DNA of 64,000 nucleotides from the IMG/VR virus record IMGVR_UViG_3300006114_000006, one strand, 5' to 3'. This document shows, one piece after another, positions 1 through 64,000 of the stretch. A model generated the notes under the pieces. That model did not search any database, was not told the DNA's origin, and was given only the letters and a program-made list of their open reading frames with translations. This DNA comes from an uncultured virus (IMG/VR IMGVR_UViG_3300006114_000006). Its lineage: Duplodnaviria > Heunggongvirae > Uroviricota > Caudoviricetes. Each line of letters begins with the position of its first letter. Within the stretch, counting starts at the first letter, position 1. Both the position numbers and the translations under genes were made by a program.

Positions 1-195
1 GAGCATGGCATGTTAGACAGCTATGACTTATCGGATGAAGCCAAGCTGGATGTAGTCAACTTCGTAGACGAGTACAAGGCTCGTATGCGTGAGCTGAGCC
101 TGCGTACAGTACTTAAGGTAGCAGACTTGCGTGTCAGCTTTCCAGACACATGGCGGGCAGTAGCAGAGGTTACATGTATGCGTGGTAGCCGCTAA
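1..195 (+). CDS. C-terminal end of a phage protein (probably AAA-type ATPase), 5'-truncated by window edge
   Basis: Frame is open from the window start; 'RELSLRTVLKVADL' resembles an AAA lid/sensor-2 segment; no Walker motifs visible in window. Confidence 0.45.
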   Translation, partial: EHGMLDSYDLSDEAKLDVVNFVDEYKARMRELSLRTVLKVADLRVSFPDTWRAVAEVTCMRGSR

Positions 196-213
196 GGGCT
201 AGCATACAGTAAG

Positions 214-341
214 GCTGGGGCACTACTATACTAGAACAGCCCCAGCAGACAGACGCCTGCGTGATTCGCTCCCACTAGGCAGTCAGTTGGTCCCCAACAT
301 GATAAATCCGATTCGCTCCCGGTCATGTTGGGGATTTTTTT
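214..341 (+). ncRNA. Three-hairpin structured element ending in an intrinsic terminator
   Basis: GCTGGGGC(214-221)/GCCCCAGC(239-246); hairpin 252-284; 12-bp perfect stem TCCCCAACATGA(291-302)/TCATGTTGGGGA(323-334) followed by T7; hairpins 2 and 3 share loop ATTCGCTCC. Confidence 0.55.
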
Positions 342-640
342 GGCTCAAGGTCGGCGGTGTGATGAAGAAGAATTTGACCAGGGCGGGGCATATATATACA
401 AAATGATTTATTAACTAGCTAAACTGCATGGGTACCGAAGTATTTTCACCCCTCTAAAACTATAAGTACTTCTTTTTAATTTTTCGCGAGCCAAGTTTTT
501 GCCCTGTAAAATACCCCTCGGTCCAGCTCAAGTACTTCACCAAAATTTTTCGCACACAATTTTTTTGATCCTGTAAGACCCATTCGGCTATATACACTAT
601 GGATACACATGTTGTCATTTCCCGAATCATAACCGCTATA

Positions 641-802
641 ATGAGTCTCTTAGACAGTGCCAATCTGCGTAATCGTGTCTACACGCAACAACAGCGTATA
701 GAACAGTTAGAATTGGCCTTGGAAGATATAGATCGTATTAACACTAATAACGCACATGCTCAGCACTTGATTGCTGGCATTGTTGCTAGAACTCGCCAAT
801 AG
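641..802 (+). CDS. Small hypothetical coiled-coil protein (start at 641 or 599)
   Basis: ORF with heptad-like QQQRIEQLELALEDI; abuts the convergent gene's stop. Confidence 0.55.
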   Translation: MSLLDSANLRNRVYTQQQRIEQLELALEDIDRINTNNAHAQHLIAGIVARTRQ

Positions 803-1978
803 TTACATCTGCTTATTACGGCTACCAGTATCTGCCCAATTACCAGCGCCTGAATCAAATCCTATAGTTTGTCCAATGTGTTCTTTCTTTGGCTGATTTT
901 GGCTTCTAATTCTAGCCAACTCTGCATCTTCACCTTGGTTTAATCCTGAAGTATATGTGGCCATAAAGAATGCCAGTCCCGCTGGACTTGTTGCTATCGT
1001 CCACAACTGTTCTAAATCACTGGCTATACTGGCTCCCCATTTGACCATGGGTAAATTGGCATATTCACCAGCTTTTTGCAATACTGTAATAGCGGCAGAG
1101 GGCAGTTGTCCCTTGGCAGCTTCTACAGCCAAACGACTTATTGTAGGACCAAACTGACTCCAGTCGAATCCCAAACCTTCCACAATTGACTGCATGTCTG
1201 CATGTTCGTCCAGCTCATGAGCATCAAACACTATGACATCATCGCCATTGACATCTTCATGGTGTACTAGCTGTATTTGATCCGATCCATCTTCCACTTC
1301 ACTAATACCCCATCCCATGCGATCCAGTGTGTGTTCTATGGCCTGTTGCACATGATCACTGCCTTGATACCACATGCGAGCCAGCTTTTTAAACTGATCG
1401 TAATCGTCATCTCCGGGTGTTACAGCAAATTCTTGTAGACTTTCACAGTGCCATTTACGTAGACTCTTGTTTATACGACTGTTGGGATCATGAGCTGTTT
1501 TACCACTGGTATTGTGCTTTTTCATACCCGTCATACGAGCACAGAAACTGGCACGTCGTTTGGCATCTTTTGAACCTTTCTTTAATTTACTGGGCTTGGT
1601 AGTTACAGCAGTTTGTAACTTTGATCCAGGATGCTCCGCACGATAGCTGGCAACACCTTTCTTGTTAAGGCCGCCATTTTTGTTCTTGCCTGAGCTCTTT
1701 TGCCATGCGGCTGTTTCCATTATACGTTGATCCTGTGCTCGTTCTGCACCCATGCCCATGTCTTGATTGTCAACATAGTTTTCTTCTGTGGGCACACAGT
1801 TGGGCACAGTGGCACCACCTTTCTTTTTGGTACCCACAGGATGATAGCCCTTCCAGCAGGGGTTGTTGCTACGTAGGCTCTTCCGCTTTTCAGCTAGGGT
1901 GCGGGCTTGTTCTTCTATGGTCCATATACGGTACAAGAAGTCTTCCATTATGATTGAATCTAGGCTTTTTTTCGTCAT
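803..1978 (-). CDS. Mosaic virion/internal-head-type protein with DUF6321-like basic domain and 'PCWKGY...VPNCV' motif
   Basis: AWQKSSGKNKNGGLNKKG...RRASFCARM segment; repeated (I/L)xE sites between modules; TAAATA 4 nt upstream of ATG. Confidence 0.65.
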   Translation of the reverse strand: MTKKSLDSIIMEDFLYRIWTIEEQARTLAEKRKSLRSNNPCWKGYHPVGTKKKGGATVPNCVPTEENYVDNQDMGMGAERAQDQRIMETAAWQKSSGKNKNGGLNKKGVASYRAEHPGSKLQTAVTTKPSKLKKGSKDAKRRASFCARMTGMKKHNTSGKTAHDPNSRINKSLRKWHCESLQEFAVTPGDDDYDQFKKLARMWYQGSDHVQQAIEHTLDRMGWGISEVEDGSDQIQLVHHEDVNGDDVIVFDAHELDEHADMQSIVEGLGFDWSQFGPTISRLAVEAAKGQLPSAAITVLQKAGEYANLPMVKWGASIASDLEQLWTIATSPAGLAFFMATYTSGLNQGEDAELARIRSQNQPKKEHIGQTIGFDSGAGNWADTGSRNKQM

Positions 1979-1982
1979 ACTG

Positions 1983-1988
1983 TATTTA
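1983..1988 (-). promoter_or_regulatory. T4-type late promoter core TAAATA (leaderless)
   Basis: TAAATA-cagt-ATG on minus strand. Confidence 0.6.
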
Positions 1989-2107
1989 TTCGTCCAGGGC
2001 TACAGCTAGCAGAACTTGCGTTGTCCGCTACGCTTCGCGTAGGCTACTGGAAATTTTTCCGCTTTCAGCTTCGCCGATAAAATTTTCTGCCGGGCCTGAT
2101 GGCCTGC

Positions 2108-2113
2108 TAAATA
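2108..2113 (+). promoter_or_regulatory. Late promoter core TAAATA (leaderless)
   Basis: TAAATA-tctgc-ATG(2119). Confidence 0.6.
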
Positions 2114-2118
2114 TCTGC

Positions 2119-2718
2119 ATGATACACAACTTATTCCCCATTCCCCTATACATGAGCCGTGCCAGCGATCCTGCCAGTTTGGCCCAGGAACTTGAGCAAG
2201 CACAGAATCGAATCACATGGGCTGATTCCGGTGAGCTGGATGATCAACATCCTATCACTACTGTTACCTACTTTGATGACGTTATAGCATCAGCTCAACT
2301 GGACTTGTTTGCGGCTGAACTTGAATATCATCTAGCTGAATACTGTCGTGAGCTAGATTTCACTGTGATTGCTCATGATCGTGCCAGTTGGCTAGCTGAG
2401 TACAATAGGAATGATTTCAGTGCCAGTCATGATCATGGAACTGCTGACATTGCCGGAGTCTACTACTATCAAACCACCGGGGATGATGGCAATATCTACT
2501 TTGAACGCCCTGGACAAGAACATACCAGTTTGGCTTTTACAGATCTGGGTGATCGTTTTGAAATGCGTCCTGTTGAAGGTATGATTTTACTGTTTCCTGG
2601 ATGGCTACGTCATGGCGTTACCAAAAACACAACAGACGACACACGCAAGGTCATCAGCTTTAACATTTGGTTTGACCGTACTGCGTGGATCAAACAGCAA
2701 CTAGGTCCAGGTAAGTAA
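2119..2718 (+). CDS. Putative 2OG-Fe(II) oxygenase (TIGR02466-like)
   Basis: MIHNLFPIPLY start; HDH...GVYY...LFPGWLRHGV...RKVISFN motifs; start moved to 2119 by the TAAATA box. Confidence 0.85.
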   Translation: MIHNLFPIPLYMSRASDPASLAQELEQAQNRITWADSGELDDQHPITTVTYFDDVIASAQLDLFAAELEYHLAEYCRELDFTVIAHDRASWLAEYNRNDFSASHDHGTADIAGVYYYQTTGDDGNIYFERPGQEHTSLAFTDLGDRFEMRPVEGMILLFPGWLRHGVTKNTTDDTRKVISFNIWFDRTAWIKQQLGPGK

Positions 2719-2955
2719 AAACAGTGTACGATGTTTGTCGTACTTGAAGGCCACTCCCACGTGGTAACACTCCTGTGCCCAGTGCCATGCCCAACGCTGA
2801 TACTTGGGACCTGTGTAGTTTAACAGCCAGTGTTCTATACTGGTTACACCCGTAATCCAATCTAATTGCTGGCCATGAGTACCTGGCCATTGAATATCAG
2901 CTATGAATTCAAAGTTGTGCTGGTCTGGGAAGTAATCCCTGGGGTTAGCATACAT
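2701..2955 (-). CDS. Small Trp-rich hypothetical protein
   Basis: TAAATA(2961-2966) 5 nt before ATG 2955; ends 'TLFLLTW', a common phage small-protein ending. Confidence 0.65.
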   Translation of the reverse strand: MYANPRDYFPDQHNFEFIADIQWPGTHGQQLDWITGVTSIEHWLLNYTGPKYQRWAWHWAQECYHVGVAFKYDKHRTLFLLTWT

Positions 2956-2976
2956 ACAAATATTTACACCAGCCAT

Positions 2977-3005
2977 AAAAAAAGCACCACGAATGGTGCT
3001 TTTTT
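2977..3005 (-). terminator. Rho-independent terminator (possibly bidirectional)
   Basis: A7-GCACCA-cgaa-TGGTGC-T6; UUCG loop on minus strand, just after stop of 3012..8420. Confidence 0.85.
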
Positions 3006-3011
3006 ATCATA

Positions 3012-6000
3012 TTAGGCTTGAGCTTCGCCCCAACGTAGAACCAAGTTGGTTGAAATTGGAGCACCCTGTGTAATATAAGCATTAATAAACAAAGTATCAC
3101 ACCCGTTGGGATATGTACCACGTCCACCAATTGGAGTATTGGTAAGTTCTTTCAAGTTACTCAAATCCAATGCGTCCTTGTTGGCTGGTGAGTTAATGTA
3201 GGAAAACACAGTTTCGCCAGGCAGTGCGTATGTACCGCGACTGCACTGAACTGTTGTACCAGTACCACCGTATAAAATAACCGGAGCCAACAATGCTTGG
3301 TTAATAGTAATACCATAGTAAATTGCTGTGGTTGCTGTGGTTGTATTTTGGCTTACGTTGACATAGTATGTACCTGCACCGCCTGTACCTGATCCGTTGG
3401 CAATAATATATGTGTTAGCACTGACACTACCACCTGCCAACAAACTACCCACTGTAACCACACCGCTTGGAGTACCTGTTACTGTCATGATAACTGCGGT
3501 ACCTGTCACAGTCACGTTACCAATGGTCTGTGTAACTGATACACCCCAAGTTCCAACTCCAGAACCTGTACCAGTAATGTTGTTGGTAATGTAAGTACCT
3601 GAACCCAAGCTAGTACCAGTCAACAACATACCTATTGTAACAGTACCTGAACCCACTGCGGTAATAGTCATAACGTTACCGGCAAAGTTGGCAGTAAAAC
3701 TACAGGTTGTTGTGTTAGATATAGTGGCAGTAATACCAGCAGAAGTTGTTACTAGACTGGAAACTTTGGTCAAACCATACAGTGATGCAGTACTGGTTGG
3801 GAAATAAACGTCGTCACCCACTTGTACTGTTGTACTGGTTGGATTACCAATCAAAGGTATAGCACTAGTGCCAGCCGGAACATATATTGGACATACTAGA
3901 TAGTTGTTGACAGCATTACTGAAAATAATACTGGTACCAGATGCCACTTGACTGAAACTTGGCTGTCCAGTTGGGTTAACTGCTGAATTTAAACTGTTAA
4001 AGCTGACGTTGGTCAAAGCAGGGAAGTTGCTAGGATTAATAACACCCTCAACCACAATGGCCGCGTTAGTACCACCTGAACCAGATGATGATTCCAGCTG
4101 TTGTAGCAAGAAACTAGCACGGTTAATGAGTTCACGTGCTCCAAGATCGCCTGACAAGGCATTACTTACACTGGGTGCTAGACGAATAGCAAACGCTGTA
4201 GTCTTCTTAGTTGTAAGCGGAACGTTGGTAACCTGATAGTTGAAAATGTATGAACGGTCTGCATCAAATCCGCCGTCTTCAATAAATGCCGCGCCCCAGT
4301 GACTGACAATAGGACTGGCACAACCATTAACCAATACTACACCAGTTTGTACTGCATGACTTGCGGCTGCACCTGCTGTAAATGTTCTATAACCACCACT
4401 TGCCCATGGCACTATAGTAACTGCTCGAGTTAATCCTGTCAACGCATTAATGGTCAACGATGTAACAGTGCCAGTGGCCGCGGCGTTAACTTGAGTCATC
4501 ACAGTTACGCCCACATTGGCTAGGCTAGTGGCCAGGGTGATAGTAGCACCATCTATAACTGTGTTTACATAGTAAGTAGTGTTGACTTGTATGTTACCTA
4601 AGTTGTTGGTGTTGCTGTTGTAACTCATAAACACAATAGGTTGTCCTACAGCCATATTAGTAGTTGAACCAACTGTTACAGTATTACCCGTTGCACTGGT
4701 AGCTGTGGCTTGTGTATTAATTTTACCTTTATAAGTTATCAATTCATTGTCAATATAAATTGTACAGGCTGTTAGTGTTGGCAGTGGGAAATATGTAGAA
4801 TCAAATACAGTTACAGTTGTATCGCTAACACCCAGTGGACTTGATCCAACAATAAAACTACGGGCGCCTTCATTTTGCACTTCATAACGTACCGGCATGT
4901 TACCTGCTCGCATCCAAGCTTCGTTGTTTAAGTTGTTGTTACGCAAACGATGTACAGTTACATATTTGCCCTCGGGACCACGCATCATCCAGTCAATAAA
5001 TCCAGCACCATACCATGTCCATTGCATGGCCACCATTTGCATTTTAGTTGGAATAATTTGATAACCACTTGGGTTGTATATGCTGTTGGATCCGTCCATA
5101 CGGTCCACGTTCCACTGATTTTGTGGAATAATACGATCTACAGTTTTTGTACCTTTAATACCCTGTGCATTACTGTATCCACGCCATTGAGGGTTAATAT
5201 ACATTAAAGTATCGCTAACAACTTGAATAACGGTATGACTCATACCACGTATAACAATTTTGTCGCCTACAAACAACTGACTTGTAAAACGTGTGTTAAC
5301 TCCAATAACTTGTCCTGAACCAATCACAACAGAAAAAGTACCTGCTAACTGGAATGTGCTAGAACGTTTGACCACGCTGACCACTTGGCCATCATACTGG
5401 AAAAATACTCCATTTTGTTCGTCGTATGTGCCTGAACGCACTACTGCACCATACCAGTTGTTTAAACTTAATAAACAAGGATCGCCAATTGCGGCACCAA
5501 TTAATCCAGTAGGTGCACCTAACGTTTGATTAGCTAACACTTGTAATGTACGTTCGTCGATAATGTTGACTACAGTATATGTACCATTGTATCCTGTTGT
5601 TATAATACCACTAAGTGTTACACTAGTACCTTGCTGACAACCGTGATCTACGTCGTCGGTTGTGATAGTTAATACTGGAGTTAATATAGCCGTGGCAGTC
5701 AGAGACCCCGATTGGGTAACAGATGTAATTGCTGTTCCTGCCATGGCGTTTGCATAAGAACTGGCTAGTGTAATACTAGTTCCAGTACCGCCAACTGCAA
5801 TATAGTATGTACCGGCTGTTAATCCCACTGCACCATTTAATGATACGTTTGATATTATTAATGCCTGTCCTTGTACATAGGTACCGCTAGTAATTACAAC
5901 AGATCCGTTAGTATTAGCCACAGTGATTGACAACCCTGTAGCATAATTTTGACCTGTAGCAACTGCACTACGTACAAAGTAATTTGGTGCCATTAGTAAA

Positions 6001-8420
6001 CCAGTATTAAAGTTAATTGCTTTACCTGATTGATAACGTATGTATTTCTTGCTCATACGGATGGCCTGTGTTGCATAAGCTGGGCCACCTGTACCTAATT
6101 GTACTCCGCCGTCGAACGGTCTATGTGAATAAAAACTATCAGGACGAGCATAAATTTGAGCAGAAACTGTACCGGTTATAACTCCTGCACCGCGAGCAGT
6201 ATATGTAAATGTTGTAGGGCTTGTTACTGCCTCAACGAAGAAAGGACCATTTGCTAATGTATTGTTGTTAGTTCCGTTTTCGCTATTTACTACAACGTTG
6301 ATTGTTTCACCTGGAGTAAATCCATGCGGACTTGTTGTGTTAACTGTAATGGTAGGATTGACGTTAACAGCTGAAAATGTACTGCTAGATCCTACTGTGG
6401 CCGATTGACTTATACTATAAGTACCTTGCTGGTATGCTGTATAAAAATTATAAGTACCTGAACCAGCACTACTGAACACATTGGATAAAGTAATAACACT
6501 ACCAACAATGCCTGTAACAAATGTTGAGTTAGGAATACCAGTTCCTGACACAATTTGTCCAACTACAATATTTGTAGGACTGTTTACTGTAAAACTATAT
6601 GTACCTGCTGTTCCGCCAGCAGTTAAAGTTGGACTTACTACAGGACTTGCGCCGGTAGGAGTCAATTGAATAATGATAGAAGTTGCACTAGGAACTGTAG
6701 CAGTACCAGAAGACAATCCTTGTCCAGGAGCAAGAACTCCGCTTGTCACAGAACTAACTGTTAAAACTTTTCCTGAAATTGTTCCAGCAAAACTGGCAAC
6801 AGAACTAGGTGTAGTATATGTTATTGTTGGAGGAGAAATAGCTACCGCCCACAAATATCCTGTACTGTTAGTTAAGACTACGTTTGTACCAACAGTTACG
6901 TTCATTGGGCTACCAGAATACACAGCAGTAGTTTGAGTTGCTAGTACTAGTCCGTTTAAACTGGTTGGACTAGTAAGACTTAATTGTGCATAGTTACTGT
7001 CTAAGATTGCATAAATGTAATATGTTCCAGCTAATAAGTTACCAATAGTAGTACCACTGATACTGACTGTTTCACCTACTACCATGTTAGTAGTGCCGCC
7101 AACAGATACACCATTTAAAATATAGTTACTAAAATAAACTCCGTTGGATAACGCATTGGTACCAGTAATTGTTGTAGTATATTGTTGTTGTAAACTAACT
7201 GTAATTTGATTACCGCTAATACCTGAAATATAATATTGTGTACCAGAAGTTAGATTGCCAAAGTTGCCGCCTCCAACAACTGCCATGTTACCACCATTAA
7301 CCGTAGCAGAAGGTGTAAAATTAGACCCACCGCTGGCAAGACTTATAGTAATCGTACTGGTGTTGATAATACCAGTTATGTAATATGTGACACCATTTAA
7401 TAATCCTCCGAATGGTGCTCCAGAGAATGTCACAGGCATACCGGTTACCATACCAACAGTAGTTCCAACAGAAATATAACCAGTTGATGCGTTGGTTGCA
7501 AATGCATTGGTATTGATAGTATTAAACGTGATAGGACTACCTTGAGTCATACCAGTAGTTGAGCCAAGTGTAATTTGATAAGTTACACCACTAGTTGCTG
7601 TTGCTGTTGTATTAAGGACTGCATTTATATTCGATCCACTATAAAACCCGCCCTGACGAAGTTGAATAAAGGCAGTCCAAATATTATCACCGTTAGTAAA
7701 ACCTACTTTACCTTTTGCTATGTATGTAAACGATGTTGAGTTTATTATTTGATAAACAACAAAAGATCCTTCAGCACGATCATAGCCAGTGTAAGCACTA
7801 TTAAATCCTCTAATAGTGATTGGCTGCCCTACACTATATCCGTGAACACTAGCAGTGGTAATTGTAATAACTGATTCTGATGTAGTTAGTCCACCGCCAC
7901 CAGAACTTGCGTCTGTTGTTGCGGCAGTCACTGTTAAATCTGTTCCTGGAATTTCATAGATTGCAGGAACACTACGTTGCTGACTAATGGTCAACCACTT
8001 AGTCGGTTGCATACCATACTCAAAGTCAGCATCTAATAATGATTGCGGAGAAGCAACACGTTGACGTTCAAACGCATCGGTTCCTACTTCTGGACTACGT
8101 ACATATTGAAATGGCTGTTCATACAATATCTGTAATGTATCAGTTGATGCCATGCCAGTAGTTGTACCTGCTGCCAAGGTGATAATAGTAACACCGTCTG
8201 AGTTATCTAATGCGTCTGGGAAACTAATATCGTTAATACCACGTAAAAAAGAAACAGTTGTACCAGTATAAGTTGTATCTGCAAAATTATAAAGTATTGT
8301 GTTTCGTGTGGTATTTGTAATTACTAGAAACTGTTGTAGATCATATTTTCCAGGTATTTCTATTGTACCGGCGCCAGCCACTGGTGTAAAAATATATTGT
8401 CTAAGCTGTGCTTTTGCCAT
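3012..8420 (-). CDS. Large virion structural protein (fibre/baseplate-associated), 1802 aa
   Basis: T/G/S/V-rich beta modules repeated ('GM..GQPI.F..FGNL..GT.YYI'); GGAGA SD and upstream TAAATA (8443-8448). Confidence 0.8.
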   Translation of the reverse strand: MAKAQLRQYIFTPVAGAGTIEIPGKYDLQQFLVITNTTRNTILYNFADTTYTGTTVSFLRGINDISFPDALDNSDGVTIITLAAGTTTGMASTDTLQILYEQPFQYVRSPEVGTDAFERQRVASPQSLLDADFEYGMQPTKWLTISQQRSVPAIYEIPGTDLTVTAATTDASSGGGGLTTSESVITITTASVHGYSVGQPITIRGFNSAYTGYDRAEGSFVVYQIINSTSFTYIAKGKVGFTNGDNIWTAFIQLRQGGFYSGSNINAVLNTTATATSGVTYQITLGSTTGMTQGSPITFNTINTNAFATNASTGYISVGTTVGMVTGMPVTFSGAPFGGLLNGVTYYITGIINTSTITISLASGGSNFTPSATVNGGNMAVVGGGNFGNLTSGTQYYISGISGNQITVSLQQQYTTTITGTNALSNGVYFSNYILNGVSVGGTTNMVVGETVSISGTTIGNLLAGTYYIYAILDSNYAQLSLTSPTSLNGLVLATQTTAVYSGSPMNVTVGTNVVLTNSTGYLWAVAISPPTITYTTPSSVASFAGTISGKVLTVSSVTSGVLAPGQGLSSGTATVPSATSIIIQLTPTGASPVVSPTLTAGGTAGTYSFTVNSPTNIVVGQIVSGTGIPNSTFVTGIVGSVITLSNVFSSAGSGTYNFYTAYQQGTYSISQSATVGSSSTFSAVNVNPTITVNTTSPHGFTPGETINVVVNSENGTNNNTLANGPFFVEAVTSPTTFTYTARGAGVITGTVSAQIYARPDSFYSHRPFDGGVQLGTGGPAYATQAIRMSKKYIRYQSGKAINFNTGLLMAPNYFVRSAVATGQNYATGLSITVANTNGSVVITSGTYVQGQALIISNVSLNGAVGLTAGTYYIAVGGTGTSITLASSYANAMAGTAITSVTQSGSLTATAILTPVLTITTDDVDHGCQQGTSVTLSGIITTGYNGTYTVVNIIDERTLQVLANQTLGAPTGLIGAAIGDPCLLSLNNWYGAVVRSGTYDEQNGVFFQYDGQVVSVVKRSSTFQLAGTFSVVIGSGQVIGVNTRFTSQLFVGDKIVIRGMSHTVIQVVSDTLMYINPQWRGYSNAQGIKGTKTVDRIIPQNQWNVDRMDGSNSIYNPSGYQIIPTKMQMVAMQWTWYGAGFIDWMMRGPEGKYVTVHRLRNNNLNNEAWMRAGNMPVRYEVQNEGARSFIVGSSPLGVSDTTVTVFDSTYFPLPTLTACTIYIDNELITYKGKINTQATATSATGNTVTVGSTTNMAVGQPIVFMSYNSNTNNLGNIQVNTTYYVNTVIDGATITLATSLANVGVTVMTQVNAAATGTVTSLTINALTGLTRAVTIVPWASGGYRTFTAGAAASHAVQTGVVLVNGCASPIVSHWGAAFIEDGGFDADRSYIFNYQVTNVPLTTKKTTAFAIRLAPSVSNALSGDLGARELINRASFLLQQLESSSGSGGTNAAIVVEGVINPSNFPALTNVSFNSLNSAVNPTGQPSFSQVASGTSIIFSNAVNNYLVCPIYVPAGTSAIPLIGNPTSTTVQVGDDVYFPTSTASLYGLTKVSSLVTTSAGITATISNTTTCSFTANFAGNVMTITAVGSGTVTIGMLLTGTSLGSGTYITNNITGTGSGVGTWGVSVTQTIGNVTVTGTAVIMTVTGTPSGVVTVGSLLAGGSVSANTYIIANGSGTGGAGTYYVNVSQNTTTATTAIYYGITINQALLAPVILYGGTGTTVQCSRGTYALPGETVFSYINSPANKDALDLSNLKELTNTPIGGRGTYPNGCDTLFINAYITQGAPISTNLVLRWGEAQA

Positions 8421-8485
8421 TCAAATCTCCGTATCTTGTTTATATTTATCAAACCCATACTAGCACATAATATTGTTAAGGTCAC

Positions 8486-8510
8486 AAAAAAACCCGTAAC
8501 TAGTACGGGT
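8486..8510 (-). terminator. Rho-independent terminator
   Basis: ACCCGTA/TACGGGT stem with A-run (U-tract on minus strand). Confidence 0.75.
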
Positions 8511-8530
8511 ATTTTGTTTAGTCTAATTAA

Positions 8531-9235
8531 TTAAACTGGAACTTCTTCCCACAATAAACGACCAGCAAAGCTGAATGATGTTGTAGCCGCTGTGTTGTAT
8601 AAAGCTAGTACGCCACCTGGTGGAATAATTAATTGTCCATCAAAGTTTTGTACGCTTGTTAATCCTGGAGCAACTGATGTGTTGGCAATAGTACCAAGCT
8701 GTATTGCTCCGCCACTTTGGAAGTCAGCAACTTCTAAAGCTGTCAATGGGTTAGTTAAACCAGTAAGAGCAGTAGCGCCGGCAAAACCTTTAGTTTGTGA
8801 ACCAGCTTGTGTCAATGTCTTGCTGTTGAATGGTGCTAGACCAGTTGAAATTGCACTGTTACCTGTACCTACATACCAAACTAATGCACCAAATGGTGTT
8901 GGTGTTGTTACAGTATTATAAAATGCTGAAAATTGAGCTTGTGTCAAAACAGCGTTAACACCTGAAGTTACCGGGTTCCAAATACCTAGCATTGGAGTAC
9001 CTGTTGCGGCTGTTGCTAGTGTAGCTGAACCACCTGTTGCAGTACCGTGTGTCGATGAACCTGCAATAATAGCAGTTGTACCAGTTCTAAATGTGTTACC
9101 ACGGTATGTCTGCTCATAAAAACGATCATGTAATTCTGTTACGATTACATCGCCTAATTGTCCTTGACGGATTGCTGGGGTAGCGCCTGGTTGGTTTGAA
9201 CCAGCTGGTGCGCCTACTTGTCCTTGAATTAACAT
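8531..9235 (-). CDS. Virion structural protein (hypothetical)
   Basis: AGGAG SD, T/G/A-rich, within structural operon. Confidence 0.7.
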   Translation of the reverse strand: MLIQGQVGAPAGSNQPGATPAIRQGQLGDVIVTELHDRFYEQTYRGNTFRTGTTAIIAGSSTHGTATGGSATLATAATGTPMLGIWNPVTSGVNAVLTQAQFSAFYNTVTTPTPFGALVWYVGTGNSAISTGLAPFNSKTLTQAGSQTKGFAGATALTGLTNPLTALEVADFQSGGAIQLGTIANTSVAPGLTSVQNFDGQLIIPPGGVLALYNTAATTSFSFAGRLLWEEVPV

Positions 9236-9247
9236 TCTTAAATCTCC

Positions 9248-9691
9248 TTAATTGATCGGGTTATTATTGACAGAGTTTACGTCATTACGTAACCCGTCTA
9301 TATCGTCATTAATATTTAGCCCCTGTGCTAAAATTACGTTCATTACTCTTAGTTCTTGTAGAATCTGATCCAGCGATTCCTGCATTTTTTGGGCTTGTCC
9401 GCCGTATTCTGCTAAGAAATTACTTTCAAAACCAGGAGCAGTATCATAATAAACGTTTAGTTTATCAGTTGAGCTAAATGTACTAGTATTAAGTGTCAGC
9501 GTAACTATTGATCCACTTGCTGTAGCACCTAAGCCAGGAGCACCGGCAACATATAAAGGAGTGTTTTGTGTAGTATCGATTACACCATACAATTTACTGA
9601 AACTGAATCCAGGGTAGTTTGTAAAGTTTAATGTACCAACTCCGCCAGCACCTGGTGTAAAAATTGGTTGAAAATTTAATAGTTGTTTCAT
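9248..9691 (-). CDS. Hypothetical structural protein
   Basis: N-terminus 'IFTPGAGGVGTL' resembles N-terminus of 3012..8420 ('IFTPVAGAGTI'); C-terminal coiled coil. Confidence 0.65.
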   Translation of the reverse strand: MKQLLNFQPIFTPGAGGVGTLNFTNYPGFSFSKLYGVIDTTQNTPLYVAGAPGLGATASGSIVTLTLNTSTFSSTDKLNVYYDTAPGFESNFLAEYGGQAQKMQESLDQILQELRVMNVILAQGLNINDDIDGLRNDVNSVNNNPIN

Positions 9692-9699
9692 ATTTGTCC

Positions 9700-11253
9700 T
9701 TAGAACGCCAGCTGATAAGTTAATACAGTAGTTATGGTAGGAATGGCAACACCGTTAGAAGTTAACGATCCACCGAATGCAACACTACCACCACTTGCAC
9801 CAATATTTATCGCTTGTGCTCCGGCGAATAAATTAACTGTACCAGAAGTAACGTTTGTAGTTATAGTTGCAGTACCGGTTGTTCCGTTTCCTAATAAACT
9901 CAATGTTGTGTTTCCAGTATTTGCTCCAATATAAGTTGTGGTGCCTGCACCACCGATATTCATAGTAGTTGCCGCACCAAATGCATTTACAGTGGTAGCG
10001 TTGGTATTGAATAATGTCACAGTGCCAGTACTTGCAGTTGTTATAGTTGGGTTAGTGAAGTTCAACGCACCATTAACTGCCAACTGCATTTGTTGTACAC
10101 CATTGTTGTAAAAACTCAACGGCAAATATGTTCCACTTCCATTTATTCCAGACACTAACTGCACATCGGTTGTACCATTGGTAGCAATTAAAATTTTGCT
10201 AGCATTAGTCGGACTACTGTTGTTTAATGCTTGCCAGCTAGCGGCTCCACTAGTACCGTTTGGTACAGCATAGATACCAGTTGATGCGTTAGTAGTTTTA
10301 GTAGTAAATAGTGTTCGGTTAGCAAATGTGGCATTATCAAAATCGCCGGTAATAACTGCACTAGTGCCTAATGTTAAACTTGTCAGTGTTCCTACGCTAG
10401 TTAAACTAGATGACACAATCGTGTTAGGTAACGAAGTTCCGGTGATGTTTGCACTCGATATAGTTCCATTGATTGGATTAGTTACTGATAATGAAGTAGC
10501 AGTTAAACTAGTTATGTTGCCAAGTGTAGTGATACCAGCCGCACTAGTGATTGTAGTAGGTAAAGCTGATCCAGTGATACCACTAGCCGCAACACCTGCC
10601 GCAGTAGTAACTGTTCCATTAATTGTCCCGCCTACAGTTAAATTTCCGCTCACTGTTAAACTTGTTAGTGTACCAAGACTAGTAATATTTGGCTGAGAAG
10701 CATTAGTAACAGTTGCGGCTGTACCGGCAGATCCTACAGTTCCCCATACAAATGCACTTCCACTCCAACTTAAATATGTACTGCTGACAGCTGGTGCAGT
10801 TACATAAGCAATCGTTCCTGAACCTGTTTGATAAACTAATTGATTCGATGCACCACCTGCTAGCGTAGTTGCTGTACCGGCATTCACTGAATTGACAGCA
10901 TTGGTAGCATTAGAAACCGTGCCACTGACATTCGATGCACTAATTGTTCCACTAATTGTACCAGTGACAGCTAAATTTCCAGTAACAGATAATCCATGCA
11001 ATGTGCCAACACTGGTTAAACTTGAGTTAACTACGTTAGGTGGTAATGTTGTTCCTGTTAATGCACTTGATGGTGTTGGGGTAGATAATAGGGTAGGATA
11101 AGAAAGAGTATTCCACGGAGTAATGCCGTCACCGAATTTCCATTTAAGTGTATCTTGTTCGATTCCTGTTTCACCTGCACCTAATATTGGATTGACTGCG
11201 GTCCAATTGGCCGCTGTATCTCTTCTTAATAAAATTTGTGTTAATGTTGTCAT
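9700..11253 (-). CDS. Tail fibre protein with Mtd_N-like N-terminal domain
   Basis: QILLRRDTAANW...NPIL..GE.G.E.DT.K.K.GDG.T.W..L.Y motif; repeated SSLTSVGTL. Confidence 0.8.
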   Translation of the reverse strand: MTTLTQILLRRDTAANWTAVNPILGAGETGIEQDTLKWKFGDGITPWNTLSYPTLLSTPTPSSALTGTTLPPNVVNSSLTSVGTLHGLSVTGNLAVTGTISGTISASNVSGTVSNATNAVNSVNAGTATTLAGGASNQLVYQTGSGTIAYVTAPAVSSTYLSWSGSAFVWGTVGSAGTAATVTNASQPNITSLGTLTSLTVSGNLTVGGTINGTVTTAAGVAASGITGSALPTTITSAAGITTLGNITSLTATSLSVTNPINGTISSANITGTSLPNTIVSSSLTSVGTLTSLTLGTSAVITGDFDNATFANRTLFTTKTTNASTGIYAVPNGTSGAASWQALNNSSPTNASKILIATNGTTDVQLVSGINGSGTYLPLSFYNNGVQQMQLAVNGALNFTNPTITTASTGTVTLFNTNATTVNAFGAATTMNIGGAGTTTYIGANTGNTTLSLLGNGTTGTATITTNVTSGTVNLFAGAQAINIGASGGSVAFGGSLTSNGVAIPTITTVLTYQLAF

Positions 11254-11262
11254 TCCAAATCC

Positions 11263-11970
11263 TTACGCCATTGCCGCGGCCAATGCCAGCGCCAAAGATC
11301 GAATAGTTGTATTACCAATTTTAAGATTGGCAAAAGTAGGTGTTGCTGTAGTTCTTAAATCTTGAGAACTATTAATAGTTACTGTTGTGCCACTCACACC
11401 GACTGAGATTCCGCTAGTACTAGCAAATGTCAAACTACCACCAGCTGTATTAAAAGAAACAGGAGAACCTGATGTTCCTGTAATGGATAGTGTTGCATTA
11501 GCTGTTGGAAGATATGTAGTTAATGCAGATGTAATAGCACTATTTCTATTAGTGACTTCTGTACTTACAGCACTAGAAATAGCAGTATTTCTATTAGTAA
11601 CTTCTGTACTTACAGCACTAGAGATAGCAGTATTCATACCAGTTGTGGTAGTATAACTGCTTAAACTAGTACTTAAACTAGTATTAGTTACATACGACTG
11701 TAATGTAGTTGTTAACGCTGTTGTAAGAACATAATTAGATAAAATCGTATTTAAATTAGTTGTAGTGGTATAATTCTGTAAGGCTGTTGTAACGGCATTA
11801 TTTGCATAAGTTTGAGTAGCCATAGGATAGCCACCAACAGTTGATCCATCCATCAAACGGATTGTTTGATTAGTTACATCGTAAACTATGTCCCCGCGGT
11901 CATAGGCTAGTTTTGCTAAATTAACAGCGTCATACCCGTATAGTTTAACCGAGTGTTGGGTTTTGCTCAT
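11263..11970 (-). CDS. Fibre-associated coiled-coil structural protein
   Basis: GDIVYD..NQTIRLMDG...GG N-terminal motif; AISSAVSTEVTNRN repeats; QDLRTTATPTF motif. Confidence 0.7.
   Translation of the reverse strand: MSKTQHSVKLYGYDAVNLAKLAYDRGDIVYDVTNQTIRLMDGSTVGGYPMATQTYANNAVTTALQNYTTTTNLNTILSNYVLTTALTTTLQSYVTNTSLSTSLSSYTTTTGMNTAISSAVSTEVTNRNTAISSAVSTEVTNRNSAITSALTTYLPTANATLSITGTSGSPVSFNTAGGSLTFASTSGISVGVSGTTVTINSSQDLRTTATPTFANLKIGNTTIRSLALALAAAMA
11535..11633. repeat. 45-bp coding tandem repeat (about 2.2 copies)
   Basis: Encodes AISSAVSTEVTNRN(T/S) twice. Confidence 0.8.
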
Positions 11971-12004
11971 AAATACCAGTCCTTATAACTAGTATTTACC
12001 GTTT

Positions 12005-12448
12005 TTACTCTTTGTGGTAATATTGATAATTAACGGTGGTTTCGTTTTCTTTATGCACAGTTGCACCATTTTTTAAGTGAAAACGACGAGCCATAGGTGT
12101 TTGCGGACTTAAGGTAACAATATTTTTAACATCTTTGTATTCGCCTAAAATCCATTCAGCGGCTCTTTTTAACAGTTCTGCACCGGCACCGGGTGCATAA
12201 CTCCATATGGTATAAAATACTGCTGTATCTTTAGTCTTGTCCATATTGATTAAATCTTCTTCAGTTGTAGGAATATCTTTAAGCCATTGCAAACAAGTAG
12301 CGGCTAGGATTTCTTCCCCTGCTTTTAAGATTAAAATTTCAGCGGCATCATTAATGCGTTGCTCTAATGGAATATGAGGACGTACTGGATCATCTTTAAC
12401 TACACGAGTTAAAGGGTCTGCGGTTGAGCGTAGATGATATAGTTCCAT
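12005..12448 (-). CDS. Hypothetical protein, possible GNAT-like fold
   Basis: 'AVFYTIWSYAPGAGAELL...VTLSP...ARRFHLKNGA' resembles GNAT motifs A/B. Confidence 0.55.
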   Translation of the reverse strand: MELYHLRSTADPLTRVVKDDPVRPHIPLEQRINDAAEILILKAGEEILAATCLQWLKDIPTTEEDLINMDKTKDTAVFYTIWSYAPGAGAELLKRAAEWILGEYKDVKNIVTLSPQTPMARRFHLKNGATVHKENETTVNYQYYHKE

Positions 12449-12482
12449 TATATACGTACTTATCTATTCTGTCTAAAAACCA

Positions 12483-13901
12483 TCAAATATCATCAGACGG
12501 AAGATTATTCAATAGGTCTCTTAATTTACTACTTGCAACTTCTGCACGAACTTTTGGTACAGCAAGTCCATCTGTTGGGTTTTCTTGAGCTACCGTTTGA
12601 CGATTCTTAATAGTGTTAAGTAATGCACTGCCAGCACTTTGACTGTTGTTATTTCCATAACTATCTTCCTCGGATAGGTCGCTGATACGCAAACTGTCAA
12701 TATTGAACTCCAAGTCAATCTTTTGACCAACACCGCTTGAACTACGTGTCTTCATCAGCTGAATTTGATAGCGACCACGCTCACGCATAGCACGACTTGT
12801 AAAGATACCAAACACATTATCTGCTGTCTGAATCTTACTCAATCCACCTGAAATATGACTGTGATCAAACTCAACTTCTTCCACAGCACCGCGATTTAAC
12901 TGTGCCGCAGTAACAAACACACAGTTCTTTTCCATAGCTAAATTGCGTAATTCTTCTGACACATATTTGTCTTTGACAAACAAGTTTTCAGCACTAATTT
13001 TCTTACCCATAGGCATTAACAAGTCCAAATAGTCAACTAACAACACATCGACTCTACGTCCTAATTTAATTTCATATTCTTTCAAATACGCCCGAATATC
13101 GTTTGTAGTTTTACCGCTTGGCATATATTTGATCTGATATGTACCAGACTTCTTACCTACCATTTTGACCTTCATTTCAACATCATCTAAGTTCTTAAAC
13201 ACATCCTTAGTAGCCATACCTGTTACCATTGCATCCATACGCATAGCAACGAGTTCTTCTGAAAGTTCTAGGGTTAAGTAAACTACATTCATGCCTTTTT
13301 CTGCAAAGTTGATACCTAAGTTTGCTAAGAATAACGACTTGCCTGCTCCTGATCCGCCTGCAAAAATATTCAACTCACCACGATTAAATCCGCCGAATAA
13401 TTTGTCATCGACTGCTTTCCAGCCAGTCGATACTTGACCATTTTTGTCTTTAATCTTCATCAAACGTGTGCGAGGATCCAGCCAGTAATCTGTACCTAAA
13501 TCTCTCTGCAGACCAATTTGTACCGCTAACTTGATCTTTTCTTCAACACTACCGTATTCACCTTTTTCTAACAAATCGGCGCTTTCTAAGATTGCTTTTT
13601 CCAAACCTTTATGTCGAATGAATGTTTCAAAATCATTAAGTAGCCAGTCATAGTGTTCATCACGCAAATCATGTGGCACTTTAAAATTGCTACCAGTGGC
13701 GGCATTGATAATCTCTTCTGTGGGCACTACAGAATGTTCTTCAATGTACTGATGCATAAATTCAGCCGCCGGCTGCAATCTACGATCAAACAATGTATGA
13801 TCAAAAATGCCCTGACATCTACTAAACGTGGCGGCATCTGCCAACATCATTTCTAGATATACTTTTTGTATATCATATCCGTAATCTGTATTTTGTTTCA
13901 T
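12483..13901 (-). CDS. 41: Replicative DnaB-like helicase (T4 gp41-like)
   Basis: Walker A GGSGAGKS, LELSE, LLVDYLD, AQLNR, KTRSS. Confidence 0.93.
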   Translation of the reverse strand: MKQNTDYGYDIQKVYLEMMLADAATFSRCQGIFDHTLFDRRLQPAAEFMHQYIEEHSVVPTEEIINAATGSNFKVPHDLRDEHYDWLLNDFETFIRHKGLEKAILESADLLEKGEYGSVEEKIKLAVQIGLQRDLGTDYWLDPRTRLMKIKDKNGQVSTGWKAVDDKLFGGFNRGELNIFAGGSGAGKSLFLANLGINFAEKGMNVVYLTLELSEELVAMRMDAMVTGMATKDVFKNLDDVEMKVKMVGKKSGTYQIKYMPSGKTTNDIRAYLKEYEIKLGRRVDVLLVDYLDLLMPMGKKISAENLFVKDKYVSEELRNLAMEKNCVFVTAAQLNRGAVEEVEFDHSHISGGLSKIQTADNVFGIFTSRAMRERGRYQIQLMKTRSSSGVGQKIDLEFNIDSLRISDLSEEDSYGNNNSQSAGSALLNTIKNRQTVAQENPTDGLAVPKVRAEVASSKLRDLLNNLPSDDI

Positions 13902-13916
13902 ATTGTATTATACACT

Positions 13917-15386
13917 TTAATTAAACACTTTAACACCGTAATGGCGTTCAAAGCTCTTTGCATCTGCATGATCATTCACCATAGGTTTACCCTTAATGTT
14001 TAAACTGGTATTAAGTAACATCGGGCATCCAGTTCGAGCATACCATAGCTCTAAGAGTTTTCTGAACGGCGATCCATCGTTTGGAACAGTTTGTACACGT
14101 GAACTTCCATCACGATGCACGACAGCAGGATAAAGCTCAGGATTCCGTAAACGGGCGATGACTTGCATATACCTACTATTATGCCAATTACGAGGCATAG
14201 TAAAATACTCATCAACAAACTCCTCGAGTATTGCTGGAGCAAACGGTCTGAATTGTTGTCGTTGTTTGATTTCATTTACTTTATCCTTTATATCTGTATC
14301 GCGGGGATCCGCTAATAAACTTCTATTACCTAATGCCCTTGGACCAAATTCTGCACGTCCTCGAGCAACACCGCATATTTTATTAATTTCTAAATAATCG
14401 ACAATTTGTTCATTAGTTGCACGATAGCCCATGTTGTAACCTAGGAATGGGTTAAACTCATTTTGCGTCATTTGCCATTCTGGATGTTTGGCTAATACTG
14501 CACCTATGGCACTACCAGCATCTCCTGGATTCGGCATTATCCAAGTATTGTCAAAATAGTTGCCCGTTAGTCTATTGGCGAGGCAATTTAACGCACATCC
14601 GCCCATCAGCACTAGATTTTTACTACTAACTAGCCTTGTTGCTTTTATCAACAAATGCTCAAAATAATCTTCATAAATTTCTTGTGTAGTGGCCGCAATC
14701 TCAAAACTATCTTTAACGGTTAAGTCAGGACGCCAATCCATTACACCTCTATGACAACTACGTAAAAATTTTAAGTTGCCATAATTGTCTATAAAATCAT
14801 GACTCATGTCAAAATTTAACTTGCTAGGATCACCATATGCGGCCATGCCCATTAAGATATATTCATCTTCCTTAGGCTTTAATCCCACACGTTGAGTCAT
14901 GGCACTATAGAATAATCCGATACTATGTGGATAACGTAAACTCCATCGCTTTTTAAGTTTGCTACCTTTTGCTTCCCATATTGTAGCAGTATCCCACTCA
15001 CCAATAGCGTCTATAACTACTACACATGCTTCATCGAATCCGCTGGTAAAATATCCACCAGCCGCATGACTAAGATGATGGTCGACATAAGTTATAGGTG
15101 CATTGATCTCGTAACGAGCCATGTAAATTTCAATATCATTGTCTCGACCTTTCCAACCTTGACCGGCATAAAATTGTCTTAAAGTCTTAAGAAATGGACG
15201 TTCATACCAATAAACTTGGTCAGGAGCTCCGTATTGTTTTGCGGCCATAACCAAATCACGACATAGATTTTTATCGTTTTTTATACCGCTAAATCGTTCG
15301 CTGTGACTAGCAAACACTAATTTTTCATCACAGAATACCGCTATTGCGGCATCGTGACTATTTGCAGAAATTCCCCAACTAATCAT
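13917..15386 (-). CDS. Carbamoyltransferase (NodU/CmcH/TobZ family)
   Basis: HDAA, ERFSGIK, HHLSHAA, DAIGE, GGCALN, GDAGSAIG, EFGPRALGNRS, FRPFAP, LNTSLN; start MISWG overlaps primase stop. Confidence 0.93.
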   Translation of the reverse strand: MISWGISANSHDAAIAVFCDEKLVFASHSERFSGIKNDKNLCRDLVMAAKQYGAPDQVYWYERPFLKTLRQFYAGQGWKGRDNDIEIYMARYEINAPITYVDHHLSHAAGGYFTSGFDEACVVVIDAIGEWDTATIWEAKGSKLKKRWSLRYPHSIGLFYSAMTQRVGLKPKEDEYILMGMAAYGDPSKLNFDMSHDFIDNYGNLKFLRSCHRGVMDWRPDLTVKDSFEIAATTQEIYEDYFEHLLIKATRLVSSKNLVLMGGCALNCLANRLTGNYFDNTWIMPNPGDAGSAIGAVLAKHPEWQMTQNEFNPFLGYNMGYRATNEQIVDYLEINKICGVARGRAEFGPRALGNRSLLADPRDTDIKDKVNEIKQRQQFRPFAPAILEEFVDEYFTMPRNWHNSRYMQVIARLRNPELYPAVVHRDGSSRVQTVPNDGSPFRKLLELWYARTGCPMLLNTSLNIKGKPMVNDHADAKSFERHYGVKVFN

Positions 15387-16347
15387 GTTTAAACCACTTT
15401 TTTGCTTTGAGTTGTATTTTAAGATTGTTAGACTCTTTAGAACTAACAATCAACCACATCGTAGCTAGTTTACCTAGTTTAATCACAGCATCATTGATAT
15501 CTTTAATGCCTTCGGGCCAATCAGGCATGCTTACTGACCAATTATATTCAAGTGCGTGTTCTAGTGTTGCTTTACCAGCTTCGTCCCTATCTGGTACTAA
15601 AATTATTTCTTTACCTAGCTGTCTTAGTAGCCAATTTTGGCTGTCTTTGATCTCTGCTCCGAGCAATGCACAACCATCAATACTTAGTGCATCAAACGGG
15701 CCTTCGCTAACAATTATGAATTCTCGATCATTGTGTTGGTTGTCTAAATTAAACACATACCCAGGTTGTTGCTCTGACAAATATTTAGGTTGTGCATCGT
15801 TGACTGCACGGGCAGTCCAGCCTACAATTTCTCCTTTGTATAAAAAAGGAATAATTAACCTGTTACTAAAACCAACTTTTGGAGTCCAATAGAAAAGAAA
15901 ATCTTCAGGAAAAAGTCGTCTACTTACCATGTATTCTAATACAGGTATAAGTTTTTCTGGAGGGTTAGATAATAAGTCTGTAATCGCAATACTATCCATG
16001 GGCAATGCACGGATATCAAATTTAGGAATTATATTACGAACTTCTGCGGTATTATTTTGATCTAAGCGTAATGCTTCCAATCTCATCTGCGAAATGATAT
16101 CATCGGGGATATTTAGATCCCGCATGAACTCATTCATTTTTTTGCTTATGTGTCTACCAGGTTGCCAACTGCATTTAAATCCGCAATTAAAACAATGATA
16201 ACTTACAGCATCGCCTTGATTAACAATAAATCCGCCACGCTGTCGTTTATCATCACAACATACCGCGTTGAACCCAATCCAACCACTTGGAGTATGTTTA
16301 CGCTTTGCAGGCAGGTATGTAAGTAATGTATCCGCTATTAGGCTCAT
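15379..16347 (-). CDS. 61: DNA primase (T4 gp61-like)
   Basis: Zn-binding CC...HCFNC; TOPRIM EGPFDA and PDRDEAG; KDINDA. Confidence 0.88.
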   Translation of the reverse strand: MSLIADTLLTYLPAKRKHTPSGWIGFNAVCCDDKRQRGGFIVNQGDAVSYHCFNCGFKCSWQPGRHISKKMNEFMRDLNIPDDIISQMRLEALRLDQNNTAEVRNIIPKFDIRALPMDSIAITDLLSNPPEKLIPVLEYMVSRRLFPEDFLFYWTPKVGFSNRLIIPFLYKGEIVGWTARAVNDAQPKYLSEQQPGYVFNLDNQHNDREFIIVSEGPFDALSIDGCALLGAEIKDSQNWLLRQLGKEIILVPDRDEAGKATLEHALEYNWSVSMPDWPEGIKDINDAVIKLGKLATMWLIVSSKESNNLKIQLKAKKWFKHD

Positions 16348-16364
16348 GCCTTATTATAACAGAT

Positions 16365-17468
16365 TTATGAAGAATATGCTACTACTTCGGTTATCGAACC
16401 ATAAGTCAAAGTTGGGTTTTGTTGACTACCATATTGCCAAACATCTGGATACTGCCAACTGATACGCATGTAGTTGTATTGCCCACCAGTGCTTGCTACT
16501 GGAACATTATTAAAGGTCACAGTGGTAGTTGTAGCGGTATTGAATGTGTAACTTTGAAGTTGCGGACTATTTAAAAACGAACTAACTGCAATAGTCATGT
16601 CTTCAGTGGCTTCGACATAAACTGTTCCAATAAAGTTTACTAGAGTTACTTCAAAATTCATATACTCAATCGGAACTGCTTCGTAAAATTTACAAGGAAT
16701 CGCAGGAGTATGATTAATAACATTACCCATGAAGTTGATTTCGCCAACAAAACTGTCGTAAACCATTTCATTTCTGAAAGTTGGAGTAGCATTACCAATC
16801 AATTGTATTCTACCAGGTGCACCAAACTGACTGTCATTATACAACATAATTTCATTGCCAGCTGGGTCAATACCTGTAACGCTATAAGTCAAATACTGAT
16901 CTGCTAAGTCTGAAAGATCTTCTTGAGGAATTACAATATTTCCTAAACCTTTAACAATGTTATTAATTGACAAGCCATTAGCACCAGCAACTGTTTGACT
17001 TTGAAACGTTACAGTTAATGTTGTAGTTGCACTATCGATATCGCTAGCAACTCCGCTGACAAATACTGGGCCTATGATATTTGTTCCAGTTACTTGATAG
17101 TTTACTGAAAATGTTCCAGTGATATTTGCGGTTGGAATAGTAATAGTTGTACTAGAACTTTTTCCGTTAGTAGCAACAACTGTGGCATTAGTTGCACTAG
17201 CTACACTTTGCAAATTCATGTTATATGGGCTGTTGGGCAATGCTTTGCCGCCTTGATCCATAATATTAACTACAATATTATTCAAAGCTGTTGTTAGGTC
17301 GAGACGCTTTTGATCAACATTCTGAATGTCAAATTCAAGGACGTTGTCGACTCCATTGTAAATTTTTATTGTTCTTGCGTACACGACACGGTTCTCCACA
17401 GTGAATCCTGCCAAATCGGCTAATAGAATGATCCTATTAGGATATAAATAACTTTGGATTTTTTGCAT
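16365..17468 (-). CDS. Hypothetical (probably structural) protein
   Basis: Late box TAAATA at 17488-17493; contains a T/N/G-rich internal module like those of the fibre proteins. Confidence 0.65.
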   Translation of the reverse strand: MQKIQSYLYPNRIILLADLAGFTVENRVVYARTIKIYNGVDNVLEFDIQNVDQKRLDLTTALNNIVVNIMDQGGKALPNSPYNMNLQSVASATNATVVATNGKSSSTTITIPTANITGTFSVNYQVTGTNIIGPVFVSGVASDIDSATTTLTVTFQSQTVAGANGLSINNIVKGLGNIVIPQEDLSDLADQYLTYSVTGIDPAGNEIMLYNDSQFGAPGRIQLIGNATPTFRNEMVYDSFVGEINFMGNVINHTPAIPCKFYEAVPIEYMNFEVTLVNFIGTVYVEATEDMTIAVSSFLNSPQLQSYTFNTATTTTVTFNNVPVASTGGQYNYMRISWQYPDVWQYGSQQNPTLTYGSITEVVAYSS

Positions 17469-17492
17469 TTGGCAGAACCTTTAATAGTATTT

Positions 17493-17867
17493 ATGGCAAA
17501 ATTAAGAGACAACATCGAACAAAATTTACCCTTTATCAGCGTCATTAACTACGGCGAAAATGAATACGTGGGCATCATAATCAACCAGGACCAGTACGTC
17601 ACTAGTTTCTATGATCTCAATGCTATTAAAACTCCCGAAGAAAAGACACAATTCCTAGAAATAGGTGAAACTTGGTGGTGGGAAAGTAACCGTCAATTTC
17701 CTATAAACATATTCTGTAGGGAGCAAATTCATCCCTTTAATTATTGTGTTAAAACATTTAACAGTAAAGATGTAAGAGTATTACTAGGTCCTGTGGTTAA
17801 TTTAATGAATCTTACTTTAAAAAGAGTCAAGCGTAAAAGTGTTCAATTAGTTAGAAAAGTTCGCTAA
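17493..17867 (+). CDS. Hypothetical protein
   Basis: ORF with 'PFIS...EYVGII.N...FLE.GE.WWWESNR..PINIF'; start MAKLRD preferred over 17454. Confidence 0.7.
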   Translation: MAKLRDNIEQNLPFISVINYGENEYVGIIINQDQYVTSFYDLNAIKTPEEKTQFLEIGETWWWESNRQFPINIFCREQIHPFNYCVKTFNSKDVRVLLGPVVNLMNLTLKRVKRKSVQLVRKVR

Positions 17868-18416
17868 TTGTTCACAAATTAAATTCATCTGCACAACAAT
17901 TACATGTGCATAGGCTACAGCATGTGCCTTCTTAAAAAAATATTCATCTCCTTCGGGTTTCTGCCAAACTTCTAAGTTCACGGTATTCCAATCTTTTCCA
18001 ACTAAGTGACGCTTTGCAGGACGAATCATTGCCAAAACAGCCGCCAGTTGTTCGATCGTTGTTGGTTTCATCTCTCTGAGTATTGCCCCATGACCATTCA
18101 CGTGAAACAGTTTGTTGACGAAATCGTCTTCTAATAATAGATCCCATATAGGCTCCGTATTCAATAAAGTTTTTAGATGCTGTATACTATTAACGCCTTC
18201 GTACACTGAAACGTTTAAAAAATCGAGTTTAAAATATCCTCTTTCTTCTGCCGTTTTATAATCTAATGTAGAAATTCCATCGATAGGATTATGCGGAATA
18301 CTAGTGCAATACACACCAGTATTATGTTTCTTATTAGTATCAATCCGTGCGTCTACATGCTTTAATAATGCTAAAGCCTTTGTTCTATCTGCAAAGTCGA
18401 TATCGATATCTGGCAT
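17847..18416 (-). CDS. Miniature DnaE (Pol III alpha)-like protein, 189 aa
   Basis: PDIDIDF, KHNTGVY, GYFKLDFL, AMIRP, FKKAHAVAY match DnaE palm/finger motifs in order. Confidence 0.8.
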   Translation of the reverse strand: MPDIDIDFADRTKALALLKHVDARIDTNKKHNTGVYCTSIPHNPIDGISTLDYKTAEERGYFKLDFLNVSVYEGVNSIQHLKTLLNTEPIWDLLLEDDFVNKLFHVNGHGAILREMKPTTIEQLAAVLAMIRPAKRHLVGKDWNTVNLEVWQKPEGDEYFFKKAHAVAYAHVIVVQMNLICEQLANFSN

Positions 18417-19108
18417 TAAATTCCACTCTCTTTGACTACTTGTTTTACTAATTCTACATCTGCTGGTAATTTTTTAAATTTACTTACCCAGAACGGTGGG
18501 TCGATAATATTTTGTATATGTGCTAGTTGTTCGTCGCTAAATTTTTGTAGCATGGCTTTGCCGCTGGCACTATTCAAGACCAGCCAAGGACTAATTTTTC
18601 CGTCTTTGATATCATAACAAGCACGACTTAGGCTAACATATAAGAAATAATGATTCCATGGCGCATTATTTGCATCACTCCATTCCTGCATATGAATGAT
18701 ACTGCGTTCAAGTGCCGTCTCCACTGATTCACGTTTAATTAAATCAAAAACATATTGTTCATATAATTCTTCACGACACCAATGATCTAGTTTTACCCCA
18801 GATGTAACCACATAATCAATAAATTTATGAGGATATAAAGGGTTAACATTACTGACGAAAGACCCAAACTTAACAAAAGCATTATAATAAGGACTTTTTG
18901 CAAATTCGTCATAGGTCTTATTACCTTTGTTGTTTTGTGTTGTTTGATAAAATCTATTAAAGGTATCATAAGCTAATACTACGTGTCTTTCTGTACGTGC
19001 AAGTGCTCTTCGTTTTTGTTCGCACACATGTACAAACAGGGTTTTTTCTTGCATAAACCCTTTATTACAATATTGACAGATATATGGTTGCGGTGCTAGT
19101 GCCATCAT
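18416..19108 (-). CDS. Hypothetical protein with N-terminal C2HC/C2H2-type zinc finger
   Basis: YICQYCNKGF....TLFVHVC. Confidence 0.7.
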   Translation of the reverse strand: MMALAPQPYICQYCNKGFMQEKTLFVHVCEQKRRALARTERHVVLAYDTFNRFYQTTQNNKGNKTYDEFAKSPYYNAFVKFGSFVSNVNPLYPHKFIDYVVTSGVKLDHWCREELYEQYVFDLIKRESVETALERSIIHMQEWSDANNAPWNHYFLYVSLSRACYDIKDGKISPWLVLNSASGKAMLQKFSDEQLAHIQNIIDPPFWVSKFKKLPADVELVKQVVKESGI

Positions 19109-19581
19109 TTTAATTTTTTAGCAATGGTGGCTTCGTCCATGCCATGCAGGCGTGCAAGATCTTTTATTTCTTTATCTGTTGACATTTCTGCCAACATTTC
19201 AATTTCATCACGTTTGGCATTAGGCATCAATTCTTCTAAGAATTTTGTCTTTTTATTACTACCAGTTTTCTTCTTAAAACCAATCCATTCATGATAAAAT
19301 TGTGTAGATCCATCATAGCTACACATGCACAATAATTGCCAAAGTAGCTTAGGATGTTTTTGTAAAGTATTCCAATGCTTGTTAAAATACTCGTTAACTG
19401 TTAATACAAAATGTTCTTGTATTTCACGTTTGTTACTTTTTACGTTACTGATATAACGATTAAGAATGTACAATTCGCTTTTAAGACTTTTTTGTTGTTC
19501 AGGAGTCATTTCATCCCAAACAGATTTTGCGTTCAAATCAACAAACGCTATTTTTTCTTTAAGTTCAATTTTATCACTCAT
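19105..19581 (-). CDS. Probable clamp-loader small subunit (gp62-like)
   Basis: 'YILNRYIS...VNEYFN...HPKLLWQLL...WIGFKKK' pattern, size and replication context. Confidence 0.5.
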   Translation of the reverse strand: MSDKIELKEKIAFVDLNAKSVWDEMTPEQQKSLKSELYILNRYISNVKSNKREIQEHFVLTVNEYFNKHWNTLQKHPKLLWQLLCMCSYDGSTQFYHEWIGFKKKTGSNKKTKFLEELMPNAKRDEIEMLAEMSTDKEIKDLARLHGMDEATIAKKLK

Positions 19582-19822
19582 AACGTTCTTTACTTAGTTT
19601 ATATAACATTATAACACGATCCAAGGCCTTTTGTAAAGCAGGATTGGTTTGTGCCTCTTCAATTACACCCCGCCAAAAGTCGTTTATGCGGTGACCATTC
19701 ACTGGATCATAATCCCACCCTATTGGTGTTCTTGTATCGGGATCGGCTCCTACTTCTCGAGCATAGGTCACTCCATCTGCTCGTTCATAGATATAAGTAG
19801 CTCCAGGTTTAAGGTTACCCAT
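19574..19822 (-). CDS. Small hypothetical protein
   Basis: MGNLKPGATYIYER.DGVTYAR; overlaps both neighbours; start 19822. Confidence 0.7.
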   Translation of the reverse strand: MGNLKPGATYIYERADGVTYAREVGADPDTRTPIGWDYDPVNGHRINDFWRGVIEEAQTNPALQKALDRVIMLYKLSKERYE

Positions 19823-20402
19823 CGACTTCGATATCCTTAATTTTGACAAAATTACCTGAAATAGATACTCTCTTTGATTCCCTATCTCTAAACGGATAAA
19901 CATAATGCTGAATCTCTGCCGGAAAAATTAATATCATTTTTTCCTCAGGATGAATGAGAGCCTGTGGTGGAAATAAACTATTTTTGTATCCAAAATTAAA
20001 TTGAATAGCACCCTCAACATAACCGATATCTTGTTTCTTTTTATAAAAATAATTGGCTCTAAATTTAGGAACTTTTAGATAAATCACATAAGACAATATA
20101 CCATAATGATCATGCATAGGCAAGAACCCATCGTGTGCTTGTACATTGATCCACTGATTTGATAATTTTAAATCATTGTTACCAACATACTGATTAACAT
20201 GACGACCAATCTGTTTATTATAGTAATCTCTATGCTCTTCTTTTAAAAATTTAAAATCTGCACCGCCATTCCAGAAATTTTCGTTTTGTTCTAGTGGCTG
20301 GTAATCTCCCAGATGGTTTTCATATTCGTCTAATAAAAATTTATAAAAATCATCGGAGATTGAACTTTGATATATTTGTATTCCAACTGGGATTAAATTC
20401 AT
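19815..20402 (-). CDS. Putative 2OG-Fe(II) oxygenase
   Basis: WIN...PMHDH..LSYVIYL...IFPA...HYVYPF...RVSISGN. Confidence 0.85.
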   Translation of the reverse strand: MNLIPVGIQIYQSSISDDFYKFLLDEYENHLGDYQPLEQNENFWNGGADFKFLKEEHRDYYNKQIGRHVNQYVGNNDLKLSNQWINVQAHDGFLPMHDHYGILSYVIYLKVPKFRANYFYKKKQDIGYVEGAIQFNFGYKNSLFPPQALIHPEEKMILIFPAEIQHYVYPFRDRESKRVSISGNFVKIKDIEVDG

Positions 20403-21037
20403 TTTACTTCCTCGTCGATGGGGTATAATTTAGCATCAAACGCCATAACTGTTCTATGCCCGGCTCCTTTCCAAGGATAAACCGTATGCGGAAGATAGCT
20501 TGGGAAAACAATTACACTACCAGGGTTTGGCGTATATTTCCAAGTGTCTTGCATAACAAATTTAGATATGTCTCGGTTCATAGGCAACTGAAAAATCAAC
20601 TGACTATCGCTGGGCTTTTTAGTTAACTCGTCTAATTCAGGAGCACTGATATAGATATTTCCACTAATGTGTGCGTTAGGGTGTACATGAATTTCCTGGT
20701 AATCACCTGACTCTTGTCTAATGGTCCAAATGCTTCCAACTACAGGTTTACAAAGTTTTAGATCCTGATGTCCGGATTGTGCTGTGACTAAATCCATGTA
20801 TCCTTGACAAATTTTTTCAATCCATGTAATTAACCAACTAACGTCTAACCCTAGTTCATTGGGATATACATGTACCTGTTGTCCACCTCTGATACTAAGA
20901 ATATCTTCCCCAGAATCGTTTAGTTCTGGATGGGCATGTAGTGTTTCTGCCAGGCTATAAATTCTGCTAAACTCCACAGGAGGAACTGTGTCGATAGCCA
21001 TAATAATTGGTTGAAAATATGCTACTTGTAATGTCAT
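20399..21037 (-). CDS. Putative 2OG-Fe(II) oxygenase
   Basis: GDYQEIHVHP..ISGNIY...VFPSYLPHTVYP...RTVMAFD. Confidence 0.85.
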   Translation of the reverse strand: MTLQVAYFQPIIMAIDTVPPVEFSRIYSLAETLHAHPELNDSGEDILSIRGGQQVHVYPNELGLDVSWLITWIEKICQGYMDLVTAQSGHQDLKLCKPVVGSIWTIRQESGDYQEIHVHPNAHISGNIYISAPELDELTKKPSDSQLIFQLPMNRDISKFVMQDTWKYTPNPGSVIVFPSYLPHTVYPWKGAGHRTVMAFDAKLYPIDEEVK

Positions 21038-21540
21038 AATAATTTATCCAACTGAATAATTTCATTTTGTCTCGATATCTCCTTGACAAAATATACGCAA
21101 TCAGGTTTAGCACCTTGTGAAATTGGTGTTGCTAATAACTGACTGTTTTTCATTTTAGGAAAGTACCATTTTACATCATTGTAAAAATTTACTATTTCTA
21201 TTTTTTTAAACTCTACCCTAAACGAGCTTAATGGGTTAAAACATAAGGCTTCAAACCCTCTGTCATTTAAACTTGTTAACGGTAAAATTTCAATGTCGCA
21301 TCCGCTTTGACTATCTCCTACTGCTATTGACCAATCCAACGGCATTGCAATTTCGCTGTCACCGATCCTTAATACCATTGCTGGTGCGTTGAAACTTTCC
21401 AAGAAGATTAATGGCATAAAGAAAAAATCTGGTTCAGCTGGATTACTATTGTCTAGGACCGCAAACCGTGTATTCTCATCCACTTCTTCTGGTAAGTTGT
21501 TCAATAAGAACGTTGTATTATCTAATGTCAGTATCTGCAT
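21034..21540 (-). CDS. Hypothetical protein downstream of uvsW
   Basis: AAGGA SD, beta-rich sequence, coupled to neighbours. Confidence 0.7.
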   Translation of the reverse strand: MQILTLDNTTFLLNNLPEEVDENTRFAVLDNSNPAEPDFFFMPLIFLESFNAPAMVLRIGDSEIAMPLDWSIAVGDSQSGCDIEILPLTSLNDRGFEALCFNPLSSFRVEFKKIEIVNFYNDVKWYFPKMKNSQLLATPISQGAKPDCVYFVKEISRQNEIIQLDKLL

Positions 21541-21546
21541 AATTCC

Positions 21547-23016
21547 TTATTTTTGCCAGTCCACTTTTTCTAAAGTAAATGGATATTTGGCGTCCTTGTA
21601 AAATTTTTTCCTCGTTGTGAGGTGACGCTTGGCAAATTTGCAGGTTGAAGTTACATCCCAGATCTGTACAAAGTCTTTGTCTTCTGCTTTCCTAATACCA
21701 CGTCCAATAGATTGGATAACGCGAGTAAAGCTCTTTCCGGATTCCAACAAAACCAAATTAAAGATACGAGGAATATTAATACCCACAGCGGCCACACCAT
21801 AAGTCGCCACAGTAATCTTATTGTCATTTGTTGCATGTCCTTTGTACTCCTCTTTACGATCTTTTCCCTTAACTTCGCCTGAAATAAACACAGCGCCTTC
21901 TATCATTTCTGTTAATAATTTGCCTGTATCAATCCTATTGACTAAGATTAATGTATTGCCTGAATCTGCGATGCCTTGAACAAGTTTACTAAAATATTGC
22001 ATCCTATCTTTGTTAGTGACAAGATACTTTAATTCTTCTTGATATGATTTAAACTCTGGTAAGTCTATTAGTTGTAACACATTTACATGTAAATTGCTAA
22101 GAATTCCCATCTCTTGTAATTCGTGTGCTTTGATGCCTCCGACCACTGGGCCAATGCTGGCAAAAATGGGTTCTCTTTCAAACGCATCTTTAGGTACTGT
22201 ACCAGTTAGTCCCCAACGTATAGGTGCATTACATAGATTCTGTGTGAGTAAATTCTTCAACACTTCTGCCTTGGCCATGTGTACTTCGTCAACTATGACA
22301 GTCTGGACACCATCGAGAAATTCTGCCAATGTTAGTGCAAGATCAGCATCCCAGTTTTTACTTTTCTTATCTAAAATATTAAGACTTTGCCAGGTACATA
22401 TAGTGTGAGTTTTACCTATATCTTTACGATCACCATAGTAAACTCCAACATCTAACCCAACGTTTACAAAGTCTTCTTCTGTTTGTGTGACTAGATCTTT
22501 ATTAGGAACTATGACTATTGAACGTCCATATTTTTCAGCACAATGCGCCAACGTTGCTGTCATAATAGTTTTGCCAGCACCTGTTGCAACTTCTTGTAGT
22601 GCTTGTGTATTGGTGAAAAAACGGTTAACAACTTCAACCTGATCTTCACGCAGTACAATAGGTTCTCCAGCAAATCTATGACCTTCTGGCCACACTTTTC
22701 CCTGGTCTGCCCAATAGTTTGTAGTCACCGGTTCGAACTGAATTTTACTAGTTTTTCTGAGATCGTCTATTTCCTCTACTTCAATATTTTGATTGTAAAG
22801 TATTTCAAGTATCTTTTCTAACTGGCTCAAATAACCGTTACCACCAAGACCAAATAGACTGACTTTTCCATCCCACCGACCTAGTTTATAAGCTGGTCTA
22901 TAACGTGCCGTAGGATCCTCATACTTGAATGTTGCGACTAATTTCTTGCGAATTTCTAAAGGCAAATTTTCAAGTTTTATGTTGACTTCGTCACGAATTA
23001 CTAATTTTACACTCAT
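21547..23016 (-). CDS. uvsW: SF2 DNA helicase UvsW
   Basis: WDGK N-terminal motif, ATGAGKT, DEVH, GLTGT, QSIGRGIR. Confidence 0.92.
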   Translation of the reverse strand: MSVKLVIRDEVNIKLENLPLEIRKKLVATFKYEDPTARYRPAYKLGRWDGKVSLFGLGGNGYLSQLEKILEILYNQNIEVEEIDDLRKTSKIQFEPVTTNYWADQGKVWPEGHRFAGEPIVLREDQVEVVNRFFTNTQALQEVATGAGKTIMTATLAHCAEKYGRSIVIVPNKDLVTQTEEDFVNVGLDVGVYYGDRKDIGKTHTICTWQSLNILDKKSKNWDADLALTLAEFLDGVQTVIVDEVHMAKAEVLKNLLTQNLCNAPIRWGLTGTVPKDAFEREPIFASIGPVVGGIKAHELQEMGILSNLHVNVLQLIDLPEFKSYQEELKYLVTNKDRMQYFSKLVQGIADSGNTLILVNRIDTGKLLTEMIEGAVFISGEVKGKDRKEEYKGHATNDNKITVATYGVAAVGINIPRIFNLVLLESGKSFTRVIQSIGRGIRKAEDKDFVQIWDVTSTCKFAKRHLTTRKKFYKDAKYPFTLEKVDWQK

Positions 23017-24206
23017 CGTCCAATCACCTTGCCTTCGAACATTGTAGGCTCATCTGCCCACTCAATTATGCAATCACAGCAGTTGGCATACACTGAAGTT
23101 TTACCGTGACGTAGCCCCATTTTTGTATCTAAGGTTATTACACTCATTGGCCGCCACGCATTTTTTAGGAAAAATTTCGGTAATTTTCCACTCATTACAC
23201 CGGCCACGATTGTGTCATTTGTTAAGTTATAATTATACTGTTTTTCTGAAATAAATTCATTAAATTTCTTACCCAATTCATCATTAGCCAATCTAAAATA
23301 AATTCCAGTGTGGTCAAAAATTCCATTTTTTTCCAGGGCATCTGACAAAATTTCGAGATTTTCTAGGTACTTGTTATTGACCATTGTATCGAATACAACC
23401 AGCAACGGTAGTCTTCTTAATTTTATCAAACTTTCAATAATTTCGGATAAACTGTGTTCATGTTTGTTGACCCATACTCTTGATTTTTCTCGATGAGCAA
23501 TACTTTCGGTCAAATTTTCACCGATTTTTCTGGCAATTTCTGGTCGATATTGGTACCGCATACTTCGGTCAATAATTATGTTTTGATCAATGGCGGTCTC
23601 GACCCCTAAGTCGTTAGTAATGTGTTTTTGGAAGTTGGTATTACTAATATTACCGATTAAAAATTGGTCACGAATTTCGTCTTCGGACCAAGATTTTATG
23701 GTTTCATAATGATTTTGTATCAGTTGGTCAACATCAAATTTGAATGGTTTTAGAAGTTCAAGTAAAAATACAATATTACGTTCTGTTAGGTCTGCGACAT
23801 ATTTTTTACCATCATCCTTGGTCAAAAAGTTTTCAATATTTTTAGCGTTGTCTACTAAAATTTTACGAATTTGTGAAGAAAATGTAAAATCTATGGCCAA
23901 TAGCATTTTTTCTTCATGGTCCGTGGTCACATACATTTTTCTTACCTGTTCAACCACTCTGAACGTCTTCGACCACTGAGGATCGCGATTGGCTTCAAAA
24001 ATTGCCTCGGAAAATTTCGATATTTTTTTGGAATTTTCTTGGAGAATTTTAAGAATTAGCCGACCTTGATTCTCAGTGATGTAGTTATGCGAAGAAATTG
24101 ACGAAAATAAACTCAGCAGAGTATTATACTCTTTTTTAGGCAAATTTGCCTGAGAATAATTGTCTGGTTCGTCAAGAATATTTTTTAATAATGTATCTAC
24201 GTTCAT
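23013..24206 (-). CDS. Hypothetical protein (start revised to 24206)
   Basis: Long ORF; ATG 7 nt downstream of TATACT -10 box; stop overlaps uvsW start. Confidence 0.7.
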   Translation of the reverse strand: MNVDTLLKNILDEPDNYSQANLPKKEYNTLLSLFSSISSHNYITENQGRLILKILQENSKKISKFSEAIFEANRDPQWSKTFRVVEQVRKMYVTTDHEEKMLLAIDFTFSSQIRKILVDNAKNIENFLTKDDGKKYVADLTERNIVFLLELLKPFKFDVDQLIQNHYETIKSWSEDEIRDQFLIGNISNTNFQKHITNDLGVETAIDQNIIIDRSMRYQYRPEIARKIGENLTESIAHREKSRVWVNKHEHSLSEIIESLIKLRRLPLLVVFDTMVNNKYLENLEILSDALEKNGIFDHTGIYFRLANDELGKKFNEFISEKQYNYNLTNDTIVAGVMSGKLPKFFLKNAWRPMSVITLDTKMGLRHGKTSVYANCCDCIIEWADEPTMFEGKVIGR

Positions 24207-24213
24207 ATGTGTT

Positions 24214-24242
24214 AGTATACACTTACTTTTTTCAAAGGTCAA
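24214..24242 (-). promoter_or_regulatory. Sigma70-type promoter TTGACC-N17-TATACT
   Basis: -35 at 24237-24242, -10 at 24214-24219, 17-nt spacer. Confidence 0.8.
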
Positions 24243-24250
24243 CCGGTTAG

Positions 24251-24283
24251 AAAAAAATAGGCCTCATATTATTTAAGGCCTAT
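24251..24283 (-). terminator. Rho-independent terminator after uvsY
   Basis: ATAGGCCT/AGGCCTAT stem with A-run. Confidence 0.75.
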
Positions 24284-24306
24284 GGTCATAATTTTGGACA
24301 AATTAG

Positions 24307-24762
24307 TTATATGCTTGCATCTTCCATACCAGCAACACGTAATTTTACAATATTTGTAATTTGCCACTGTTTTTGATCAAGTGCTTTAGTAATACCTAAC
24401 CACTTATTTCTTAACAGGGCAAATTCATTGATAATTTTTTCAAAGTCGACTACGTCTGCTTCACCTTCGACGAATTTTTCACAATCTCTGCTACTAAGAG
24501 CACGTTGATAATTCTCTAAGTATTTACGAAAGTGTTGGCTCTTTAGACGACGTAGTTCAATGTTAAGATACTCTAGTATTGCTTCGATTTCCTGTAATTG
24601 CATGAATCGTTGTTCAACGATGCCGGGCATTGCAGCCGCGGCACGTTCAACATTTCCACTAATCTTACATTCTTTCTTAGCTTCAACTAATTCGCTTTCA
24701 AAGAATTCAGCCGCATCTGGTATGTTACTAATATCTTTTGAAACCTTAGAATACCATCCCAT
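24307..24762 (-). CDS. uvsY: Recombination mediator UvsY
   Basis: Helical 151-aa protein ending KALDQKQWQITNIVKLR.AG; downstream of uvsX. Confidence 0.8.
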   Translation of the reverse strand: MGWYSKVSKDISNIPDAAEFFESELVEAKKECKISGNVERAAAAMPGIVEQRFMQLQEIEAILEYLNIELRRLKSQHFRKYLENYQRALSSRDCEKFVEGEADVVDFEKIINEFALLRNKWLGITKALDQKQWQITNIVKLRVAGMEDASI

Positions 24763-25001
24763 TAAAACTCCAATTCGTCGTAATCGTCATTGTCTTTTTC
24801 TTCGTCAACCTCATCAAGATAATATTCTATTGCATTATCTAATATGGTGTCGACGCCAGTAACCGCCTGCATGACTCTGTCAGGAACACCAAAATCTGCT
24901 AGTAGATCGACATATCGTTCTGCCGCCGCTTCTAGTTGTTTTTTATCAATGTACTCAGTAAAGAATACCCAGATATCGCTAATTTGTGTTTCAGTCAACA
25001 T
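24762..25001 (-). CDS. Small acidic hypothetical protein
   Basis: Coupled between uvsX and uvsY. Confidence 0.7.
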   Translation of the reverse strand: MLTETQISDIWVFFTEYIDKKQLEAAAERYVDLLADFGVPDRVMQAVTGVDTILDNAIEYYLDEVDEEKDNDDYDELEF

Positions 25002-26046
25002 TATCTTCTATCTCCTCAGGAATGGTTGTTGGTTTAACTTTTAAATGATAATTTTGCATTATCATATCTAATTTATCATCTTTCCATTCTTTTCGGTAAA
25101 ATAAGAATTCTTCACCGGAGGTTGGGTCAACATATTTTAATCTGTTGCCTTGTTGTACAAGTATACCTTGTTTTTCTAACATATCAACCATACCGCTGTA
25201 AGGATTCATACCTGTTTCATATGGAATCTTAATTTGTACAGTTTCAAAAGGTTTGGCATAACGTGTCTTCATAATCTTACATGCCGCACGAATACCATTT
25301 ACTTCTGATGTCTTGTTGCCGTCTTCGTCTTCTTTCAATTTCAACTTCTTCATAGCAACTACGATAGAACTTGCGTATACGAAGCCTTGTCCGCCTGAAA
25401 TTTTGTCATCTGGATCAAACATGTCTTGGCTTGCGTATGTGTGGTTAGTAGCAACTAGACCAACATTTAAATTACCAAACATATTAACACAATTACGAAC
25501 AAGTGCTGTCAATGCTTTAGGTTTACGACCCATGTCACCTTTCAAATCACCTGCTTCAAACTGATTAACGTCAGTTGGAGTTAGTAACATACCAAGGCTG
25601 TCTATGACAAAGAGGACCTTCGGACGGTCAGTCATTTCCTTGTATTCTTTACAAAACTCATTGATAGTTTTGGCAACATCGTCGATCATTGCCATGTTGA
25701 GTTTAAGAAGTTTTTCTTCTGATGTATCAACACCTAAATCGTGTAACCACTTTTCATCAAGTGCGTTTTCGCTATCAATCAAAATAACGTAGATACCATC
25801 TTTTTGTGCATTACGGATAAGATTACCTGAACAGATAAAACTCTTACCAGCACCGGACTCGCCAGCAAATACAGTAACTTTACCCAGTGGAACTCCTCGA
25901 TGGAAATCGCCACTAATTAGATAGTTAAGCGTATAATTGCCTGTACTAATCCAGTCTGTCGGGTCGTTAAACCCAACGCCAAGACCATCGATACTCTTGG
26001 TCAAGGTCTTTCTAAATTTCGATAGATCGAAGGCTTTTGTAGCCAT
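24991..26046 (-). CDS. uvsX: RecA-like recombinase UvsX
   Basis: GESGAGKS, IDSE, VIDSLG, NHTY, SGGQG, KTR.AKPF. Confidence 0.93.
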   Translation of the reverse strand: MATKAFDLSKFRKTLTKSIDGLGVGFNDPTDWISTGNYTLNYLISGDFHRGVPLGKVTVFAGESGAGKSFICSGNLIRNAQKDGIYVILIDSENALDEKWLHDLGVDTSEEKLLKLNMAMIDDVAKTINEFCKEYKEMTDRPKVLFVIDSLGMLLTPTDVNQFEAGDLKGDMGRKPKALTALVRNCVNMFGNLNVGLVATNHTYASQDMFDPDDKISGGQGFVYASSIVVAMKKLKLKEDEDGNKTSEVNGIRAACKIMKTRYAKPFETVQIKIPYETGMNPYSGMVDMLEKQGILVQQGNRLKYVDPTSGEEFLFYRKEWKDDKLDMIMQNYHLKVKPTTIPEEIEDNVD

Positions 26047-26060
26047 AAGTTAATTCTCCT

Positions 26061-26106
26061 AAAAAAGATAACTAGGGCGTACAACTAGGTTGCAGAGGCC
26101 CAAGCC
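26061..26106 (-). terminator. Hairpin plus U-tract between ssb and uvsX (terminator/attenuator)
   Basis: Minus strand GGGC..TGCAAC-cta-GTTGTA..GCCC then T6 directly before the AGGAG SD of uvsX. Confidence 0.55.
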
Positions 26107-26112
26107 AAGTGT

Positions 26113-27099
26113 TTATTGCTTTTGACGATTGCGAATCATTGCCAAGATGTCTTGGGCACGTGAATCGCCGCCGGCATCTGAGCTAGCTTCAGCTTTAGGA
26201 GCAGGTGCTGCCTTAGCCACTGGAGCTGGTGTTTCTTCATCATCGATGTCATCTGCTACTGGAGCCGATGCTTTAGGAGTTGCCTTGTTAGGATCACCAG
26301 TATTTTGGCTCATACCGGCTGGTTTGAAATATTGACCCCAACGATCCATATCATATGGCTCGCCGTCAACTGATGCTTCAAACATTTCCTTCATAACTTT
26401 CAATTCAACTTCGCCTGGTTTCTTAGGCAAGAAGTCTGTCAAGTTAAATAATCCAAATTTATCTTTGGCCGCAGTTTCAGCATCGCTTAGTGGACGCTCA
26501 CGACGTGCCCAACTAGAAGTTGAGTAGTCAGCGTATCCGCCCTTGCTTGTTTTCTTCATGCGATAGTCTAAGCCATGCACGTAGTCAGTTGGCAAATCTT
26601 CCAACTCTGGATCGACAAGTGCCGCACGAATTGATTGGAAAATCTGTGGACCGATAATGAAACGGCGAATTGGATTTTCTGGTTGATCTTCAGCTTTTTC
26701 ACCTAGTCCGTCTTCAACAACAAAACCTTGGAAAATATAACTGCGTTTCTTCCAGTATTTACGACCCATGTCTTCTAATGCTGGGTCTTTGAACCAACCA
26801 CGTACTTCTGTAAGGATTGGGCAAGTGTCGCCATACATTTCAACGCATGGTACTTGTACTGTGATGTTTTTGCTTTCAGATTCGCCTTTGATACCTGCAA
26901 AGGGAAGTTTGATCATTGCACGTTCAACCCAGAAAAATGTGTTATCTGTGTTGCCGTCTGGTAGGAATCTAAGTGTAGATTCGCCGCCTTCTTTGAGATT
27001 CCAAAACGGATAAATTGATTTATCTCCGCCTGTACGTTCTCCTGAACCTTTTTGTTCAGATGATTTTAATTTTGCTCTAATTTCAGCTAAAGTTGCCAT
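26113..27099 (-). CDS. 32: Single-stranded DNA-binding protein (gp32-like)
   Basis: LRFLPD, C...G..CPI, KYWKKRSY, GYADYSTS, acidic tail. Confidence 0.88.
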   Translation of the reverse strand: MATLAEIRAKLKSSEQKGSGERTGGDKSIYPFWNLKEGGESTLRFLPDGNTDNTFFWVERAMIKLPFAGIKGESESKNITVQVPCVEMYGDTCPILTEVRGWFKDPALEDMGRKYWKKRSYIFQGFVVEDGLGEKAEDQPENPIRRFIIGPQIFQSIRAALVDPELEDLPTDYVHGLDYRMKKTSKGGYADYSTSSWARRERPLSDAETAAKDKFGLFNLTDFLPKKPGEVELKVMKEMFEASVDGEPYDMDRWGQYFKPAGMSQNTGDPNKATPKASAPVADDIDDEETPAPVAKAAPAPKAEASSDAGGDSRAQDILAMIRNRQKQ

Positions 27100-27187
27100 A
27101 ATATTCTCCTATTGTTAGCCTGTTTGCTTTTTTATGTGCCTATTATTGTTTTACCAACCCTGATAAAACAAAAAGTGCATATACATA

Positions 27188-27216
27188 AGTATACGCACTT
27201 TTATTTATGTTTGCAA
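27188..27216 (-). promoter_or_regulatory. Composite promoter of ssb: TTGCAA-N17-TATACT with nested TAAATA
   Basis: -35 at 27211-27216, -10 at 27188-27193, late box at 27202-27207. Confidence 0.7.
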
Positions 27217-27253
27217 GTGAAATCTTGCTGGAAATATGAGTATTTTACTCGAA

Positions 27254-28312
27254 TTATCTGTGATGTACTAAACTTACCAAACGTTGTAATTCGTCAAATC
27301 CAACTGACTCTTGTACATCTTTTGTGAGTGGATTGAGTTGCGGTTTAGGTGGAACTAGACTATACGGATTAGGCTGAGTTGCGTTTGAATTATCAGCGGC
27401 CGATGGAGTTTGCTGTCCAAGACTCATTGTATTAGTATTTGGCATCTTCAATCCAGTACCATTACTAGCATTAGGACTTAATGCATCTAACGCACGGATA
27501 TCAACTTTTGTCCCATTATTGACGTTCCACCATAAAAATTTAGTTGTCTGTGGTGTTCCTGCTTTTAAATCTTTCAAAGCCTTATCTAATTCTGGGGCAT
27601 ACTGTGGAATCCAATCGCTTGGCATAATTTTAGGTTGTTTACTAGATGAATCCATATACTTGATCATACCATCTTTGCTGTCAATATATGCCGGAGCTGT
27701 AGTGTTATCAACGAATTTTTTAGCAGTTTCTTTTGCACCAGCATCCTGATCAACTACAGGTTCAGGTGTTGCGTTTGCCGCTTGGGCTGATGAATTAGAT
27801 TGTCCTGTAGTTGCCGCCTGGGCTGATGAATTAGGAAATTGCTTGTTTAATTGGTCACTACTATCCTGTGTTCGTTTTCCGATATCCTGTGCAACACCCT
27901 TGGCATCCATAATACTTTTAACTTGAGGAATTGTATCAGCATATTTTTTAGCAATTTCTATATATTTCGGATCGCTGAATACTACACCAGCAGTTTCATT
28001 TCCCCATATACCGTCTGCACCATACTTTGGAAAAATCTTGTTATCGCCGCTAGCTTTGACGATTTCATCTTGTAGAGCCTTAACATTAGGATTTTTTGGA
28101 CCAGTTTTTTTCTTTGGAGCAGTATTTGTTGATGATTGATTGCCTCCAGAAGGTGCATCATCAGCTGGTACTCTATTACTAGACGATTGAGTGCCGCTAT
28201 CTGGTAAATCATCAGCTGGTACTCTCTTACTAGACGATTGAGTGCCGCTATCTGGTAAATCATCAGCTGGTACTTTTGTACCTTCTATCAGTAAATCAAT
28301 CCATTGTCTCAT
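27254..28312 (-). CDS. Putative internal virion protein with peptidoglycan-binding-like domain
   Basis: NVKALQDEI...KYGADGIWGNETA (PGBD-like); 17-aa repeats; LIE near N-terminus. Confidence 0.65.
   Translation of the reverse strand: MRQWIDLLIEGTKVPADDLPDSGTQSSSKRVPADDLPDSGTQSSSNRVPADDAPSGGNQSSTNTAPKKKTGPKNPNVKALQDEIVKASGDNKIFPKYGADGIWGNETAGVVFSDPKYIEIAKKYADTIPQVKSIMDAKGVAQDIGKRTQDSSDQLNKQFPNSSAQAATTGQSNSSAQAANATPEPVVDQDAGAKETAKKFVDNTTAPAYIDSKDGMIKYMDSSSKQPKIMPSDWIPQYAPELDKALKDLKAGTPQTTKFLWWNVNNGTKVDIRALDALSPNASNGTGLKMPNTNTMSLGQQTPSAADNSNATQPNPYSLVPPKPQLNPLTKDVQESVGFDELQRLVSLVHHR
28156..28273. repeat. 51-bp coding tandem repeat (about 2.3 copies)
   Basis: VPADDLPDSGTQSSS(K/N)R repeated, nearly identical DNA. 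Confidence 0.85.
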
Positions 28313-28971
28313 TATAAGTACTCCCAAGCACCATTTCTAAAAATTATGTCCTTACCACTTTTTGATTGTTTTCGATCACCTTCTTTTGGGCCATTTGATT
28401 GGTTCTGTGTTTGTCCGCTTGACTGATTTTGAGTTTGCTGTGTCTGTGGTTTACTATTAGTAGCATCGACATATTGGCCACTGCTGTTAGTCTGATTAGA
28501 TCCACTAGTTACTACTCCGGTATCGGGATCATAAGTACCAGCTTGGGTGGTCGGAGAACCTGCATTGTAATTATTTGGATCAATAGTTGTTTTAGGATCT
28601 CTGCCTTGTGATTTTACTCCTAATCTTTCTAAGTTTAATACAAGATTAGTGTTTTCACTAGGAACTAGCTTGTTATCAGGCGTAGTATACCATTCTCCTG
28701 CATTTTTAATAGCTCCAGTTTGTCCGTTACCACCGAGCCATCCTAGTTTTCCCCACATTTTGGCATCCCCGACTGTAACCTTTTGACCTTCATTACCATT
28801 AGGATCGTTGCGGTCTTCATTTCTATAATCGTTCGCGCCAAACCAAGATCCTACAGTCTTTACAGGATGCGCCAAATATTTTGAAACGATTCCTGGACCA
28901 TCGCCTTCTTTCAATCTAGCTTGTAGATTACGGGCTGATTCGATTAATTGTTGTTCTGTGATTTTTTTCAT
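28312..28971 (-). CDS. Hypothetical protein, putative internal head protein
   Basis: MKKITEQQLIES...LKEG N-terminus; low-complexity Q/S/T linker. Confidence 0.65.
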   Translation of the reverse strand: MKKITEQQLIESARNLQARLKEGDGPGIVSKYLAHPVKTVGSWFGANDYRNEDRNDPNGNEGQKVTVGDAKMWGKLGWLGGNGQTGAIKNAGEWYTTPDNKLVPSENTNLVLNLERLGVKSQGRDPKTTIDPNNYNAGSPTTQAGTYDPDTGVVTSGSNQTNSSGQYVDATNSKPQTQQTQNQSSGQTQNQSNGPKEGDRKQSKSGKDIIFRNGAWEYL

Positions 28972-28972
28972 G

Positions 28973-31207
28973 TTACATTCCTATCAATTTTTTAATTCTT
29001 GCCAGTTCGTCCGATTCTGCTACTGAATATGGCATGTTAGTTGGGTGTGCATTAGGTTTATGTTCTATACCTTTAACACTACTTGGTGGATCCATTTGTT
29101 TAACTCTAGCAATAACTTTTTTTACATCATGCGGTTTAGCATGACGATATTCGCCGTTGTTATAACTTTTAAGAATTTTTGTAATTACTCTTGTAGGCCC
29201 GATGGTAAAATTTCCTTCGTGCATTGGAGCGTCTTTATTCCAGAATCCACTAATACTGCTTTCTATTTCCATCTCGCCTGGTGATTTACTACCATCTGAT
29301 ACTGAACTACTCATAGTAGGAGACTTGAATCCGCACTCCATTGGATTAATCTTAAACTGTTTCATACAGTCATGCAATGTCATTTCTTTATGACCAAAAT
29401 CTACTTTGTCATGTAACTCTGCACCACTTTCTCTTGCCTTGATTAATTTGGCTTTTAGTTTGGCAATTTTGTCTGAACCAACATGATCACGCCCAGCCTG
29501 ACGTAATTGATCCATACCGTCTTTGCCATATTTTTTATTACCAAGATATGCTTGCAATCCACTTTCTGCTACGGGTGCGGGTGGAGTTTCACCGCCTGGA
29601 GCCGGAGGAGGAGTTTCACCGCCTGGAGCCGGAGGAGTTTCTGCACCCATGTCAGGTGCGGGTGGAGTTTCGCCACCTGGAGCTGGAGCCGCTGGTTCTG
29701 CACCCATGTCTGGAGGAGTGCTTGCGTCTGAACTCATATTATCTAATTCTTTACTTGCCAATAGTTCTCTTGCGGCGTCCTGTGCTCCTGGATTTTTTCC
29801 AGATGTAACAGCTTTAGGATCATTGTTGGCAACATCTTTTACATATTGTTTTAACACAGTAACGATATTGTCGTTATCTGATAAACCTTTTAAATAATTT
29901 TCAGTAAATTTGTCACTGTCGATAATACCTTTTAAAGTAAGTGCCGCGTTAACACCATCGGTTCCTGGCTTTAGTCCTTGACTGATTTTATCTTTTAAAT
30001 TTTTAACTGCTTGTGATCTTATTTCTGGAATTGTACTGAATAATGTATTAACACCTTGTTGTGTTGTTTCATCTTCAGCAACAAGTTGATTCATGAATGA
30101 TTCGAATTGATCTTCTGGGGATTCTTTGATTCGTTTACCTTCTTTATTGTATTTGCCTGATTCCTTTTTAGAAATTGCAATTGCCGCTTGTACAGGATTT
30201 CCTGCTTCGTCTAATAAATCGTCTGGTGTTAATTCTTTAACAGGAATATCATTTTCACTTACTAGTTTAAAGATGTATGGAAATGCTGTACGTAGTTCTT
30301 CGTTGAATGTGCGGATAGTTAATCTATCGATCCAATCATCCATTACTGCCTCTGGAATCATTTGTTCTTCATGATCTTCAAATGATTCTACAAATGCTTC
30401 GTAGTATGATGTACGGCTTAATTGTTGAATTTCTTTTTTGACAGAATCAATGCGTTCCATAACTTTACTAGTGATGTCGCCCATTGCCTCACTTAATGCT
30501 TCGTTACGACCAACATAACCTTTAAACTTGCGTAATTGTGCTAGCTCTTCTGATAAACTTGTAATATGTTTACCAATACTATCATAAGGGATACCGCCAT
30601 GTTTTAAATGTTCTGCAAGAGCACGGGCACCTGCAAGATGTTTAAACGGATATTTAAAACGTTCACCATCTGCATTCTCAACATAGATAGATTCAATATG
30701 CATTGTACGTCCTGCGGCTAGGTCGGTATTAACTGGCTGACTGTGTTTAACTACCAGTCTTGCCTCTCCGAGGTCTTGGTAACTGATCTTAGCAGTACCG
30801 TACATTTTACTTTCCATCATGGTAAATTCTTCCTTGGGTTTCGCTTGGAACTCATAATCTCTTTTGTCTAATTGATCTTTGTTTATGTTTTGAATATCAA
30901 AATTTAATAGTCTGTCCTTGGCAAATGATCTTAATCCGCGAATAAATTTAAAAACTCCTGGATGTTTTTTTTCAGCTAGGCTTCCACTAATTTGTACAAC
31001 TACTCCGTCTTCTCTGTCCAATGTAATTGTTACGTTACCAAGTTTAACACCACGGTCTTCGTATTCAAATTCAAAAAAACGTGCTCTGGGAATATCGCCT
31101 TTTCTACTTAAAACTTCAGCATTTTCATCGCCAATTTTAATGTCTGGAAAGCGTGTTTCAATCTTTCCATACAAGTCCTTGGCTATTTTATTCAGATTTG
31201 TGTCCAT
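28973..31207 (-). CDS. Large putative head-associated/internal protein with Pro-rich linker
   Basis: Leaderless TAAATA start; many xxES sites; PAPGGETPP repeats; C-terminal VAESDELARIKKLIG. Confidence 0.7.
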   Translation of the reverse strand: MDTNLNKIAKDLYGKIETRFPDIKIGDENAEVLSRKGDIPRARFFEFEYEDRGVKLGNVTITLDREDGVVVQISGSLAEKKHPGVFKFIRGLRSFAKDRLLNFDIQNINKDQLDKRDYEFQAKPKEEFTMMESKMYGTAKISYQDLGEARLVVKHSQPVNTDLAAGRTMHIESIYVENADGERFKYPFKHLAGARALAEHLKHGGIPYDSIGKHITSLSEELAQLRKFKGYVGRNEALSEAMGDITSKVMERIDSVKKEIQQLSRTSYYEAFVESFEDHEEQMIPEAVMDDWIDRLTIRTFNEELRTAFPYIFKLVSENDIPVKELTPDDLLDEAGNPVQAAIAISKKESGKYNKEGKRIKESPEDQFESFMNQLVAEDETTQQGVNTLFSTIPEIRSQAVKNLKDKISQGLKPGTDGVNAALTLKGIIDSDKFTENYLKGLSDNDNIVTVLKQYVKDVANNDPKAVTSGKNPGAQDAARELLASKELDNMSSDASTPPDMGAEPAAPAPGGETPPAPDMGAETPPAPGGETPPPAPGGETPPAPVAESGLQAYLGNKKYGKDGMDQLRQAGRDHVGSDKIAKLKAKLIKARESGAELHDKVDFGHKEMTLHDCMKQFKINPMECGFKSPTMSSSVSDGSKSPGEMEIESSISGFWNKDAPMHEGNFTIGPTRVITKILKSYNNGEYRHAKPHDVKKVIARVKQMDPPSSVKGIEHKPNAHPTNMPYSVAESDELARIKKLIGM
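29572..29720. repeat. Imperfect coding repeats (PAPGGETPP / PDMGAE)
   Basis: ggagtttcaccgcctggagccggagga units repeated. Confidence 0.75.
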
Positions 31208-31217
31208 ATAATATTTA

Positions 31218-32819
31218 TCACATCCCCGTAGATATGAATATAGGCAAGGGTAGTTCGTAATTTTCTTCTTCGGCCCAATCGCTATGTACTTTTAGTCTAT
31301 CAAATACATTAGGATCCCATTCTGCCAGTACAATAGCCATACGTACTATTAATAGTAAAGCCGCTACTAGGTCGTCGTGTTGCCCTTCTTTGGCCGCAAA
31401 AGTAGTACCTTTTGCAATATAAGTTTTAAGTTCGCTTAGTAAAGTACGGCTGTTTATAGTACATTTTCCTTCTTCGATTAGGTATTTAATTTTAGCACAA
31501 GTGGCAATTTTAGTACCAAATGTAGTATTAAACCCTTTGCGGAATTTCTTAACATGCCCTTTTCGTAAGGGTTCACTTAAAAATAACCCTGGGAAAGTTT
31601 CTTCTCCTAGATTGTCTATGACAACTAGGGCACTTTCACCCACAGTATTATTTTCCACACTCCAGTAGATTTGATTAAAACTATCTTCTCCTATCTCATC
31701 TGCTATGTATTTGATAACATCTCTAAGTATTTTAACCTGCTGTTGTATAGGTGTAATGTTATGTTGCCACTCGGCTATTTGAGTCATACTGGGCATTTCA
31801 AACACTTCGATGGCACCGTAGTCGCCGCCAGTACCTAAACTAGGATCCAGGGCTATAAGATAAACATGTCCAGGTTCGGGTTTTTTATACCAACGCACTT
31901 GACCCATTTTAAAAGCAGGCTCTCGTCCTACTAATTCTGCAAGTTTTAAACTGCTGATTAAGGTTTCATCATAAACTAAAAATTCGCAACCGTACTCGCG
32001 ACGGAAACGTTCTTCACCGATACGTCCCATCTCAGTTTTCTTCCATTCGTCATCGCGATCTGGATGTTCCCACCAATCGGCTTTAAATCCATGAAACCCG
32101 TTACGTCCAGTCTTGTCATCCTTTTCATTACCGTACTCGTCAAAGAAATCTTGACTTTCTTTCCAGATAATAGCAAACGTATCTTCGTCACTGTTAGGTG
32201 TTGAAGTAATAATTGCTCGTCCACCAGTTGCTAGTGTGGGGCTGATTGATGTCCAAAATTCATCAGCAATGTTAGGTTGAAGGAACGCAAACTCGTCACA
32301 ATATAATAAGGATATGGACATACCACGACCGGTGTTACCAGTAGTAGTAGCTGATACAATTCTTGATCCGTTGTCAAAATCAATGCTCCCTTTGTTATAA
32401 CTTACAACACCTGATCTAATATAATCAGGACATAATTCGTATCCGTAACGAATACGTTGCATAATTTCCTGTGCGCCTGTGTATTTGTGTGCGGCAATTA
32501 GAATAGTCTGATCTGGATGAAACATAGCATACCATAACAAGTACGCTGATGCACAAGTAGTCTTTCCACTTTGACGTGGCAACATATTAATGTTAAAACG
32601 ATAGTTGTGGTAAGCACTTAATAATCCTGTTTGGTATTTGTAAGGTTCAAATTTAACCTTTCCTTTTACAGGGTGCTGTATATGAAAGAAATGTTTTGCA
32701 AAATGCAAATAGCCAGTCTCGGGGTTGGCACACTCCAACAAATCTTGAACTTGTTGTTCTGTAAATTTTTCTTTTGTATGCGCCTTCTTTGTTAAGACGC
32801 CGTCTAGTGATTTTGCCAT
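31218..32819 (-). CDS. 17: Terminase large subunit (gp17-like)
   Basis: YQ, PRQSGKTT, LLYCDEFAF, ITSTPN, FRREYGCEF, nuclease ALDPS.G.GGD...HDDLV. Confidence 0.95.
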   Translation of the reverse strand: MAKSLDGVLTKKAHTKEKFTEQQVQDLLECANPETGYLHFAKHFFHIQHPVKGKVKFEPYKYQTGLLSAYHNYRFNINMLPRQSGKTTCASAYLLWYAMFHPDQTILIAAHKYTGAQEIMQRIRYGYELCPDYIRSGVVSYNKGSIDFDNGSRIVSATTTGNTGRGMSISLLYCDEFAFLQPNIADEFWTSISPTLATGGRAIITSTPNSDEDTFAIIWKESQDFFDEYGNEKDDKTGRNGFHGFKADWWEHPDRDDEWKKTEMGRIGEERFRREYGCEFLVYDETLISSLKLAELVGREPAFKMGQVRWYKKPEPGHVYLIALDPSLGTGGDYGAIEVFEMPSMTQIAEWQHNITPIQQQVKILRDVIKYIADEIGEDSFNQIYWSVENNTVGESALVVIDNLGEETFPGLFLSEPLRKGHVKKFRKGFNTTFGTKIATCAKIKYLIEEGKCTINSRTLLSELKTYIAKGTTFAAKEGQHDDLVAALLLIVRMAIVLAEWDPNVFDRLKVHSDWAEEENYELPLPIFISTGM

Positions 32820-32833
32820 AACTTTATTTACAC

Positions 32834-32861
32834 AAAAAAATAGACCCCGGAGGGTCTATTT
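32834..32861 (-). terminator. Rho-independent terminator immediately upstream of terL late promoter
   Basis: ATAGACCC/GGGTCTAT stem with A-run; second hairpin GCACCTTG..CAGGGTGC adjacent at about 32863-32880. Confidence 0.8.
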
Positions 32862-32895
32862 GGCACCTTGGACAGGGTGCTAACTGCGACGAAAC

Positions 32896-34179
32896 TTAAC
32901 CGTTTAATCTTTTGTTTAATGCTAGCATAGCATTTAATTCTTTACTTTCATTCATCTGTTCTGGTAAGGTTGGAGTATGGTGTTGTCCTAAACTTCCTCG
33001 AATATCATTTTTCATACGCTTTCTTCTATCGGCCGTAAGTTTTCCTTTTGAGTCGCCTTTACTAGAAATACTACCATGCCCCCAGTTCTCAGGATCGTTG
33101 TGATGCTTAGGTAAATTACTTCTAGTATCTAATGGATCTGTCCATACAGTATCCCTGTCAAATGTAGATCGTTTTTGACCTGGATCTTTTTTAGGTCTTT
33201 CTTTTATACCGTATCCGTAATCTATGCTATCGTAATCATCACTGTCGCCTTTCTTTTGAGTAAACAATTGGCCTTTGTATTTAGGATCACGCCATTTAGC
33301 AGATTCTTCCATGTCTTCATAATCTTTAGGATCATGTTCTTCATAGTGATAATGCTCTAGTGCTTCTTGATGACTCCAACCGTATTTTCGCATTAGGTGA
33401 CGAATCTTTTTCTCTTCATCATCATCGTGATGAGCGTTTTCTTTTACATCTTTTTTAGACATTTTTTCACTTTTGCGGCTCATTGATTTTTGTTTAACTT
33501 CTTCGTACATTGCTGAAAGTTTATTAACTAGACTTTCATCAAAATTACTTGGTTCACGTAATGGGTTAGTTCCAACTGCACGTTGAATAGGACTAATCTT
33601 ACCCTTACTATTCATATCATCTCCGCTGAATGTTACAGCATCTACACCGTGAACATGATGACCTGCTGATCCTTGAGCACTATTACCGTAAGTTTCTTCA
33701 TCGTCGTCAAATTCTTCTTCCATACCACGTTCATCTGTTGTAAGAGGACTCATATCGCTTTGTCCTTCTTCGGCAGACATACTTGCAACCATATCACCCA
33801 TCATAGGCTCTTCATGATCGTGTTCGCTGGAATCTTTACCAATGATCATAGCTGGTTCTTTTTCGCTTGAACCATTTTCAATATTACGTAGAATACTCAT
33901 CAGATCTTTAATACCGCCAGATCCTTGACCAGACATAGTAACATTCATCGAAACATTGTCCTGTTGACTTTGTTGGGCATGTGCAATCATTGGAAGTGGG
34001 CCTTCACCACATTCTTCAACACTTTCCTCTTTTGGTTTCTGAGCCGCTAACTGATTTTTACGTTGTTGCATATAAAGGTCAAATTTAGCACCTTCTGGTC
34101 CTTGACCACCGTAATGATTTGGTGGCTCAACACCTTCTTCAATCTTTTTTAATTTTGCCATTAAATCGTATAGTTGCAT
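32896..34179 (-). CDS. Charged low-complexity protein, putative prohead core/internal protein
   Basis: Many (I/V/M)xE sites, acidic/basic blocks, C-terminal MNESKEL motif. Confidence 0.65.
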   Translation of the reverse strand: MQLYDLMAKLKKIEEGVEPPNHYGGQGPEGAKFDLYMQQRKNQLAAQKPKEESVEECGEGPLPMIAHAQQSQQDNVSMNVTMSGQGSGGIKDLMSILRNIENGSSEKEPAMIIGKDSSEHDHEEPMMGDMVASMSAEEGQSDMSPLTTDERGMEEEFDDDEETYGNSAQGSAGHHVHGVDAVTFSGDDMNSKGKISPIQRAVGTNPLREPSNFDESLVNKLSAMYEEVKQKSMSRKSEKMSKKDVKENAHHDDDEEKKIRHLMRKYGWSHQEALEHYHYEEHDPKDYEDMEESAKWRDPKYKGQLFTQKKGDSDDYDSIDYGYGIKERPKKDPGQKRSTFDRDTVWTDPLDTRSNLPKHHNDPENWGHGSISSKGDSKGKLTADRRKRMKNDIRGSLGQHHTPTLPEQMNESKELNAMLALNKRLNG

Positions 34180-34814
34180 TATTTTGTCCCCTTAGGCAAT
34201 TTAGGGAGTTTATTTTGTTTAGTACCAATGGTACTAGTTGTCCCTGGTTTGTTTGTGTTAAATTCTTTAACTTTTCTATATTCTTCTGCGACACCTGGCA
34301 TTTTTTCAGCAAGAATTTGATCATTAAATCCTTTAACTTGTGTCATGTTGTGTTTTTCTTTACCTAGTTCTTTTAACAAGTCATACTTGTATTTGTCGTT
34401 AACTAGGTCGCTGTGATCACTAGGATCTTGAGTAGTTCCGCCAACTGCTTTACCAGTTTTTTCATCGTGTTCGTGATTAATTTCGTGTTCACGTTCTTCC
34501 CACATGTTGCGTACAATTACGTGGCTGTGGGTAACGCCTAGGCCAGTTGCAACCATATCGCGAATTTGTAAACTAGTTGCAGGATAATCTGTAGTAACAT
34601 CGTAGATAGTCATACCAACATTTTTGTGCTCTGGAAATTCGCTGTGACGTTCTTGAATTGGTGTTGTAATTCCTTTATTAACTTTAGTAACGTGGAATTG
34701 GCTCAAAGAGCCTTTGATTTGCTCAACAGCATTATCTGGGTGATCTCCAGCAATTTTTACTTTAAATTCGTAAACTTTTTTGCTTTCGGTCAAATATTCT
34801 TTGTATGATTTCAT
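34179..34814 (-). CDS. Putative internal head protein
   Basis: N-terminus MKSYKEYLTE resembles the T4 capsid-targeting sequence MKTYQEFIAE. Confidence 0.65.
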   Translation of the reverse strand: MKSYKEYLTESKKVYEFKVKIAGDHPDNAVEQIKGSLSQFHVTKVNKGITTPIQERHSEFPEHKNVGMTIYDVTTDYPATSLQIRDMVATGLGVTHSHVIVRNMWEEREHEINHEHDEKTGKAVGGTTQDPSDHSDLVNDKYKYDLLKELGKEKHNMTQVKGFNDQILAEKMPGVAEEYRKVKEFNTNKPGTTSTIGTKQNKLPKLPKGTK

Positions 34815-34835
34815 AGTCTGATCCTAGTACTATAT

Positions 34836-35318
34836 TTATTTTAAATTCTTTAATTTCTCTAACAAGCTATTACGATCCGAAATAATGACTCCATCGCCTG
34901 GAATCGTAACACCTTCATCATGACCGTTAGTATCTTGGTCTAACTTTTGTTTCTTGAGCTGTAGATCAATCATCTTTAGCTTTTTATCTAATTTGGCACT
35001 TTTAGCACTGATAGCGTGTCCTAACATACCTGCGGCTACTTCAAACAATCTGGCACTGTATCTAGCTTCAACGTTCATGCCTAAATCCATGATATCTTCG
35101 TAGGCATCTTTTGCTTTTTGTGCTAGTTCGTCCAGTTCATTATCGGCAATATCGCCTAGACCTTTTACCGCTGGTAACGCGGCTGAGATTTTATCAAACT
35201 CACTCATGTCGCGAAGGAATGGCTGAGCAAGTTCAGCTTTGGCTTGTGCTTTTTCTTCCTGTTTAACGATTTTTTTACTATCGGGAAGATTTAGGATTTC
35301 TTCAAGTTTTTTAGTCAT
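34836..35318 (-). CDS. Probable terminase small subunit
   Basis: Helical 160 aa, 'ARLFEVA..ML..AI.AK', 'DRNSLL' ending; near terL and gp4. Confidence 0.5.
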   Translation of the reverse strand: MTKKLEEILNLPDSKKIVKQEEKAQAKAELAQPFLRDMSEFDKISAALPAVKGLGDIADNELDELAQKAKDAYEDIMDLGMNVEARYSARLFEVAAGMLGHAISAKSAKLDKKLKMIDLQLKKQKLDQDTNGHDEGVTIPGDGVIISDRNSLLEKLKNLK

Positions 35319-35332
35319 ACTATTACTTATGC

Positions 35333-35761
35333 TTAAACTTGACTGAAGATATCATTTTCATTAAGGATACGAAATTTAATACCTTGTTGTTTACACCATA
35401 GTCCAGCGGCAGCCCATTTGGCTTGATTTTTAACAAACTGTGCTTGGTTGTACTTGTTCTTGCCCACACGTTCTAGTATAGTTTGGCTAGCTGGTTTAAT
35501 TTCAATTAGTTCTGTAAGGACATGATTATGTCGGTCTACATACTGTATAAAAAAATCAGGAACATAAACTGTTTGTCTATCAGTTAGCGGATCTCTATAA
35601 GGAATCTGCACAGCTTCACTTGCCCATTTTTGCACATTTTCGTTGTTGTCGCAGAAATTCATAAAACTCCATTCCCAACTCGATCTGTAAGTAGGCGTTT
35701 TAGTACCTACATACTTTTCTGGATGTTTCATGGTGAATTTTCCACGTGCAAATTTAGCCAT
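35333..35761 (-). CDS. 4: Head completion nuclease (T4 gp4-like)
   Basis: PEKYVG, YRSSWE, WASE, YVPDF, IEIKP, NQAKW.AA. Confidence 0.9.
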   Translation of the reverse strand: MAKFARGKFTMKHPEKYVGTKTPTYRSSWEWSFMNFCDNNENVQKWASEAVQIPYRDPLTDRQTVYVPDFFIQYVDRHNHVLTELIEIKPASQTILERVGKNKYNQAQFVKNQAKWAAAGLWCKQQGIKFRILNENDIFSQV

Positions 35762-35762
35762 A

Positions 35763-36128
35763 TTATACTAATATGTTACGTGATTCAAACGTGTCAGTAA
35801 CTTGAGCAGTTCTAAAACCTAATAGACTGGTTTTTTCTCTGTAAGCATTTAATACCTGTGCAACCACTTGGCTAAGTTGCACATCAGTTAAACTTTTTAG
35901 TTTATCTAACAAACTAAACACACTGACGTTTTCTACTCTAGATTGATTTAATAATATAATTGCCGTACTACTTGCACCTGCATAATCAAAACCACGCTTG
36001 ACAAAAAATGCGATTGTTGCGTCGATCTCTGCCGCTGGAAAACTTACAGGAGTATTATAATACGTATCAAAAAATGTTTTAACATTTGTTGGTCCGCTTT
36101 GTGTTGCCGAAGGTAAATTTCCTATCAT
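35763..36128 (-). CDS. Hypothetical protein
   Basis: Coupled ORF in tail operon. Confidence 0.7.
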   Translation of the reverse strand: MIGNLPSATQSGPTNVKTFFDTYYNTPVSFPAAEIDATIAFFVKRGFDYAGASSTAIILLNQSRVENVSVFSLLDKLKSLTDVQLSQVVAQVLNAYREKTSLLGFRTAQVTDTFESRNILV

Positions 36129-36131
36129 ATA

Positions 36132-37127
36132 TTATCCTCCTGGTTTTTGTTGGGTAGCTTGGGTTGTGTTATCGTTATCGTTACTTTGTGGAAAGTTGTA
36201 ACCACTCAACCCACCTGCATTATTATTGGAAGTTGAATCAATAATTCCCATAGTACCATTCGAATTAATTGGTTGTTGTGTGTTTTGATAGGAATTAATC
36301 TGTGTAATCACACTGTCAAGGAAACTTGCCGCATTGCCCTTAACATTTAAAGATTCTACAAAACTGGGATTTGGCACACTAGGATCTGGATTGATACCTT
36401 TTAAAGAACTCGGACTGTGATCATAATGCCCTTCTCCGAATCCTTCGGGGCTATCTTCGGATACTGCTCCTACACTATAACTTACAGCTTCATATTTGAT
36501 TTTCATATCAAAATCATGCGTACCTGGCTGACTGTAATCTAATTTATTATGATTCCAACTAGTGATAATAGGATTAGCTAGGGTATATTGTACATATTCG
36601 TGTCTAGCCATTTGATAAATCTTAATGTACTTAAAAAAAGGAACTGTACTACCGTTGTCTAATCCGTATGCTGTCGGAATATAATTTGCGTTTTTAGTGG
36701 CAGTTCTATTGTATGCTCCGGGTATAGTTGCACTAGTTGGATCAGCATAATAATAGTTGTAATAATTTTGCCACAGGGCATTAATCAGTCCCATATTATC
36801 ATCATGAAATTTTATTCCAAGTTCCATGGGTTCATGTATGAACTGAATATTTTTCTTTCTGTTGTATTGATTTGCCATGTCAGTCTTGACTGTGAAATGG
36901 GGTAAATCAACACTTTTAACCATCAAGTTAATTTCTTTTCCGTAACGCTGTACTAAATTTAAATTATAAACTGTAGAATTATCGATGCCAAATGCAACAT
37001 GGAATAAAAATTTACTTTTAGGCGCTAATCTGAATTGATCAGTTACAAAGGTGTTATAGGCGTGGCGCCAATCTTTAAAAAAAAGATGGTTACTTGCTTG
37101 TAAATTACGGTTAGATGTAAAGCTCAT
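36132..37127 (-). CDS. Tail-tube-like baseplate protein (gp48/gp54-like)
   Basis: VKSVDLP.F...NQYNRK...FHDD...L.NPIITSW.H..LDYS tube-fold motifs; next to tube gene. Confidence 0.65.
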   Translation of the reverse strand: MSFTSNRNLQASNHLFFKDWRHAYNTFVTDQFRLAPKSKFLFHVAFGIDNSTVYNLNLVQRYGKEINLMVKSVDLPHFTVKTDMANQYNRKKNIQFIHEPMELGIKFHDDNMGLINALWQNYYNYYYADPTSATIPGAYNRTATKNANYIPTAYGLDNGSTVPFFKYIKIYQMARHEYVQYTLANPIITSWNHNKLDYSQPGTHDFDMKIKYEAVSYSVGAVSEDSPEGFGEGHYDHSPSSLKGINPDPSVPNPSFVESLNVKGNAASFLDSVITQINSYQNTQQPINSNGTMGIIDSTSNNNAGGLSGYNFPQSNDNDNTTQATQQKPGG

Positions 37128-37175
37128 AGTATTATTTATTTAAATAATTAACTACGTACATAATGAATAGTCAAT

Positions 37176-37203
37176 AAAAAGCCTACGTGTGTAGGCATTT
37201 TTA
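37176..37203 (-). terminator. Rho-independent terminator after tail tube gene
   Basis: GCCTAC/GTAGGC stem with A5. Confidence 0.7.
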
Positions 37204-37839
37204 TTATGAACCTAATGCGTTATGACCGCTACTTGCACCTGATTTTTGTACAGATTTAGGAGCACCAATTGCAGGAACTGGATCAGTTTGTACTGCATTA
37301 TCAAACTGGATTGTTAGATCAATCATTACAGGACCTTGCTCGCTGTATTTTAAATCTTGCCAGTTAGTTTGTTGTACATAACATCCATACAATTCCCAAG
37401 TTTCTAAAACGTTAGGAACATTAGAACCGTTACCGCCGTCTAACATTTCAATACGCATTGTAAACTTGTAATCACCAGCCGCTGCCGCTGAACTTTGTTC
37501 AAAAAAGTCAAACTGTTTCTGGTTCTGCTCACCGACCAATTTGCTAACTGCACCAGTAACATCATCACGCAATTTAACTGTAAGTGCTTTCCACTTAGGT
37601 TTGCCAGCATAATGAATAATACTGTTGTAGATATCGATCTTTTGATCTTCAAATTCAACTTGTGGACGAGCCGCTTCAGCAACTTGTTTTGTTAGTTCTG
37701 TTGTTGGAGTACTTACACCAAAGTTTTCAAAGTTAATTCTAAAACGATACTTCAACTTAGGCATTAGCATGCCCTGTGAAGCCGCACTTTGATCACTTGC
37801 TAGTGGTACTGTAAAATTTGATAGTGCCGCGATTGCCAT
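37204..37839 (-). CDS. 19: Tail tube protein (gp19-like)
   Basis: PKLKYRFR, YAGKP.W..LTV.LRDD, ETWELYGC, TIQFDNA; follows sheath. Confidence 0.85.
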   Translation of the reverse strand: MAIAALSNFTVPLASDQSAASQGMLMPKLKYRFRINFENFGVSTPTTELTKQVAEAARPQVEFEDQKIDIYNSIIHYAGKPKWKALTVKLRDDVTGAVSKLVGEQNQKQFDFFEQSSAAAAGDYKFTMRIEMLDGGNGSNVPNVLETWELYGCYVQQTNWQDLKYSEQGPVMIDLTIQFDNAVQTDPVPAIGAPKSVQKSGASSGHNALGS

Positions 37840-37850
37840 TTAATTTCTCC

Positions 37851-40800
37851 TTATTTGCCACTTAAACCGGCAATTGCGCCAGTATTTTCAAGACGTAATG
37901 GAATGTAGATGAATTCCACAGACTTAACTGGTTCGATTGCAATGTCAACATACAACTCATTAGCATCAATTCTGCTTGGAGTATTGTTTGAAGTGTCGCA
38001 TACAACAATATAATCGTACAGGGCACGTTCAGCTGTTAGGTTAAGCAACAATTTTTCAATTTCTTGTTTAATTTCGTTACGTGTAATTGTATCATTTGGT
38101 TCAAATACATATGGTTTAGAAATGGCGTTCAACTGGTAACGTAAGTAAATTACTAAACGTGCTACATTGATACGATTTAAACTGCTTGCGACTAAACTAC
38201 GAGTATATTGTCCGTATGCTACAAGTCCAACACCGCCAATGTATGTTATTGGGTTAACTTGTATTGTGGCTAATGTGTTACGTTGCCCAGTATTCAATGC
38301 GATAGGATTAAACACACCAGTTTGTGCAGTTACATAACCTACACTACTTGCATTTGTTACACCACCACGACGTACACCTGCTGGTGCAAACCAAGGATAA
38401 GCAACATTATCGCTTAATGCGATTGTACGCAACATGATATGACTTGGAGGAACAACGATGTCATTACCGTATAAGTCTGTTGTATAGCCCCATGGATAAT
38501 ATACACCAGTATTTGCATCTGTTGTAACTAGACCAACTTCGCCATCGCCTGTTGCATTATTTGTATTATTACCCCAGTTACTTAAACTTGTTGCATCGTT
38601 TGGTAAACGTGCAGGAGCATCTGCTACAATAAATGATAGTAATCCACGACCAGTATTTAAATTAACCAATGCGGATGTTGTTTCTAAATATCCTGGGCAA
38701 CTTAATAAGTTAAATGTAACACTATCTTCGTTACGAATTTGTTGATTAGCGTTAATTGTAGCATTTAAAGCCGCTACAACAACAGCACGTTGAGCTTTAC
38801 GACCAAACACGCCCACACCTAAATAATCATTAGCGGCATCTGTTACCCAACGATCTGGATAATAGTAAGTCATTACTGGGTTACCGGTAACGCTTGTATT
38901 ATAGGCTTGTGTGTTTACATAACCTGAAACGTACTTTTTAACGTTAAAACTGCTACGGCGTAGATTATACAACAAAGTTCCCTTTGGATATAATTGTGCG
39001 TTTGGAGCGTCAAAGTCAACAAAGTCGCTTGATAATAATAATGCAATCGAATCCAGTGTATCAGCACCAGTTTTTACAGTATTTGCATTTAATGTTTCAT
39101 CGCTCCAACGTGCATCGGCAAATATGATACCATTACTAGTTGTGTGATCTGTGTTGTTAATCAATACCCATGCTTTTGTTAAGAAATTCCAACGATAAAT
39201 TGTTGGCCATGCTTCTAAATTACTTGAATTAATCCACAAATCACCATGTTGTAGTACACCGCCTGTACTGTTAGTAGTTGGTTGTGTTGAACTAATGATT
39301 GGACCGTTAGCATCAGTTTGTGTATAATTATTTGTATATCCAACACCCTGGTTAACAACAACTTTACCAGCAGTTGAAGTATAACCTCTCCAATGTGTAC
39401 CATCATTGATTAAAATATCTACATCAGTGATTGAACTATTATACCATAATTGTCCGTTAACTGGTAATGTTGAAGGTGCTGTTGCACTAGGTGTAACCAA
39501 TGCAGTACCGCTACTATTGGCTGCCGCCCATGCAGTAATGATATAGTAGTTTGCTGTTCCGGATGGATCAGCATAAAATTCATTATTAGTTCCTACAGTA
39601 AATATTTTACCAATAGGTAAATTAGTACCGTCTTGGATTCTAATGTCACCGCCTTGCGTATGGGTAATTGTAACTTGATTTGTACTTGTTACAGTTGCCA
39701 CAACGTTTGCCAATGGAACTACTGCTGTGTTAATTGCGGCTGCCAATGCGTTTGCATCAGAGCTAGCACTGCCAGTTGTTGTAAAACTAACTGTTACATA
39801 ACTTGGTAATGTTGCTGAACCAACTTGGCTAGATGAAAGAGCAAATGTAAATGAGCTTGAACCAAATGTACTATTTGTTATAATAGCACTAGTTGAACTT
39901 GTTATACCTGTTGATAAACGTTGATAAATTTTGTAATTTACATAAGTTGGATTTGTGATTTCATCATCGTTATATTTTACATATACTTGTCCAACTGGAA
40001 TATTAATACCGCCGCCTGTTGGATCTAATGTTGCCATTGCCGCTTGATTGCTTGCAAATAACTGACCTACAGCTTGACGAATCCAACTTGCTGTTGTTGA
40101 ATTATATAGTTCGATGTCAAAATTAGCACCTTGGTTTACTGGAGTTGTTTTAATCCAGATAGAACCAGTTGGGTAACCGTTAACACTACCTGAATTTGTA
40201 TAAGAACCATAGTTAGGAACTTGATAGTGTGGAGCAATAGTCACTGTAGGAGCATAGTATGTCCCAGCGGCAATAATTTTGTTTGTACTGGTTAGTGTAC
40301 CACTTAATACAATGTTAGCACCTGTTGAATATAAATTCAAATAACCGTTGATTACACTTGCTGTTACACCAGATACATGTGAACCTAATGCTGTTACTAA
40401 TCCAGCGTATGTTGTTGCACCAGTTACTGTGTATCCATTAACAATTAATGTATCGCTACTACTAACTGTTGCGGCTGTGGATGCTACTGTACTTGTAGCA
40501 GTTGGCATACTTGCGGCCCAAGCTGTTGAACCAACTTGTACCCATGTGCCAGCTGTGCTTGCGGCGGCGGATGCTCCACCTGTGCCGTCGTTGGCAGTAT
40601 TATATTGTTTGTACCATAACTGAGCTAGTGTTGTAGCTGTTACAACTGCATAACTACCGACAGCACCAAAACTTGGATTTGGAGCAAAAGTTCCAGTATT
40701 GTATAGACCAGATCCTGCGTTAATTACTGCTGGATTTTGTACTACAAAACTTTGACCGTTAGTTGCTGTAACTGCACTTGCGTTCCATTGGAAAACACCA

Positions 40801-41234
40801 AAACTTGTTGTTGCAGTATCCCACCAGTATGTACCATTTGATGGAAGTCCTACTGGAACTGATGCTGAACCAATTAATTGACTTGTATCAACATTGGCAC
40901 GAACAACGTATGCTTGACTGCTAACACCTAAGAAACTGTAAGCGGCTTGTAGACCGTATTCATTAATTTCGCTTGCATTGATAGGATTGTTGCTAGCATC
41001 TGTTTGAAAGTATGGTACACCAAATGTTGCGCCTAAGTCTGCTTGACTTGTCAACAGGTATACGTTTCCAGCATTTGCCGCTAGTGTGCCTGGAGCAATA
41101 CCTGTTCCAGCTGAATTCATTTTGTTTGCTTGAGTAGCAACTACGATAAGGGGTACGGTACCTGGTGCAGAAGGCGTGTAGAACGATTCGTTAACTACGG
41201 TTACGCTAATTCCAGGTGAACTTAATTGAGCCAT
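37851..41234 (-). CDS. 18: Contractile tail sheath protein (gp18-like), about 1127 aa
   Basis: SPGISV N-terminus, YYPW, PWFAPAG.RRG, RINVARL, FEPND..TR, P.KSVEFIYI; GGAGA SD before 41234. Confidence 0.93.
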   Translation of the reverse strand: MAQLSSPGISVTVVNESFYTPSAPGTVPLIVVATQANKMNSAGTGIAPGTLAANAGNVYLLTSQADLGATFGVPYFQTDASNNPINASEINEYGLQAAYSFLGVSSQAYVVRANVDTSQLIGSASVPVGLPSNGTYWWDTATTSFGVFQWNASAVTATNGQSFVVQNPAVINAGSGLYNTGTFAPNPSFGAVGSYAVVTATTLAQLWYKQYNTANDGTGGASAAASTAGTWVQVGSTAWAASMPTATSTVASTAATVSSSDTLIVNGYTVTGATTYAGLVTALGSHVSGVTASVINGYLNLYSTGANIVLSGTLTSTNKIIAAGTYYAPTVTIAPHYQVPNYGSYTNSGSVNGYPTGSIWIKTTPVNQGANFDIELYNSTTASWIRQAVGQLFASNQAAMATLDPTGGGINIPVGQVYVKYNDDEITNPTYVNYKIYQRLSTGITSSTSAIITNSTFGSSSFTFALSSSQVGSATLPSYVTVSFTTTGSASSDANALAAAINTAVVPLANVVATVTSTNQVTITHTQGGDIRIQDGTNLPIGKIFTVGTNNEFYADPSGTANYYIITAWAAANSSGTALVTPSATAPSTLPVNGQLWYNSSITDVDILINDGTHWRGYTSTAGKVVVNQGVGYTNNYTQTDANGPIISSTQPTTNSTGGVLQHGDLWINSSNLEAWPTIYRWNFLTKAWVLINNTDHTTSNGIIFADARWSDETLNANTVKTGADTLDSIALLLSSDFVDFDAPNAQLYPKGTLLYNLRRSSFNVKKYVSGYVNTQAYNTSVTGNPVMTYYYPDRWVTDAANDYLGVGVFGRKAQRAVVVAALNATINANQQIRNEDSVTFNLLSCPGYLETTSALVNLNTGRGLLSFIVADAPARLPNDATSLSNWGNNTNNATGDGEVGLVTTDANTGVYYPWGYTTDLYGNDIVVPPSHIMLRTIALSDNVAYPWFAPAGVRRGGVTNASSVGYVTAQTGVFNPIALNTGQRNTLATIQVNPITYIGGVGLVAYGQYTRSLVASSLNRINVARLVIYLRYQLNAISKPYVFEPNDTITRNEIKQEIEKLLLNLTAERALYDYIVVCDTSNNTPSRIDANELYVDIAIEPVKSVEFIYIPLRLENTGAIAGLSGK

Positions 41235-41338
41235 TGTGTTATCTCCATGAGTACATGTTCTTAATGTATTTATGGCATTTTGGTAAATCAATGCTTATAT
41301 AAGCCTACAAAAAGGCTCTAAAAAGGCTTAAATAAAAT

Positions 41339-41665
41339 ATGAGACCATTATGTTCATGCGGAAGGGCACCGGTAGCCATCAATTATTATAAAAACGGACA
41401 GACTTATTACAGAAGCCTGTGCGGTAACTGCCTACGAGGTGTCAAACTGCCTAGATGGCAGCAGGCTGGATACAAACTAAAACATACTTGCGACAAATGC
41501 GGGTTTAAAAGCCCGCACAAAGAAGTATTTAATGTGTTCCACATTGATGGAAATTTAGATAATTGTAAACAAACTAACTTAAAGACTGTGTGCGCCAATT
41601 GTCAACGGGTTCTTCATCGAGAAGGTGTTCAATGGCGGCAAGGGGATCTTGTTCCGGATTTATGA
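41339..41665 (+). CDS. Small Zn-ribbon/HNH-like protein
   Basis: CxC, CxxC, CDKC, HIDGNLDN....NLKTVCANC; leaderless TAAATA start. Confidence 0.8.
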   Translation: MRPLCSCGRAPVAINYYKNGQTYYRSLCGNCLRGVKLPRWQQAGYKLKHTCDKCGFKSPHKEVFNVFHIDGNLDNCKQTNLKTVCANCQRVLHREGVQWRQGDLVPDL

Positions 41666-42284
41666 GAGTTTTTACTTGAGCGTATAAATCATCAATGCTA
41701 CTATCATTAGAAAACACATAATCAAACTTAGTTCCAACCCAAGCAGTTTCACTAGCATGAATTCCTAGTTTTTCCATTCTAGTTTTAGCTAGCATCCAAT
41801 TTATACATTTGTCGCCAGCGTTCATATCAGCGGCATCTCGATACCAGTCGGGTTCTGGACCACGCTTTACACGAATAACAATTCCGCCGGCATCTTTAAT
41901 TGATTTAATTTCATTAGGAAAACGGCAGTCACTAATAACTATGTCATCTTTTGAGTTGCGTAGTTTATTCTCTAATGAAGCAATCCAAATATCATCATGG
42001 AAAGCCTTGCGACAAACTTCGGTACCCCAGTATTGTAATACCCAGCGTGGAGTTAATTCTGGCATACTTAAACGTTCTGCCCACCACGGATCTACTTGTT
42101 CGCGCCATTCACGAGCTTGTTTAGTGCGGCCTTCCAGCATAGTACGGTCCCAACCAAACACTTGTGCCACTGCATCTTTTAATGAATTTGCAAACGATTC
42201 TCGTCTAAATCCGTGAAAGTTAGTAAGATAATCAGCAATAGTATCCTTGCCTGATCCAATAAAACCACACACACCTATAATCAT
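41574..42284 (-). CDS. 1: Deoxynucleoside monophosphate kinase (gp1-like)
   Basis: GFIGSGKDT, FANSLKD, TPRWVLQYWGTE, DCRFPNE, HASE. Confidence 0.9.
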   Translation of the reverse strand: MIIGVCGFIGSGKDTIADYLTNFHGFRRESFANSLKDAVAQVFGWDRTMLEGRTKQAREWREQVDPWWAERLSMPELTPRWVLQYWGTEVCRKAFHDDIWIASLENKLRNSKDDIVISDCRFPNEIKSIKDAGGIVIRVKRGPEPDWYRDAADMNAGDKCINWMLAKTRMEKLGIHASETAWVGTKFDYVFSNDSSIDDLYAQVKTLINPEQDPLAAIEHLLDEEPVDNWRTQSLS

Positions 42285-42306
42285 AGAGCCCCCTAATATT
42301 AGCTCT

Positions 42307-42335
42307 AGTATATAACAGTTTTATTACAAGGTCAA
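42307..42335 (-). promoter_or_regulatory. Sigma70-type promoter TTGACC-N17-TATACT
   Basis: Same hexamers and spacing as the promoter at 24214-24242. Confidence 0.8.
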
Positions 42336-42343
42336 GAAATTTC

Positions 42344-43129
42344 TTAACCAGTTATAAAGTAATAGCCCGTTCCGCCAGAAATTAGATTCTCAATCTCTTT
42401 GTCTAATTTTTCTAATTCAGCTTTTGAATCAGTTAGCAAAGCGGTTCCATTTAAAGTAATAGGACTTCCAGGACCTGCAATGCTACCAAATTTGCTACGA
42501 GCTTCCCCTAGCATACCTTTGGCGGTGGCAAGTGCATAATCTTTTAACCATTGTTTAGCATAGACATCCTGTAGTAAAACCCAATCAGGACGATAGTTAT
42601 AACTTTGAACAAGAATCTGTTCACCCTGGGCAAAAGGACGTTGTAAAATATTTAAAATATGCGTAGTTGGTTTCCATAAAAATTCAATATAGCTACCGAA
42701 CATACGACCTACTAACTTTTGATATCCAGCAAACGCATCATAAGTTGCTAGACCGCCCATCATACTACCTGACATTAAATAGGTATTTGTATAGGCCAAA
42801 TTAAATGGTTCAAATAATGTGCCGCCAGCACCAATACCGGTACGGGAACCGATAGCACGACGAAATACCTGACGTACCGTAATAACTTCGTCAGGTAATC
42901 TGTATTCATTTTGATCCTGTATTAGTTCTAAAAACAAATAGCTTTCTTCTACAGCATTTGGACTACGTTGACGATAGCGGTTTAATGCACGATCTAACGC
43001 AATTTCTAGATGTTTATTATCTAGCTCTACATCAATCATGCCGTCACCCAGCATAGTTTTGATATAATCAAACACTTTATTTCGCTCTTGAGTAGAATTG
43101 CTTTGCGTACTTGATGGCAAATCGTCCAT
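42344..43129 (-). CDS. 13: Neck protein (gp13-like)
   Basis: LG..MIDVEL, WLKDYALA..K..LGEARSKF, TLNG. Confidence 0.85.
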   Translation of the reverse strand: MDDLPSSTQSNSTQERNKVFDYIKTMLGDGMIDVELDNKHLEIALDRALNRYRQRSPNAVEESYLFLELIQDQNEYRLPDEVITVRQVFRRAIGSRTGIGAGGTLFEPFNLAYTNTYLMSGSMMGGLATYDAFAGYQKLVGRMFGSYIEFLWKPTTHILNILQRPFAQGEQILVQSYNYRPDWVLLQDVYAKQWLKDYALATAKGMLGEARSKFGSIAGPGSPITLNGTALLTDSKAELEKLDKEIENLISGGTGYYFITG

Positions 43130-43147
43130 ATTTTTGTCCTCTTACTA

Positions 43148-43167
43148 TATTTAGCTAACGATAAATA
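43148..43167. promoter_or_regulatory. Back-to-back divergent late promoters
   Basis: TATTTA 43148-43153 (minus, gp13) and TAAATA 43162-43167 (plus, 5 nt before gp14 ATG). Confidence 0.65.
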
Positions 43168-43172
43168 TCAAT

Positions 43173-44633
43173 ATGCCACGATTATCCTTATACAAACCAG
43201 AAAAAGGCAACGACTATCAATTTATAGATCGTCAAGCTAGCGAAATGTTCACAGTAGGTGGAACCGATGTTTATTGGCACAAATTGTTGGGTGCAAATAC
43301 CCAGGAAGCCAATGCCACTGCCGAACAGCCATTTTATCCAAATGATAATGTTACTAACATTCAAGATTTGCTTTTTTTAGAAAATCGCGATAGTAAGTAT
43401 GAAACTGAAGTGTATAGAATTAGAGGCATGTATAACGTACAGAATATTGATTTTAATTTAAGTCAATTTGGATTGTTTATTGATAACGATACGTTGTATA
43501 TGACTGTTCATATTAATGACATTATTAAAACTATTGGACGTAAACCTATTAGCGGAGATGTTTTAGAATTGCCGCATCTACGTGACGATTTTGCTCTAAA
43601 CGATTTTGATGTAAGTTTACCTAGATATTATCAAGTTACCGATGTAGGCCGTGCAAGTGAAGGATTTAGTGTTACGTGGTTTCCGCATCTATATAGATTA
43701 AAACTTAAACGTATCAACGATCAACAACAATTTCAATCAATTTTTAATCAAGCCGCTACAGATGCCAATGGCGATCCAATTGTTGGAGCTAACGTTACTC
43801 TTAAAGACTTGTTGAGTACATTCAACAAAGAGATGGAAATTAATCAACAAATAGTTGCACAGGCAGAAGCAGATTCTCCTATGAGCGGATATGAAACTAG
43901 ACAATTCTACACCTTGGCTGTAGATCCAACCACTGGAAAACCCTTACTAGAGACTGCTGACGAAACTACATTAGATGCAAGCCAAATCAATTATCTTGCT
44001 AATGAAAACAATGCTAAACCAGTTCGTCCTGGATACACAGGATATTTAATTGGTAATGGGTATCCTGCCAATGGTAATGCATTTGGGTTTGGTATACAAT
44101 TTCCCGAAAACCCAGGCACAGATGATTTTTTCTTGAGAACAGATTTCTTACCTAACAGATTATTTCGTTTTGACGGACCAAGCAGTGCATGGATTAAAGT
44201 AGAAGATGCGGTTAGAATGAATATGACTAATAATGATACAAGATCAACATTAAAAACTGGCTTTATCAACAATACAAATTATACCTATAATGATCAAGTA
44301 TCAAGTGATGTGATTTCATTAGCACTGGGCGACACACAAATCAATACTAGAATATTGTATGCAACAAACAATGCTATTCCTTATGTAGTATTTAAATTTG
44401 GTGTAACGCAATTAGAATATGCATTAAGTGATTATCCGACAATGTATAGTTCATATTTGTATACAAGTCCAGCAGGAATACAAACAACTTGTTTAAGAAT
44501 CACATTGCCAACTATAAACAACACGCAACAAACCATACCTACTGCTGGTCAATGGACAGTTACACTATATAATACACGAGATGCACAACGATCAAGTTTA
44601 TCAACTGCTCTCAAACCTAGGGCGGATCTATAA
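43173..44633 (+). CDS. 14: Neck/head-closure protein (gp14-like) with C-terminal extension
   Basis: DLLFLENRD, LSQFGLF, GRKP..GDVLELP; synteny with gp13/gp15. Confidence 0.75.
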   Translation: MPRLSLYKPEKGNDYQFIDRQASEMFTVGGTDVYWHKLLGANTQEANATAEQPFYPNDNVTNIQDLLFLENRDSKYETEVYRIRGMYNVQNIDFNLSQFGLFIDNDTLYMTVHINDIIKTIGRKPISGDVLELPHLRDDFALNDFDVSLPRYYQVTDVGRASEGFSVTWFPHLYRLKLKRINDQQQFQSIFNQAATDANGDPIVGANVTLKDLLSTFNKEMEINQQIVAQAEADSPMSGYETRQFYTLAVDPTTGKPLLETADETTLDASQINYLANENNAKPVRPGYTGYLIGNGYPANGNAFGFGIQFPENPGTDDFFLRTDFLPNRLFRFDGPSSAWIKVEDAVRMNMTNNDTRSTLKTGFINNTNYTYNDQVSSDVISLALGDTQINTRILYATNNAIPYVVFKFGVTQLEYALSDYPTMYSSYLYTSPAGIQTTCLRITLPTINNTQQTIPTAGQWTVTLYNTRDAQRSSLSTALKPRADL

Positions 44634-46096
44634 TGCAGTGGTTTTATGACGGACAAGTAAGAAGATATTTGACACAAACTATACGAGTGCTCAGTAATTT
44701 TGTGGTCAAATATGGAGATGGAACACTACATCAAGTACCCGTAATGTACGGCGATGCAGATCGTCAAGTGGCCAGCATCATACGTCAAAACAGTGAAAAT
44801 GCTGTTAATAGTATTCCACGTATAAGTGTGTATGTAACTGGTTTAGAACTAGATAGAAATAGGTTAGCTGATCAAACTTATGTAGGCAAGTTGCATTTTC
44901 GCGAAAGAGATATTAACGGAAATAATTATACCGGAAATCAAGGACGTAATTATACAGTTGAACGCTTGATGCCTACTCCTTTTCAATTAAAGATGAAATG
45001 CGATATTTGGACTAGCAGTACTGATCAAAAATTACAAATATTAGAACAAATACTAGTGTTATTCAACCCTAGTTTAGAATTGCAAACCACAGACAACTAT
45101 ATTGACTGGACTAGTTTATCAGTTCTTAATTTAGGAGATATCGTTTGGGATAGTAGACAAGTTCCTGTCGGCAATGATACTCCTATTGATATAGCAACAT
45201 TAAGTTTAGATTCTCCTATCTGGATTAGTCCTCCAGTTAAGGTCAAACATCTTGGTGTTATTACAAAAATTATTACAAGTGTCTATGGGTCCGAAGGAAC
45301 TTATCCGTCTGGGTATGTTGAAGGATTAGGAATAGATCCTGCACTACAATCTGATGGCACTAGTCCGTCATTTAGCAATTTGCTTGCTACTGAAAATGTT
45401 ACAGTTACAGGATTTCCTATAGCAGTATACGACGGCCAGGCAACTTTGTTAGAATCAGGAGGAGGTGTTAATCCTCCAGAACCGACGTTGACTATTCCTA
45501 CTCCGATCAGTAATCCTCAAAGTTGGGAAAGTGTATTCAATTTATTCCCCGGAAAATATGTTGCAGGTTCTAGTATGTTGTATTTGTTGCAACCAAATGG
45601 GACTTACGTTATAGGTACTATTGCTATTAATCCTACAAATCCTGCAATTTTACAAATTAATTATAATACAGATACATTGACTAGCAATACTGGAATTGAT
45701 AGTAACGGATTTTTAAGTACAGATGTAAAAGATTACAATGCCGCTACTAGTTATCGACCAAACAGCCCTGGTACTTTTGATGCCATTATTAATCCTCAAA
45801 CTTATACACCTAACAACCCAATAGCAGGTACACGTTATCTAATTATTGAAGATATAGGCAACACGACTAATACAAATCCTGCTGTCGTATGGGGCAGTTT
45901 AGTAGCTAATGCTAATGACATTATAGAATATACTGGTTCAGTATGGCAAGTTATTTTTCATGCCGCTCTAGAATCAGACACTATGGTATGGCAAACGAAT
46001 ATATACACTGGAGTTCAGTACTTGTGGAACGGGGTTGCATGGGTCAAGAGCTTTGAAGGTGAATATGGTGTGGGCCAATGGAAAATAATATTGTAA
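44633..46096 (+). CDS. 15: Tail sheath stabiliser/terminator (gp15-like) with C-terminal extension
   Basis: FYD.Q.RRY, VPVMYG, P.P..L....DIW....QKLQILEQI..LFNP. Confidence 0.8.
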   Translation: MQWFYDGQVRRYLTQTIRVLSNFVVKYGDGTLHQVPVMYGDADRQVASIIRQNSENAVNSIPRISVYVTGLELDRNRLADQTYVGKLHFRERDINGNNYTGNQGRNYTVERLMPTPFQLKMKCDIWTSSTDQKLQILEQILVLFNPSLELQTTDNYIDWTSLSVLNLGDIVWDSRQVPVGNDTPIDIATLSLDSPIWISPPVKVKHLGVITKIITSVYGSEGTYPSGYVEGLGIDPALQSDGTSPSFSNLLATENVTVTGFPIAVYDGQATLLESGGGVNPPEPTLTIPTPISNPQSWESVFNLFPGKYVAGSSMLYLLQPNGTYVIGTIAINPTNPAILQINYNTDTLTSNTGIDSNGFLSTDVKDYNAATSYRPNSPGTFDAIINPQTYTPNNPIAGTRYLIIEDIGNTTNTNPAVVWGSLVANANDIIEYTGSVWQVIFHAALESDTMVWQTNIYTGVQYLWNGVAWVKSFEGEYGVGQWKIIL

Positions 46097-46527
46097 AAGA
46101 TAGAATAGTTTGTAGTGGTGCATTATTTTATGCTAAATCTACACAACGATTTTTATTACTTCAAAAAAGTCACGGTAAACACGAAGGCACGTGGGGATTA
46201 GTCGGCGGGACAAACATCATAGGTGAAACACCTTGGCAAGGTCTTCAACGCGAAATTAAAGAAGAAATAGGTGCAGTGCCTAAAATAATTAAAACAATCC
46301 CATTAGAAACATTTGTCAGTAACGATAAAGTATTTAATTTTCATACTTATTTGTGTGTAATAGATAACGAGTTTGTTCCTGTCTTGAGTGACGAACACAT
46401 TGGTTGGGCTTGGACTACTGTAGATCGCACACCTAAACCCTTACATCAAGGACTACGTAATAGTTTTAACAGTAAAACTATTCGTACCAAATTACAAACT
46501 ATATTTGACTTAGTTGATCTAGTTTAA
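46078..46527 (+). CDS. NUDIX hydrolase
   Basis: Nudix box G-TNIIG-E-TPWQGLQ-REIKEEIG. Confidence 0.9.
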   Translation: MENNIVKDRIVCSGALFYAKSTQRFLLLQKSHGKHEGTWGLVGGTNIIGETPWQGLQREIKEEIGAVPKIIKTIPLETFVSNDKVFNFHTYLCVIDNEFVPVLSDEHIGWAWTTVDRTPKPLHQGLRNSFNSKTIRTKLQTIFDLVDLV

Positions 46528-47701
46528 TATCAAAGCCTTCGATATATTCTTTCATCAAGGCTGAATTGTGTGCCCAATACTGCTCGTATTCTCCAGTCTG
46601 CTGACACAATCTTACATATTTTTGAAATCTTTCCGATGTTTGTAAACGTTCTTTAGCCAGTGCTGTGACTGTATTCCAGAAAGGCGTATCTTTTTTGCAA
46701 GGACCTACATAGTTTAGTGCAACTAAATTCAACATATCTTCCATACTTTTAAGATAAGAAGTATTAATTCCTCTATTAAAATGCGGTGTTTGTAAATTAG
46801 TACCTTTAATTAATGTTTCAATAAACTCTACAGACAAATTTATATAAAAATGTAACGGCAATGCTTGTGCAGGTTCAAGAAAATATAGTCTGTTACCCAT
46901 GGATAATATGCGTCCATTCATTGCTTCTTTTTTATAATACTGTCTCCAGCTAAATTTTCTTAATTTACTAGCATCAATATTTTTTAATTTAGAAAATTTT
47001 TCAATCGCTTCTTCCTGAGTTGTTATATTTTTATTATATAGATAACCAAAGGCTTTACGATGAGTTAATGGTACTCCAAACATCCAGCCGTCGTCATGTG
47101 GATATGCACTTGTTAAATCTTCGTTATACTCTTTAAAGTCAGGAAATAGTATTACTGAGTTAACTGTTTCAAATTTTGGAAATTCGTATAGTCCACTATC
47201 CATTTCTTCGGCCGACGGTGATCCTCTACAATCGATGATATAGTCAAATTTATGTTGCACTCCGTCGACTAATATCGATACGTGAGTATGATCTTGTGTT
47301 ATGTCTGAGACATTACCGTGTATTTGAAAAAAATTATCGTATAATTTATCAAGTTTGTTGATAACAAATCCGCTAAATTTTTCACTGTTGACATGCAATC
47401 CTGTATGTCCATGCCTTACTAGGAAATTTTTATCATTAATATCTTCCCAGTAGTAACGAGTACCCCAGCGAAGGGTACCATCGAACTCTTTTAATTCTTC
47501 AGTAACAGAAAAATCAATAGCATGATAAAGTAAACTAGGCATTATAGGGCTAGTACTTTCGCCCACAGTAGTTACAGGAATGTCAGGATTGTATATGCAA
47601 TACACATCTATGTGTTTGCATCTATGGAATTTAAATTTATCAAAAATTGCAAGTAATGAAACGGCGCTGGCGGTACCACTACCTATAATGCCTATTTTCA
47701 T
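46499..47701 (-). CDS. Tryptophan-halogenase-like flavoprotein
   Basis: IIGSGTAS, VGES, FDYIIDCRG, GWMFGVPL, GN...FLEPAQA. Confidence 0.8.
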   Translation of the reverse strand: MKIGIIGSGTASAVSLLAIFDKFKFHRCKHIDVYCIYNPDIPVTTVGESTSPIMPSLLYHAIDFSVTEELKEFDGTLRWGTRYYWEDINDKNFLVRHGHTGLHVNSEKFSGFVINKLDKLYDNFFQIHGNVSDITQDHTHVSILVDGVQHKFDYIIDCRGSPSAEEMDSGLYEFPKFETVNSVILFPDFKEYNEDLTSAYPHDDGWMFGVPLTHRKAFGYLYNKNITTQEEAIEKFSKLKNIDASKLRKFSWRQYYKKEAMNGRILSMGNRLYFLEPAQALPLHFYINLSVEFIETLIKGTNLQTPHFNRGINTSYLKSMEDMLNLVALNYVGPCKKDTPFWNTVTALAKERLQTSERFQKYVRLCQQTGEYEQYWAHNSALMKEYIEGFDIKLDQLSQI

Positions 47702-47708
47702 AAAAACC

Positions 47709-48704
47709 TTATTGTACGGTTATAACGCAGTCGTCTGATCCTGACCAATATTGAAAACCACAACTTACTGTGATAGTGTCACCTGGAACAAGATGTGTTG
47801 CAATTAAACGAACAGTTCCTACACCGTTGACTGTTTGTACTTGTTGTTTATTCAAGTGACCTGCCGTAGTTTTTAAATATATAGTTGCATTGTGATCCGT
47901 TATAGGCAATCCATGCTCAGAGCTTGTTTTTGCTGGGGGATTTAAATCGGTAGGAGTTCCTAAGTAAAACGGTAAATCGACATAGCCGTCTGGGCTGACA
48001 GTAGCAGTCTTATTTGTAAAATAAACTTTTGGCATAGTATATACGATTCTGCCAAGCTCGTCGGTGATTACATTTGTGAATTGTTCGCCTGACGATATTC
48101 TTACTAGGCCAGGATCGCTATCGCCCAACGCAACCATCATGTTCCAATCTGATGGATTCATTTCTGCAAACGGAATAGAAATTAAAATCATAGGACTATT
48201 CTTTTGCAAAGACATTGCCCTAACTGGATTTTTCTTATGTAGTTGTGAATTGGCTACTAAATTGTATAATGGGATACCTGTTCTTGTATTCAAAGCAGTT
48301 TGTTGAACGTATCTTACATTTAAATTTCTTACAGTAACTTGGTCAGCTGGGTGAGTGATTGCAAAAATAGCATGATCTGAAAATCCCTCATTGTTGGTAA
48401 TATCTGTCCAATTTATTTCTCCAGAAATTCCTGCTGTTACACCAGGATAGACTCCTGAAGTTTGACTATAAACTCTATGTGTTTCTGTTTCCCATGCAAA
48501 TTCGTCAGCAGGGCTTGGATATCTAACTCCGGCTACTTTTCTAGCAGTAACGGTATTATCTGCTAAACTAGCCCATTCCAACTGCAATTCTGATTTTTTA
48601 TAGGCATCAAATACTGTCCACTGAAATCCAGTGTCAGTAAATTTTATATCTAGTGCTATCAACTGCGAATGTTGAAACTGTATTAAATTTTGAGTTAAAT
48701 TCAT
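47709..48704 (-). CDS. Hypothetical protein with C-terminal Ig-like (Big-1/invasin-like) beta domain
   Basis: 'ATIYLKTTAGHL...VQTVNGVGTVRL....PGDTITV'; AAGGA SD; TAAATA at 48732-48737. Confidence 0.6.
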   Translation of the reverse strand: MNLTQNLIQFQHSQLIALDIKFTDTGFQWTVFDAYKKSELQLEWASLADNTVTARKVAGVRYPSPADEFAWETETHRVYSQTSGVYPGVTAGISGEINWTDITNNEGFSDHAIFAITHPADQVTVRNLNVRYVQQTALNTRTGIPLYNLVANSQLHKKNPVRAMSLQKNSPMILISIPFAEMNPSDWNMMVALGDSDPGLVRISSGEQFTNVITDELGRIVYTMPKVYFTNKTATVSPDGYVDLPFYLGTPTDLNPPAKTSSEHGLPITDHNATIYLKTTAGHLNKQQVQTVNGVGTVRLIATHLVPGDTITVSCGFQYWSGSDDCVITVQ

Positions 48705-48717
48705 GATCTGCTATTCC

Positions 48718-50184
48718 TTATTCCTGTTCAGTATTTATCAAGGAACTCTTACCGTAAACTTCGACATTGTCGATTACAGCAACTTTTTCACTGACAATCT
48801 TAATAGGTATTATTTTTTTCTTTTCTTCTTCGTGTTTGAATACACCGCCCCAGATATCTTGGCGCTCTAATGGTAATCCTTTGCCCTTAATATGGTAAGG
48901 AACATAACCACCTGTTATTTTTTCAATACTTGCGGCAAACAATGGTACGTTATCGCTATAGGCGTTATTGCAACTTGTAGTCCAGAATTCATCTGAAAGG
49001 AACATACATGCACCTTTACAAATATGCAACACTGGACAACTTGGACATTCTGCACGATTACTCCAGTGTGTACTAGTAGTAATTTTTACGTCCTCGATCT
49101 CAGTAATCTTACCACCTAAGTGAGGTTCTCCGTTTTTGTTAATTTCGATAGCACTGACATTTTGGCAAGTAATTACATTGCCGTTTAAATCAAATGCAAC
49201 GGTTCTTTCGTCATCCATGCCGCATTTTTGACCTAAATAGTCTGCTTGCTGATGGGTCAATACTGATTCTGTGAAATTATCAACTTTTTGTAATATGTTG
49301 CCAAAGCCGATTTCACCGTTAGATCCGTAAATTTCTCCGAACGCGATTTTTCTAAATTCGAAATGATCTTGTTTAGTTTGTAAACTGTGTTGTAGGCCAT
49401 CGGCATCATATGCATCTACAAAGGTACCTTCACCTAAACTAACATTGGGATCATTTGTAAAATTAATAAAATAATCAAATATAGCTTTACGACTAAGATT
49501 TTGTCTGTTTAACATTGAGTTAAAACTGATGCGATTTAAAGGACGCAAAATCTGGTATAAATCTAAAATAATTTCACGTTTCTTAGGATCTGCAAATGGA
49601 TCTGGTCCGCGTACATGTTGTCCTGGCCCGTCATGACTGATAGCTACATGGAATTCCATACTGTATAGCCAAGCACAGATTTCTTCTGTTAAAATACTAC
49701 CATTAGTAATAATACTAAAAACTGGTTTCTTTCTCCAATCTTTAAAAAATTCTGCTACTGCTTCGGCCAGGGGTTTTAATGTCTTCCAGTAAACTAAAGG
49801 TTCACCTCCCCAAAATTCAACTCGTAAACCGTCTTCTTCGTTAAACTCTAAAGTCTTAAACATTTCCATAAAATTTTCAATGTCTTTAGCATTAGTTTCA
49901 CGTGGGCGTTCCACAAATTTTTGACTGCAATAATCACAACTATAATTACAACTTAATCCTAGTTGAATTTTTACGTGATTAGTACTGCGAGATTTAATTA
50001 AAGGACGATCTTTATCAAATGGTTTGTATGGTACTCGATTTTCAAAATTATTTGCATAAGCATCGGGATACTCATAGACGAATCCTGTTTCATCGCTTAA
50101 GACATTTTTTTCGTTGTCATAGAAGAACGTTCTTAGATCAGGTGGGTTTGATCCAAACTTTTCTGTCAGTATTTCAAAAATCAT
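48718..50184 (-). CDS. Radical SAM enzyme with SPASM domain (peptide/protein maturase type)
   Basis: CNYSCDYC (CX3CX2C), FWGGEPL, ITNG, ISHDG; SPASM C-X13-G-X4-C...CX2CX5CX3C-X11-C. Confidence 0.93.
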   Translation of the reverse strand: MIFEILTEKFGSNPPDLRTFFYDNEKNVLSDETGFVYEYPDAYANNFENRVPYKPFDKDRPLIKSRSTNHVKIQLGLSCNYSCDYCSQKFVERPRETNAKDIENFMEMFKTLEFNEEDGLRVEFWGGEPLVYWKTLKPLAEAVAEFFKDWRKKPVFSIITNGSILTEEICAWLYSMEFHVAISHDGPGQHVRGPDPFADPKKREIILDLYQILRPLNRISFNSMLNRQNLSRKAIFDYFINFTNDPNVSLGEGTFVDAYDADGLQHSLQTKQDHFEFRKIAFGEIYGSNGEIGFGNILQKVDNFTESVLTHQQADYLGQKCGMDDERTVAFDLNGNVITCQNVSAIEINKNGEPHLGGKITEIEDVKITTSTHWSNRAECPSCPVLHICKGACMFLSDEFWTTSCNNAYSDNVPLFAASIEKITGGYVPYHIKGKGLPLERQDIWGGVFKHEEEKKKIIPIKIVSEKVAVIDNVEVYGKSSLINTEQE

Positions 50185-50202
50185 AAGATTCCTTGTGGTA
50201 TA

Positions 50203-50604
50203 TTAGCAGTTACAGTTACAGTTACAATTACAGTTACAATTACAGTTATAATATACGTTGGTATTAATGTTACAGTTGTAAGTGCAGTTGCAATTACAGT
50301 TGTTTTGTAACCAGTTTTGACCATCGCAATTTGTGCAATTGATGTTATTACAATTATAACAGTTTGTACAGCAAATGTTACCACAATTACAATTATTTGG
50401 ACAATTTCCGTTGTTGCAATTACCCTTGTTATTTGAACGATAGTATGCTCTGTTACGCATTTCGTTCATAGTTGGGTAACTATCACGTTGTCCTGGAATT
50501 ACATATCCATTAAGATTACTCAAATTGCTGTATGGACTGCTGTTAGGCAGTCCAATTTCGCCGTCAATTTGACTAATATAAATAGGACTTGAAGGAGTTG
50601 TCAT
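50203..50604 (-). CDS. Cys/Asn-rich protein, putative radical-SAM substrate / tail-tip protein
   Basis: 21 Cys in residues 63-133, ending (NC)7; AAGGA SD; starts 3 nt after the tail fibre stop. Confidence 0.85.
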   Translation of the reverse strand: MTTPSSPIYISQIDGEIGLPNSSPYSNLSNLNGYVIPGQRDSYPTMNEMRNRAYYRSNNKGNCNNGNCPNNCNCGNICCTNCYNCNNINCTNCDGQNWLQNNCNCNCTYNCNINTNVYYNCNCNCNCNCNCNC

Positions 50605-50607
50605 CGT

Positions 50608-52578
50608 TTATTCCTTGTTAATCTGTGCTTTTAATTCTTTAACTTGGCTTGACAATTCCTTAACTGCTTCAATCACTAATGGTAATAACTTTTCGTACTG
50701 AACTGTCATGTACTTAGCGTCGATTGGAGCTGGTTTGATAATTTCTGGCAGGATTGCATTAACTTCTTGAGCAGAAACTCCAACTTCACGTTGAACAGTA
50801 TATCCCAAATCCTGAGCAGTTTGGTTAGCTTCAAAGTAAAAACCATTTAATGTTTCTAACTTAGCAAGAGCATCTTCAATTTTGCCCAAACGTGTCTTTA
50901 ATCTGTCATCTGAGTAGTAAGCAACAATGTTGTTTGCCGCATAAATTGTACCACCACCACCGTTAGTGTTAGTACCAACGCCTAGCGAACTAAAATAACC
51001 ATATGTACTACCAGCATTCATTGTACCGCCGCCAGTTAAGTTAAACGCTGTTACGCTATTCATTGTGAAAGTTGTAATACCGTTAAAAGTAACTGTACCA
51101 CCAGACTGTCCAACTGTAAAGTTAGTGTTGCTGATTGTAGCAGTACCACCGCTAGCACCAATGTTAACTGCTGAACTTGCTCCAGTAAACAAGTTACCTG
51201 TACCAGCGTTGGTTGCAATGTTAACAGTACCAGTAGCTTGACCGTTGGTCAATAAGTTAAAGTTAACGTTGCTACCACTTTGAATACCAAATGTATTAGA
51301 AGTATTGATATACAACCCTTCTGAACTAACCCAAGCTGGGTTACCGCCACCGCTTGTTGGACCTAATGTACTGCTTGCCCATTGTAATGTGTGATTACTA
51401 GTTCCATATAATAATATGCCGCCGCCGTTGGCAAATGTATCAGCACTACCTGGAGTAATAGCTGTAATTGTACCAGCTACAGGAGTTGTGCCGCCTGTTA
51501 CTGTTACCTGAATACTAGTTCCACTTACAATGTTGCTTATTACATAACTTGTACCGCCGCCGCCTAAACTACCTGTACCGTTAGTTGCACTAACAGCTTG
51601 ACCGTTTACCAAGTTGGTAGTGTTGGGCATACCGGTAATAGTTGCAATCCAAGGACTGTAGTTAACGTTGCTTACAGTGAATGTTAAGTTGTTAGGACTA
51701 TTAGTACCACCAAGTAAGTTACCACCAATAGTAATTGTATCATTGATTGCATAGTTACTTCCTGGATTAACCAATGTAATTGTAGTTACACCAGTATAAG
51801 TTGTACCTGACCCAGTTGTAGTGATGTTAAAAGTTGCACCCGATCCGCTACCACTTGTAGCAAATTGTCCAACACCACTGTATGTACCTGCACCAGTTAC
51901 TTTTGTACCAGTAATACTTGTAAATGTTGTACTACCGCCTAACGCACCACCGATAGTTGTAACAGTACCGCCACCATAAGTAACTGGATTAACATATCCA
52001 ATTTCAATATTTTTATCTTCTGTACGTACTGAACTAGAGTTAAGAACAACTGTTCCGCCTTTTACTAACAATTGATTGTTAATAGTAGTTGTACCAGTGC
52101 TAGAACCAATATTGATACTAGTTGCCGCGCCTGCAAAGTTAACTGTCTGAGTATTTGTATTGTAGATATTGGTGGTACCAGTATTGGTACTAATCAAATC
52201 AGCTGAAAAAGTTCCGTTAATACCAAATTGATTACCGCCTGGGAATGTAATTATACTATAGTTAGTACCATCAGATCCAATAATACAACTAGATCCTGCT
52301 GGCATGGCCAATAAGTTTGTACTAGAACCACCTGGTCCGTTAAACACCGGAGAACTAGGACTACCAGCAATATATCCGCTAGGAGCAGAAAGTGTAACAA
52401 CACCACTAGTGTTGTTAAAATAACTTTGCGACTGTCCTAAAAATAATGTTGGTCCTGGGATAACCACCGTGTACGGTGCAGATCCTTGAAATTCTGTGTA
52501 ACCACCTTGTGCAGGTGTTAACAGAGTTTGTGCTCCGGAAACAATTTCTGTTGCCAGCGATGTATTATAACGTGCCAT
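50608..52578 (-). CDS. Tail fibre with C-terminal intramolecular chaperone (peptidase S74)
   Basis: YSDDRLK...ALAKLETLNG...GVSAQEV...PE...V.YEKLLPLVIEAVKEL. Confidence 0.88.
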   Translation of the reverse strand: MARYNTSLATEIVSGAQTLLTPAQGGYTEFQGSAPYTVVIPGPTLFLGQSQSYFNNTSGVVTLSAPSGYIAGSPSSPVFNGPGGSSTNLLAMPAGSSCIIGSDGTNYSIITFPGGNQFGINGTFSADLISTNTGTTNIYNTNTQTVNFAGAATSINIGSSTGTTTINNQLLVKGGTVVLNSSSVRTEDKNIEIGYVNPVTYGGGTVTTIGGALGGSTTFTSITGTKVTGAGTYSGVGQFATSGSGSGATFNITTTGSGTTYTGVTTITLVNPGSNYAINDTITIGGNLLGGTNSPNNLTFTVSNVNYSPWIATITGMPNTTNLVNGQAVSATNGTGSLGGGGTSYVISNIVSGTSIQVTVTGGTTPVAGTITAITPGSADTFANGGGILLYGTSNHTLQWASSTLGPTSGGGNPAWVSSEGLYINTSNTFGIQSGSNVNFNLLTNGQATGTVNIATNAGTGNLFTGASSAVNIGASGGTATISNTNFTVGQSGGTVTFNGITTFTMNSVTAFNLTGGGTMNAGSTYGYFSSLGVGTNTNGGGGTIYAANNIVAYYSDDRLKTRLGKIEDALAKLETLNGFYFEANQTAQDLGYTVQREVGVSAQEVNAILPEIIKPAPIDAKYMTVQYEKLLPLVIEAVKELSSQVKELKAQINKE

Positions 52579-52600
52579 GTTTTATTCTCTCTTATACTAA

Positions 52601-52939
52601 TTATGATGTCGATGTTTCAATTCCGTAAACGTTAACGTTTACACCAGCAACGCTTGAGCTAGCAACAATGTTTGCACCAGCTGCCATTACAATTCCTGTA
52701 CGTTCAAACACACCATAACCAACTACTGTTGTTAAGTATTCATATGCTTCACTGGCAACCTGAGATGCCGCAGTACTTGCACCTATATATAATCTAATAG
52801 TTGCCGCAGAAGCTGTAGTGTTTGTAAATGAAATGTTATAAACACCGTAGTAACCGGTTGGTACTGTATAGATTAACGAATAAGTAGACTGTGTACCTGC
52901 GTTCAATTGTGTCGTTGCTTTATTTCCTGATCCTGCCAT
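52601..52939 (-). CDS. Small virion structural protein
   Basis: IYTVP...N......IRL...ERTGIV...VYGIE; GGAGA SD. Confidence 0.7.
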   Translation of the reverse strand: MAGSGNKATTQLNAGTQSTYSLIYTVPTGYYGVYNISFTNTTASAATIRLYIGASTAASQVASEAYEYLTTVVGYGVFERTGIVMAAGANIVASSSVAGVNVNVYGIETSTS

Positions 52940-52959
52940 GTTATTTCTCCGTTTTTATT

Positions 52960-55900
52960 TTATCTTGATAAGAAGAATACGGTAGCTACAGGAGCACCGT
53001 CAATTCCGCCTGTGAACAGCATCTTACTGCTAACATAAATTTGATTACCATTTAGGTTACTAATAGTATTACCAGCTATGTATATCTGTCCTGCCGTTAG
53101 TGTATTTACGTTCAAACTACTTGATCCGCCACCAATTTGGGCTGTGATGTAAGATTTAATAGCTTTTTGTGTTGGTAAAATATTGTCACTATTAGCAGTA
53201 AAGTACGGATCTGTACTAAATTGCGTAATCGTTGCACTATTTACACCTAAACTTACTGAACCTAGTGTCAAACTCTGTAATCCAGCTAAGTTAAATGCGT
53301 TGGCATTCAATGTAGCTGTACCAGTCGCTTGTTGAACTCCAAACAAGTTACCAACGTTAAAGTTACCGTCTTGGTCAGTTGATGTAAAGAATACGCGACC
53401 ACCAATATTTGGATATGTTTGGTTAGCCTGAATTGCATTTGCATCAGTAACGTTTGGATAGTTAGTTTGTGTTTGGTTACCTGAGCCAACATACAAGAAG
53501 TCATGTCCAGTTAAACGTGTTTGACTGTATTTCAATCTTGTAGTAATCAATGCACCGTTCGGTGGAGCAAGATAAGTTGTTAGACTTGGACTTACTTGGA
53601 ATGTAGCAGTATAGTTACCTGCTTGTCCTAATTGATTACTTGTAGCAACTAGTTTGTACCATGCGTTAGAAATACTGCTGAACTGTACGTTAGCACCTGC
53701 GGCAGGTAATGCATATAAATTAGCAACGTTAATAAATGCTGTATTCTGGTAGATATCAGCATATCCATCGCCAGTAATACTTGCTGTTGCTGTTGCATTT
53801 CCAGCACCACGACATGGGAAACTTGGGTTACCTAACACACCATCACCTGTACGTACACGAGTTGGTGCTTTGTTAACTTGGTTAGGATCGGTAATAGTTA
53901 ATGTTGGTCCTGTTGTATATTGCATACCAGTTGGAGTACTTGTTGTTAATGTAACACTAGTACCAATTGTTGCCAATGCAGATGAAGTTGCAACTTGGAA
54001 TGTAGTAGATTGAATTGTTGATCCAATTACATAGTAAGTTGTTTGTGTGCTTAATCCGCCAGAGCTTACAGTATTGAATTCAATTGGTTGTAGATTATAC
54101 ATGTTTTCTGTTTGATCTACAGTAATTAAATTCAATGGTCCAACTGTACCAGCTACTGATATGCTACTTGCAGTACCTGCATTAAATGGACTACCATAAT
54201 AAGTTGAACTGATAGTTAGTGTTGTACCTGAACTTGTTACTTGTACATAATAAGTTGTGTTTGCAACTACGTTACCAAACCCAGTAGCAAATGTAATTGG
54301 TTGGCCAATTGTTAAATTGGTTGCACCGATTGTAATTGAATTTCCAGATACGGCTGTTACGGTAACTGTTGTACCAGCAACATACGTAGTTCCAGTAACA
54401 ACACCTTTAGCAAATCCACTGCCTGGTTCAATCATACGTATTTCAGTTAAAGCACCACTAGCTACTTTTGTACGTGCCAACGGTGTTGCACCGGTATGAA
54501 TACTTGCCGCTACTGTACCAGATTGGTTACTTGCGGTTACCCATAGTGGTGTGTAACCAGTTGTTGTAACTAATGGATTACCAAATGATGGAGTGATCCA
54601 ACTTGCGTATGTTGGCAATGTTTGCTGTGTCCAGTTGATACCGTCCCAACTTGTTGCCGCGATGTTTGTACCAATTGTACTTGTCCATGCACCTGTGTCA
54701 TTAACTAATGTAATTACTGGAGATAAAGTACTACTTGCACTTACAGTAATCTGATTGCCTGCAATACTAGCAATATAGTATGTATTACCTGAAATCAAGT
54801 TACCAAATAATGAACCTGCTTGTGCAGTCCAAGATCCGCCAGCGTTAGTAACTACCGCATTGGTTCCACCATAAATTGTACTTACTGATATTAGTGTACT
54901 TCCAACAATTTCAGTAATGAAATATGTCGAGCCGGATGTTAATCCACCAAATGTTGCACCTTCAGTTACTGACCATGATCCATTTCCGTTTGTTACAGTT
55001 AAGTTAGAACCGCCATAAGTTGTACTTACAGTGATTGTACCGTTTACACCCGGAGTTGGAATGCTTGTAACGTAGTATGTTGTACCGCTTGTAATACTAC
55101 CAAAAGCGGCACCTGCTACAAATGTCCATACACCTGTACCGTTAGCAATAGTTACCGATGAACCATTGTATACTGTACTAATTGTAATATTACTGCCTGC
55201 TACACTAGTGATATAGAATGTAGTACTAGCTGTTAAATTACCGCCGCCTAATGTCGCACCAGCTGTTACGCTAACACTTTGACCAGTAGTTGTTACTAAA
55301 GTCAAATCACTTGTGGCACCATACACAGTACCTACAGCAAGCTGGTTAGTACTAATAGTTTTAGTAATATAATATGTGTTACCTGAAATCAAGTTACCTA
55401 CGTTAGTAGCAACTGTAAATGTTTCACCAATTAACATACCGCTGTTAGAGTTAACAGTGATAATGTTTAATGTACCTGTAATACTTGTACTAGTTTGTGT
55501 AAATCCTGAACTTGTACTTACGTTCCAAGTACTACCGTTACCACTACCAGATATATTTGATATAATATATGTTCCAGCAGGAATACTACCACCTGAAATA
55601 ACAGCTCCTGGAGTGATTGTACCTGCACTCAAAGTACCAACAGTTAATATACTGTTAGTAATACTAGAACTTGATAATGTAAATGATCCGTTAGTTGTAG
55701 CAGTTAATGTAGTTGTTTGACTAACTGCTGTGAACACAATAGTTTCACCTTGTACTAAACCAGTAGTTGAGTTCAATGTAATTGTGTTACCAGTACTAGA
55801 TGTAGAAGTAATATTACCAGTTTGGGTCACTGCTGTAAACACGACTGGAGCACCTACCGCCATACCAACAGTTGTACCAACTGTTAACAAGTTACCAGTA

Positions 55901-58900
55901 GCGGCTGTTGTAGTCAATGTTGTGCTAACAATATTACTCGTAAACACTATTGGTTCGCCCACTGACATACCGGCTGTGTTTCCAACTGTAATTGTATTTT
56001 GTGTACCAGTGATTGCACCAGCTGCCGCTGTTTGACTTGGAGTAATTGTCCAGCTTTGTCCGCCAATTGTCTGAGCACTTGAAATAGTTAATGCACTAGT
56101 ATTCAATGTGTATGTACCAGTTCCGCCTGCTGTATAGAAGTTATAAGTACCAGTAGCATTTGACCCAGCAATAGTTGCCGCCGCGCCTCCTGCGACTCCC
56201 ACGGCTAATGGAACTGTTGTACTACCAGGAACATATGAACTTGCTACTACTGTTCCTGATGGGATGCCTGTACCAATAATTAATTGGCCTGCTACGATAC
56301 CTGTTCCAGTATTAACAACAAAAGAACTTGCACCAATAGTACCACCAGATGCCCAACTTGGACTTGCTACTGCACTTGCAGAGCTTGTATTTTGATATGC
56401 AATATAAGCAGTCAATCCGCCTGTTATTGTTGTAGATGGAACTAATGAGCCAGTGTTAGCTACCCATGCATTACCGGTTACAGTAACACTGGTTACTAAA
56501 CTAGTAGTGCTAATAAAGTATTGTCCAGCAGTACCAGGAATATAACCGTTGTATGTTCCGCCACCGATTGTTGCATATAATGGCTGACTTAATGTAATTG
56601 TTGTGTTGGTTGCAACTGAAACAGCAACTACATAAGTGTTATAGAACAAACTACCGCCAGTAATTAATTGTCCTACAGCGAATCCAGTCGATGAACCAGA
56701 TATTACTAGTGTAGTAGTACCAATTGTTCCGCTTACTCCTGTACCTGTACCTACCGCACTACTTGTAGTACTGATTTGTCCAGTAATATATGTACCAGCG
56801 GTAATTGTACCAGTACCGCCTGTACTAGCCAATACCATACCTGGTATTAATGTATTATTGTTGATAGTACCAGTTGTTGTAAGTACATATGGTGTGCCTG
56901 TCAATGCAGTTGAACTAACTACTGTTGCTACGCTGACAATCCACTGACCGGTTGAGCTAGTTGGAGTTGTTGATGAACCGTATGGTGCAACAATAGTTGT
57001 GCCAGCTGTAACACCTGTACCACTTAGAATATAACCTGGTTGAATACCAACACCGCTTGGTGTTGAAGACACAGTTAAAATACCTTGTCCGTTAACTATA
57101 GAAACACTACCGTTGAATGTAACTACTGTGCTTGGAGATGCTGTTCCAGTAATTGTGCTACCTGAAGTAGTTGGATTTGAAACAATATAAGTAGCACCAG
57201 TAGTTATATTTGTACCGCTCAACTGACTACCTGTTGTAATTACACCAGTAGTTGTACCTGCTGGTACAAATACACCAGTTTGTACACCACTTGGATAGTA
57301 CGTGTTCCAAATGTATGAACTTGTAGTGTTAAATTGTGCGCCAGTTAATGCCATTCCAGGTTGTACACTATAAGCACTGGTTGTACCAGTACCAGTAACT
57401 GTACCGCCAATGGTCAATATAGATCCTGCAATCGTTGACGATGTTGAATTAAATGTATTGCTACCAGTAATGTAAGTTCCTGATGTCACATTTGAACCAG
57501 TCAAATACATACCTAGTGCAAACGGACCTAAACCAACTGGTGCAGTTAATGTTGTACCTGCGTTGCCTGCAATACCGTTAGAAATAAACGATGTTGACAA
57601 TCCAATTGCTGTTGCATTAATTGTCTGACTAGCCACTGTAGTTTCAGTCACTGCTGTTGGAACAATAGTATTTCCTACGTTCAAACCGGCTGTACTGCTT
57701 AATGTAATCAAGTTACCACTTGAAGTAGTAGCTGTCATTGTAGGAGTTGGTCCTGTTGCTGTTGCAAAGAACTGTCCTTCTCCGTATGAGATTCCCCAGT
57801 TTTGTGCTAATGGTAAGTATGTACCGTTATTTGCTACACTTGAGTACCAAGTTACACCACCGTTGTTGCTGTATGCAACAATATTGCTACCTGCGGCTAC
57901 TGCAACAAAACGTCCGTTACCATAAGTTACGCTAGACCAGTTAGCAACTGACGGTAATGCACCACCAGTAGTCCATGTTAAACCGTTAGTACTGTAAGCT
58001 GTTGATGTACTGTTAGTTGCGATAGCTACAAACATACCTGTAGTTGTTGCACTAGATCCTGGTCCAGTCCAGCCAAATGCCACAGATGTAAACGCTTGTG
58101 TTGCACCGCTTGGAGCTGTTCTGCCAGTCCATGTAACACCGTCTGGACTAGATGTAATAATAGCACTGGCATTAGATGTTGTTCCAGTGTAACCAACTGC
58201 AACATAAATTCCGTTACCATAAGTTAAACTGTTAAATCCAGCGGATGGAAGTGCGTTACCAGAAGTCCAAGATGATCCTAAATTAGCTACTGTACTATAA
58301 GCTGTTGCTGTAGTTGTTGTAGAAATTGCAACAAATTTAGCACTAGTATCTAATATTGTAATAGTAGGAGTTGCAGTATAACCGTAACCAATGTTAGTAA
58401 TTGTGTAACTGCTGACACCGTAATCTGTCAATGTTGGAGTTGCAGTTGCGGCAGTACCTACGAATGTCAATGACACACCATATGTTCCTGCAGATCCTGT
58501 ACCTGTTGTAAACGTTGGAGCAGTTGATGAAAATGTTCCGCTCGATGTTGCTAGGTAATAGTTTGTAGCTTGAGTTGCACCACTATAATAGTAATAGTAT
58601 GAGCCACTTGTTGCACTCGAACTTCCACTCCAAACAGTTCCACTAAATGGAGCACTGATTGTTACGCTAACGTTTCCGCTATTGAAATAATTTTTACCCC
58701 AAGTGATAGGAGTAATCGCAGTAATAGCACTAGTTACAACTGTTACAGTCGGTGCTGAAGTATATCCAGAACCATTAACTGTAATAATAACTGATTGAAT
58801 TACTCCGTTAAGAACAACTGCTGTTCCTTGGGCACCGGTACCGCCACCACCTGTAAACAATAATGATGGAGCAGTATTATAGTTGTAACCGCCGTTAATT

Positions 58901-61900
58901 ACGTTGACTCCAACTACTTGTCCTAAACTTGTTCCAGTACCAATCACTGCTGTCAACTGAGCACCAGATCCGCCAAATCCACCTAGTGTTACTGTTGCGG
59001 CAGCACTTTGACCTCCACCGTAAACAACGTTTGTAAATGCAGAAGCTGTTAATGCACCACCTGGAGTCCATGTTTTACCGTTAGTGCTAATTGCAGTCGA
59101 TGTACTACCATTGGCAATTGCTACATAATTTCCAGCACCGTATGTAATACTTGACCAGATTGCTGTAGCTGGTAATGTTCTTGCTGTTGCGGCATAACCT
59201 GGACCTGTGAATGAAACATAAGGTTCAATAATATATGCTGTAGTTAAATCTAATGTGTTAACTATAGGAGTACCTGGTACAACATGATCCCAACCAGCGG
59301 CATATAAGCTGACTGTTTGTCCACTAGTTGCTGTTAAACCAGTAATTGCAGAACCGCCTGATGTTAATGCTAGTGTAAACTGAGTTGTACTTGAAATAGC
59401 CTGTACATAATAAACTTGATATGCAGTCAAATTCATATTAGTAGCGGTTGTACTCAAGTAAATTGGCATACCAACATATAATGTTGCAGTACTTGCCACA
59501 GTTAATGCAGTAGTACTTGAACTGGTAACAGTTAAGGTTGCAAATGTTGTACGAATAATTTGTGCAATTTTACTACCGTTAGTATAAGTTAGTATTGACG
59601 CATATTGTCCAACACCTGTACCAGCAGTAATTTGTACTTTCATTCCGTTATATGAACCAGTCAATGCTACGTCGGCTGCCGCAATAGTAATATAACCTAC
59701 TGCACCGCCTTGGCCTACGTTAACAGAACTTACATAACTTGAACCGCCAACACCTAAACCATTGTTTAAGTCAATTAAACGTGATTCAAATACACCAGCA
59801 TCACGGAACTCATCTGCAAAAGAAAGAATGTTATAACCTGATCCACTAATTGTTGGTATAGCATTGGTGTAGTTTGTACCTGCATTTTCGTATTCTAAAC
59901 GTAAAATTTGTGTTGTACTATCTGTAACCACGTTAGTAACTTGAGGTCCGTAACTTCTGTTATTTACAGTACCGTAAATTGGAGTTTCAAATGTGTCAAC
60001 ACCTTCGGCAACTACACCGTATGTACCATATGAACTGTTACCGTTAGTAGCACGAATGCGTCCTCCTAATTCACTCATGTATCCAGCGTAGCTGTAGTAG
60101 TTAAACACTGAAACAAGTTCTGATAATGAACCTGTTCCAGTTGTCCACCAACCGATACCATCGCCGATAACACAAGTATAGTCGTTTGCAACCATTGATT
60201 TGTATCCACCGGCATGCAATGCACCGTCAACTTTGGCGCCAACGCAAGCGTAACCGAACATTGTACAATTTTGTACGAATGTTGAACGTGCATAGACCCA
60301 TGCATTTTGATCGTTTGGTCCAAAGCCTGGATCTAAACTTGCATACGCACCTGCTGTTGGTCGACGTGTTCCATAAGCATTTGCTGTACTTAAAACACCA
60401 GTCAATCCGTTCATAGTTTGATTACGAATACCACATGCATTTCTTACTAGATAGAAGTTTTGTGTTGTAGATCCTGCCACCGCGTTAACATAAAGTTCTG
60501 CGGCACGCATTGATTTCCAGTTACCTGTATAATTAATATCATAAATCAACGCATTGATAAAGTTTGTTGTATCGCGTACACACTTAGCATAGTTATAGTA
60601 GTAGCCTACAGTTAAACTTCCTAACGAACCTGTTGCTAATGTAAATGTTGTTTGTGTACCTGTGCCATATTGAGTTGCACTGATAGTAAATGTTGTTGAG
60701 CTTGGCACAGTTAAAACATAATAAGTAGTACCAGCAACAATATTGCTTGAACCAACAGTACCAGTAAACACTACTGGGTCATTTACTAATAAATTATGTG
60801 CGCCACTTGTATTAACAACACTACCAGATGTTATACTGGATACTGTACCGCCGTAACTTGCTACTGTATAAGCAGATGCTTCTGCGGCCAGGAATGGAAT
60901 GTTAGCACGAAGAATTTCTGTGCCTTGAATTGTTAGAACGTTATCATTGTAAGTTAATGAACCATTAATCATTGGATTATTTAAATATGGCCATGTCACT
61001 GTTGCTCCAGCAGTGGTTGTAGCTGACATACCAGTTACTGTATTAGTAATTGTGTATGCTGTACCACTCTTAAAGCTGTTGGTCAATGTTAATGTTGCGG
61101 CAGGAACTGTTACAGTAATACCAGTAATTGTTCCACCTGATGTTGTTGATGTTACAGCACTTCCGCCTAATGTTGCTGACAATTGGAAAGCTGTTGATGT
61201 TGGATTACCAATAATATAATATGTTGCACCACTAGTATAACCAGTGATACTACCAGCTGAGAACGTACCAGTAATAACAACTGGCTGTCCTACTGTTAAT
61301 GTTACTGAACTTGTTGCACAACTGAATACACCTGTTGTACTAGTAATTGCCAATGTGCTTAATGTTGCGGCAGATTGCAATGAATTAATCCAGTATGTAG
61401 TATTATTCCATAGTCCGCCTGCGTTATTGAATGCCATTGTCATTGTACCAGTTGCTGATATCAATGCCACATTACCGCCACCAAATGTTAAACTAACAGT
61501 AATTGTACCGTTAGTTCCAGGTGTTGGGATACTTGCAATATAGTATAACTGGCTTGGAACAATATTACCAAATACTGTACCTGTGAAGTACACTTGCTGT
61601 CCAACTGATAAGCCTGTTGTAGTTGCAACTGTAATTAAATTGCTGGTTGTTGTAGTAGCTGTTGCTGTTACAGAACCTAAAGCTGGTAAACCTGAGAATG
61701 TAATTGGCATGTTAGTTGGCATACCTGCTGTACTTCCAAGTGTTACAATATTGCTAGATGTTTGTACACCAGCTACTGTAGTTGAATAACTACTTGATAC
61801 AAATCCTAATGACAATGTTAAACCTTGTCCTGAACTTGTAGTTGTTGTTGCTTGTGCGGCACTGTATAAACTTGTGTTGTTCCAGTTACCACCAGATGTT

Positions 61901-64000
61901 ACTGTTACAGATGCGATAGTATTATAGTATGTACCAATAGTTACTACGCCAACTGCTCCAGTAACTGTACCACCTGTAAATGAACCAGGTGTTCCCGCCA
62001 CTGCATTTGCATAACTGCTAGATAAACTTACAGTAAAACTGTTGTTTACACCAGTTGTTACATAATATGTGCCTGCTGACATACCGCCTGCGGCTGCCGC
62101 AAGAGTAACAGATGTACCTTTAACTAATGTTTGAGCACTACTAAATGTTGCTAAACCACCAGCAGTAATGTATGTGATAGTTTGTCCAGTAGTTGCTGGA
62201 GTCAACGATACTGAGAATGTAGCTGTACCGCCCGATGTTGTTACAGTAATTACGTCTGCTGTACCATAGGCAATAGTCTGTGTACCTGCAAGAATTGCTG
62301 AACCAACAGTATTAAACGCTACTTGTCCATTGATCTTAGTTACGATATCATCAATCAATGTTTGTGCTTGAACTGTCGAACCTGCACTTGCAATTTGTTT
62401 TGCTTTAAATCCAATAAATGTTATTGCACCGGTTGTTGCATTCAATTCTTGGTTTGTATTTGCCACTAATGCCAACGCACTTGCGTTTAAACGATTAAAT
62501 GCACGACCGCATGCAATACTATTAAAGTTAGTACCAAATAAAACATCCCAAGCTAATGCCAATGCAATATAACCAGCATCGCGTTGAGTTAATGATTGAC
62601 TGATTGGATATGCTTGATAATATTTTTGAACCCAAACTTGAGCATCGCTTGCAATTTCGGTTTGTCTTGCAATTAAATTATTATATGCTGTTTGTAAGTA
62701 TTGATTGGTTACTAAGGCATACGCACCGCTTGTTACTGGTGTGAATGTTGACAATGCTGTAAATGTTGTACCAGTATTGCCACTAGTACTCAACGTATAA
62801 GTACCTGCACCGTTAGCTGGATAGAATAAGTATGCACCTGTACCGCCAGTTGACGTAAAGTTTTGTGGAGCACCAAACGCATTAACTACGGTAATACTTG
62901 TTCCGCTAATATATGATGAGCTAACATAAGATCCAGCTGGAAGGTTAGTACCTGTAATTAATTGTCCTGCCGCAATACCTGTTGCACTTGAAACCACAAA
63001 TGTATTAGTACCAGCTGATCCTCCGCTGGCTAATGTTGTAGCCGCTGTTGCACTTGCAGAACTTGTTAATTGATTAACAATATATGTACCTGCCACAACA
63101 CCTGTACCAGTTAACATAGAACCAATATAAATTCCATTACCTGTTCCTGAAGTAACAGTTAAAGTTGTACCACTCACACTACCGACTAGTGTTAATGTAG
63201 TTGCATTACTTGTAGCATTTTGTAACCAGTAAATTACATCACCAACGCGGCCTGCGGCAAAACTTGCGGCTGCGGCTGAACCTGCTGAACCGCCAGTTGA
63301 CTGCGTTACAGAGTTACCGCTTGTTGCTGTTACACTTGTACCTGTAACTATCTGACTGATAATTGCTTGTAAACGTTGTAGTGCTCCAACAGTTGCGGCA
63401 TTGTATGATGCTAAGATTTGTGGAATTTGTAAACTGTAATAAGAGCTACCATTAATAATACTTTGATTATTACAACCATAAGTCATATCGTACTGTAGGC
63501 CATCTAATACGAAACCGATATCACGTAATGTTTCTGTTTGGTTTGTACCGCCAAATGTTGTCCACACGCTACTATAATATGTATTTAGATATGCGGCAAT
63601 TTCTGCTTTGATAAACAAATAGTTATTTTGAATCTGTGTTATACCGTATCCAAATCCTACTAGATAACTTGTATTGTATCCAGTTAATTGTGGGATAGTG
63701 ATTGCAGGAGTCTTTGGAAGACCGTTATAAATCATATCATTAATTAAACTAACACTTGTGTTAATTTGATTAACTACGGTTGTGCTTCCTACATCGCCTG
63801 CTGGTAATCCAGTAGCTTGGCCACTTACAACTCCGCCACTTACATAAGATGCAGAAGTAGTGGAAGTATAACTCACACTATTAGTTGTTACAGCAGTTAC
63901 AATGTAACTTCCGTTATAACCAGAAGGGTTTACACTAGTTACAGTAATATATTGATTTACGTTAAATGGTGCAGATGTCTGTGATGCAAAAGTTAATGTT
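52960..64000 (-). CDS. Giant virion structural protein (over 3,670 aa, 5'-truncated by window edge)
   Basis: Frame is open to 63999 (TLTFASQT...); repeated beta modules, Asp-box-like S.(N/D)G.TW repeats, KCVRD, G.GYT..P motifs, C-terminal HDFL.VG. Confidence 0.85.
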   Translation of the reverse strand, partial: TLTFASQTSAPFNVNQYITVTSVNPSGYNGSYIVTAVTTNSVSYTSTTSASYVSGGVVSGQATGLPAGDVGSTTVVNQINTSVSLINDMIYNGLPKTPAITIPQLTGYNTSYLVGFGYGITQIQNNYLFIKAEIAAYLNTYYSSVWTTFGGTNQTETLRDIGFVLDGLQYDMTYGCNNQSIINGSSYYSLQIPQILASYNAATVGALQRLQAIISQIVTGTSVTATSGNSVTQSTGGSAGSAAAASFAAGRVGDVIYWLQNATSNATTLTLVGSVSGTTLTVTSGTGNGIYIGSMLTGTGVVAGTYIVNQLTSSASATAATTLASGGSAGTNTFVVSSATGIAAGQLITGTNLPAGSYVSSSYISGTSITVVNAFGAPQNFTSTGGTGAYLFYPANGAGTYTLSTSGNTGTTFTALSTFTPVTSGAYALVTNQYLQTAYNNLIARQTEIASDAQVWVQKYYQAYPISQSLTQRDAGYIALALAWDVLFGTNFNSIACGRAFNRLNASALALVANTNQELNATTGAITFIGFKAKQIASAGSTVQAQTLIDDIVTKINGQVAFNTVGSAILAGTQTIAYGTADVITVTTSGGTATFSVSLTPATTGQTITYITAGGLATFSSAQTLVKGTSVTLAAAAGGMSAGTYYVTTGVNNSFTVSLSSSYANAVAGTPGSFTGGTVTGAVGVVTIGTYYNTIASVTVTSGGNWNNTSLYSAAQATTTTSSGQGLTLSLGFVSSSYSTTVAGVQTSSNIVTLGSTAGMPTNMPITFSGLPALGSVTATATTTTSNLITVATTTGLSVGQQVYFTGTVFGNIVPSQLYYIASIPTPGTNGTITVSLTFGGGNVALISATGTMTMAFNNAGGLWNNTTYWINSLQSAATLSTLAITSTTGVFSCATSSVTLTVGQPVVITGTFSAGSITGYTSGATYYIIGNPTSTAFQLSATLGGSAVTSTTSGGTITGITVTVPAATLTLTNSFKSGTAYTITNTVTGMSATTTAGATVTWPYLNNPMINGSLTYNDNVLTIQGTEILRANIPFLAAEASAYTVASYGGTVSSITSGSVVNTSGAHNLLVNDPVVFTGTVGSSNIVAGTTYYVLTVPSSTTFTISATQYGTGTQTTFTLATGSLGSLTVGYYYNYAKCVRDTTNFINALIYDINYTGNWKSMRAAELYVNAVAGSTTQNFYLVRNACGIRNQTMNGLTGVLSTANAYGTRRPTAGAYASLDPGFGPNDQNAWVYARSTFVQNCTMFGYACVGAKVDGALHAGGYKSMVANDYTCVIGDGIGWWTTGTGSLSELVSVFNYYSYAGYMSELGGRIRATNGNSSYGTYGVVAEGVDTFETPIYGTVNNRSYGPQVTNVVTDSTTQILRLEYENAGTNYTNAIPTISGSGYNILSFADEFRDAGVFESRLIDLNNGLGVGGSSYVSSVNVGQGGAVGYITIAAADVALTGSYNGMKVQITAGTGVGQYASILTYTNGSKIAQIIRTTFATLTVTSSSTTALTVASTATLYVGMPIYLSTTATNMNLTAYQVYYVQAISSTTQFTLALTSGGSAITGLTATSGQTVSLYAAGWDHVVPGTPIVNTLDLTTAYIIEPYVSFTGPGYAATARTLPATAIWSSITYGAGNYVAIANGSTSTAISTNGKTWTPGGALTASAFTNVVYGGGQSAAATVTLGGFGGSGAQLTAVIGTGTSLGQVVGVNVINGGYNYNTAPSLLFTGGGGTGAQGTAVVLNGVIQSVIITVNGSGYTSAPTVTVVTSAITAITPITWGKNYFNSGNVSVTISAPFSGTVWSGSSSATSGSYYYYYSGATQATNYYLATSSGTFSSTAPTFTTGTGSAGTYGVSLTFVGTAATATPTLTDYGVSSYTITNIGYGYTATPTITILDTSAKFVAISTTTTATAYSTVANLGSSWTSGNALPSAGFNSLTYGNGIYVAVGYTGTTSNASAIITSSPDGVTWTGRTAPSGATQAFTSVAFGWTGPGSSATTTGMFVAIATNSTSTAYSTNGLTWTTGGALPSVANWSSVTYGNGRFVAVAAGSNIVAYSNNGGVTWYSSVANNGTYLPLAQNWGISYGEGQFFATATGPTPTMTATTSSGNLITLSSTAGLNVGNTIVPTAVTETTVASQTINATAIGLSTSFISNGIAGNAGTTLTAPVGLGPFALGMYLTGSNVTSGTYITGSNTFNSTSSTIAGSILTIGGTVTGTGTTSAYSVQPGMALTGAQFNTTSSYIWNTYYPSGVQTGVFVPAGTTTGVITTGSQLSGTNITTGATYIVSNPTTSGSTITGTASPSTVVTFNGSVSIVNGQGILTVSSTPSGVGIQPGYILSGTGVTAGTTIVAPYGSSTTPTSSTGQWIVSVATVVSSTALTGTPYVLTTTGTINNNTLIPGMVLASTGGTGTITAGTYITGQISTTSSAVGTGTGVSGTIGTTTLVISGSSTGFAVGQLITGGSLFYNTYVVAVSVATNTTITLSQPLYATIGGGTYNGYIPGTAGQYFISTTSLVTSVTVTGNAWVANTGSLVPSTTITGGLTAYIAYQNTSSASAVASPSWASGGTIGASSFVVNTGTGIVAGQLIIGTGIPSGTVVASSYVPGSTTVPLAVGVAGGAAATIAGSNATGTYNFYTAGGTGTYTLNTSALTISSAQTIGGQSWTITPSQTAAAGAITGTQNTITVGNTAGMSVGEPIVFTSNIVSTTLTTTAATGNLLTVGTTVGMAVGAPVVFTAVTQTGNITSTSSTGNTITLNSTTGLVQGETIVFTAVSQTTTLTATTNGSFTLSSSSITNSILTVGTLSAGTITPGAVISGGSIPAGTYIISNISGSGNGSTWNVSTSSGFTQTSTSITGTLNIITVNSNSGMLIGETFTVATNVGNLISGNTYYITKTISTNQLAVGTVYGATSDLTLVTTTGQSVSVTAGATLGGGNLTASTTFYITSVAGSNITISTVYNGSSVTIANGTGVWTFVAGAAFGSITSGTTYYVTSIPTPGVNGTITVSTTYGGSNLTVTNGNGSWSVTEGATFGGLTSGSTYFITEIVGSTLISVSTIYGGTNAVVTNAGGSWTAQAGSLFGNLISGNTYYIASIAGNQITVSASSTLSPVITLVNDTGAWTSTIGTNIAATSWDGINWTQQTLPTYASWITPSFGNPLVTTTGYTPLWVTASNQSGTVAASIHTGATPLARTKVASGALTEIRMIEPGSGFAKGVVTGTTYVAGTTVTVTAVSGNSITIGATNLTIGQPITFATGFGNVVANTTYYVQVTSSGTTLTISSTYYGSPFNAGTASSISVAGTVGPLNLITVDQTENMYNLQPIEFNTVSSGGLSTQTTYYVIGSTIQSTTFQVATSSALATIGTSVTLTTSTPTGMQYTTGPTLTITDPNQVNKAPTRVRTGDGVLGNPSFPCRGAGNATATASITGDGYADIYQNTAFINVANLYALPAAGANVQFSSISNAWYKLVATSNQLGQAGNYTATFQVSPSLTTYLAPPNGALITTRLKYSQTRLTGHDFLYVGSGNQTQTNYPNVTDANAIQANQTYPNIGGRVFFTSTDQDGNFNVGNLFGVQQATGTATLNANAFNLAGLQSLTLGSVSLGVNSATITQFSTDPYFTANSDNILPTQKAIKSYITAQIGGGSSSLNVNTLTAGQIYIAGNTISNLNGNQIYVSSKMLFTGGIDGAPVATVFFLSR

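Follow-up and report, generated by a model that had tools for sequence, protein, structure and literature searches.

What does a radical SAM/SPASM enzyme do among the tail-fibre genes of a phage? Receptor-binding tips decide which bacteria a phage infects and, as far as is known, form solely through folding and the help of chaperones. In the 64,000-nucleotide stretch analysed here (the window), which comes from a freshwater T4-like phage, the enzyme gene lies in a cassette of five minus-strand open reading frames (ORFs) at 46499..52578, with intergenic gaps of 3, 18, 13 and 7 nt. These coordinates reproduce the five co-oriented genes and the spacing given in the initial annotation, and the surrounding genes (tail sheath, gp15-type sheath stabiliser and head-tail adaptor) agree with its placement of the cassette in a virion-structural operon. 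From the comparisons described below, we consider it fairly probable that the cassette matures the tip of the tail fibre, with the enzyme cross-linking a Cys-rich module, most likely via thioethers.

Genes of the cassette

The gene at 50608..52578 (minus strand) encodes a 656-aa tail fibre. Peptidase_S74 (PF13884) matched residues 556-613 (E 2.7e-8; 34.4 bits against a cut-off of 22), and the PHROG matches were to families of the long tail fibre distal subunit. The score above cut-off and the SDDRLK motif at residues 556-561 place the C-terminal domain (residues ~556-656) in the S74 family. We take its Ser...Lys dyad to lie at the cleavage site of the S74 intramolecular chaperone; self-cleavage would leave a fibre ending in ...NNIVAYY. 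Two ORFs lie upstream of the cassette on the same strand, one of 3638 aa and one of 112 aa (52601..52939). In the window's clade, the 112-aa protein, which has a weak tail-fibre match (phrog_11338, E 2.2e-5), is conserved ahead of the S74 fibre, with homologues in loci L003, L008, L011, L020 and L021.

Next comes a 133-aa protein (50203..50604, minus strand), which comprises an N-terminal adaptor domain of ~55 aa (50437..50604), delimited by profile A5 and hhalign, and a Cys/Asn-rich core (residues 57-133; 50203..50436), delimited from the sequence and alignment A2. The protein contains 38 Asn and 21 Cys, with every Cys within residues 63-133 and 19 of the 21 in Asn-Cys pairs, and it ends in (Asn-Cys)7 (50206-50247), directly followed by the stop codon. 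The 19 Asn-Cys dipeptides exceed the number in shuffled cores (8.7 +/- 2.0; 0 of 5000 shuffles reached 19). By contrast, the protein had been described as full of NxxC motifs, and the 12 present are not above composition (8.5 +/- 1.9 in shuffled sequences; 284 of 5000 reached 12). Across the family, the residue between Cys varies, with N, D and A filling 93% of 523 spacer positions; the conserved unit is therefore Xaa-Cys rather than NxxC. We found 75 distinct homologues with invariant Cys, which have in common the non-repetitive core GNCNNGNC...NCxNCDxQxWLQxNCNCACTYNC. The AlphaFold prediction for the Cys module was too poor to use (pLDDT 50).

The 488-aa enzyme (48718..50184, minus strand) carries both the CX3CX2C motif and the complete seven-Cys SPASM motif that had been read from the sequence. 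The former comprises C79, C83 and C86 (residues 79-86; 49927-49950) and the latter C321, C340, C380, C383, C389, C393 and C405 (48970-49224); all ten Cys are invariant in 11 homologues with identities down to 45%. Scores above cut-off for Radical_SAM (PF04055; E 2.3e-8, 34.8 bits against 29.5) and for SPASM (TIGR04085; 30.6 bits against 27, residues 321-397) assign it to the superfamily and to the SPASM subgroup, respectively. It also matches phrog_1802 (E 7e-62), and its family comprises 2290 proteins at E <= 1e-20. Among NCBIfam models, it comes closest to PapB (E 1.2e-20) and QhpD (E 2.7e-19), and its nearest solved relatives by PDB profile matching are 8vpo, CteB (5wgg) and anSME (4k36); PapB, QhpD, CteB and anSME are all modifiers of peptides or proteins.

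None of the characterised maturases tried as an identity for the enzyme was accepted. Its scores were 74.1 bits against a cut-off of 340 for the PapB ranthipeptide maturase (NF047865; residues 72-188 only), 69.2 against 453 for QhpD (TIGR03906), 42.2 against 525 for the radical SAM/SPASM RiPP maturase TIGR04463, and 44.8 against 349 for the anaerobic sulfatase maturase TIGR03942. Anaerobic sulfatase maturases target a CxPxR-type motif, and CxPxR is absent from the 133-aa sequence. The best maturase matches mainly cover the radical SAM core; the exception is TIGR03942, aligned over residues 75-393. Because every match to a characterised maturase is far below cut-off, the chemistry cannot be read from homology, and sulfatase-maturase-like Cys oxidation would fit the same fold equally well.

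The last two genes encode a 331-aa protein (47709..48704, minus strand) and a 400-aa protein (46499..47701, minus strand). The former had been called Ig-like, a name that suits only its last third. In the AF2 model (pLDDT 81), residues 225-331 (47712-48032) form a β-sandwich of the Ig-like (Big_1/invasin) type, with a VIA Z of 10.9 to the GH2 Ig domain 8q2h_A (rmsd 2.2 over 92 residues) and of 9.9 to intimin 1f02_I (Foldseek intimin E 1e-5), while no fold was identified for residues 1-224. BLAST returned 37 distinct homologues in loci that encode the radical SAM enzyme; in prophages they usually lie directly after the (XC)n fibre.

The 400-aa protein is matched by Trp_halogenase (PF04820; E 1.3e-31). 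Lys79 of RebH/PrnA and the WxWxIP motif are what we take to be the hallmarks of flavin-dependent halogenases. Arg78 of the 400-aa protein aligns with the catalytic Lys of RebH, in a weak stretch of that alignment; in alignment A4, this column holds Lys in nine canonical relatives and Arg in all three members of the window's clade. The protein has WMFGVP for WxWxIP and EPAQA for EPLEA. With Arg at the catalytic position and a degenerate WxWxIP, it lacks these hallmarks, and the earlier label of halogenase-like enzyme was not supported in detail; it is a diverged flavoprotein of the halogenase family that probably no longer halogenates. In related phages, the canonical halogenase clade is found together with Cys proteins whose last residue is Trp.

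Pairing of the enzyme with the Cys module

The initial annotation had proposed searching enzyme homologues for a conserved Cys-rich neighbour, and this search was positive in both directions. For the forward test, we used 102 distinct enzyme-homologue loci whose upstream flank spans 3 kb or more. A locus scored as positive when an ORF on the same strand, no more than 3.5 kb away, contained a CxCxCxC run, and opposite-strand ORFs served as the control. An alternating-Cys run adjoined the enzyme in 77 of the 102 loci, compared with 2 of 2104 control ORFs, and most of the 25 apparent misses still carry a Cys-rich homologue. The link was kept in seven of the nine most distant loci (34-40% identity); in the other two, the upstream flank is shorter than 1.9 kb. 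For the reverse test, the sole criterion for picking viral contigs was a DNA pattern encoding NCNCACTYNC, the core motif. An enzyme homologue lay within 6 kb in 76 of these 77 contigs, the exception having 234 nt of flank on one side, and 48 of the 77 were new relative to the set fetched earlier. Thus, the pairing of enzyme and Cys module is non-random and near-obligate. The enzyme family occurs in T4-like freshwater and marine phages, Burkholderiales siphovirus prophages, and cultured Achromobacter and Ralstonia phages.

Because the two co-occur in this way, the Cys module is the likely substrate of the enzyme; the comparison strongly supports the core proposal of the initial annotation, that the radical SAM enzyme acts on a Cys-rich fibre-tip protein. 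Which reaction it would catalyse is a separate matter. We regard as unlikely, while giving it some weight, an account in which the Cys module forms a metal-binding or disulfide-laddered tip and the enzyme performs a reaction other than thioether formation, such as conversion of Cys to formylglycine (as by anSME), epimerisation or C-C bond formation. T4 gp37, with its His-coordinated iron needle, offers a comparison for a metal-binding tip, and Cys alternating with small residues would suit metal coordination. Among the solved relatives, only anSME aligns across the whole enzyme including SPASM (residues 73-395; compare TIGR03942 above), and the best solved match, 8vpo, surfaces in the literature searched only in one paper on radical SAM cyclopropyl synthases and one on RiPP recognition elements. 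However, the formylglycine variant is at odds with the missing CxPxR, and plain metal binding would not account for a near-obligate pairing, as it would require no enzyme of its own. The spacer composition also argues for thioethers: Asn and Asp are known thioether acceptors of NxxcB and QhpD. Acceptors of the Asn/Asp type are likewise described for PapB (PMC12373016).

Probable placement at the fibre tip

Several homologues carry the Cys module as part of a fibre. In Achromobacter phage JWF, the fibre gp028 contains NCNCDCNCNCSC immediately before a Hint domain, and (XC)n forms the C-terminal end of prophage proteins that match tail-fibre PHROGs. Two homologues (L047 and L083) have Peptidase_S74 directly behind the module (E 1.4e-7), so that the C-terminus created by self-cleavage would be (XC)n. 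A third kind of C-terminal domain was also found after the Cys module.

The adaptor domain points to the same place. Profile A5 retrieved 477 representative proteins, and among the 150 listed the domain is almost always at residue 1; its partners carry GP38 (PF05268), Gly_rich_2 or tail-collar domains. By hhalign, A5 matched P0250, which carries PF05268 (E 1.1e-9), with 97.2% probability (E 3e-11). Among 20 relatives of this GP38-type protein, seven are encoded at most 2 nt after an S74 fibre gene or overlap it and 11 sit behind fibres ending in ...GNVTAYGT; the post-fibre layout of the 133-aa gene, with its 3-nt gap to the S74 fibre, is matched in 18 of the 20. Of 71 loci that have an ORF upstream, 13 show the Cys protein and the enzyme immediately behind an S74 fibre. 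The 133-aa protein thus has the two marks of a gp38-type protein, an N-terminal domain shared with adhesins and a post-fibre gene. Neither GP38 (PF05268) nor Gp38_N (PF21721) was among the ten Pfam families found for 35 family members at E <= 1. Taken together, modules that end fibres or fuse to S74 and Hint domains and a gp38-type adaptor strongly support the earlier assignment of the Cys-rich protein to the fibre tip.

A product outside the virion, that is, a secreted or intracellular RiPP-like factor directed against the host or competitors whose position behind the fibre is incidental, seems to us quite improbable. In many T4-like contigs, the pair lies away from fibre genes, in islands of 2OG-oxygenase and small or other non-structural genes, which weighs against the fibre-tip reading and would suit such a factor. 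One class of homologues also has a ~173-aa C-terminal extension whose hydrophobic end might serve to anchor it in a membrane. Against this stand the same module that terminates true tail fibres, its fusion to S74 chaperones of the kind that trimeric fibres typically carry, and the N-terminal domain of gp38-type tip proteins encoded behind fibres; inspection of the family alignment by eye revealed no evident signal peptide or leader-type cleavage site. That the Asn-Cys ORF is a chance frame over the imperfect AAYTGY hexamer repeat that encodes (NC)7, next to an unrelated auxiliary metabolic gene, has a negligible probability: it is refuted by the 75 homologues with their conserved non-repetitive core and invariant Cys and by the association tests in both directions.

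Proposed maturation and known systems

Because the tip protein and the enzyme, encoded here directly behind the fibre, nearly always occur together in other phages, these viruses probably alter by chemical modification the part of the particle that contacts the host. We propose that the 133-aa protein is built like gp38: its ~55-aa adaptor would dock onto the fibre encoded just upstream, and its distal module would be the 77-aa Cys/Asn-rich domain closing with (Asn-Cys)7. Inside the infected cell, the enzyme would act on this module either ahead of fibre assembly or while it proceeds. It would remove a hydrogen atom from an adjacent Asn, Asp or Ala residue and join that carbon to the Cys sulfur. 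Judging from the enzyme class and its precedents, ranthionine- or sactionine-type thioethers are the most likely products, and these cross-links would lock the tip into a rigid, redox-insensitive form. The 331-aa protein with its Ig-like C-terminal domain may be a co-inherited helper or an additional part of the tip. RiPP precursors have a leader peptide that an RRE domain recognises and that is removed afterwards. In prophage fibres, the similarity is confined to the Cys module (query residues 62-131), yet the enzyme is retained, which argues against dependence on a leader peptide.

More tentatively, many phages may build the receptor-binding end of the fibre by radical chemistry, with a dedicated SPASM enzyme stapling an (Xaa-Cys)n tract that is always C-terminally exposed. 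A stop codon, or else an S74 or Hint domain that removes itself, would make this tract the mature C-terminus, the staples may link the three chains of the fibre, and lineage-specific oxygenases and halogenases may then decorate the tip. If true, a widespread enzyme would remodel the covalent bonds of the tip, so that host recognition and particle stability would gain a post-translational layer and host range a new axis of variation. No structural protein of a virion would have been cross-linked by an enzyme in RiPP-like fashion before this one. Radical SAM chemistry of the RiPP type would then extend beyond small peptides to proteins of the virion, and the family would be a source of enzymes that accept a leaderless folded substrate.

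The ranthipeptide and related maturases are one point of comparison. NxxcB (with NxxcA) and QhpD (with QhpC) are SPASM enzymes that join a Cys sulfur to a carbon of Asp, Glu or Asn, namely the one beside the carboxylate or amide of the side chain. PapB (with PapA), also a SPASM enzyme, uses the carbon beside a side-chain carboxylate or amide (PMC12373016). The window's enzyme resembles them in its SPASM domain, in having PapB and QhpD as top NCBIfam matches, and in the mostly Asn, Asp and Ala spacers of the phage proteins; it differs in scoring far below the PapB and QhpD cut-offs, with only the radical SAM core covered. Unlike PapA, NxxcA and QhpC, the 133-aa protein has no evident leader and is predicted to be a folded, virion-type protein whose Cys alternate with single residues.

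The initial annotation knew of no characterised example of such a system. For viruses this stands, as the literature searched gave no description of a radical SAM-modified fibre tip; for protein substrates there is an archaeal precedent. CrpC, a SPASM radical SAM enzyme of Methanococcus voltae, forms ranthionine thioether links in the Cys-rich protein CrpA, as reported by Dieter et al. 2026 (PMC13692751), a paper in which the word 'phage' occurs 0 times. As in the cassette, the enzyme gene adjoins a gene for a Cys-rich protein rather than a short peptide; the system differs in being archaeal and cellular, and the CrpA motifs (ACAGM, CAVD and others) differ from the (Xaa-Cys)n of the phage protein (PMC13692751).

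By PDB matches, the 400-aa protein has its fold and family in common with RebH, PrnA and the viral VirX1 (6qgm); it is ~110-150 aa shorter than tryptophan halogenases, and its Cys partner has no terminal Trp. The S74 chaperone of endosialidases and tail fibres is also present on the window's upstream fibre, and we know of no link between S74 domains and enzymatic side-chain cross-linking. In the gp37-gp38 tip of T2/S16-type phages, a small post-fibre protein combines an N-terminal attachment domain with a low-complexity receptor-binding module. The 133-aa protein differs from gp38 in being Cys/Asn-rich rather than glycine-rich, in having a dedicated radical SAM enzyme and in lacking a Pfam Gp38 match; like gp38, it is encoded behind the fibre, and its N-terminal domain is common to the PF05268-bearing P0250.

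Pairing of the radical SAM enzyme with a Cys-rich protein

The minus strand of the window carries an unbroken gene run that leads from a 3638-aa fibre-like open reading frame (ORF; 52960-63876) through a 112-aa ORF (52601-52939), a 656-aa fibre (50608-52578), a 133-aa Cys/Asn-rich ORF (50203-50604), the 488-aa radical SAM enzyme (48718-50184) and a 331-aa ORF (47709-48704) to a 400-aa flavoprotein (46499-47701). From the 656-aa fibre onward, successive genes are separated by 3, 18, 13 and 7 nt, matching the initial annotation. The run meets, head-on, a NUDIX hydrolase gene on the plus strand (46078-46527), whose 3' end shares 29 nt (46499-46527) with that of the flavoprotein gene. Past the NUDIX gene lie genes for a gp15-type sheath stabiliser, a virion structural protein, a head-tail adaptor and the tail sheath. 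At the other end of the run, the 3638-aa ORF is rich in Thr, Gly and Ser, has a GTG start and is open in frame to the end of the window (63999). It had no PHROG match at E <= 1e-5, and its counterparts in relatives show ~25% identity to the 656-aa fibre.

A scan of 46000-53200 for sigma-70 promoters and terminators gave the same result as shuffled sequences, so separate transcription units are neither favoured nor disfavoured. The T4 late-promoter motif TATAAATA is uninformative, occurring only twice in the whole window against 8.6 +/- 3.2 expected; given this shortfall, late promoters of this T4-like phage probably carry a different motif. The 101,891-base virus record that contains the window has a single radical SAM gene, that of the cassette, and an enzyme with 100% protein identity is encoded on a 153,700-base IMG/VR contig. 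A megablast search with the cassette found no match among cultured phages.

The pairing of the enzyme with the Cys-rich protein is near-obligate in both directions. From viral contigs and one genome per prokaryotic species, we sampled 155 homologous loci with distinct enzyme sequences, 102 of which had an upstream flank of 3 kb or more and were used for a forward test. In 77 of these 102 loci, an ORF on the strand of the enzyme and no more than 3.5 kb from it contained four or more alternating Cys residues in a row (CxCxCxC), compared with 2 of 2104 opposite-strand ORFs; a Cys-rich neighbour, which the initial annotation had asked to be looked for, is thus present in most. Inspection of the 25 misses revealed that most still had a homologue of the 133-aa protein, dropped by the rule because ORFs overlapped or the Cys run was shorter. 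The clear exceptions were L001 (Ralstonia phage RSP15), in which the fibre end carries only NCQCGN, L052 and L053, which had no downstream flank, and L113, L136 and L160. Among the nine most distant loci (34-40% identity), seven retained the pairing, and in the other two the upstream flank was shorter than 1.9 kb. For the reverse test, we encoded the core motif NCNCACTYNC as a degenerate DNA pattern, searched viral contigs with it and looked for the enzyme by tblastn (E <= 1e-10) within 6 kb. An enzyme homologue was present on 76 of 77 pattern-matched contigs; the lone exception had one flank of 234 nt. Of the 77 contigs, 48 were new relative to the loci fetched earlier.

The Cys-rich protein as a predicted fibre part

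All 21 Cys residues of the 133-aa protein lie beyond residue 62, and Asn precedes 19 of them. The core thus contains 19 Asn-Cys pairs, compared with 8.7 +/- 2.0 in shuffled sequences, and none of 5000 shuffles reached 19. The NxxC motifs emphasised in the initial annotation were not enriched in this way: there are 12, against 8.5 +/- 1.9 from composition, and 284 of 5000 shuffles reached that number. Of 523 inter-Cys positions in 100 proteins, 60% were occupied by N, 21% by A and 12% by D; what is conserved is therefore an Xaa-Cys unit (XC), with a small or amide/acid Xaa, and not NxxC. The 75 distinct homologues of the protein share a common non-repetitive core, GNCNNGNC...NCxNCDxQxWLQxNCNCACTYNC...(XC)n, and the only Trp of the 133-aa protein, W98, lies inside the conserved WLQ motif. 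A tblastn search of cultured phages with the low-complexity filter on returned no match, and the AlphaFold model built from the protein and 35 homologues was unusable (mean pLDDT 49.9, with the Cys module below 50). A search of PDB sequences with the family profile matched a cytochrome only, which we rejected as spurious.

Three lines of evidence from sequence and gene context argue that the Cys-rich protein is part of a fibre. The N-terminal domain is, judged by its relatives, an adhesin adaptor. Searching with a profile built on residues 1-56 retrieved 477 representative proteins, and among the 150 listed, nearly all matches start at residue 1; these best 150 comprise 73 Cys-rich proteins and 77 that are not. 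We scanned 16 of the 77 for domains and found one, P0250, with a GP38 adhesin domain (E 1.1e-9), and others with Gly_rich_2, a tail-collar domain or a match to the PHROG 'tail fiber protein; host specificity'. Alignment of the adaptor profile with P0250 by hhalign gave a probability of 97.2% (E 3e-11). The likeness to gp38 holds for the adaptor domain and not for the Pfam Gp38 family on the 133-aa protein itself, as a Pfam scan of 35 Cys-protein family members found no Gp38 family. Counting the 20 relatives of P0250 whose start falls inside a fetched locus, 7 begin no more than 2 nt after an S74 fibre gene or overlap it, and 11 overlap the end of a fibre whose last residues are ...SGNLTVxGNVTAYGTx. 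Cys-type and Gly-rich GP38-type proteins with the same adaptor occur together on one contig in two cases (L062/L252 and L056/L259), so one phage may carry alternative fibre tips.

The fibre encoded directly before the Cys-rich protein matches PHROGs annotated as long tail fibre distal subunit and has a Peptidase_S74 chaperone domain (residues 556-613, E 2.7e-8), with SDDRLK at 556-561. Cut at S556, it would finish ...NNIVAYY, and by eye the predicted cut (...NNIVAYY / SDDRLK; window 50913-50950) falls at the position at which fibres that lack S74 finish. Such S74-less fibres, encoded by the upstream ORFs of L258, L260, L264-L267 and L270-L275, finish ...SGNLTVxGNVTAYGTx, where S74 fibres would be cut, and the adaptor-domain gene starts within 1-2 bases of their end. 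The Cys-protein/enzyme pair directly follows an S74 fibre in 13 of the 71 loci with an upstream ORF; on many T4-like contigs, the pair lies among oxygenase and small genes, not next to fibres.

Elsewhere, the Cys module is built into the fibre gene. Fibre gp028 of Achromobacter phage JWF, a cultured relative, as is Achromobacter phage 2-1, has T4 gp36 and Hint domains by annotation and contains ...NCNCDCNCNCSC immediately before the Hint start; the enzyme is encoded two genes downstream. Prophages of Limnohabitans, Polynucleobacter and further Burkholderiales commonly encode a J-type tip protein followed by a 200-620-aa protein ending in (XC)n, then, in most sampled loci, by an Ig-like protein (replaced by a 233-286-aa protein in L101, L104 and L163), by oxygenase-like or other small proteins and by the enzyme. 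Past the enzyme comes a small-gene block that, by eye, resembles the annotated lysis genes of JWF at that position. Two of the three prophage (XC)n proteins scanned matched tail-fibre PHROGs.

Nothing follows (XC)n in the 133-aa protein. In L047 and L083 it is followed by a Peptidase_S74 domain (E 1.4e-7), in L075 by a Hint-like domain with a weak Pfam match, and in another class of homologues by a domain of ~173 aa. The self-cleaving S74 and Hint-like domains would make (XC)n the mature C-terminus. The ~173-aa extension (L042:6468-7376, L045:6490-7398, L069:4683-5576 and ~30 more) starts CSKIIC[AT]KL[YF] and has a hydrophobic end. It has no Pfam or PHROG family, and an atlas search gave weak leads only; it may serve as a further chaperone that is removed, or anchor the protein in a membrane.

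The Ig-like protein, the flavoprotein and other accessory genes

The description of the 331-aa protein as Ig-like applies to its C-terminal part: in a model with pLDDT 81, residues 225-331 adopt an Ig-like sandwich fold, matching GH2 Ig domains with Z 10.9 and intimin with Z 9.9 (Foldseek E 1e-5). Residues 1-224 had no fold match among the matches listed, a list that the Ig domain filled. The protein has 37 distinct BLAST homologues among radical SAM loci, with the last 60 residues best conserved, and an atlas search with it gave weak leads only.

The flavoprotein belongs to the halogenase family, as initially annotated (Pfam E 1.3e-31), but its active site is non-canonical. Arg78 aligns with the catalytic Lys of RebH, although the alignment is weak in that stretch; WMFGVP replaces WxWxIP and EPAQA replaces EPLEA. 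Halogenase-family genes in radical SAM loci fall into two clades, with Lys in the catalytic column in all nine canonical relatives (from related phages) and Arg in all three members of the window's clade. Because Arg replaces the catalytic Lys, halogenation by the window's flavoprotein is not expected. Terminal residues of the partner proteins divide likewise: among 15 distinct Cys proteins from halogenase-bearing loci, 11 canonical-clade partners end in Trp, and that of L047 would do so after S74 cleavage, whereas Cys is the last residue of all three Cys proteins from the window's clade. The link between halogenase and terminal Trp is thus present for the canonical clade and absent for the window.

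Genes resembling 2OG-Fe(II) oxygenases are frequent in the cassettes of other lineages and absent from that of the window; examples upstream of the Cys protein lie at L131:4399-4956 and L172:2936-4780 and in L026, L063, L067 and L073. Their matches to Pfam 2OG-FeII_Oxy_5/_3 are weak, with one above the cut-off, and the typical C-terminal motifs are present. In L012 (4609-7698), L013 and L014, the Cys protein is of the (Asp-Cys/Ala-Cys)n type, and PP-loop ATPase or asparagine-synthase-like genes (Pfam Asn_synthase, E 1.2e-6) follow the enzyme. Asp-to-Asn amidation of the repeat is conceivable at these loci.

Proposed maturation and comparison with known systems

The enzyme matches Pfam Radical_SAM, and the SPASM model TIGR04085 above its cut-off. 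In an alignment of 11 homologues with identity down to 45%, C79, C83, C86 and seven C-terminal Cys residues are invariant. Its solved relatives are 8vpo, CteB and anSME. Membership of a curated maturase family was rejected, as even the best scores fell below the cut-offs (PapB, 74 bits versus 340; QhpD, 69 versus 453; TIGR04463, 42 versus 525; sulfatase maturase, 45 versus 349).

We propose that the 133-aa protein docks via its adaptor domain onto the fibre encoded before it and that the Cys module is the enzyme's substrate in the cytoplasm, where thioethers would join Cys to carbons of neighbouring Asn, Asp or Ala residues. SPASM enzymes encoded next to Cys-rich substrates make such links, and it is on this precedent only that we consider thioether formation the most likely reaction. 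Recognition through a leader peptide is unlikely, because the prophage fibres share only residues 62-131 yet keep the enzyme. CrpC makes thioether links in a whole protein, CrpA, whose acceptor residues were identified by reductive desulfurisation in deuterated solvent; the same study tells ranthionine from sactionine synthases by 'catalytic proximity residues' (PMC13692751). PapB requires a carboxylate adjacent to the acceptor carbon and also uses the C-terminal carboxylate (PMC12373016), which makes the constant C-terminal placement of (XC)n notable.

A search of the literature for radical SAM/SPASM enzymes with phage, tail fibre, virion, thioether, Cys-rich or RiPP found no description of a viral system; one phage paper terms a radical SAM maturase an antibiotic-synthesis gene (PMC12801897). 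The proposed system would apply to a virion fibre tip a kind of maturation already known for Cys-rich proteins, the thioether type carried out by SPASM enzymes.

Follow-up and report, generated by a model that had tools for sequence, protein, structure and literature searches.

Introduction

The phage adhesin gp38 attaches as a single polypeptide, the domains S74 and Hint cleave themselves, and His-x-His motifs bind iron in the gp37 needle of T4. A few cellular examples of thioether formation by radical SAM enzymes on entire proteins are known: the radical SAM/SPASM enzymes CrpC and QhpD install thioethers in the proteins CrpA and QhpC, respectively.

According to PMC7917993, the N-terminal domain of S16 gp38 attaches to the tip of gp37 once the chaperone has been cleaved off. 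Four further papers describe related enzymes and products. CteB, PapB and Tte1186 share a 3+4 Cys pattern in which one iron of auxiliary cluster I stays free to bind a substrate Cys (PMC10177961), and CrpC, which shows this pattern too, cross-links the whole Cys-rich protein CrpA (PMC13692751). NxxcB forms a Cys-to-Asn beta-thioether and also accepts Ala, Gln and Asp as acceptors (PMC9389541), and enteropeptin contains a thiomorpholine ring between an adjacent X-Cys pair (PMC12395415). In a literature largely without subscription papers, we found neither a description of an Asn-Cys fibre-tip/radical SAM system nor a paper on radical SAM thioether chemistry on a virus particle. PMC12801897 mentions a phage radical SAM maturase solely in the role of an antibiotic gene and does not connect it to fibres; in the CrpC paper (PMC13692751), the words 'phage' and 'tail' are absent from the text, and 'phage', 'Caudo', 'virus', 'tail' and 'fiber' are absent from its three supplements.

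Here we describe a gene pair in the window (the whole 64,000-nucleotide stretch of viral DNA that was analysed), in which the gene of a Cys- and Asn-rich protein lies between those of a tail fibre and of a radical SAM/SPASM enzyme. The best reading, to which we give a probability of roughly 0.55, is that the protein is a small terminal fibre subunit in the T2/S16 gp38 position, that its core is the substrate of the neighbouring enzyme, and that Cys thioethers staple the fibre tip, with the preceding Asn probably taking part. The protein is like gp38 adhesins in position and like CrpA and QhpC in its presumed chemistry, and by their defining features it is a member of neither group.

Results and Discussion

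Gene order and genomic setting

The virus record around the window has 101,891 bases, is estimated to be 28% complete and carries neck, tail-sheath-stabiliser and many long fibre-like genes, from which the source phage appears to be a jumbo myovirus. The minus strand encodes, in order, an S74 fibre, the Asn-Cys protein, the radical SAM/SPASM enzyme, a 331-aa protein and a halogenase-like flavoprotein. The fibre (50608..52578, 656 aa) matches tail-fibre PHROGs and ends in an S74 chaperone (PF13884 at residues 556-613, 34.4 bits against a Pfam cut-off of 22). Its autocleavage is predicted at Y555/S556 from the S16 gp37 site (PMC7917993), and the fibre is the likely docking partner of the next gene product. 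The Asn-Cys ORF (50604..50203, 133 codons) begins 3 bases further on, so that, as in the gp37-gp38 pair of Salmonella phage S16 (PDB 6F45), a small gene stands directly behind an autocleaving-S74 fibre. A gap of 18 bases separates it from the radical SAM gene (48718..50184, 488 aa; PF04055, TIGR04085 above cut-off, phrog_1802), and both genes are preceded by an AAGGA ribosome-binding site. Promoter and terminator scans performed no better than chance, and no second copy of the module, the NC protein, the S74 fibre or the enzyme was found in the 102-kb genome fragment.

The 331-aa protein (47709..48704, minus strand) belongs to no known family and is a candidate accessory protein or tip chaperone; its C-terminus is possibly Ig-like, with a sub-threshold Big_1/Invasin lead only (Ig-like in the ESM Atlas). 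Its homologues form a cluster present in 58 of 232 clustered loci from phages and prophages, including RSP15 ORF047. In many prophages and in RSP15 they lie between fibre and enzyme, which is the position of a tail-fibre assembly protein. The run ends with the flavin-dependent tryptophan-halogenase-like protein (46499..47701, minus strand; PF04820, 110 bits), a possible second tailoring enzyme whose homologue cluster is found in 37 of the 232 loci. The scanned representative of the largest neighbour cluster (156/232 loci) is a 2OG-Fe(II) oxygenase, and that of another (74/232) is Asp/Asn beta-hydroxylase-like; the recurrence of such clusters suggests further tailoring, for which the window has the halogenase-like gene instead. 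Upstream of the fibre in the same orientation, positions 52960-63876 hold a 3,638-aa ORF rich in Thr, Gly and Ser; it contains internal repeats, matches no Pfam family and is probably a giant fibre.

The Asn-Cys protein and its family

The 133-aa protein (50203..50604, minus strand) consists of an adhesin-type anchor and a Cys/Asn core. An initial annotation, made from the letters of the window and naming no strand, had described a Cys-free N-terminal part and a Cys-rich remainder ending in (NC)7, and this layout was borne out: residues 1-62 contain no Cys and residues 63-133 contain 21, of which 19 are directly preceded by Asn (I77-C78 and C78-C79 being the other two). Shuffling the core 200,000 times never yielded 19 NC pairs (maximum 17). 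The position-conserved Asn-Cys core, defined by an alignment of 84 sequences, spans residues 61-119 (50248..50424), and the terminal (Asn-Cys)7 tract, the element common to prophage fibre tips, occupies residues 120-133 (50206..50247). The tract is encoded by five AAC and two AAT codons alternating with six TGT and one TGC; with so few departures from a perfect hexamer, the tract probably owes its length to slippage. The initial annotation had taken this codon alternation as a sign of protein-level selection; the argument was overstated, as TGT fills six of the seven Cys positions, but its conclusion holds. Comparison with the relative L006 over 128 aligned codons revealed 58 identical codons, 53 synonymous differences and 17 non-synonymous differences, which argues clearly for selection at the protein level. 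A pure DNA microsatellite was rejected.

The protein matched no Pfam, NCBIfam or PHROG family at E<=0.1. A tblastn search with the whole protein, and with the N-terminus alone, against 50,697 phage records (low-complexity filter on) returned no match, PDB sequence searches with full-length and N-terminal profiles gave nothing credible, and a Foldseek search of the PDB with the monomer model gave no match at E<=0.001. Against viral models, the sole significant Foldseek match was an uncharacterised member of the same family, and the ESM Atlas contained unnamed clusters only. Profile searches recovered 166 homologues at E<=0.001, and 83 unfused homologues out of 120 listed were aligned with the query (84 sequences in total). 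Nine core Cys are invariant in this alignment and G, N, Q and Y positions of the core are nearly fixed, together with an aromatic residue at 98; the core is not a drifting repeat. The number of NC copies varies among the relatives, the longest pure run being 2 in 43 of the 84, 3 in 30 and 7, the maximum, in one. Pfam matches among the 84 were scattered, each in one or two members, and no member matched a metallothionein family.

Many members are fused to a further domain. An S74 domain follows the xC tract immediately in 25 of the 120 listed homologues, and a Hint domain follows it in L098, P0249, P0267 and P0293; since S74 and Hint self-cleave, the tract is probably at the mature C-terminus in these fused forms too. 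In 57 of 103 distinct locus proteins the tract leads into an unnamed domain that begins 'SKIIC' and is about 170 residues long (L033:5001-5897 and 56 similar), a candidate new self-cleaving or chaperone domain in the place of S74 or Hint; neither Pfam nor NCBIfam gave a match, the scans covering one and two members. In 30 'SKIIC'-type viral loci (for example L225:11800-13320) a gene for a B12-binding radical SAM protein is found downstream. With a narrow S74 profile, an S74 fibre was detected directly upstream of 17 of the 103 distinct NC homologues and further upstream of 7; none was detected in the fetched flank of 59, and the flank was too short in 20. At L009:4778-5626, two tandem NC-family genes lie behind one S74 fibre.

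The N-terminal module heads diverse adhesin-type proteins

AlphaFold (AF2) predicted residues 1-60 confidently as three short helices (block pLDDT 71-84) and gave no confident model of the Cys core (pLDDT under 50). The predicted fold of the module (residues 1-58, 50431..50604, minus strand) is gp38-N-like: among 48,161 solved chains, the sole match at Z>=2 was S16 gp38 (6f45_D, residues 2-46), a weak match (Z 2.7, rmsd 2.0, 45 aligned; VIA). Attempts to link the module to S16 gp38 at the sequence level failed, including hhalign against the single S16 sequence, and Pfam Gp38_N (PF21721) matched none of 73 family members. Besides this lack of a Gp38_N match, the window protein differs from S16 gp38 in having no Trp in its module, and so no Trp prongs, and in carrying an Asn-Cys core linked to an enzyme instead of a polyglycine domain (the polyglycine receptor-binding domain PF05268 matched neither the window protein nor its 83 homologues); some Asn-Cys members, unlike gp38, carry an S74 or Hint domain of their own.

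When the profile of residues 1-58 alone was searched against 1.84 billion proteins, 773 were found; 88 of the 146 new module proteins listed were NC-rich and 58, including fragments, were not. The heads attached to the module among the top 150 matches were varied, comprising polyglycine (PF21722), PA14/GLEYA, F5/8, fibrinogen-C and laminin-G domains (36 proteins scanned). From 79 loci fetched for Cys-free module carriers, we obtained 76 distinct module proteins, of which 24 directly follow an S74 fibre; the initial annotation had likened the start of the protein to that of small proteins encoded right behind S74-type fibres. S74 lies further upstream of 12 of the remainder and is absent from the flank of 31, and the flank of 9 is too short. 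None of the 76 has the enzyme nearby. Of 11 Cys-free carriers picked by eye, two pass Pfam GP38 (PF05268; L375, 44.7 bits, and L380, 26.2 bits, with a cut-off of 25), which is a further likeness to gp38, and two fall below the cut-off. The module of the Cys-free adhesin-type proteins aligned with that of the window with an hhalign probability of 99.1%, and L189 combines module, polyglycine insert and NC core in a single chain.

Since the same module heads varied Cys-free proteins without the enzyme, it is a generic anchor for swappable adhesin heads, the head here being the Asn-Cys core. Residues 1-58 would form a putative dock on the tip of the fibre trimer, an assignment that we consider probable. 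This docking, already proposed in the initial annotation, gains indirect support from the module shared with Cys-free adhesin-type proteins, from those carriers that directly follow an S74 fibre and from the weak fold match to the docking domain of gp38; the few NC homologues directly behind an S74 fibre (17 of 103), and the 59 with none in the flank, argue against a fixed tie to the fibre. The initial annotation had also given the N-terminus the role of a leader peptide. As a family feature this role is not supported, because the module occurs without the enzyme (0/76) and the enzyme family occurs beside long NCNCxC fibres without the module. The enzymes with module-type partners do group together (FastTree tree of 121 sequences, judged by eye and built without support tests), and the N-terminus of the enzyme superposes on the N-terminal region of CteB. 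A leader role may therefore still apply to this sub-clade, where part of the module, for example the strand just before C63, may aid enzyme recognition.

The Asn-Cys tract and the radical SAM enzyme co-occur in both directions

The link between the two neighbouring genes proved stronger than the window's own sequence could show. Starting from the protein, which gave 148 viral loci, the enzyme was found within 5 kb in 79 of the 80 best-scoring ones, the single miss being a locus that ends about 150 bases past the gene. Starting from the enzyme in bacterial genomes, mostly of Betaproteobacteria, an NCxC tract was found in 63 of 80 loci (the best 80 of 210) and in 46 of the 47 with full flanks; the exception, L122, has unrelated genes upstream. 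Starting from the enzyme in viral contigs, the tract was found in 72 of 80 loci and in 42 of 44 with full flanks, and both full-flank misses carry divergent members of the enzyme family. A third scan started from the DNA pattern and was blind to both proteins; it found at least 118 loci, 80 of them with fetched flanks. The pattern read NCNCNCN near the end of an ORF in 26 of the 80, and the enzyme profile matched in 25 of these 26 (23 above 100 bits and 2 weaker), the remaining locus being incomplete. Where the pattern was read internally, 2 of 6 loci had the enzyme, and where it was not read as an NC protein, the enzyme was found in 0 of 48. As the locus sets overlap and contain near-duplicates, these counts are not independent events.

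The prophage partners are mostly proteins of 180-620 aa that end in NCNCxC and lack the module; they are encoded after central-fibre genes and before lysis-type genes, and several match tail-fibre PHROGs. In the cultured phages JWF (an Achromobacter phage) and RSP15 the order is fibre, accessory genes and enzyme, with enzymes 46% identical to that of the window; the JWF fibre ends in CNCDCNCNCSC followed by Hint, and the RSP15 fibre ends in NCQCGN. The feature common to all enzyme partners is the C-terminal Asn-Cys tract and not the module. The enzyme family comprises 2,290 clusters at E<=1e-20, a number that may include distant radical SAM proteins.

Enzyme architecture and comparison with known maturases

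The enzyme has the CxxxCxxC motif at residues 79, 83 and 86 and SPASM Cys at 321, 340, 380, 383, 389, 393 and 405; with TIGR04085 above cut-off it belongs to the radical SAM + SPASM class. Across 121 enzymes, each of these seven SPASM Cys is present in 120 or in all 121, and there is no conserved eighth Cys, as expected of an enzyme with an open site on auxiliary cluster I. Its model (pLDDT 90) is best matched by CteB (Z 23.9, model residues 1-421 on chain residues 3-448; VIA). An N-terminal beta-sheet takes the position of the N-terminal domain of CteB; the three strands and one helix of this N-terminus align within the CteB N-terminal region, and no PqqD-type (RRE) Pfam domain was matched on the enzyme.

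The closeness to CteB, PapB and Tte1186 (PDB 5WGG/5WHY) thus comprises the best structural match and the same 3+4 pattern of auxiliary-cluster Cys. However, identity is only 14-16%, scores are far below the NCBIfam cut-offs, and the partner in the window is not a short precursor and has neither SCIFF nor regular CX3D motifs; unlike ranthipeptide and sactipeptide systems, the family's substrates share no dedicated leader. The locus resembles CrpC/CrpA and QhpD/QhpC in placing a Cys-rich protein, with a folded N-terminal domain and a Cys-rich C-terminus, beside a radical SAM enzyme with a seven-Cys SPASM domain. It differs from them in that Asn precedes Cys, whereas Cys precedes the acceptor in CrpA (C-X-X-Q/D) and QhpC (Asp/Glu), and in that CrpA and QhpC are cellular proteins while the window protein is viral and probably structural; against TIGR04463 and TIGR03906 the enzyme scored 42 of 525 and 69 of 453 bits. 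It fell far below every named maturase cut-off (best PapB, 74 of 340 bits; QhpD, 69 of 453), and because these scores are so low its chemistry is not given by family.

In the aligned family, the residue before Cys is N in 72%, A in 11%, D in 9% and Q in 4%. These are the residues acting as acceptors in NxxcB/NxxcA, where Asn is the acceptor and Ala, Gln and Asp are tolerated, and enteropeptin provides the precedent for a ring between adjacent X and Cys. Both are short Firmicute peptides with one link each, unlike the window protein, and the spacing conserved here is N-C and not N-x-x-C. Among the 910 Cys that have no other Cys two residues earlier, that is outside CxC runs, Asn stands at -1 in 82% and at -3 in 17% (background 24%), which rules out the NxxC geometry.

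Proposed maturation of the fibre tip and alternative explanations

In the maturation that we propose, the upstream fibre would trimerise and shed its S74 chaperone at Y555/S556, the domain being detected in the fibre and the cleavage being established S74 behaviour, and residues 1-58 would with good probability dock on the exposed trimer tip. The two-way co-occurrence makes it very likely that the enzyme acts on the Asn-Cys core. Somewhat less firmly than the docking, but still as a likely step, a substrate Cys would bind the open iron of auxiliary cluster I, a 5'-deoxyadenosyl radical would abstract a hydrogen, and Cys-S-carbon thioethers would form. At the same level of confidence, the acceptor would most likely be the preceding Asn, giving a six-membered ring if linked at C-alpha and a seven-membered ring if linked at C-beta, or alternatively an Asn that lies on another strand or chain nearby; Asn could instead serve in recognition or as a structural ladder. 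The product would be a rigid, reduction-proof head contacting the host. Because the Asn-Cys core nearly always travels with a radical SAM enzyme, the phage probably cross-links its host-binding tail tip chemically; we infer the virion location, the docking, the thioether formation and the host-binding role. The fusions to S74, a trimer chaperone (25 of 120 listed homologues), sit awkwardly with a single-chain gp38-like anchor. Extended tentatively to the phage and prophage family at large, which would span several unrelated morphotypes and where it is somewhat more doubtful, the proposal is that these radical SAM enzymes would bring RiPP chemistry to the virion, turning Asn-Cys runs at the far end of tail fibres and tip adhesins into chains of thioether rings or inter-chain staples.

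The alternative that survives best, although we consider it unlikely, keeps the protein at the fibre tip but leaves its Cys unmodified, to coordinate metal or Fe-S clusters along the fibre axis as the His-x-His motifs do with iron in T4 gp37, the enzyme modifying another residue or loading the metal. The CxC spacing is indeed common (for 40% of Cys, the second residue downstream is again Cys), the S74 fusions imply trimers in some members, the short partners L276 and L285 combine HTH and CxCxCxC, and CrpA, itself thioether-modified and Cys-rich, is suspected of metal binding (PMC13692751). Yet metal binding needs no enzyme, while the co-occurrence is nearly strict; it also leaves the fixed Asn before Cys unexplained, and the enzyme model is CteB-like, with NifB reaching a Z of only about 10.

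Slightly less probable still is a different radical chemistry on the tip, namely anSME-like conversion of Cys to formylglycine, epimerisation of every other residue, or aromatic cross-linking at the conserved W/Y positions. Structural models of anSME (Z 20.2) and ChlB come close behind CteB at Z 20-21, the family has conserved aromatics at 54, 55, 98, 109 and 119, and an alternating repeat would suit L/D alternation. On the other side, the extra auxiliary-cluster Cys of anSME is absent from the enzyme; EpeE matches at Z 12.6 only, and the prophage tips have Asn-Cys but no fixed aromatic motif.

That the gene encodes a classical RiPP precursor, with residues 1-62 as a leader that is cut off and a core released as a bioactive peptide, is improbable. 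The protein does look like leader plus core, module-partner enzymes form one tree group, many pairs lie away from S74 fibre genes and beside oxygenases, and one partner (L174) is a free peptide. But the N-terminus is predicted to be folded and is reused, without the enzyme, on GP38, polyglycine, PA14, F5/8 and fibrinogen-type heads, the partners in prophages are mainly long fibres, and the neighbour clusters scanned include no protease or transporter. Least probable is an unmodified disulfide/Asn-ladder beta-solenoid or metallothionein-like protein, both considered in the initial annotation, beside an unrelated enzyme: the high Cys/Asn content and the core pLDDT under 50 would suit it, but neither form explains a two-way link to the enzyme that spans unrelated gene contexts and is absent in the controls.

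If thioether stapling of the tip is correct, an enzymatic maturation step is added to phage receptor-binding proteins, and a large unannotated phage enzyme family gains a function. The receptor-binding surface would be built post-translationally and be invisible to sequence-based prediction of host and structure, which would matter for host-range prediction and for recombinant expression of such fibres. Co-encoded oxygenases or halogenases would tailor the tip further, and the slippage-prone (NC)n tract would tune its length. A further possible gain is an enzyme able to close rings between neighbouring residues many times along a single chain.

Variant loci of the enzyme family

In a cyanobacterial MAG (L174:1249-3742), a member of the enzyme family (436 bits) is preceded by a short peptide containing QCFQCYQCYQCYQC and by a 2OG-Fe(II) oxygenase. 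This partner is a free peptide with QC repeats and not a fibre, which counts against the fibre-tip reading, and no phage genes were recognised, suggesting a possible free RiPP use of the enzyme family with Gln-Cys in place of Asn-Cys. Three loci of Alphaproteobacterial type (L175:3154-5999, L179 and L177) have a fibre ending in SYC repeats and NCNC, with a second, more distant radical SAM gene ahead of the main one. At L276, L285 and L363, 67-79-aa proteins with an HTH motif followed by CNCNCNC are encoded beside a distant enzyme (56-102 bits where the flank was fetched), which is a possible sister system. Jumbo phage RP12 (L025:1397-8967) has three radical SAM genes, one of them 28% identical to that of the window, behind a virion gene and a small protein that has two HTH motifs and no Cys. 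Finally, Burkholderiales assemblies (L111, L114, L126 and L148; L115, L124 and L128) each contain three or four fibre-enzyme cassettes with different tips.
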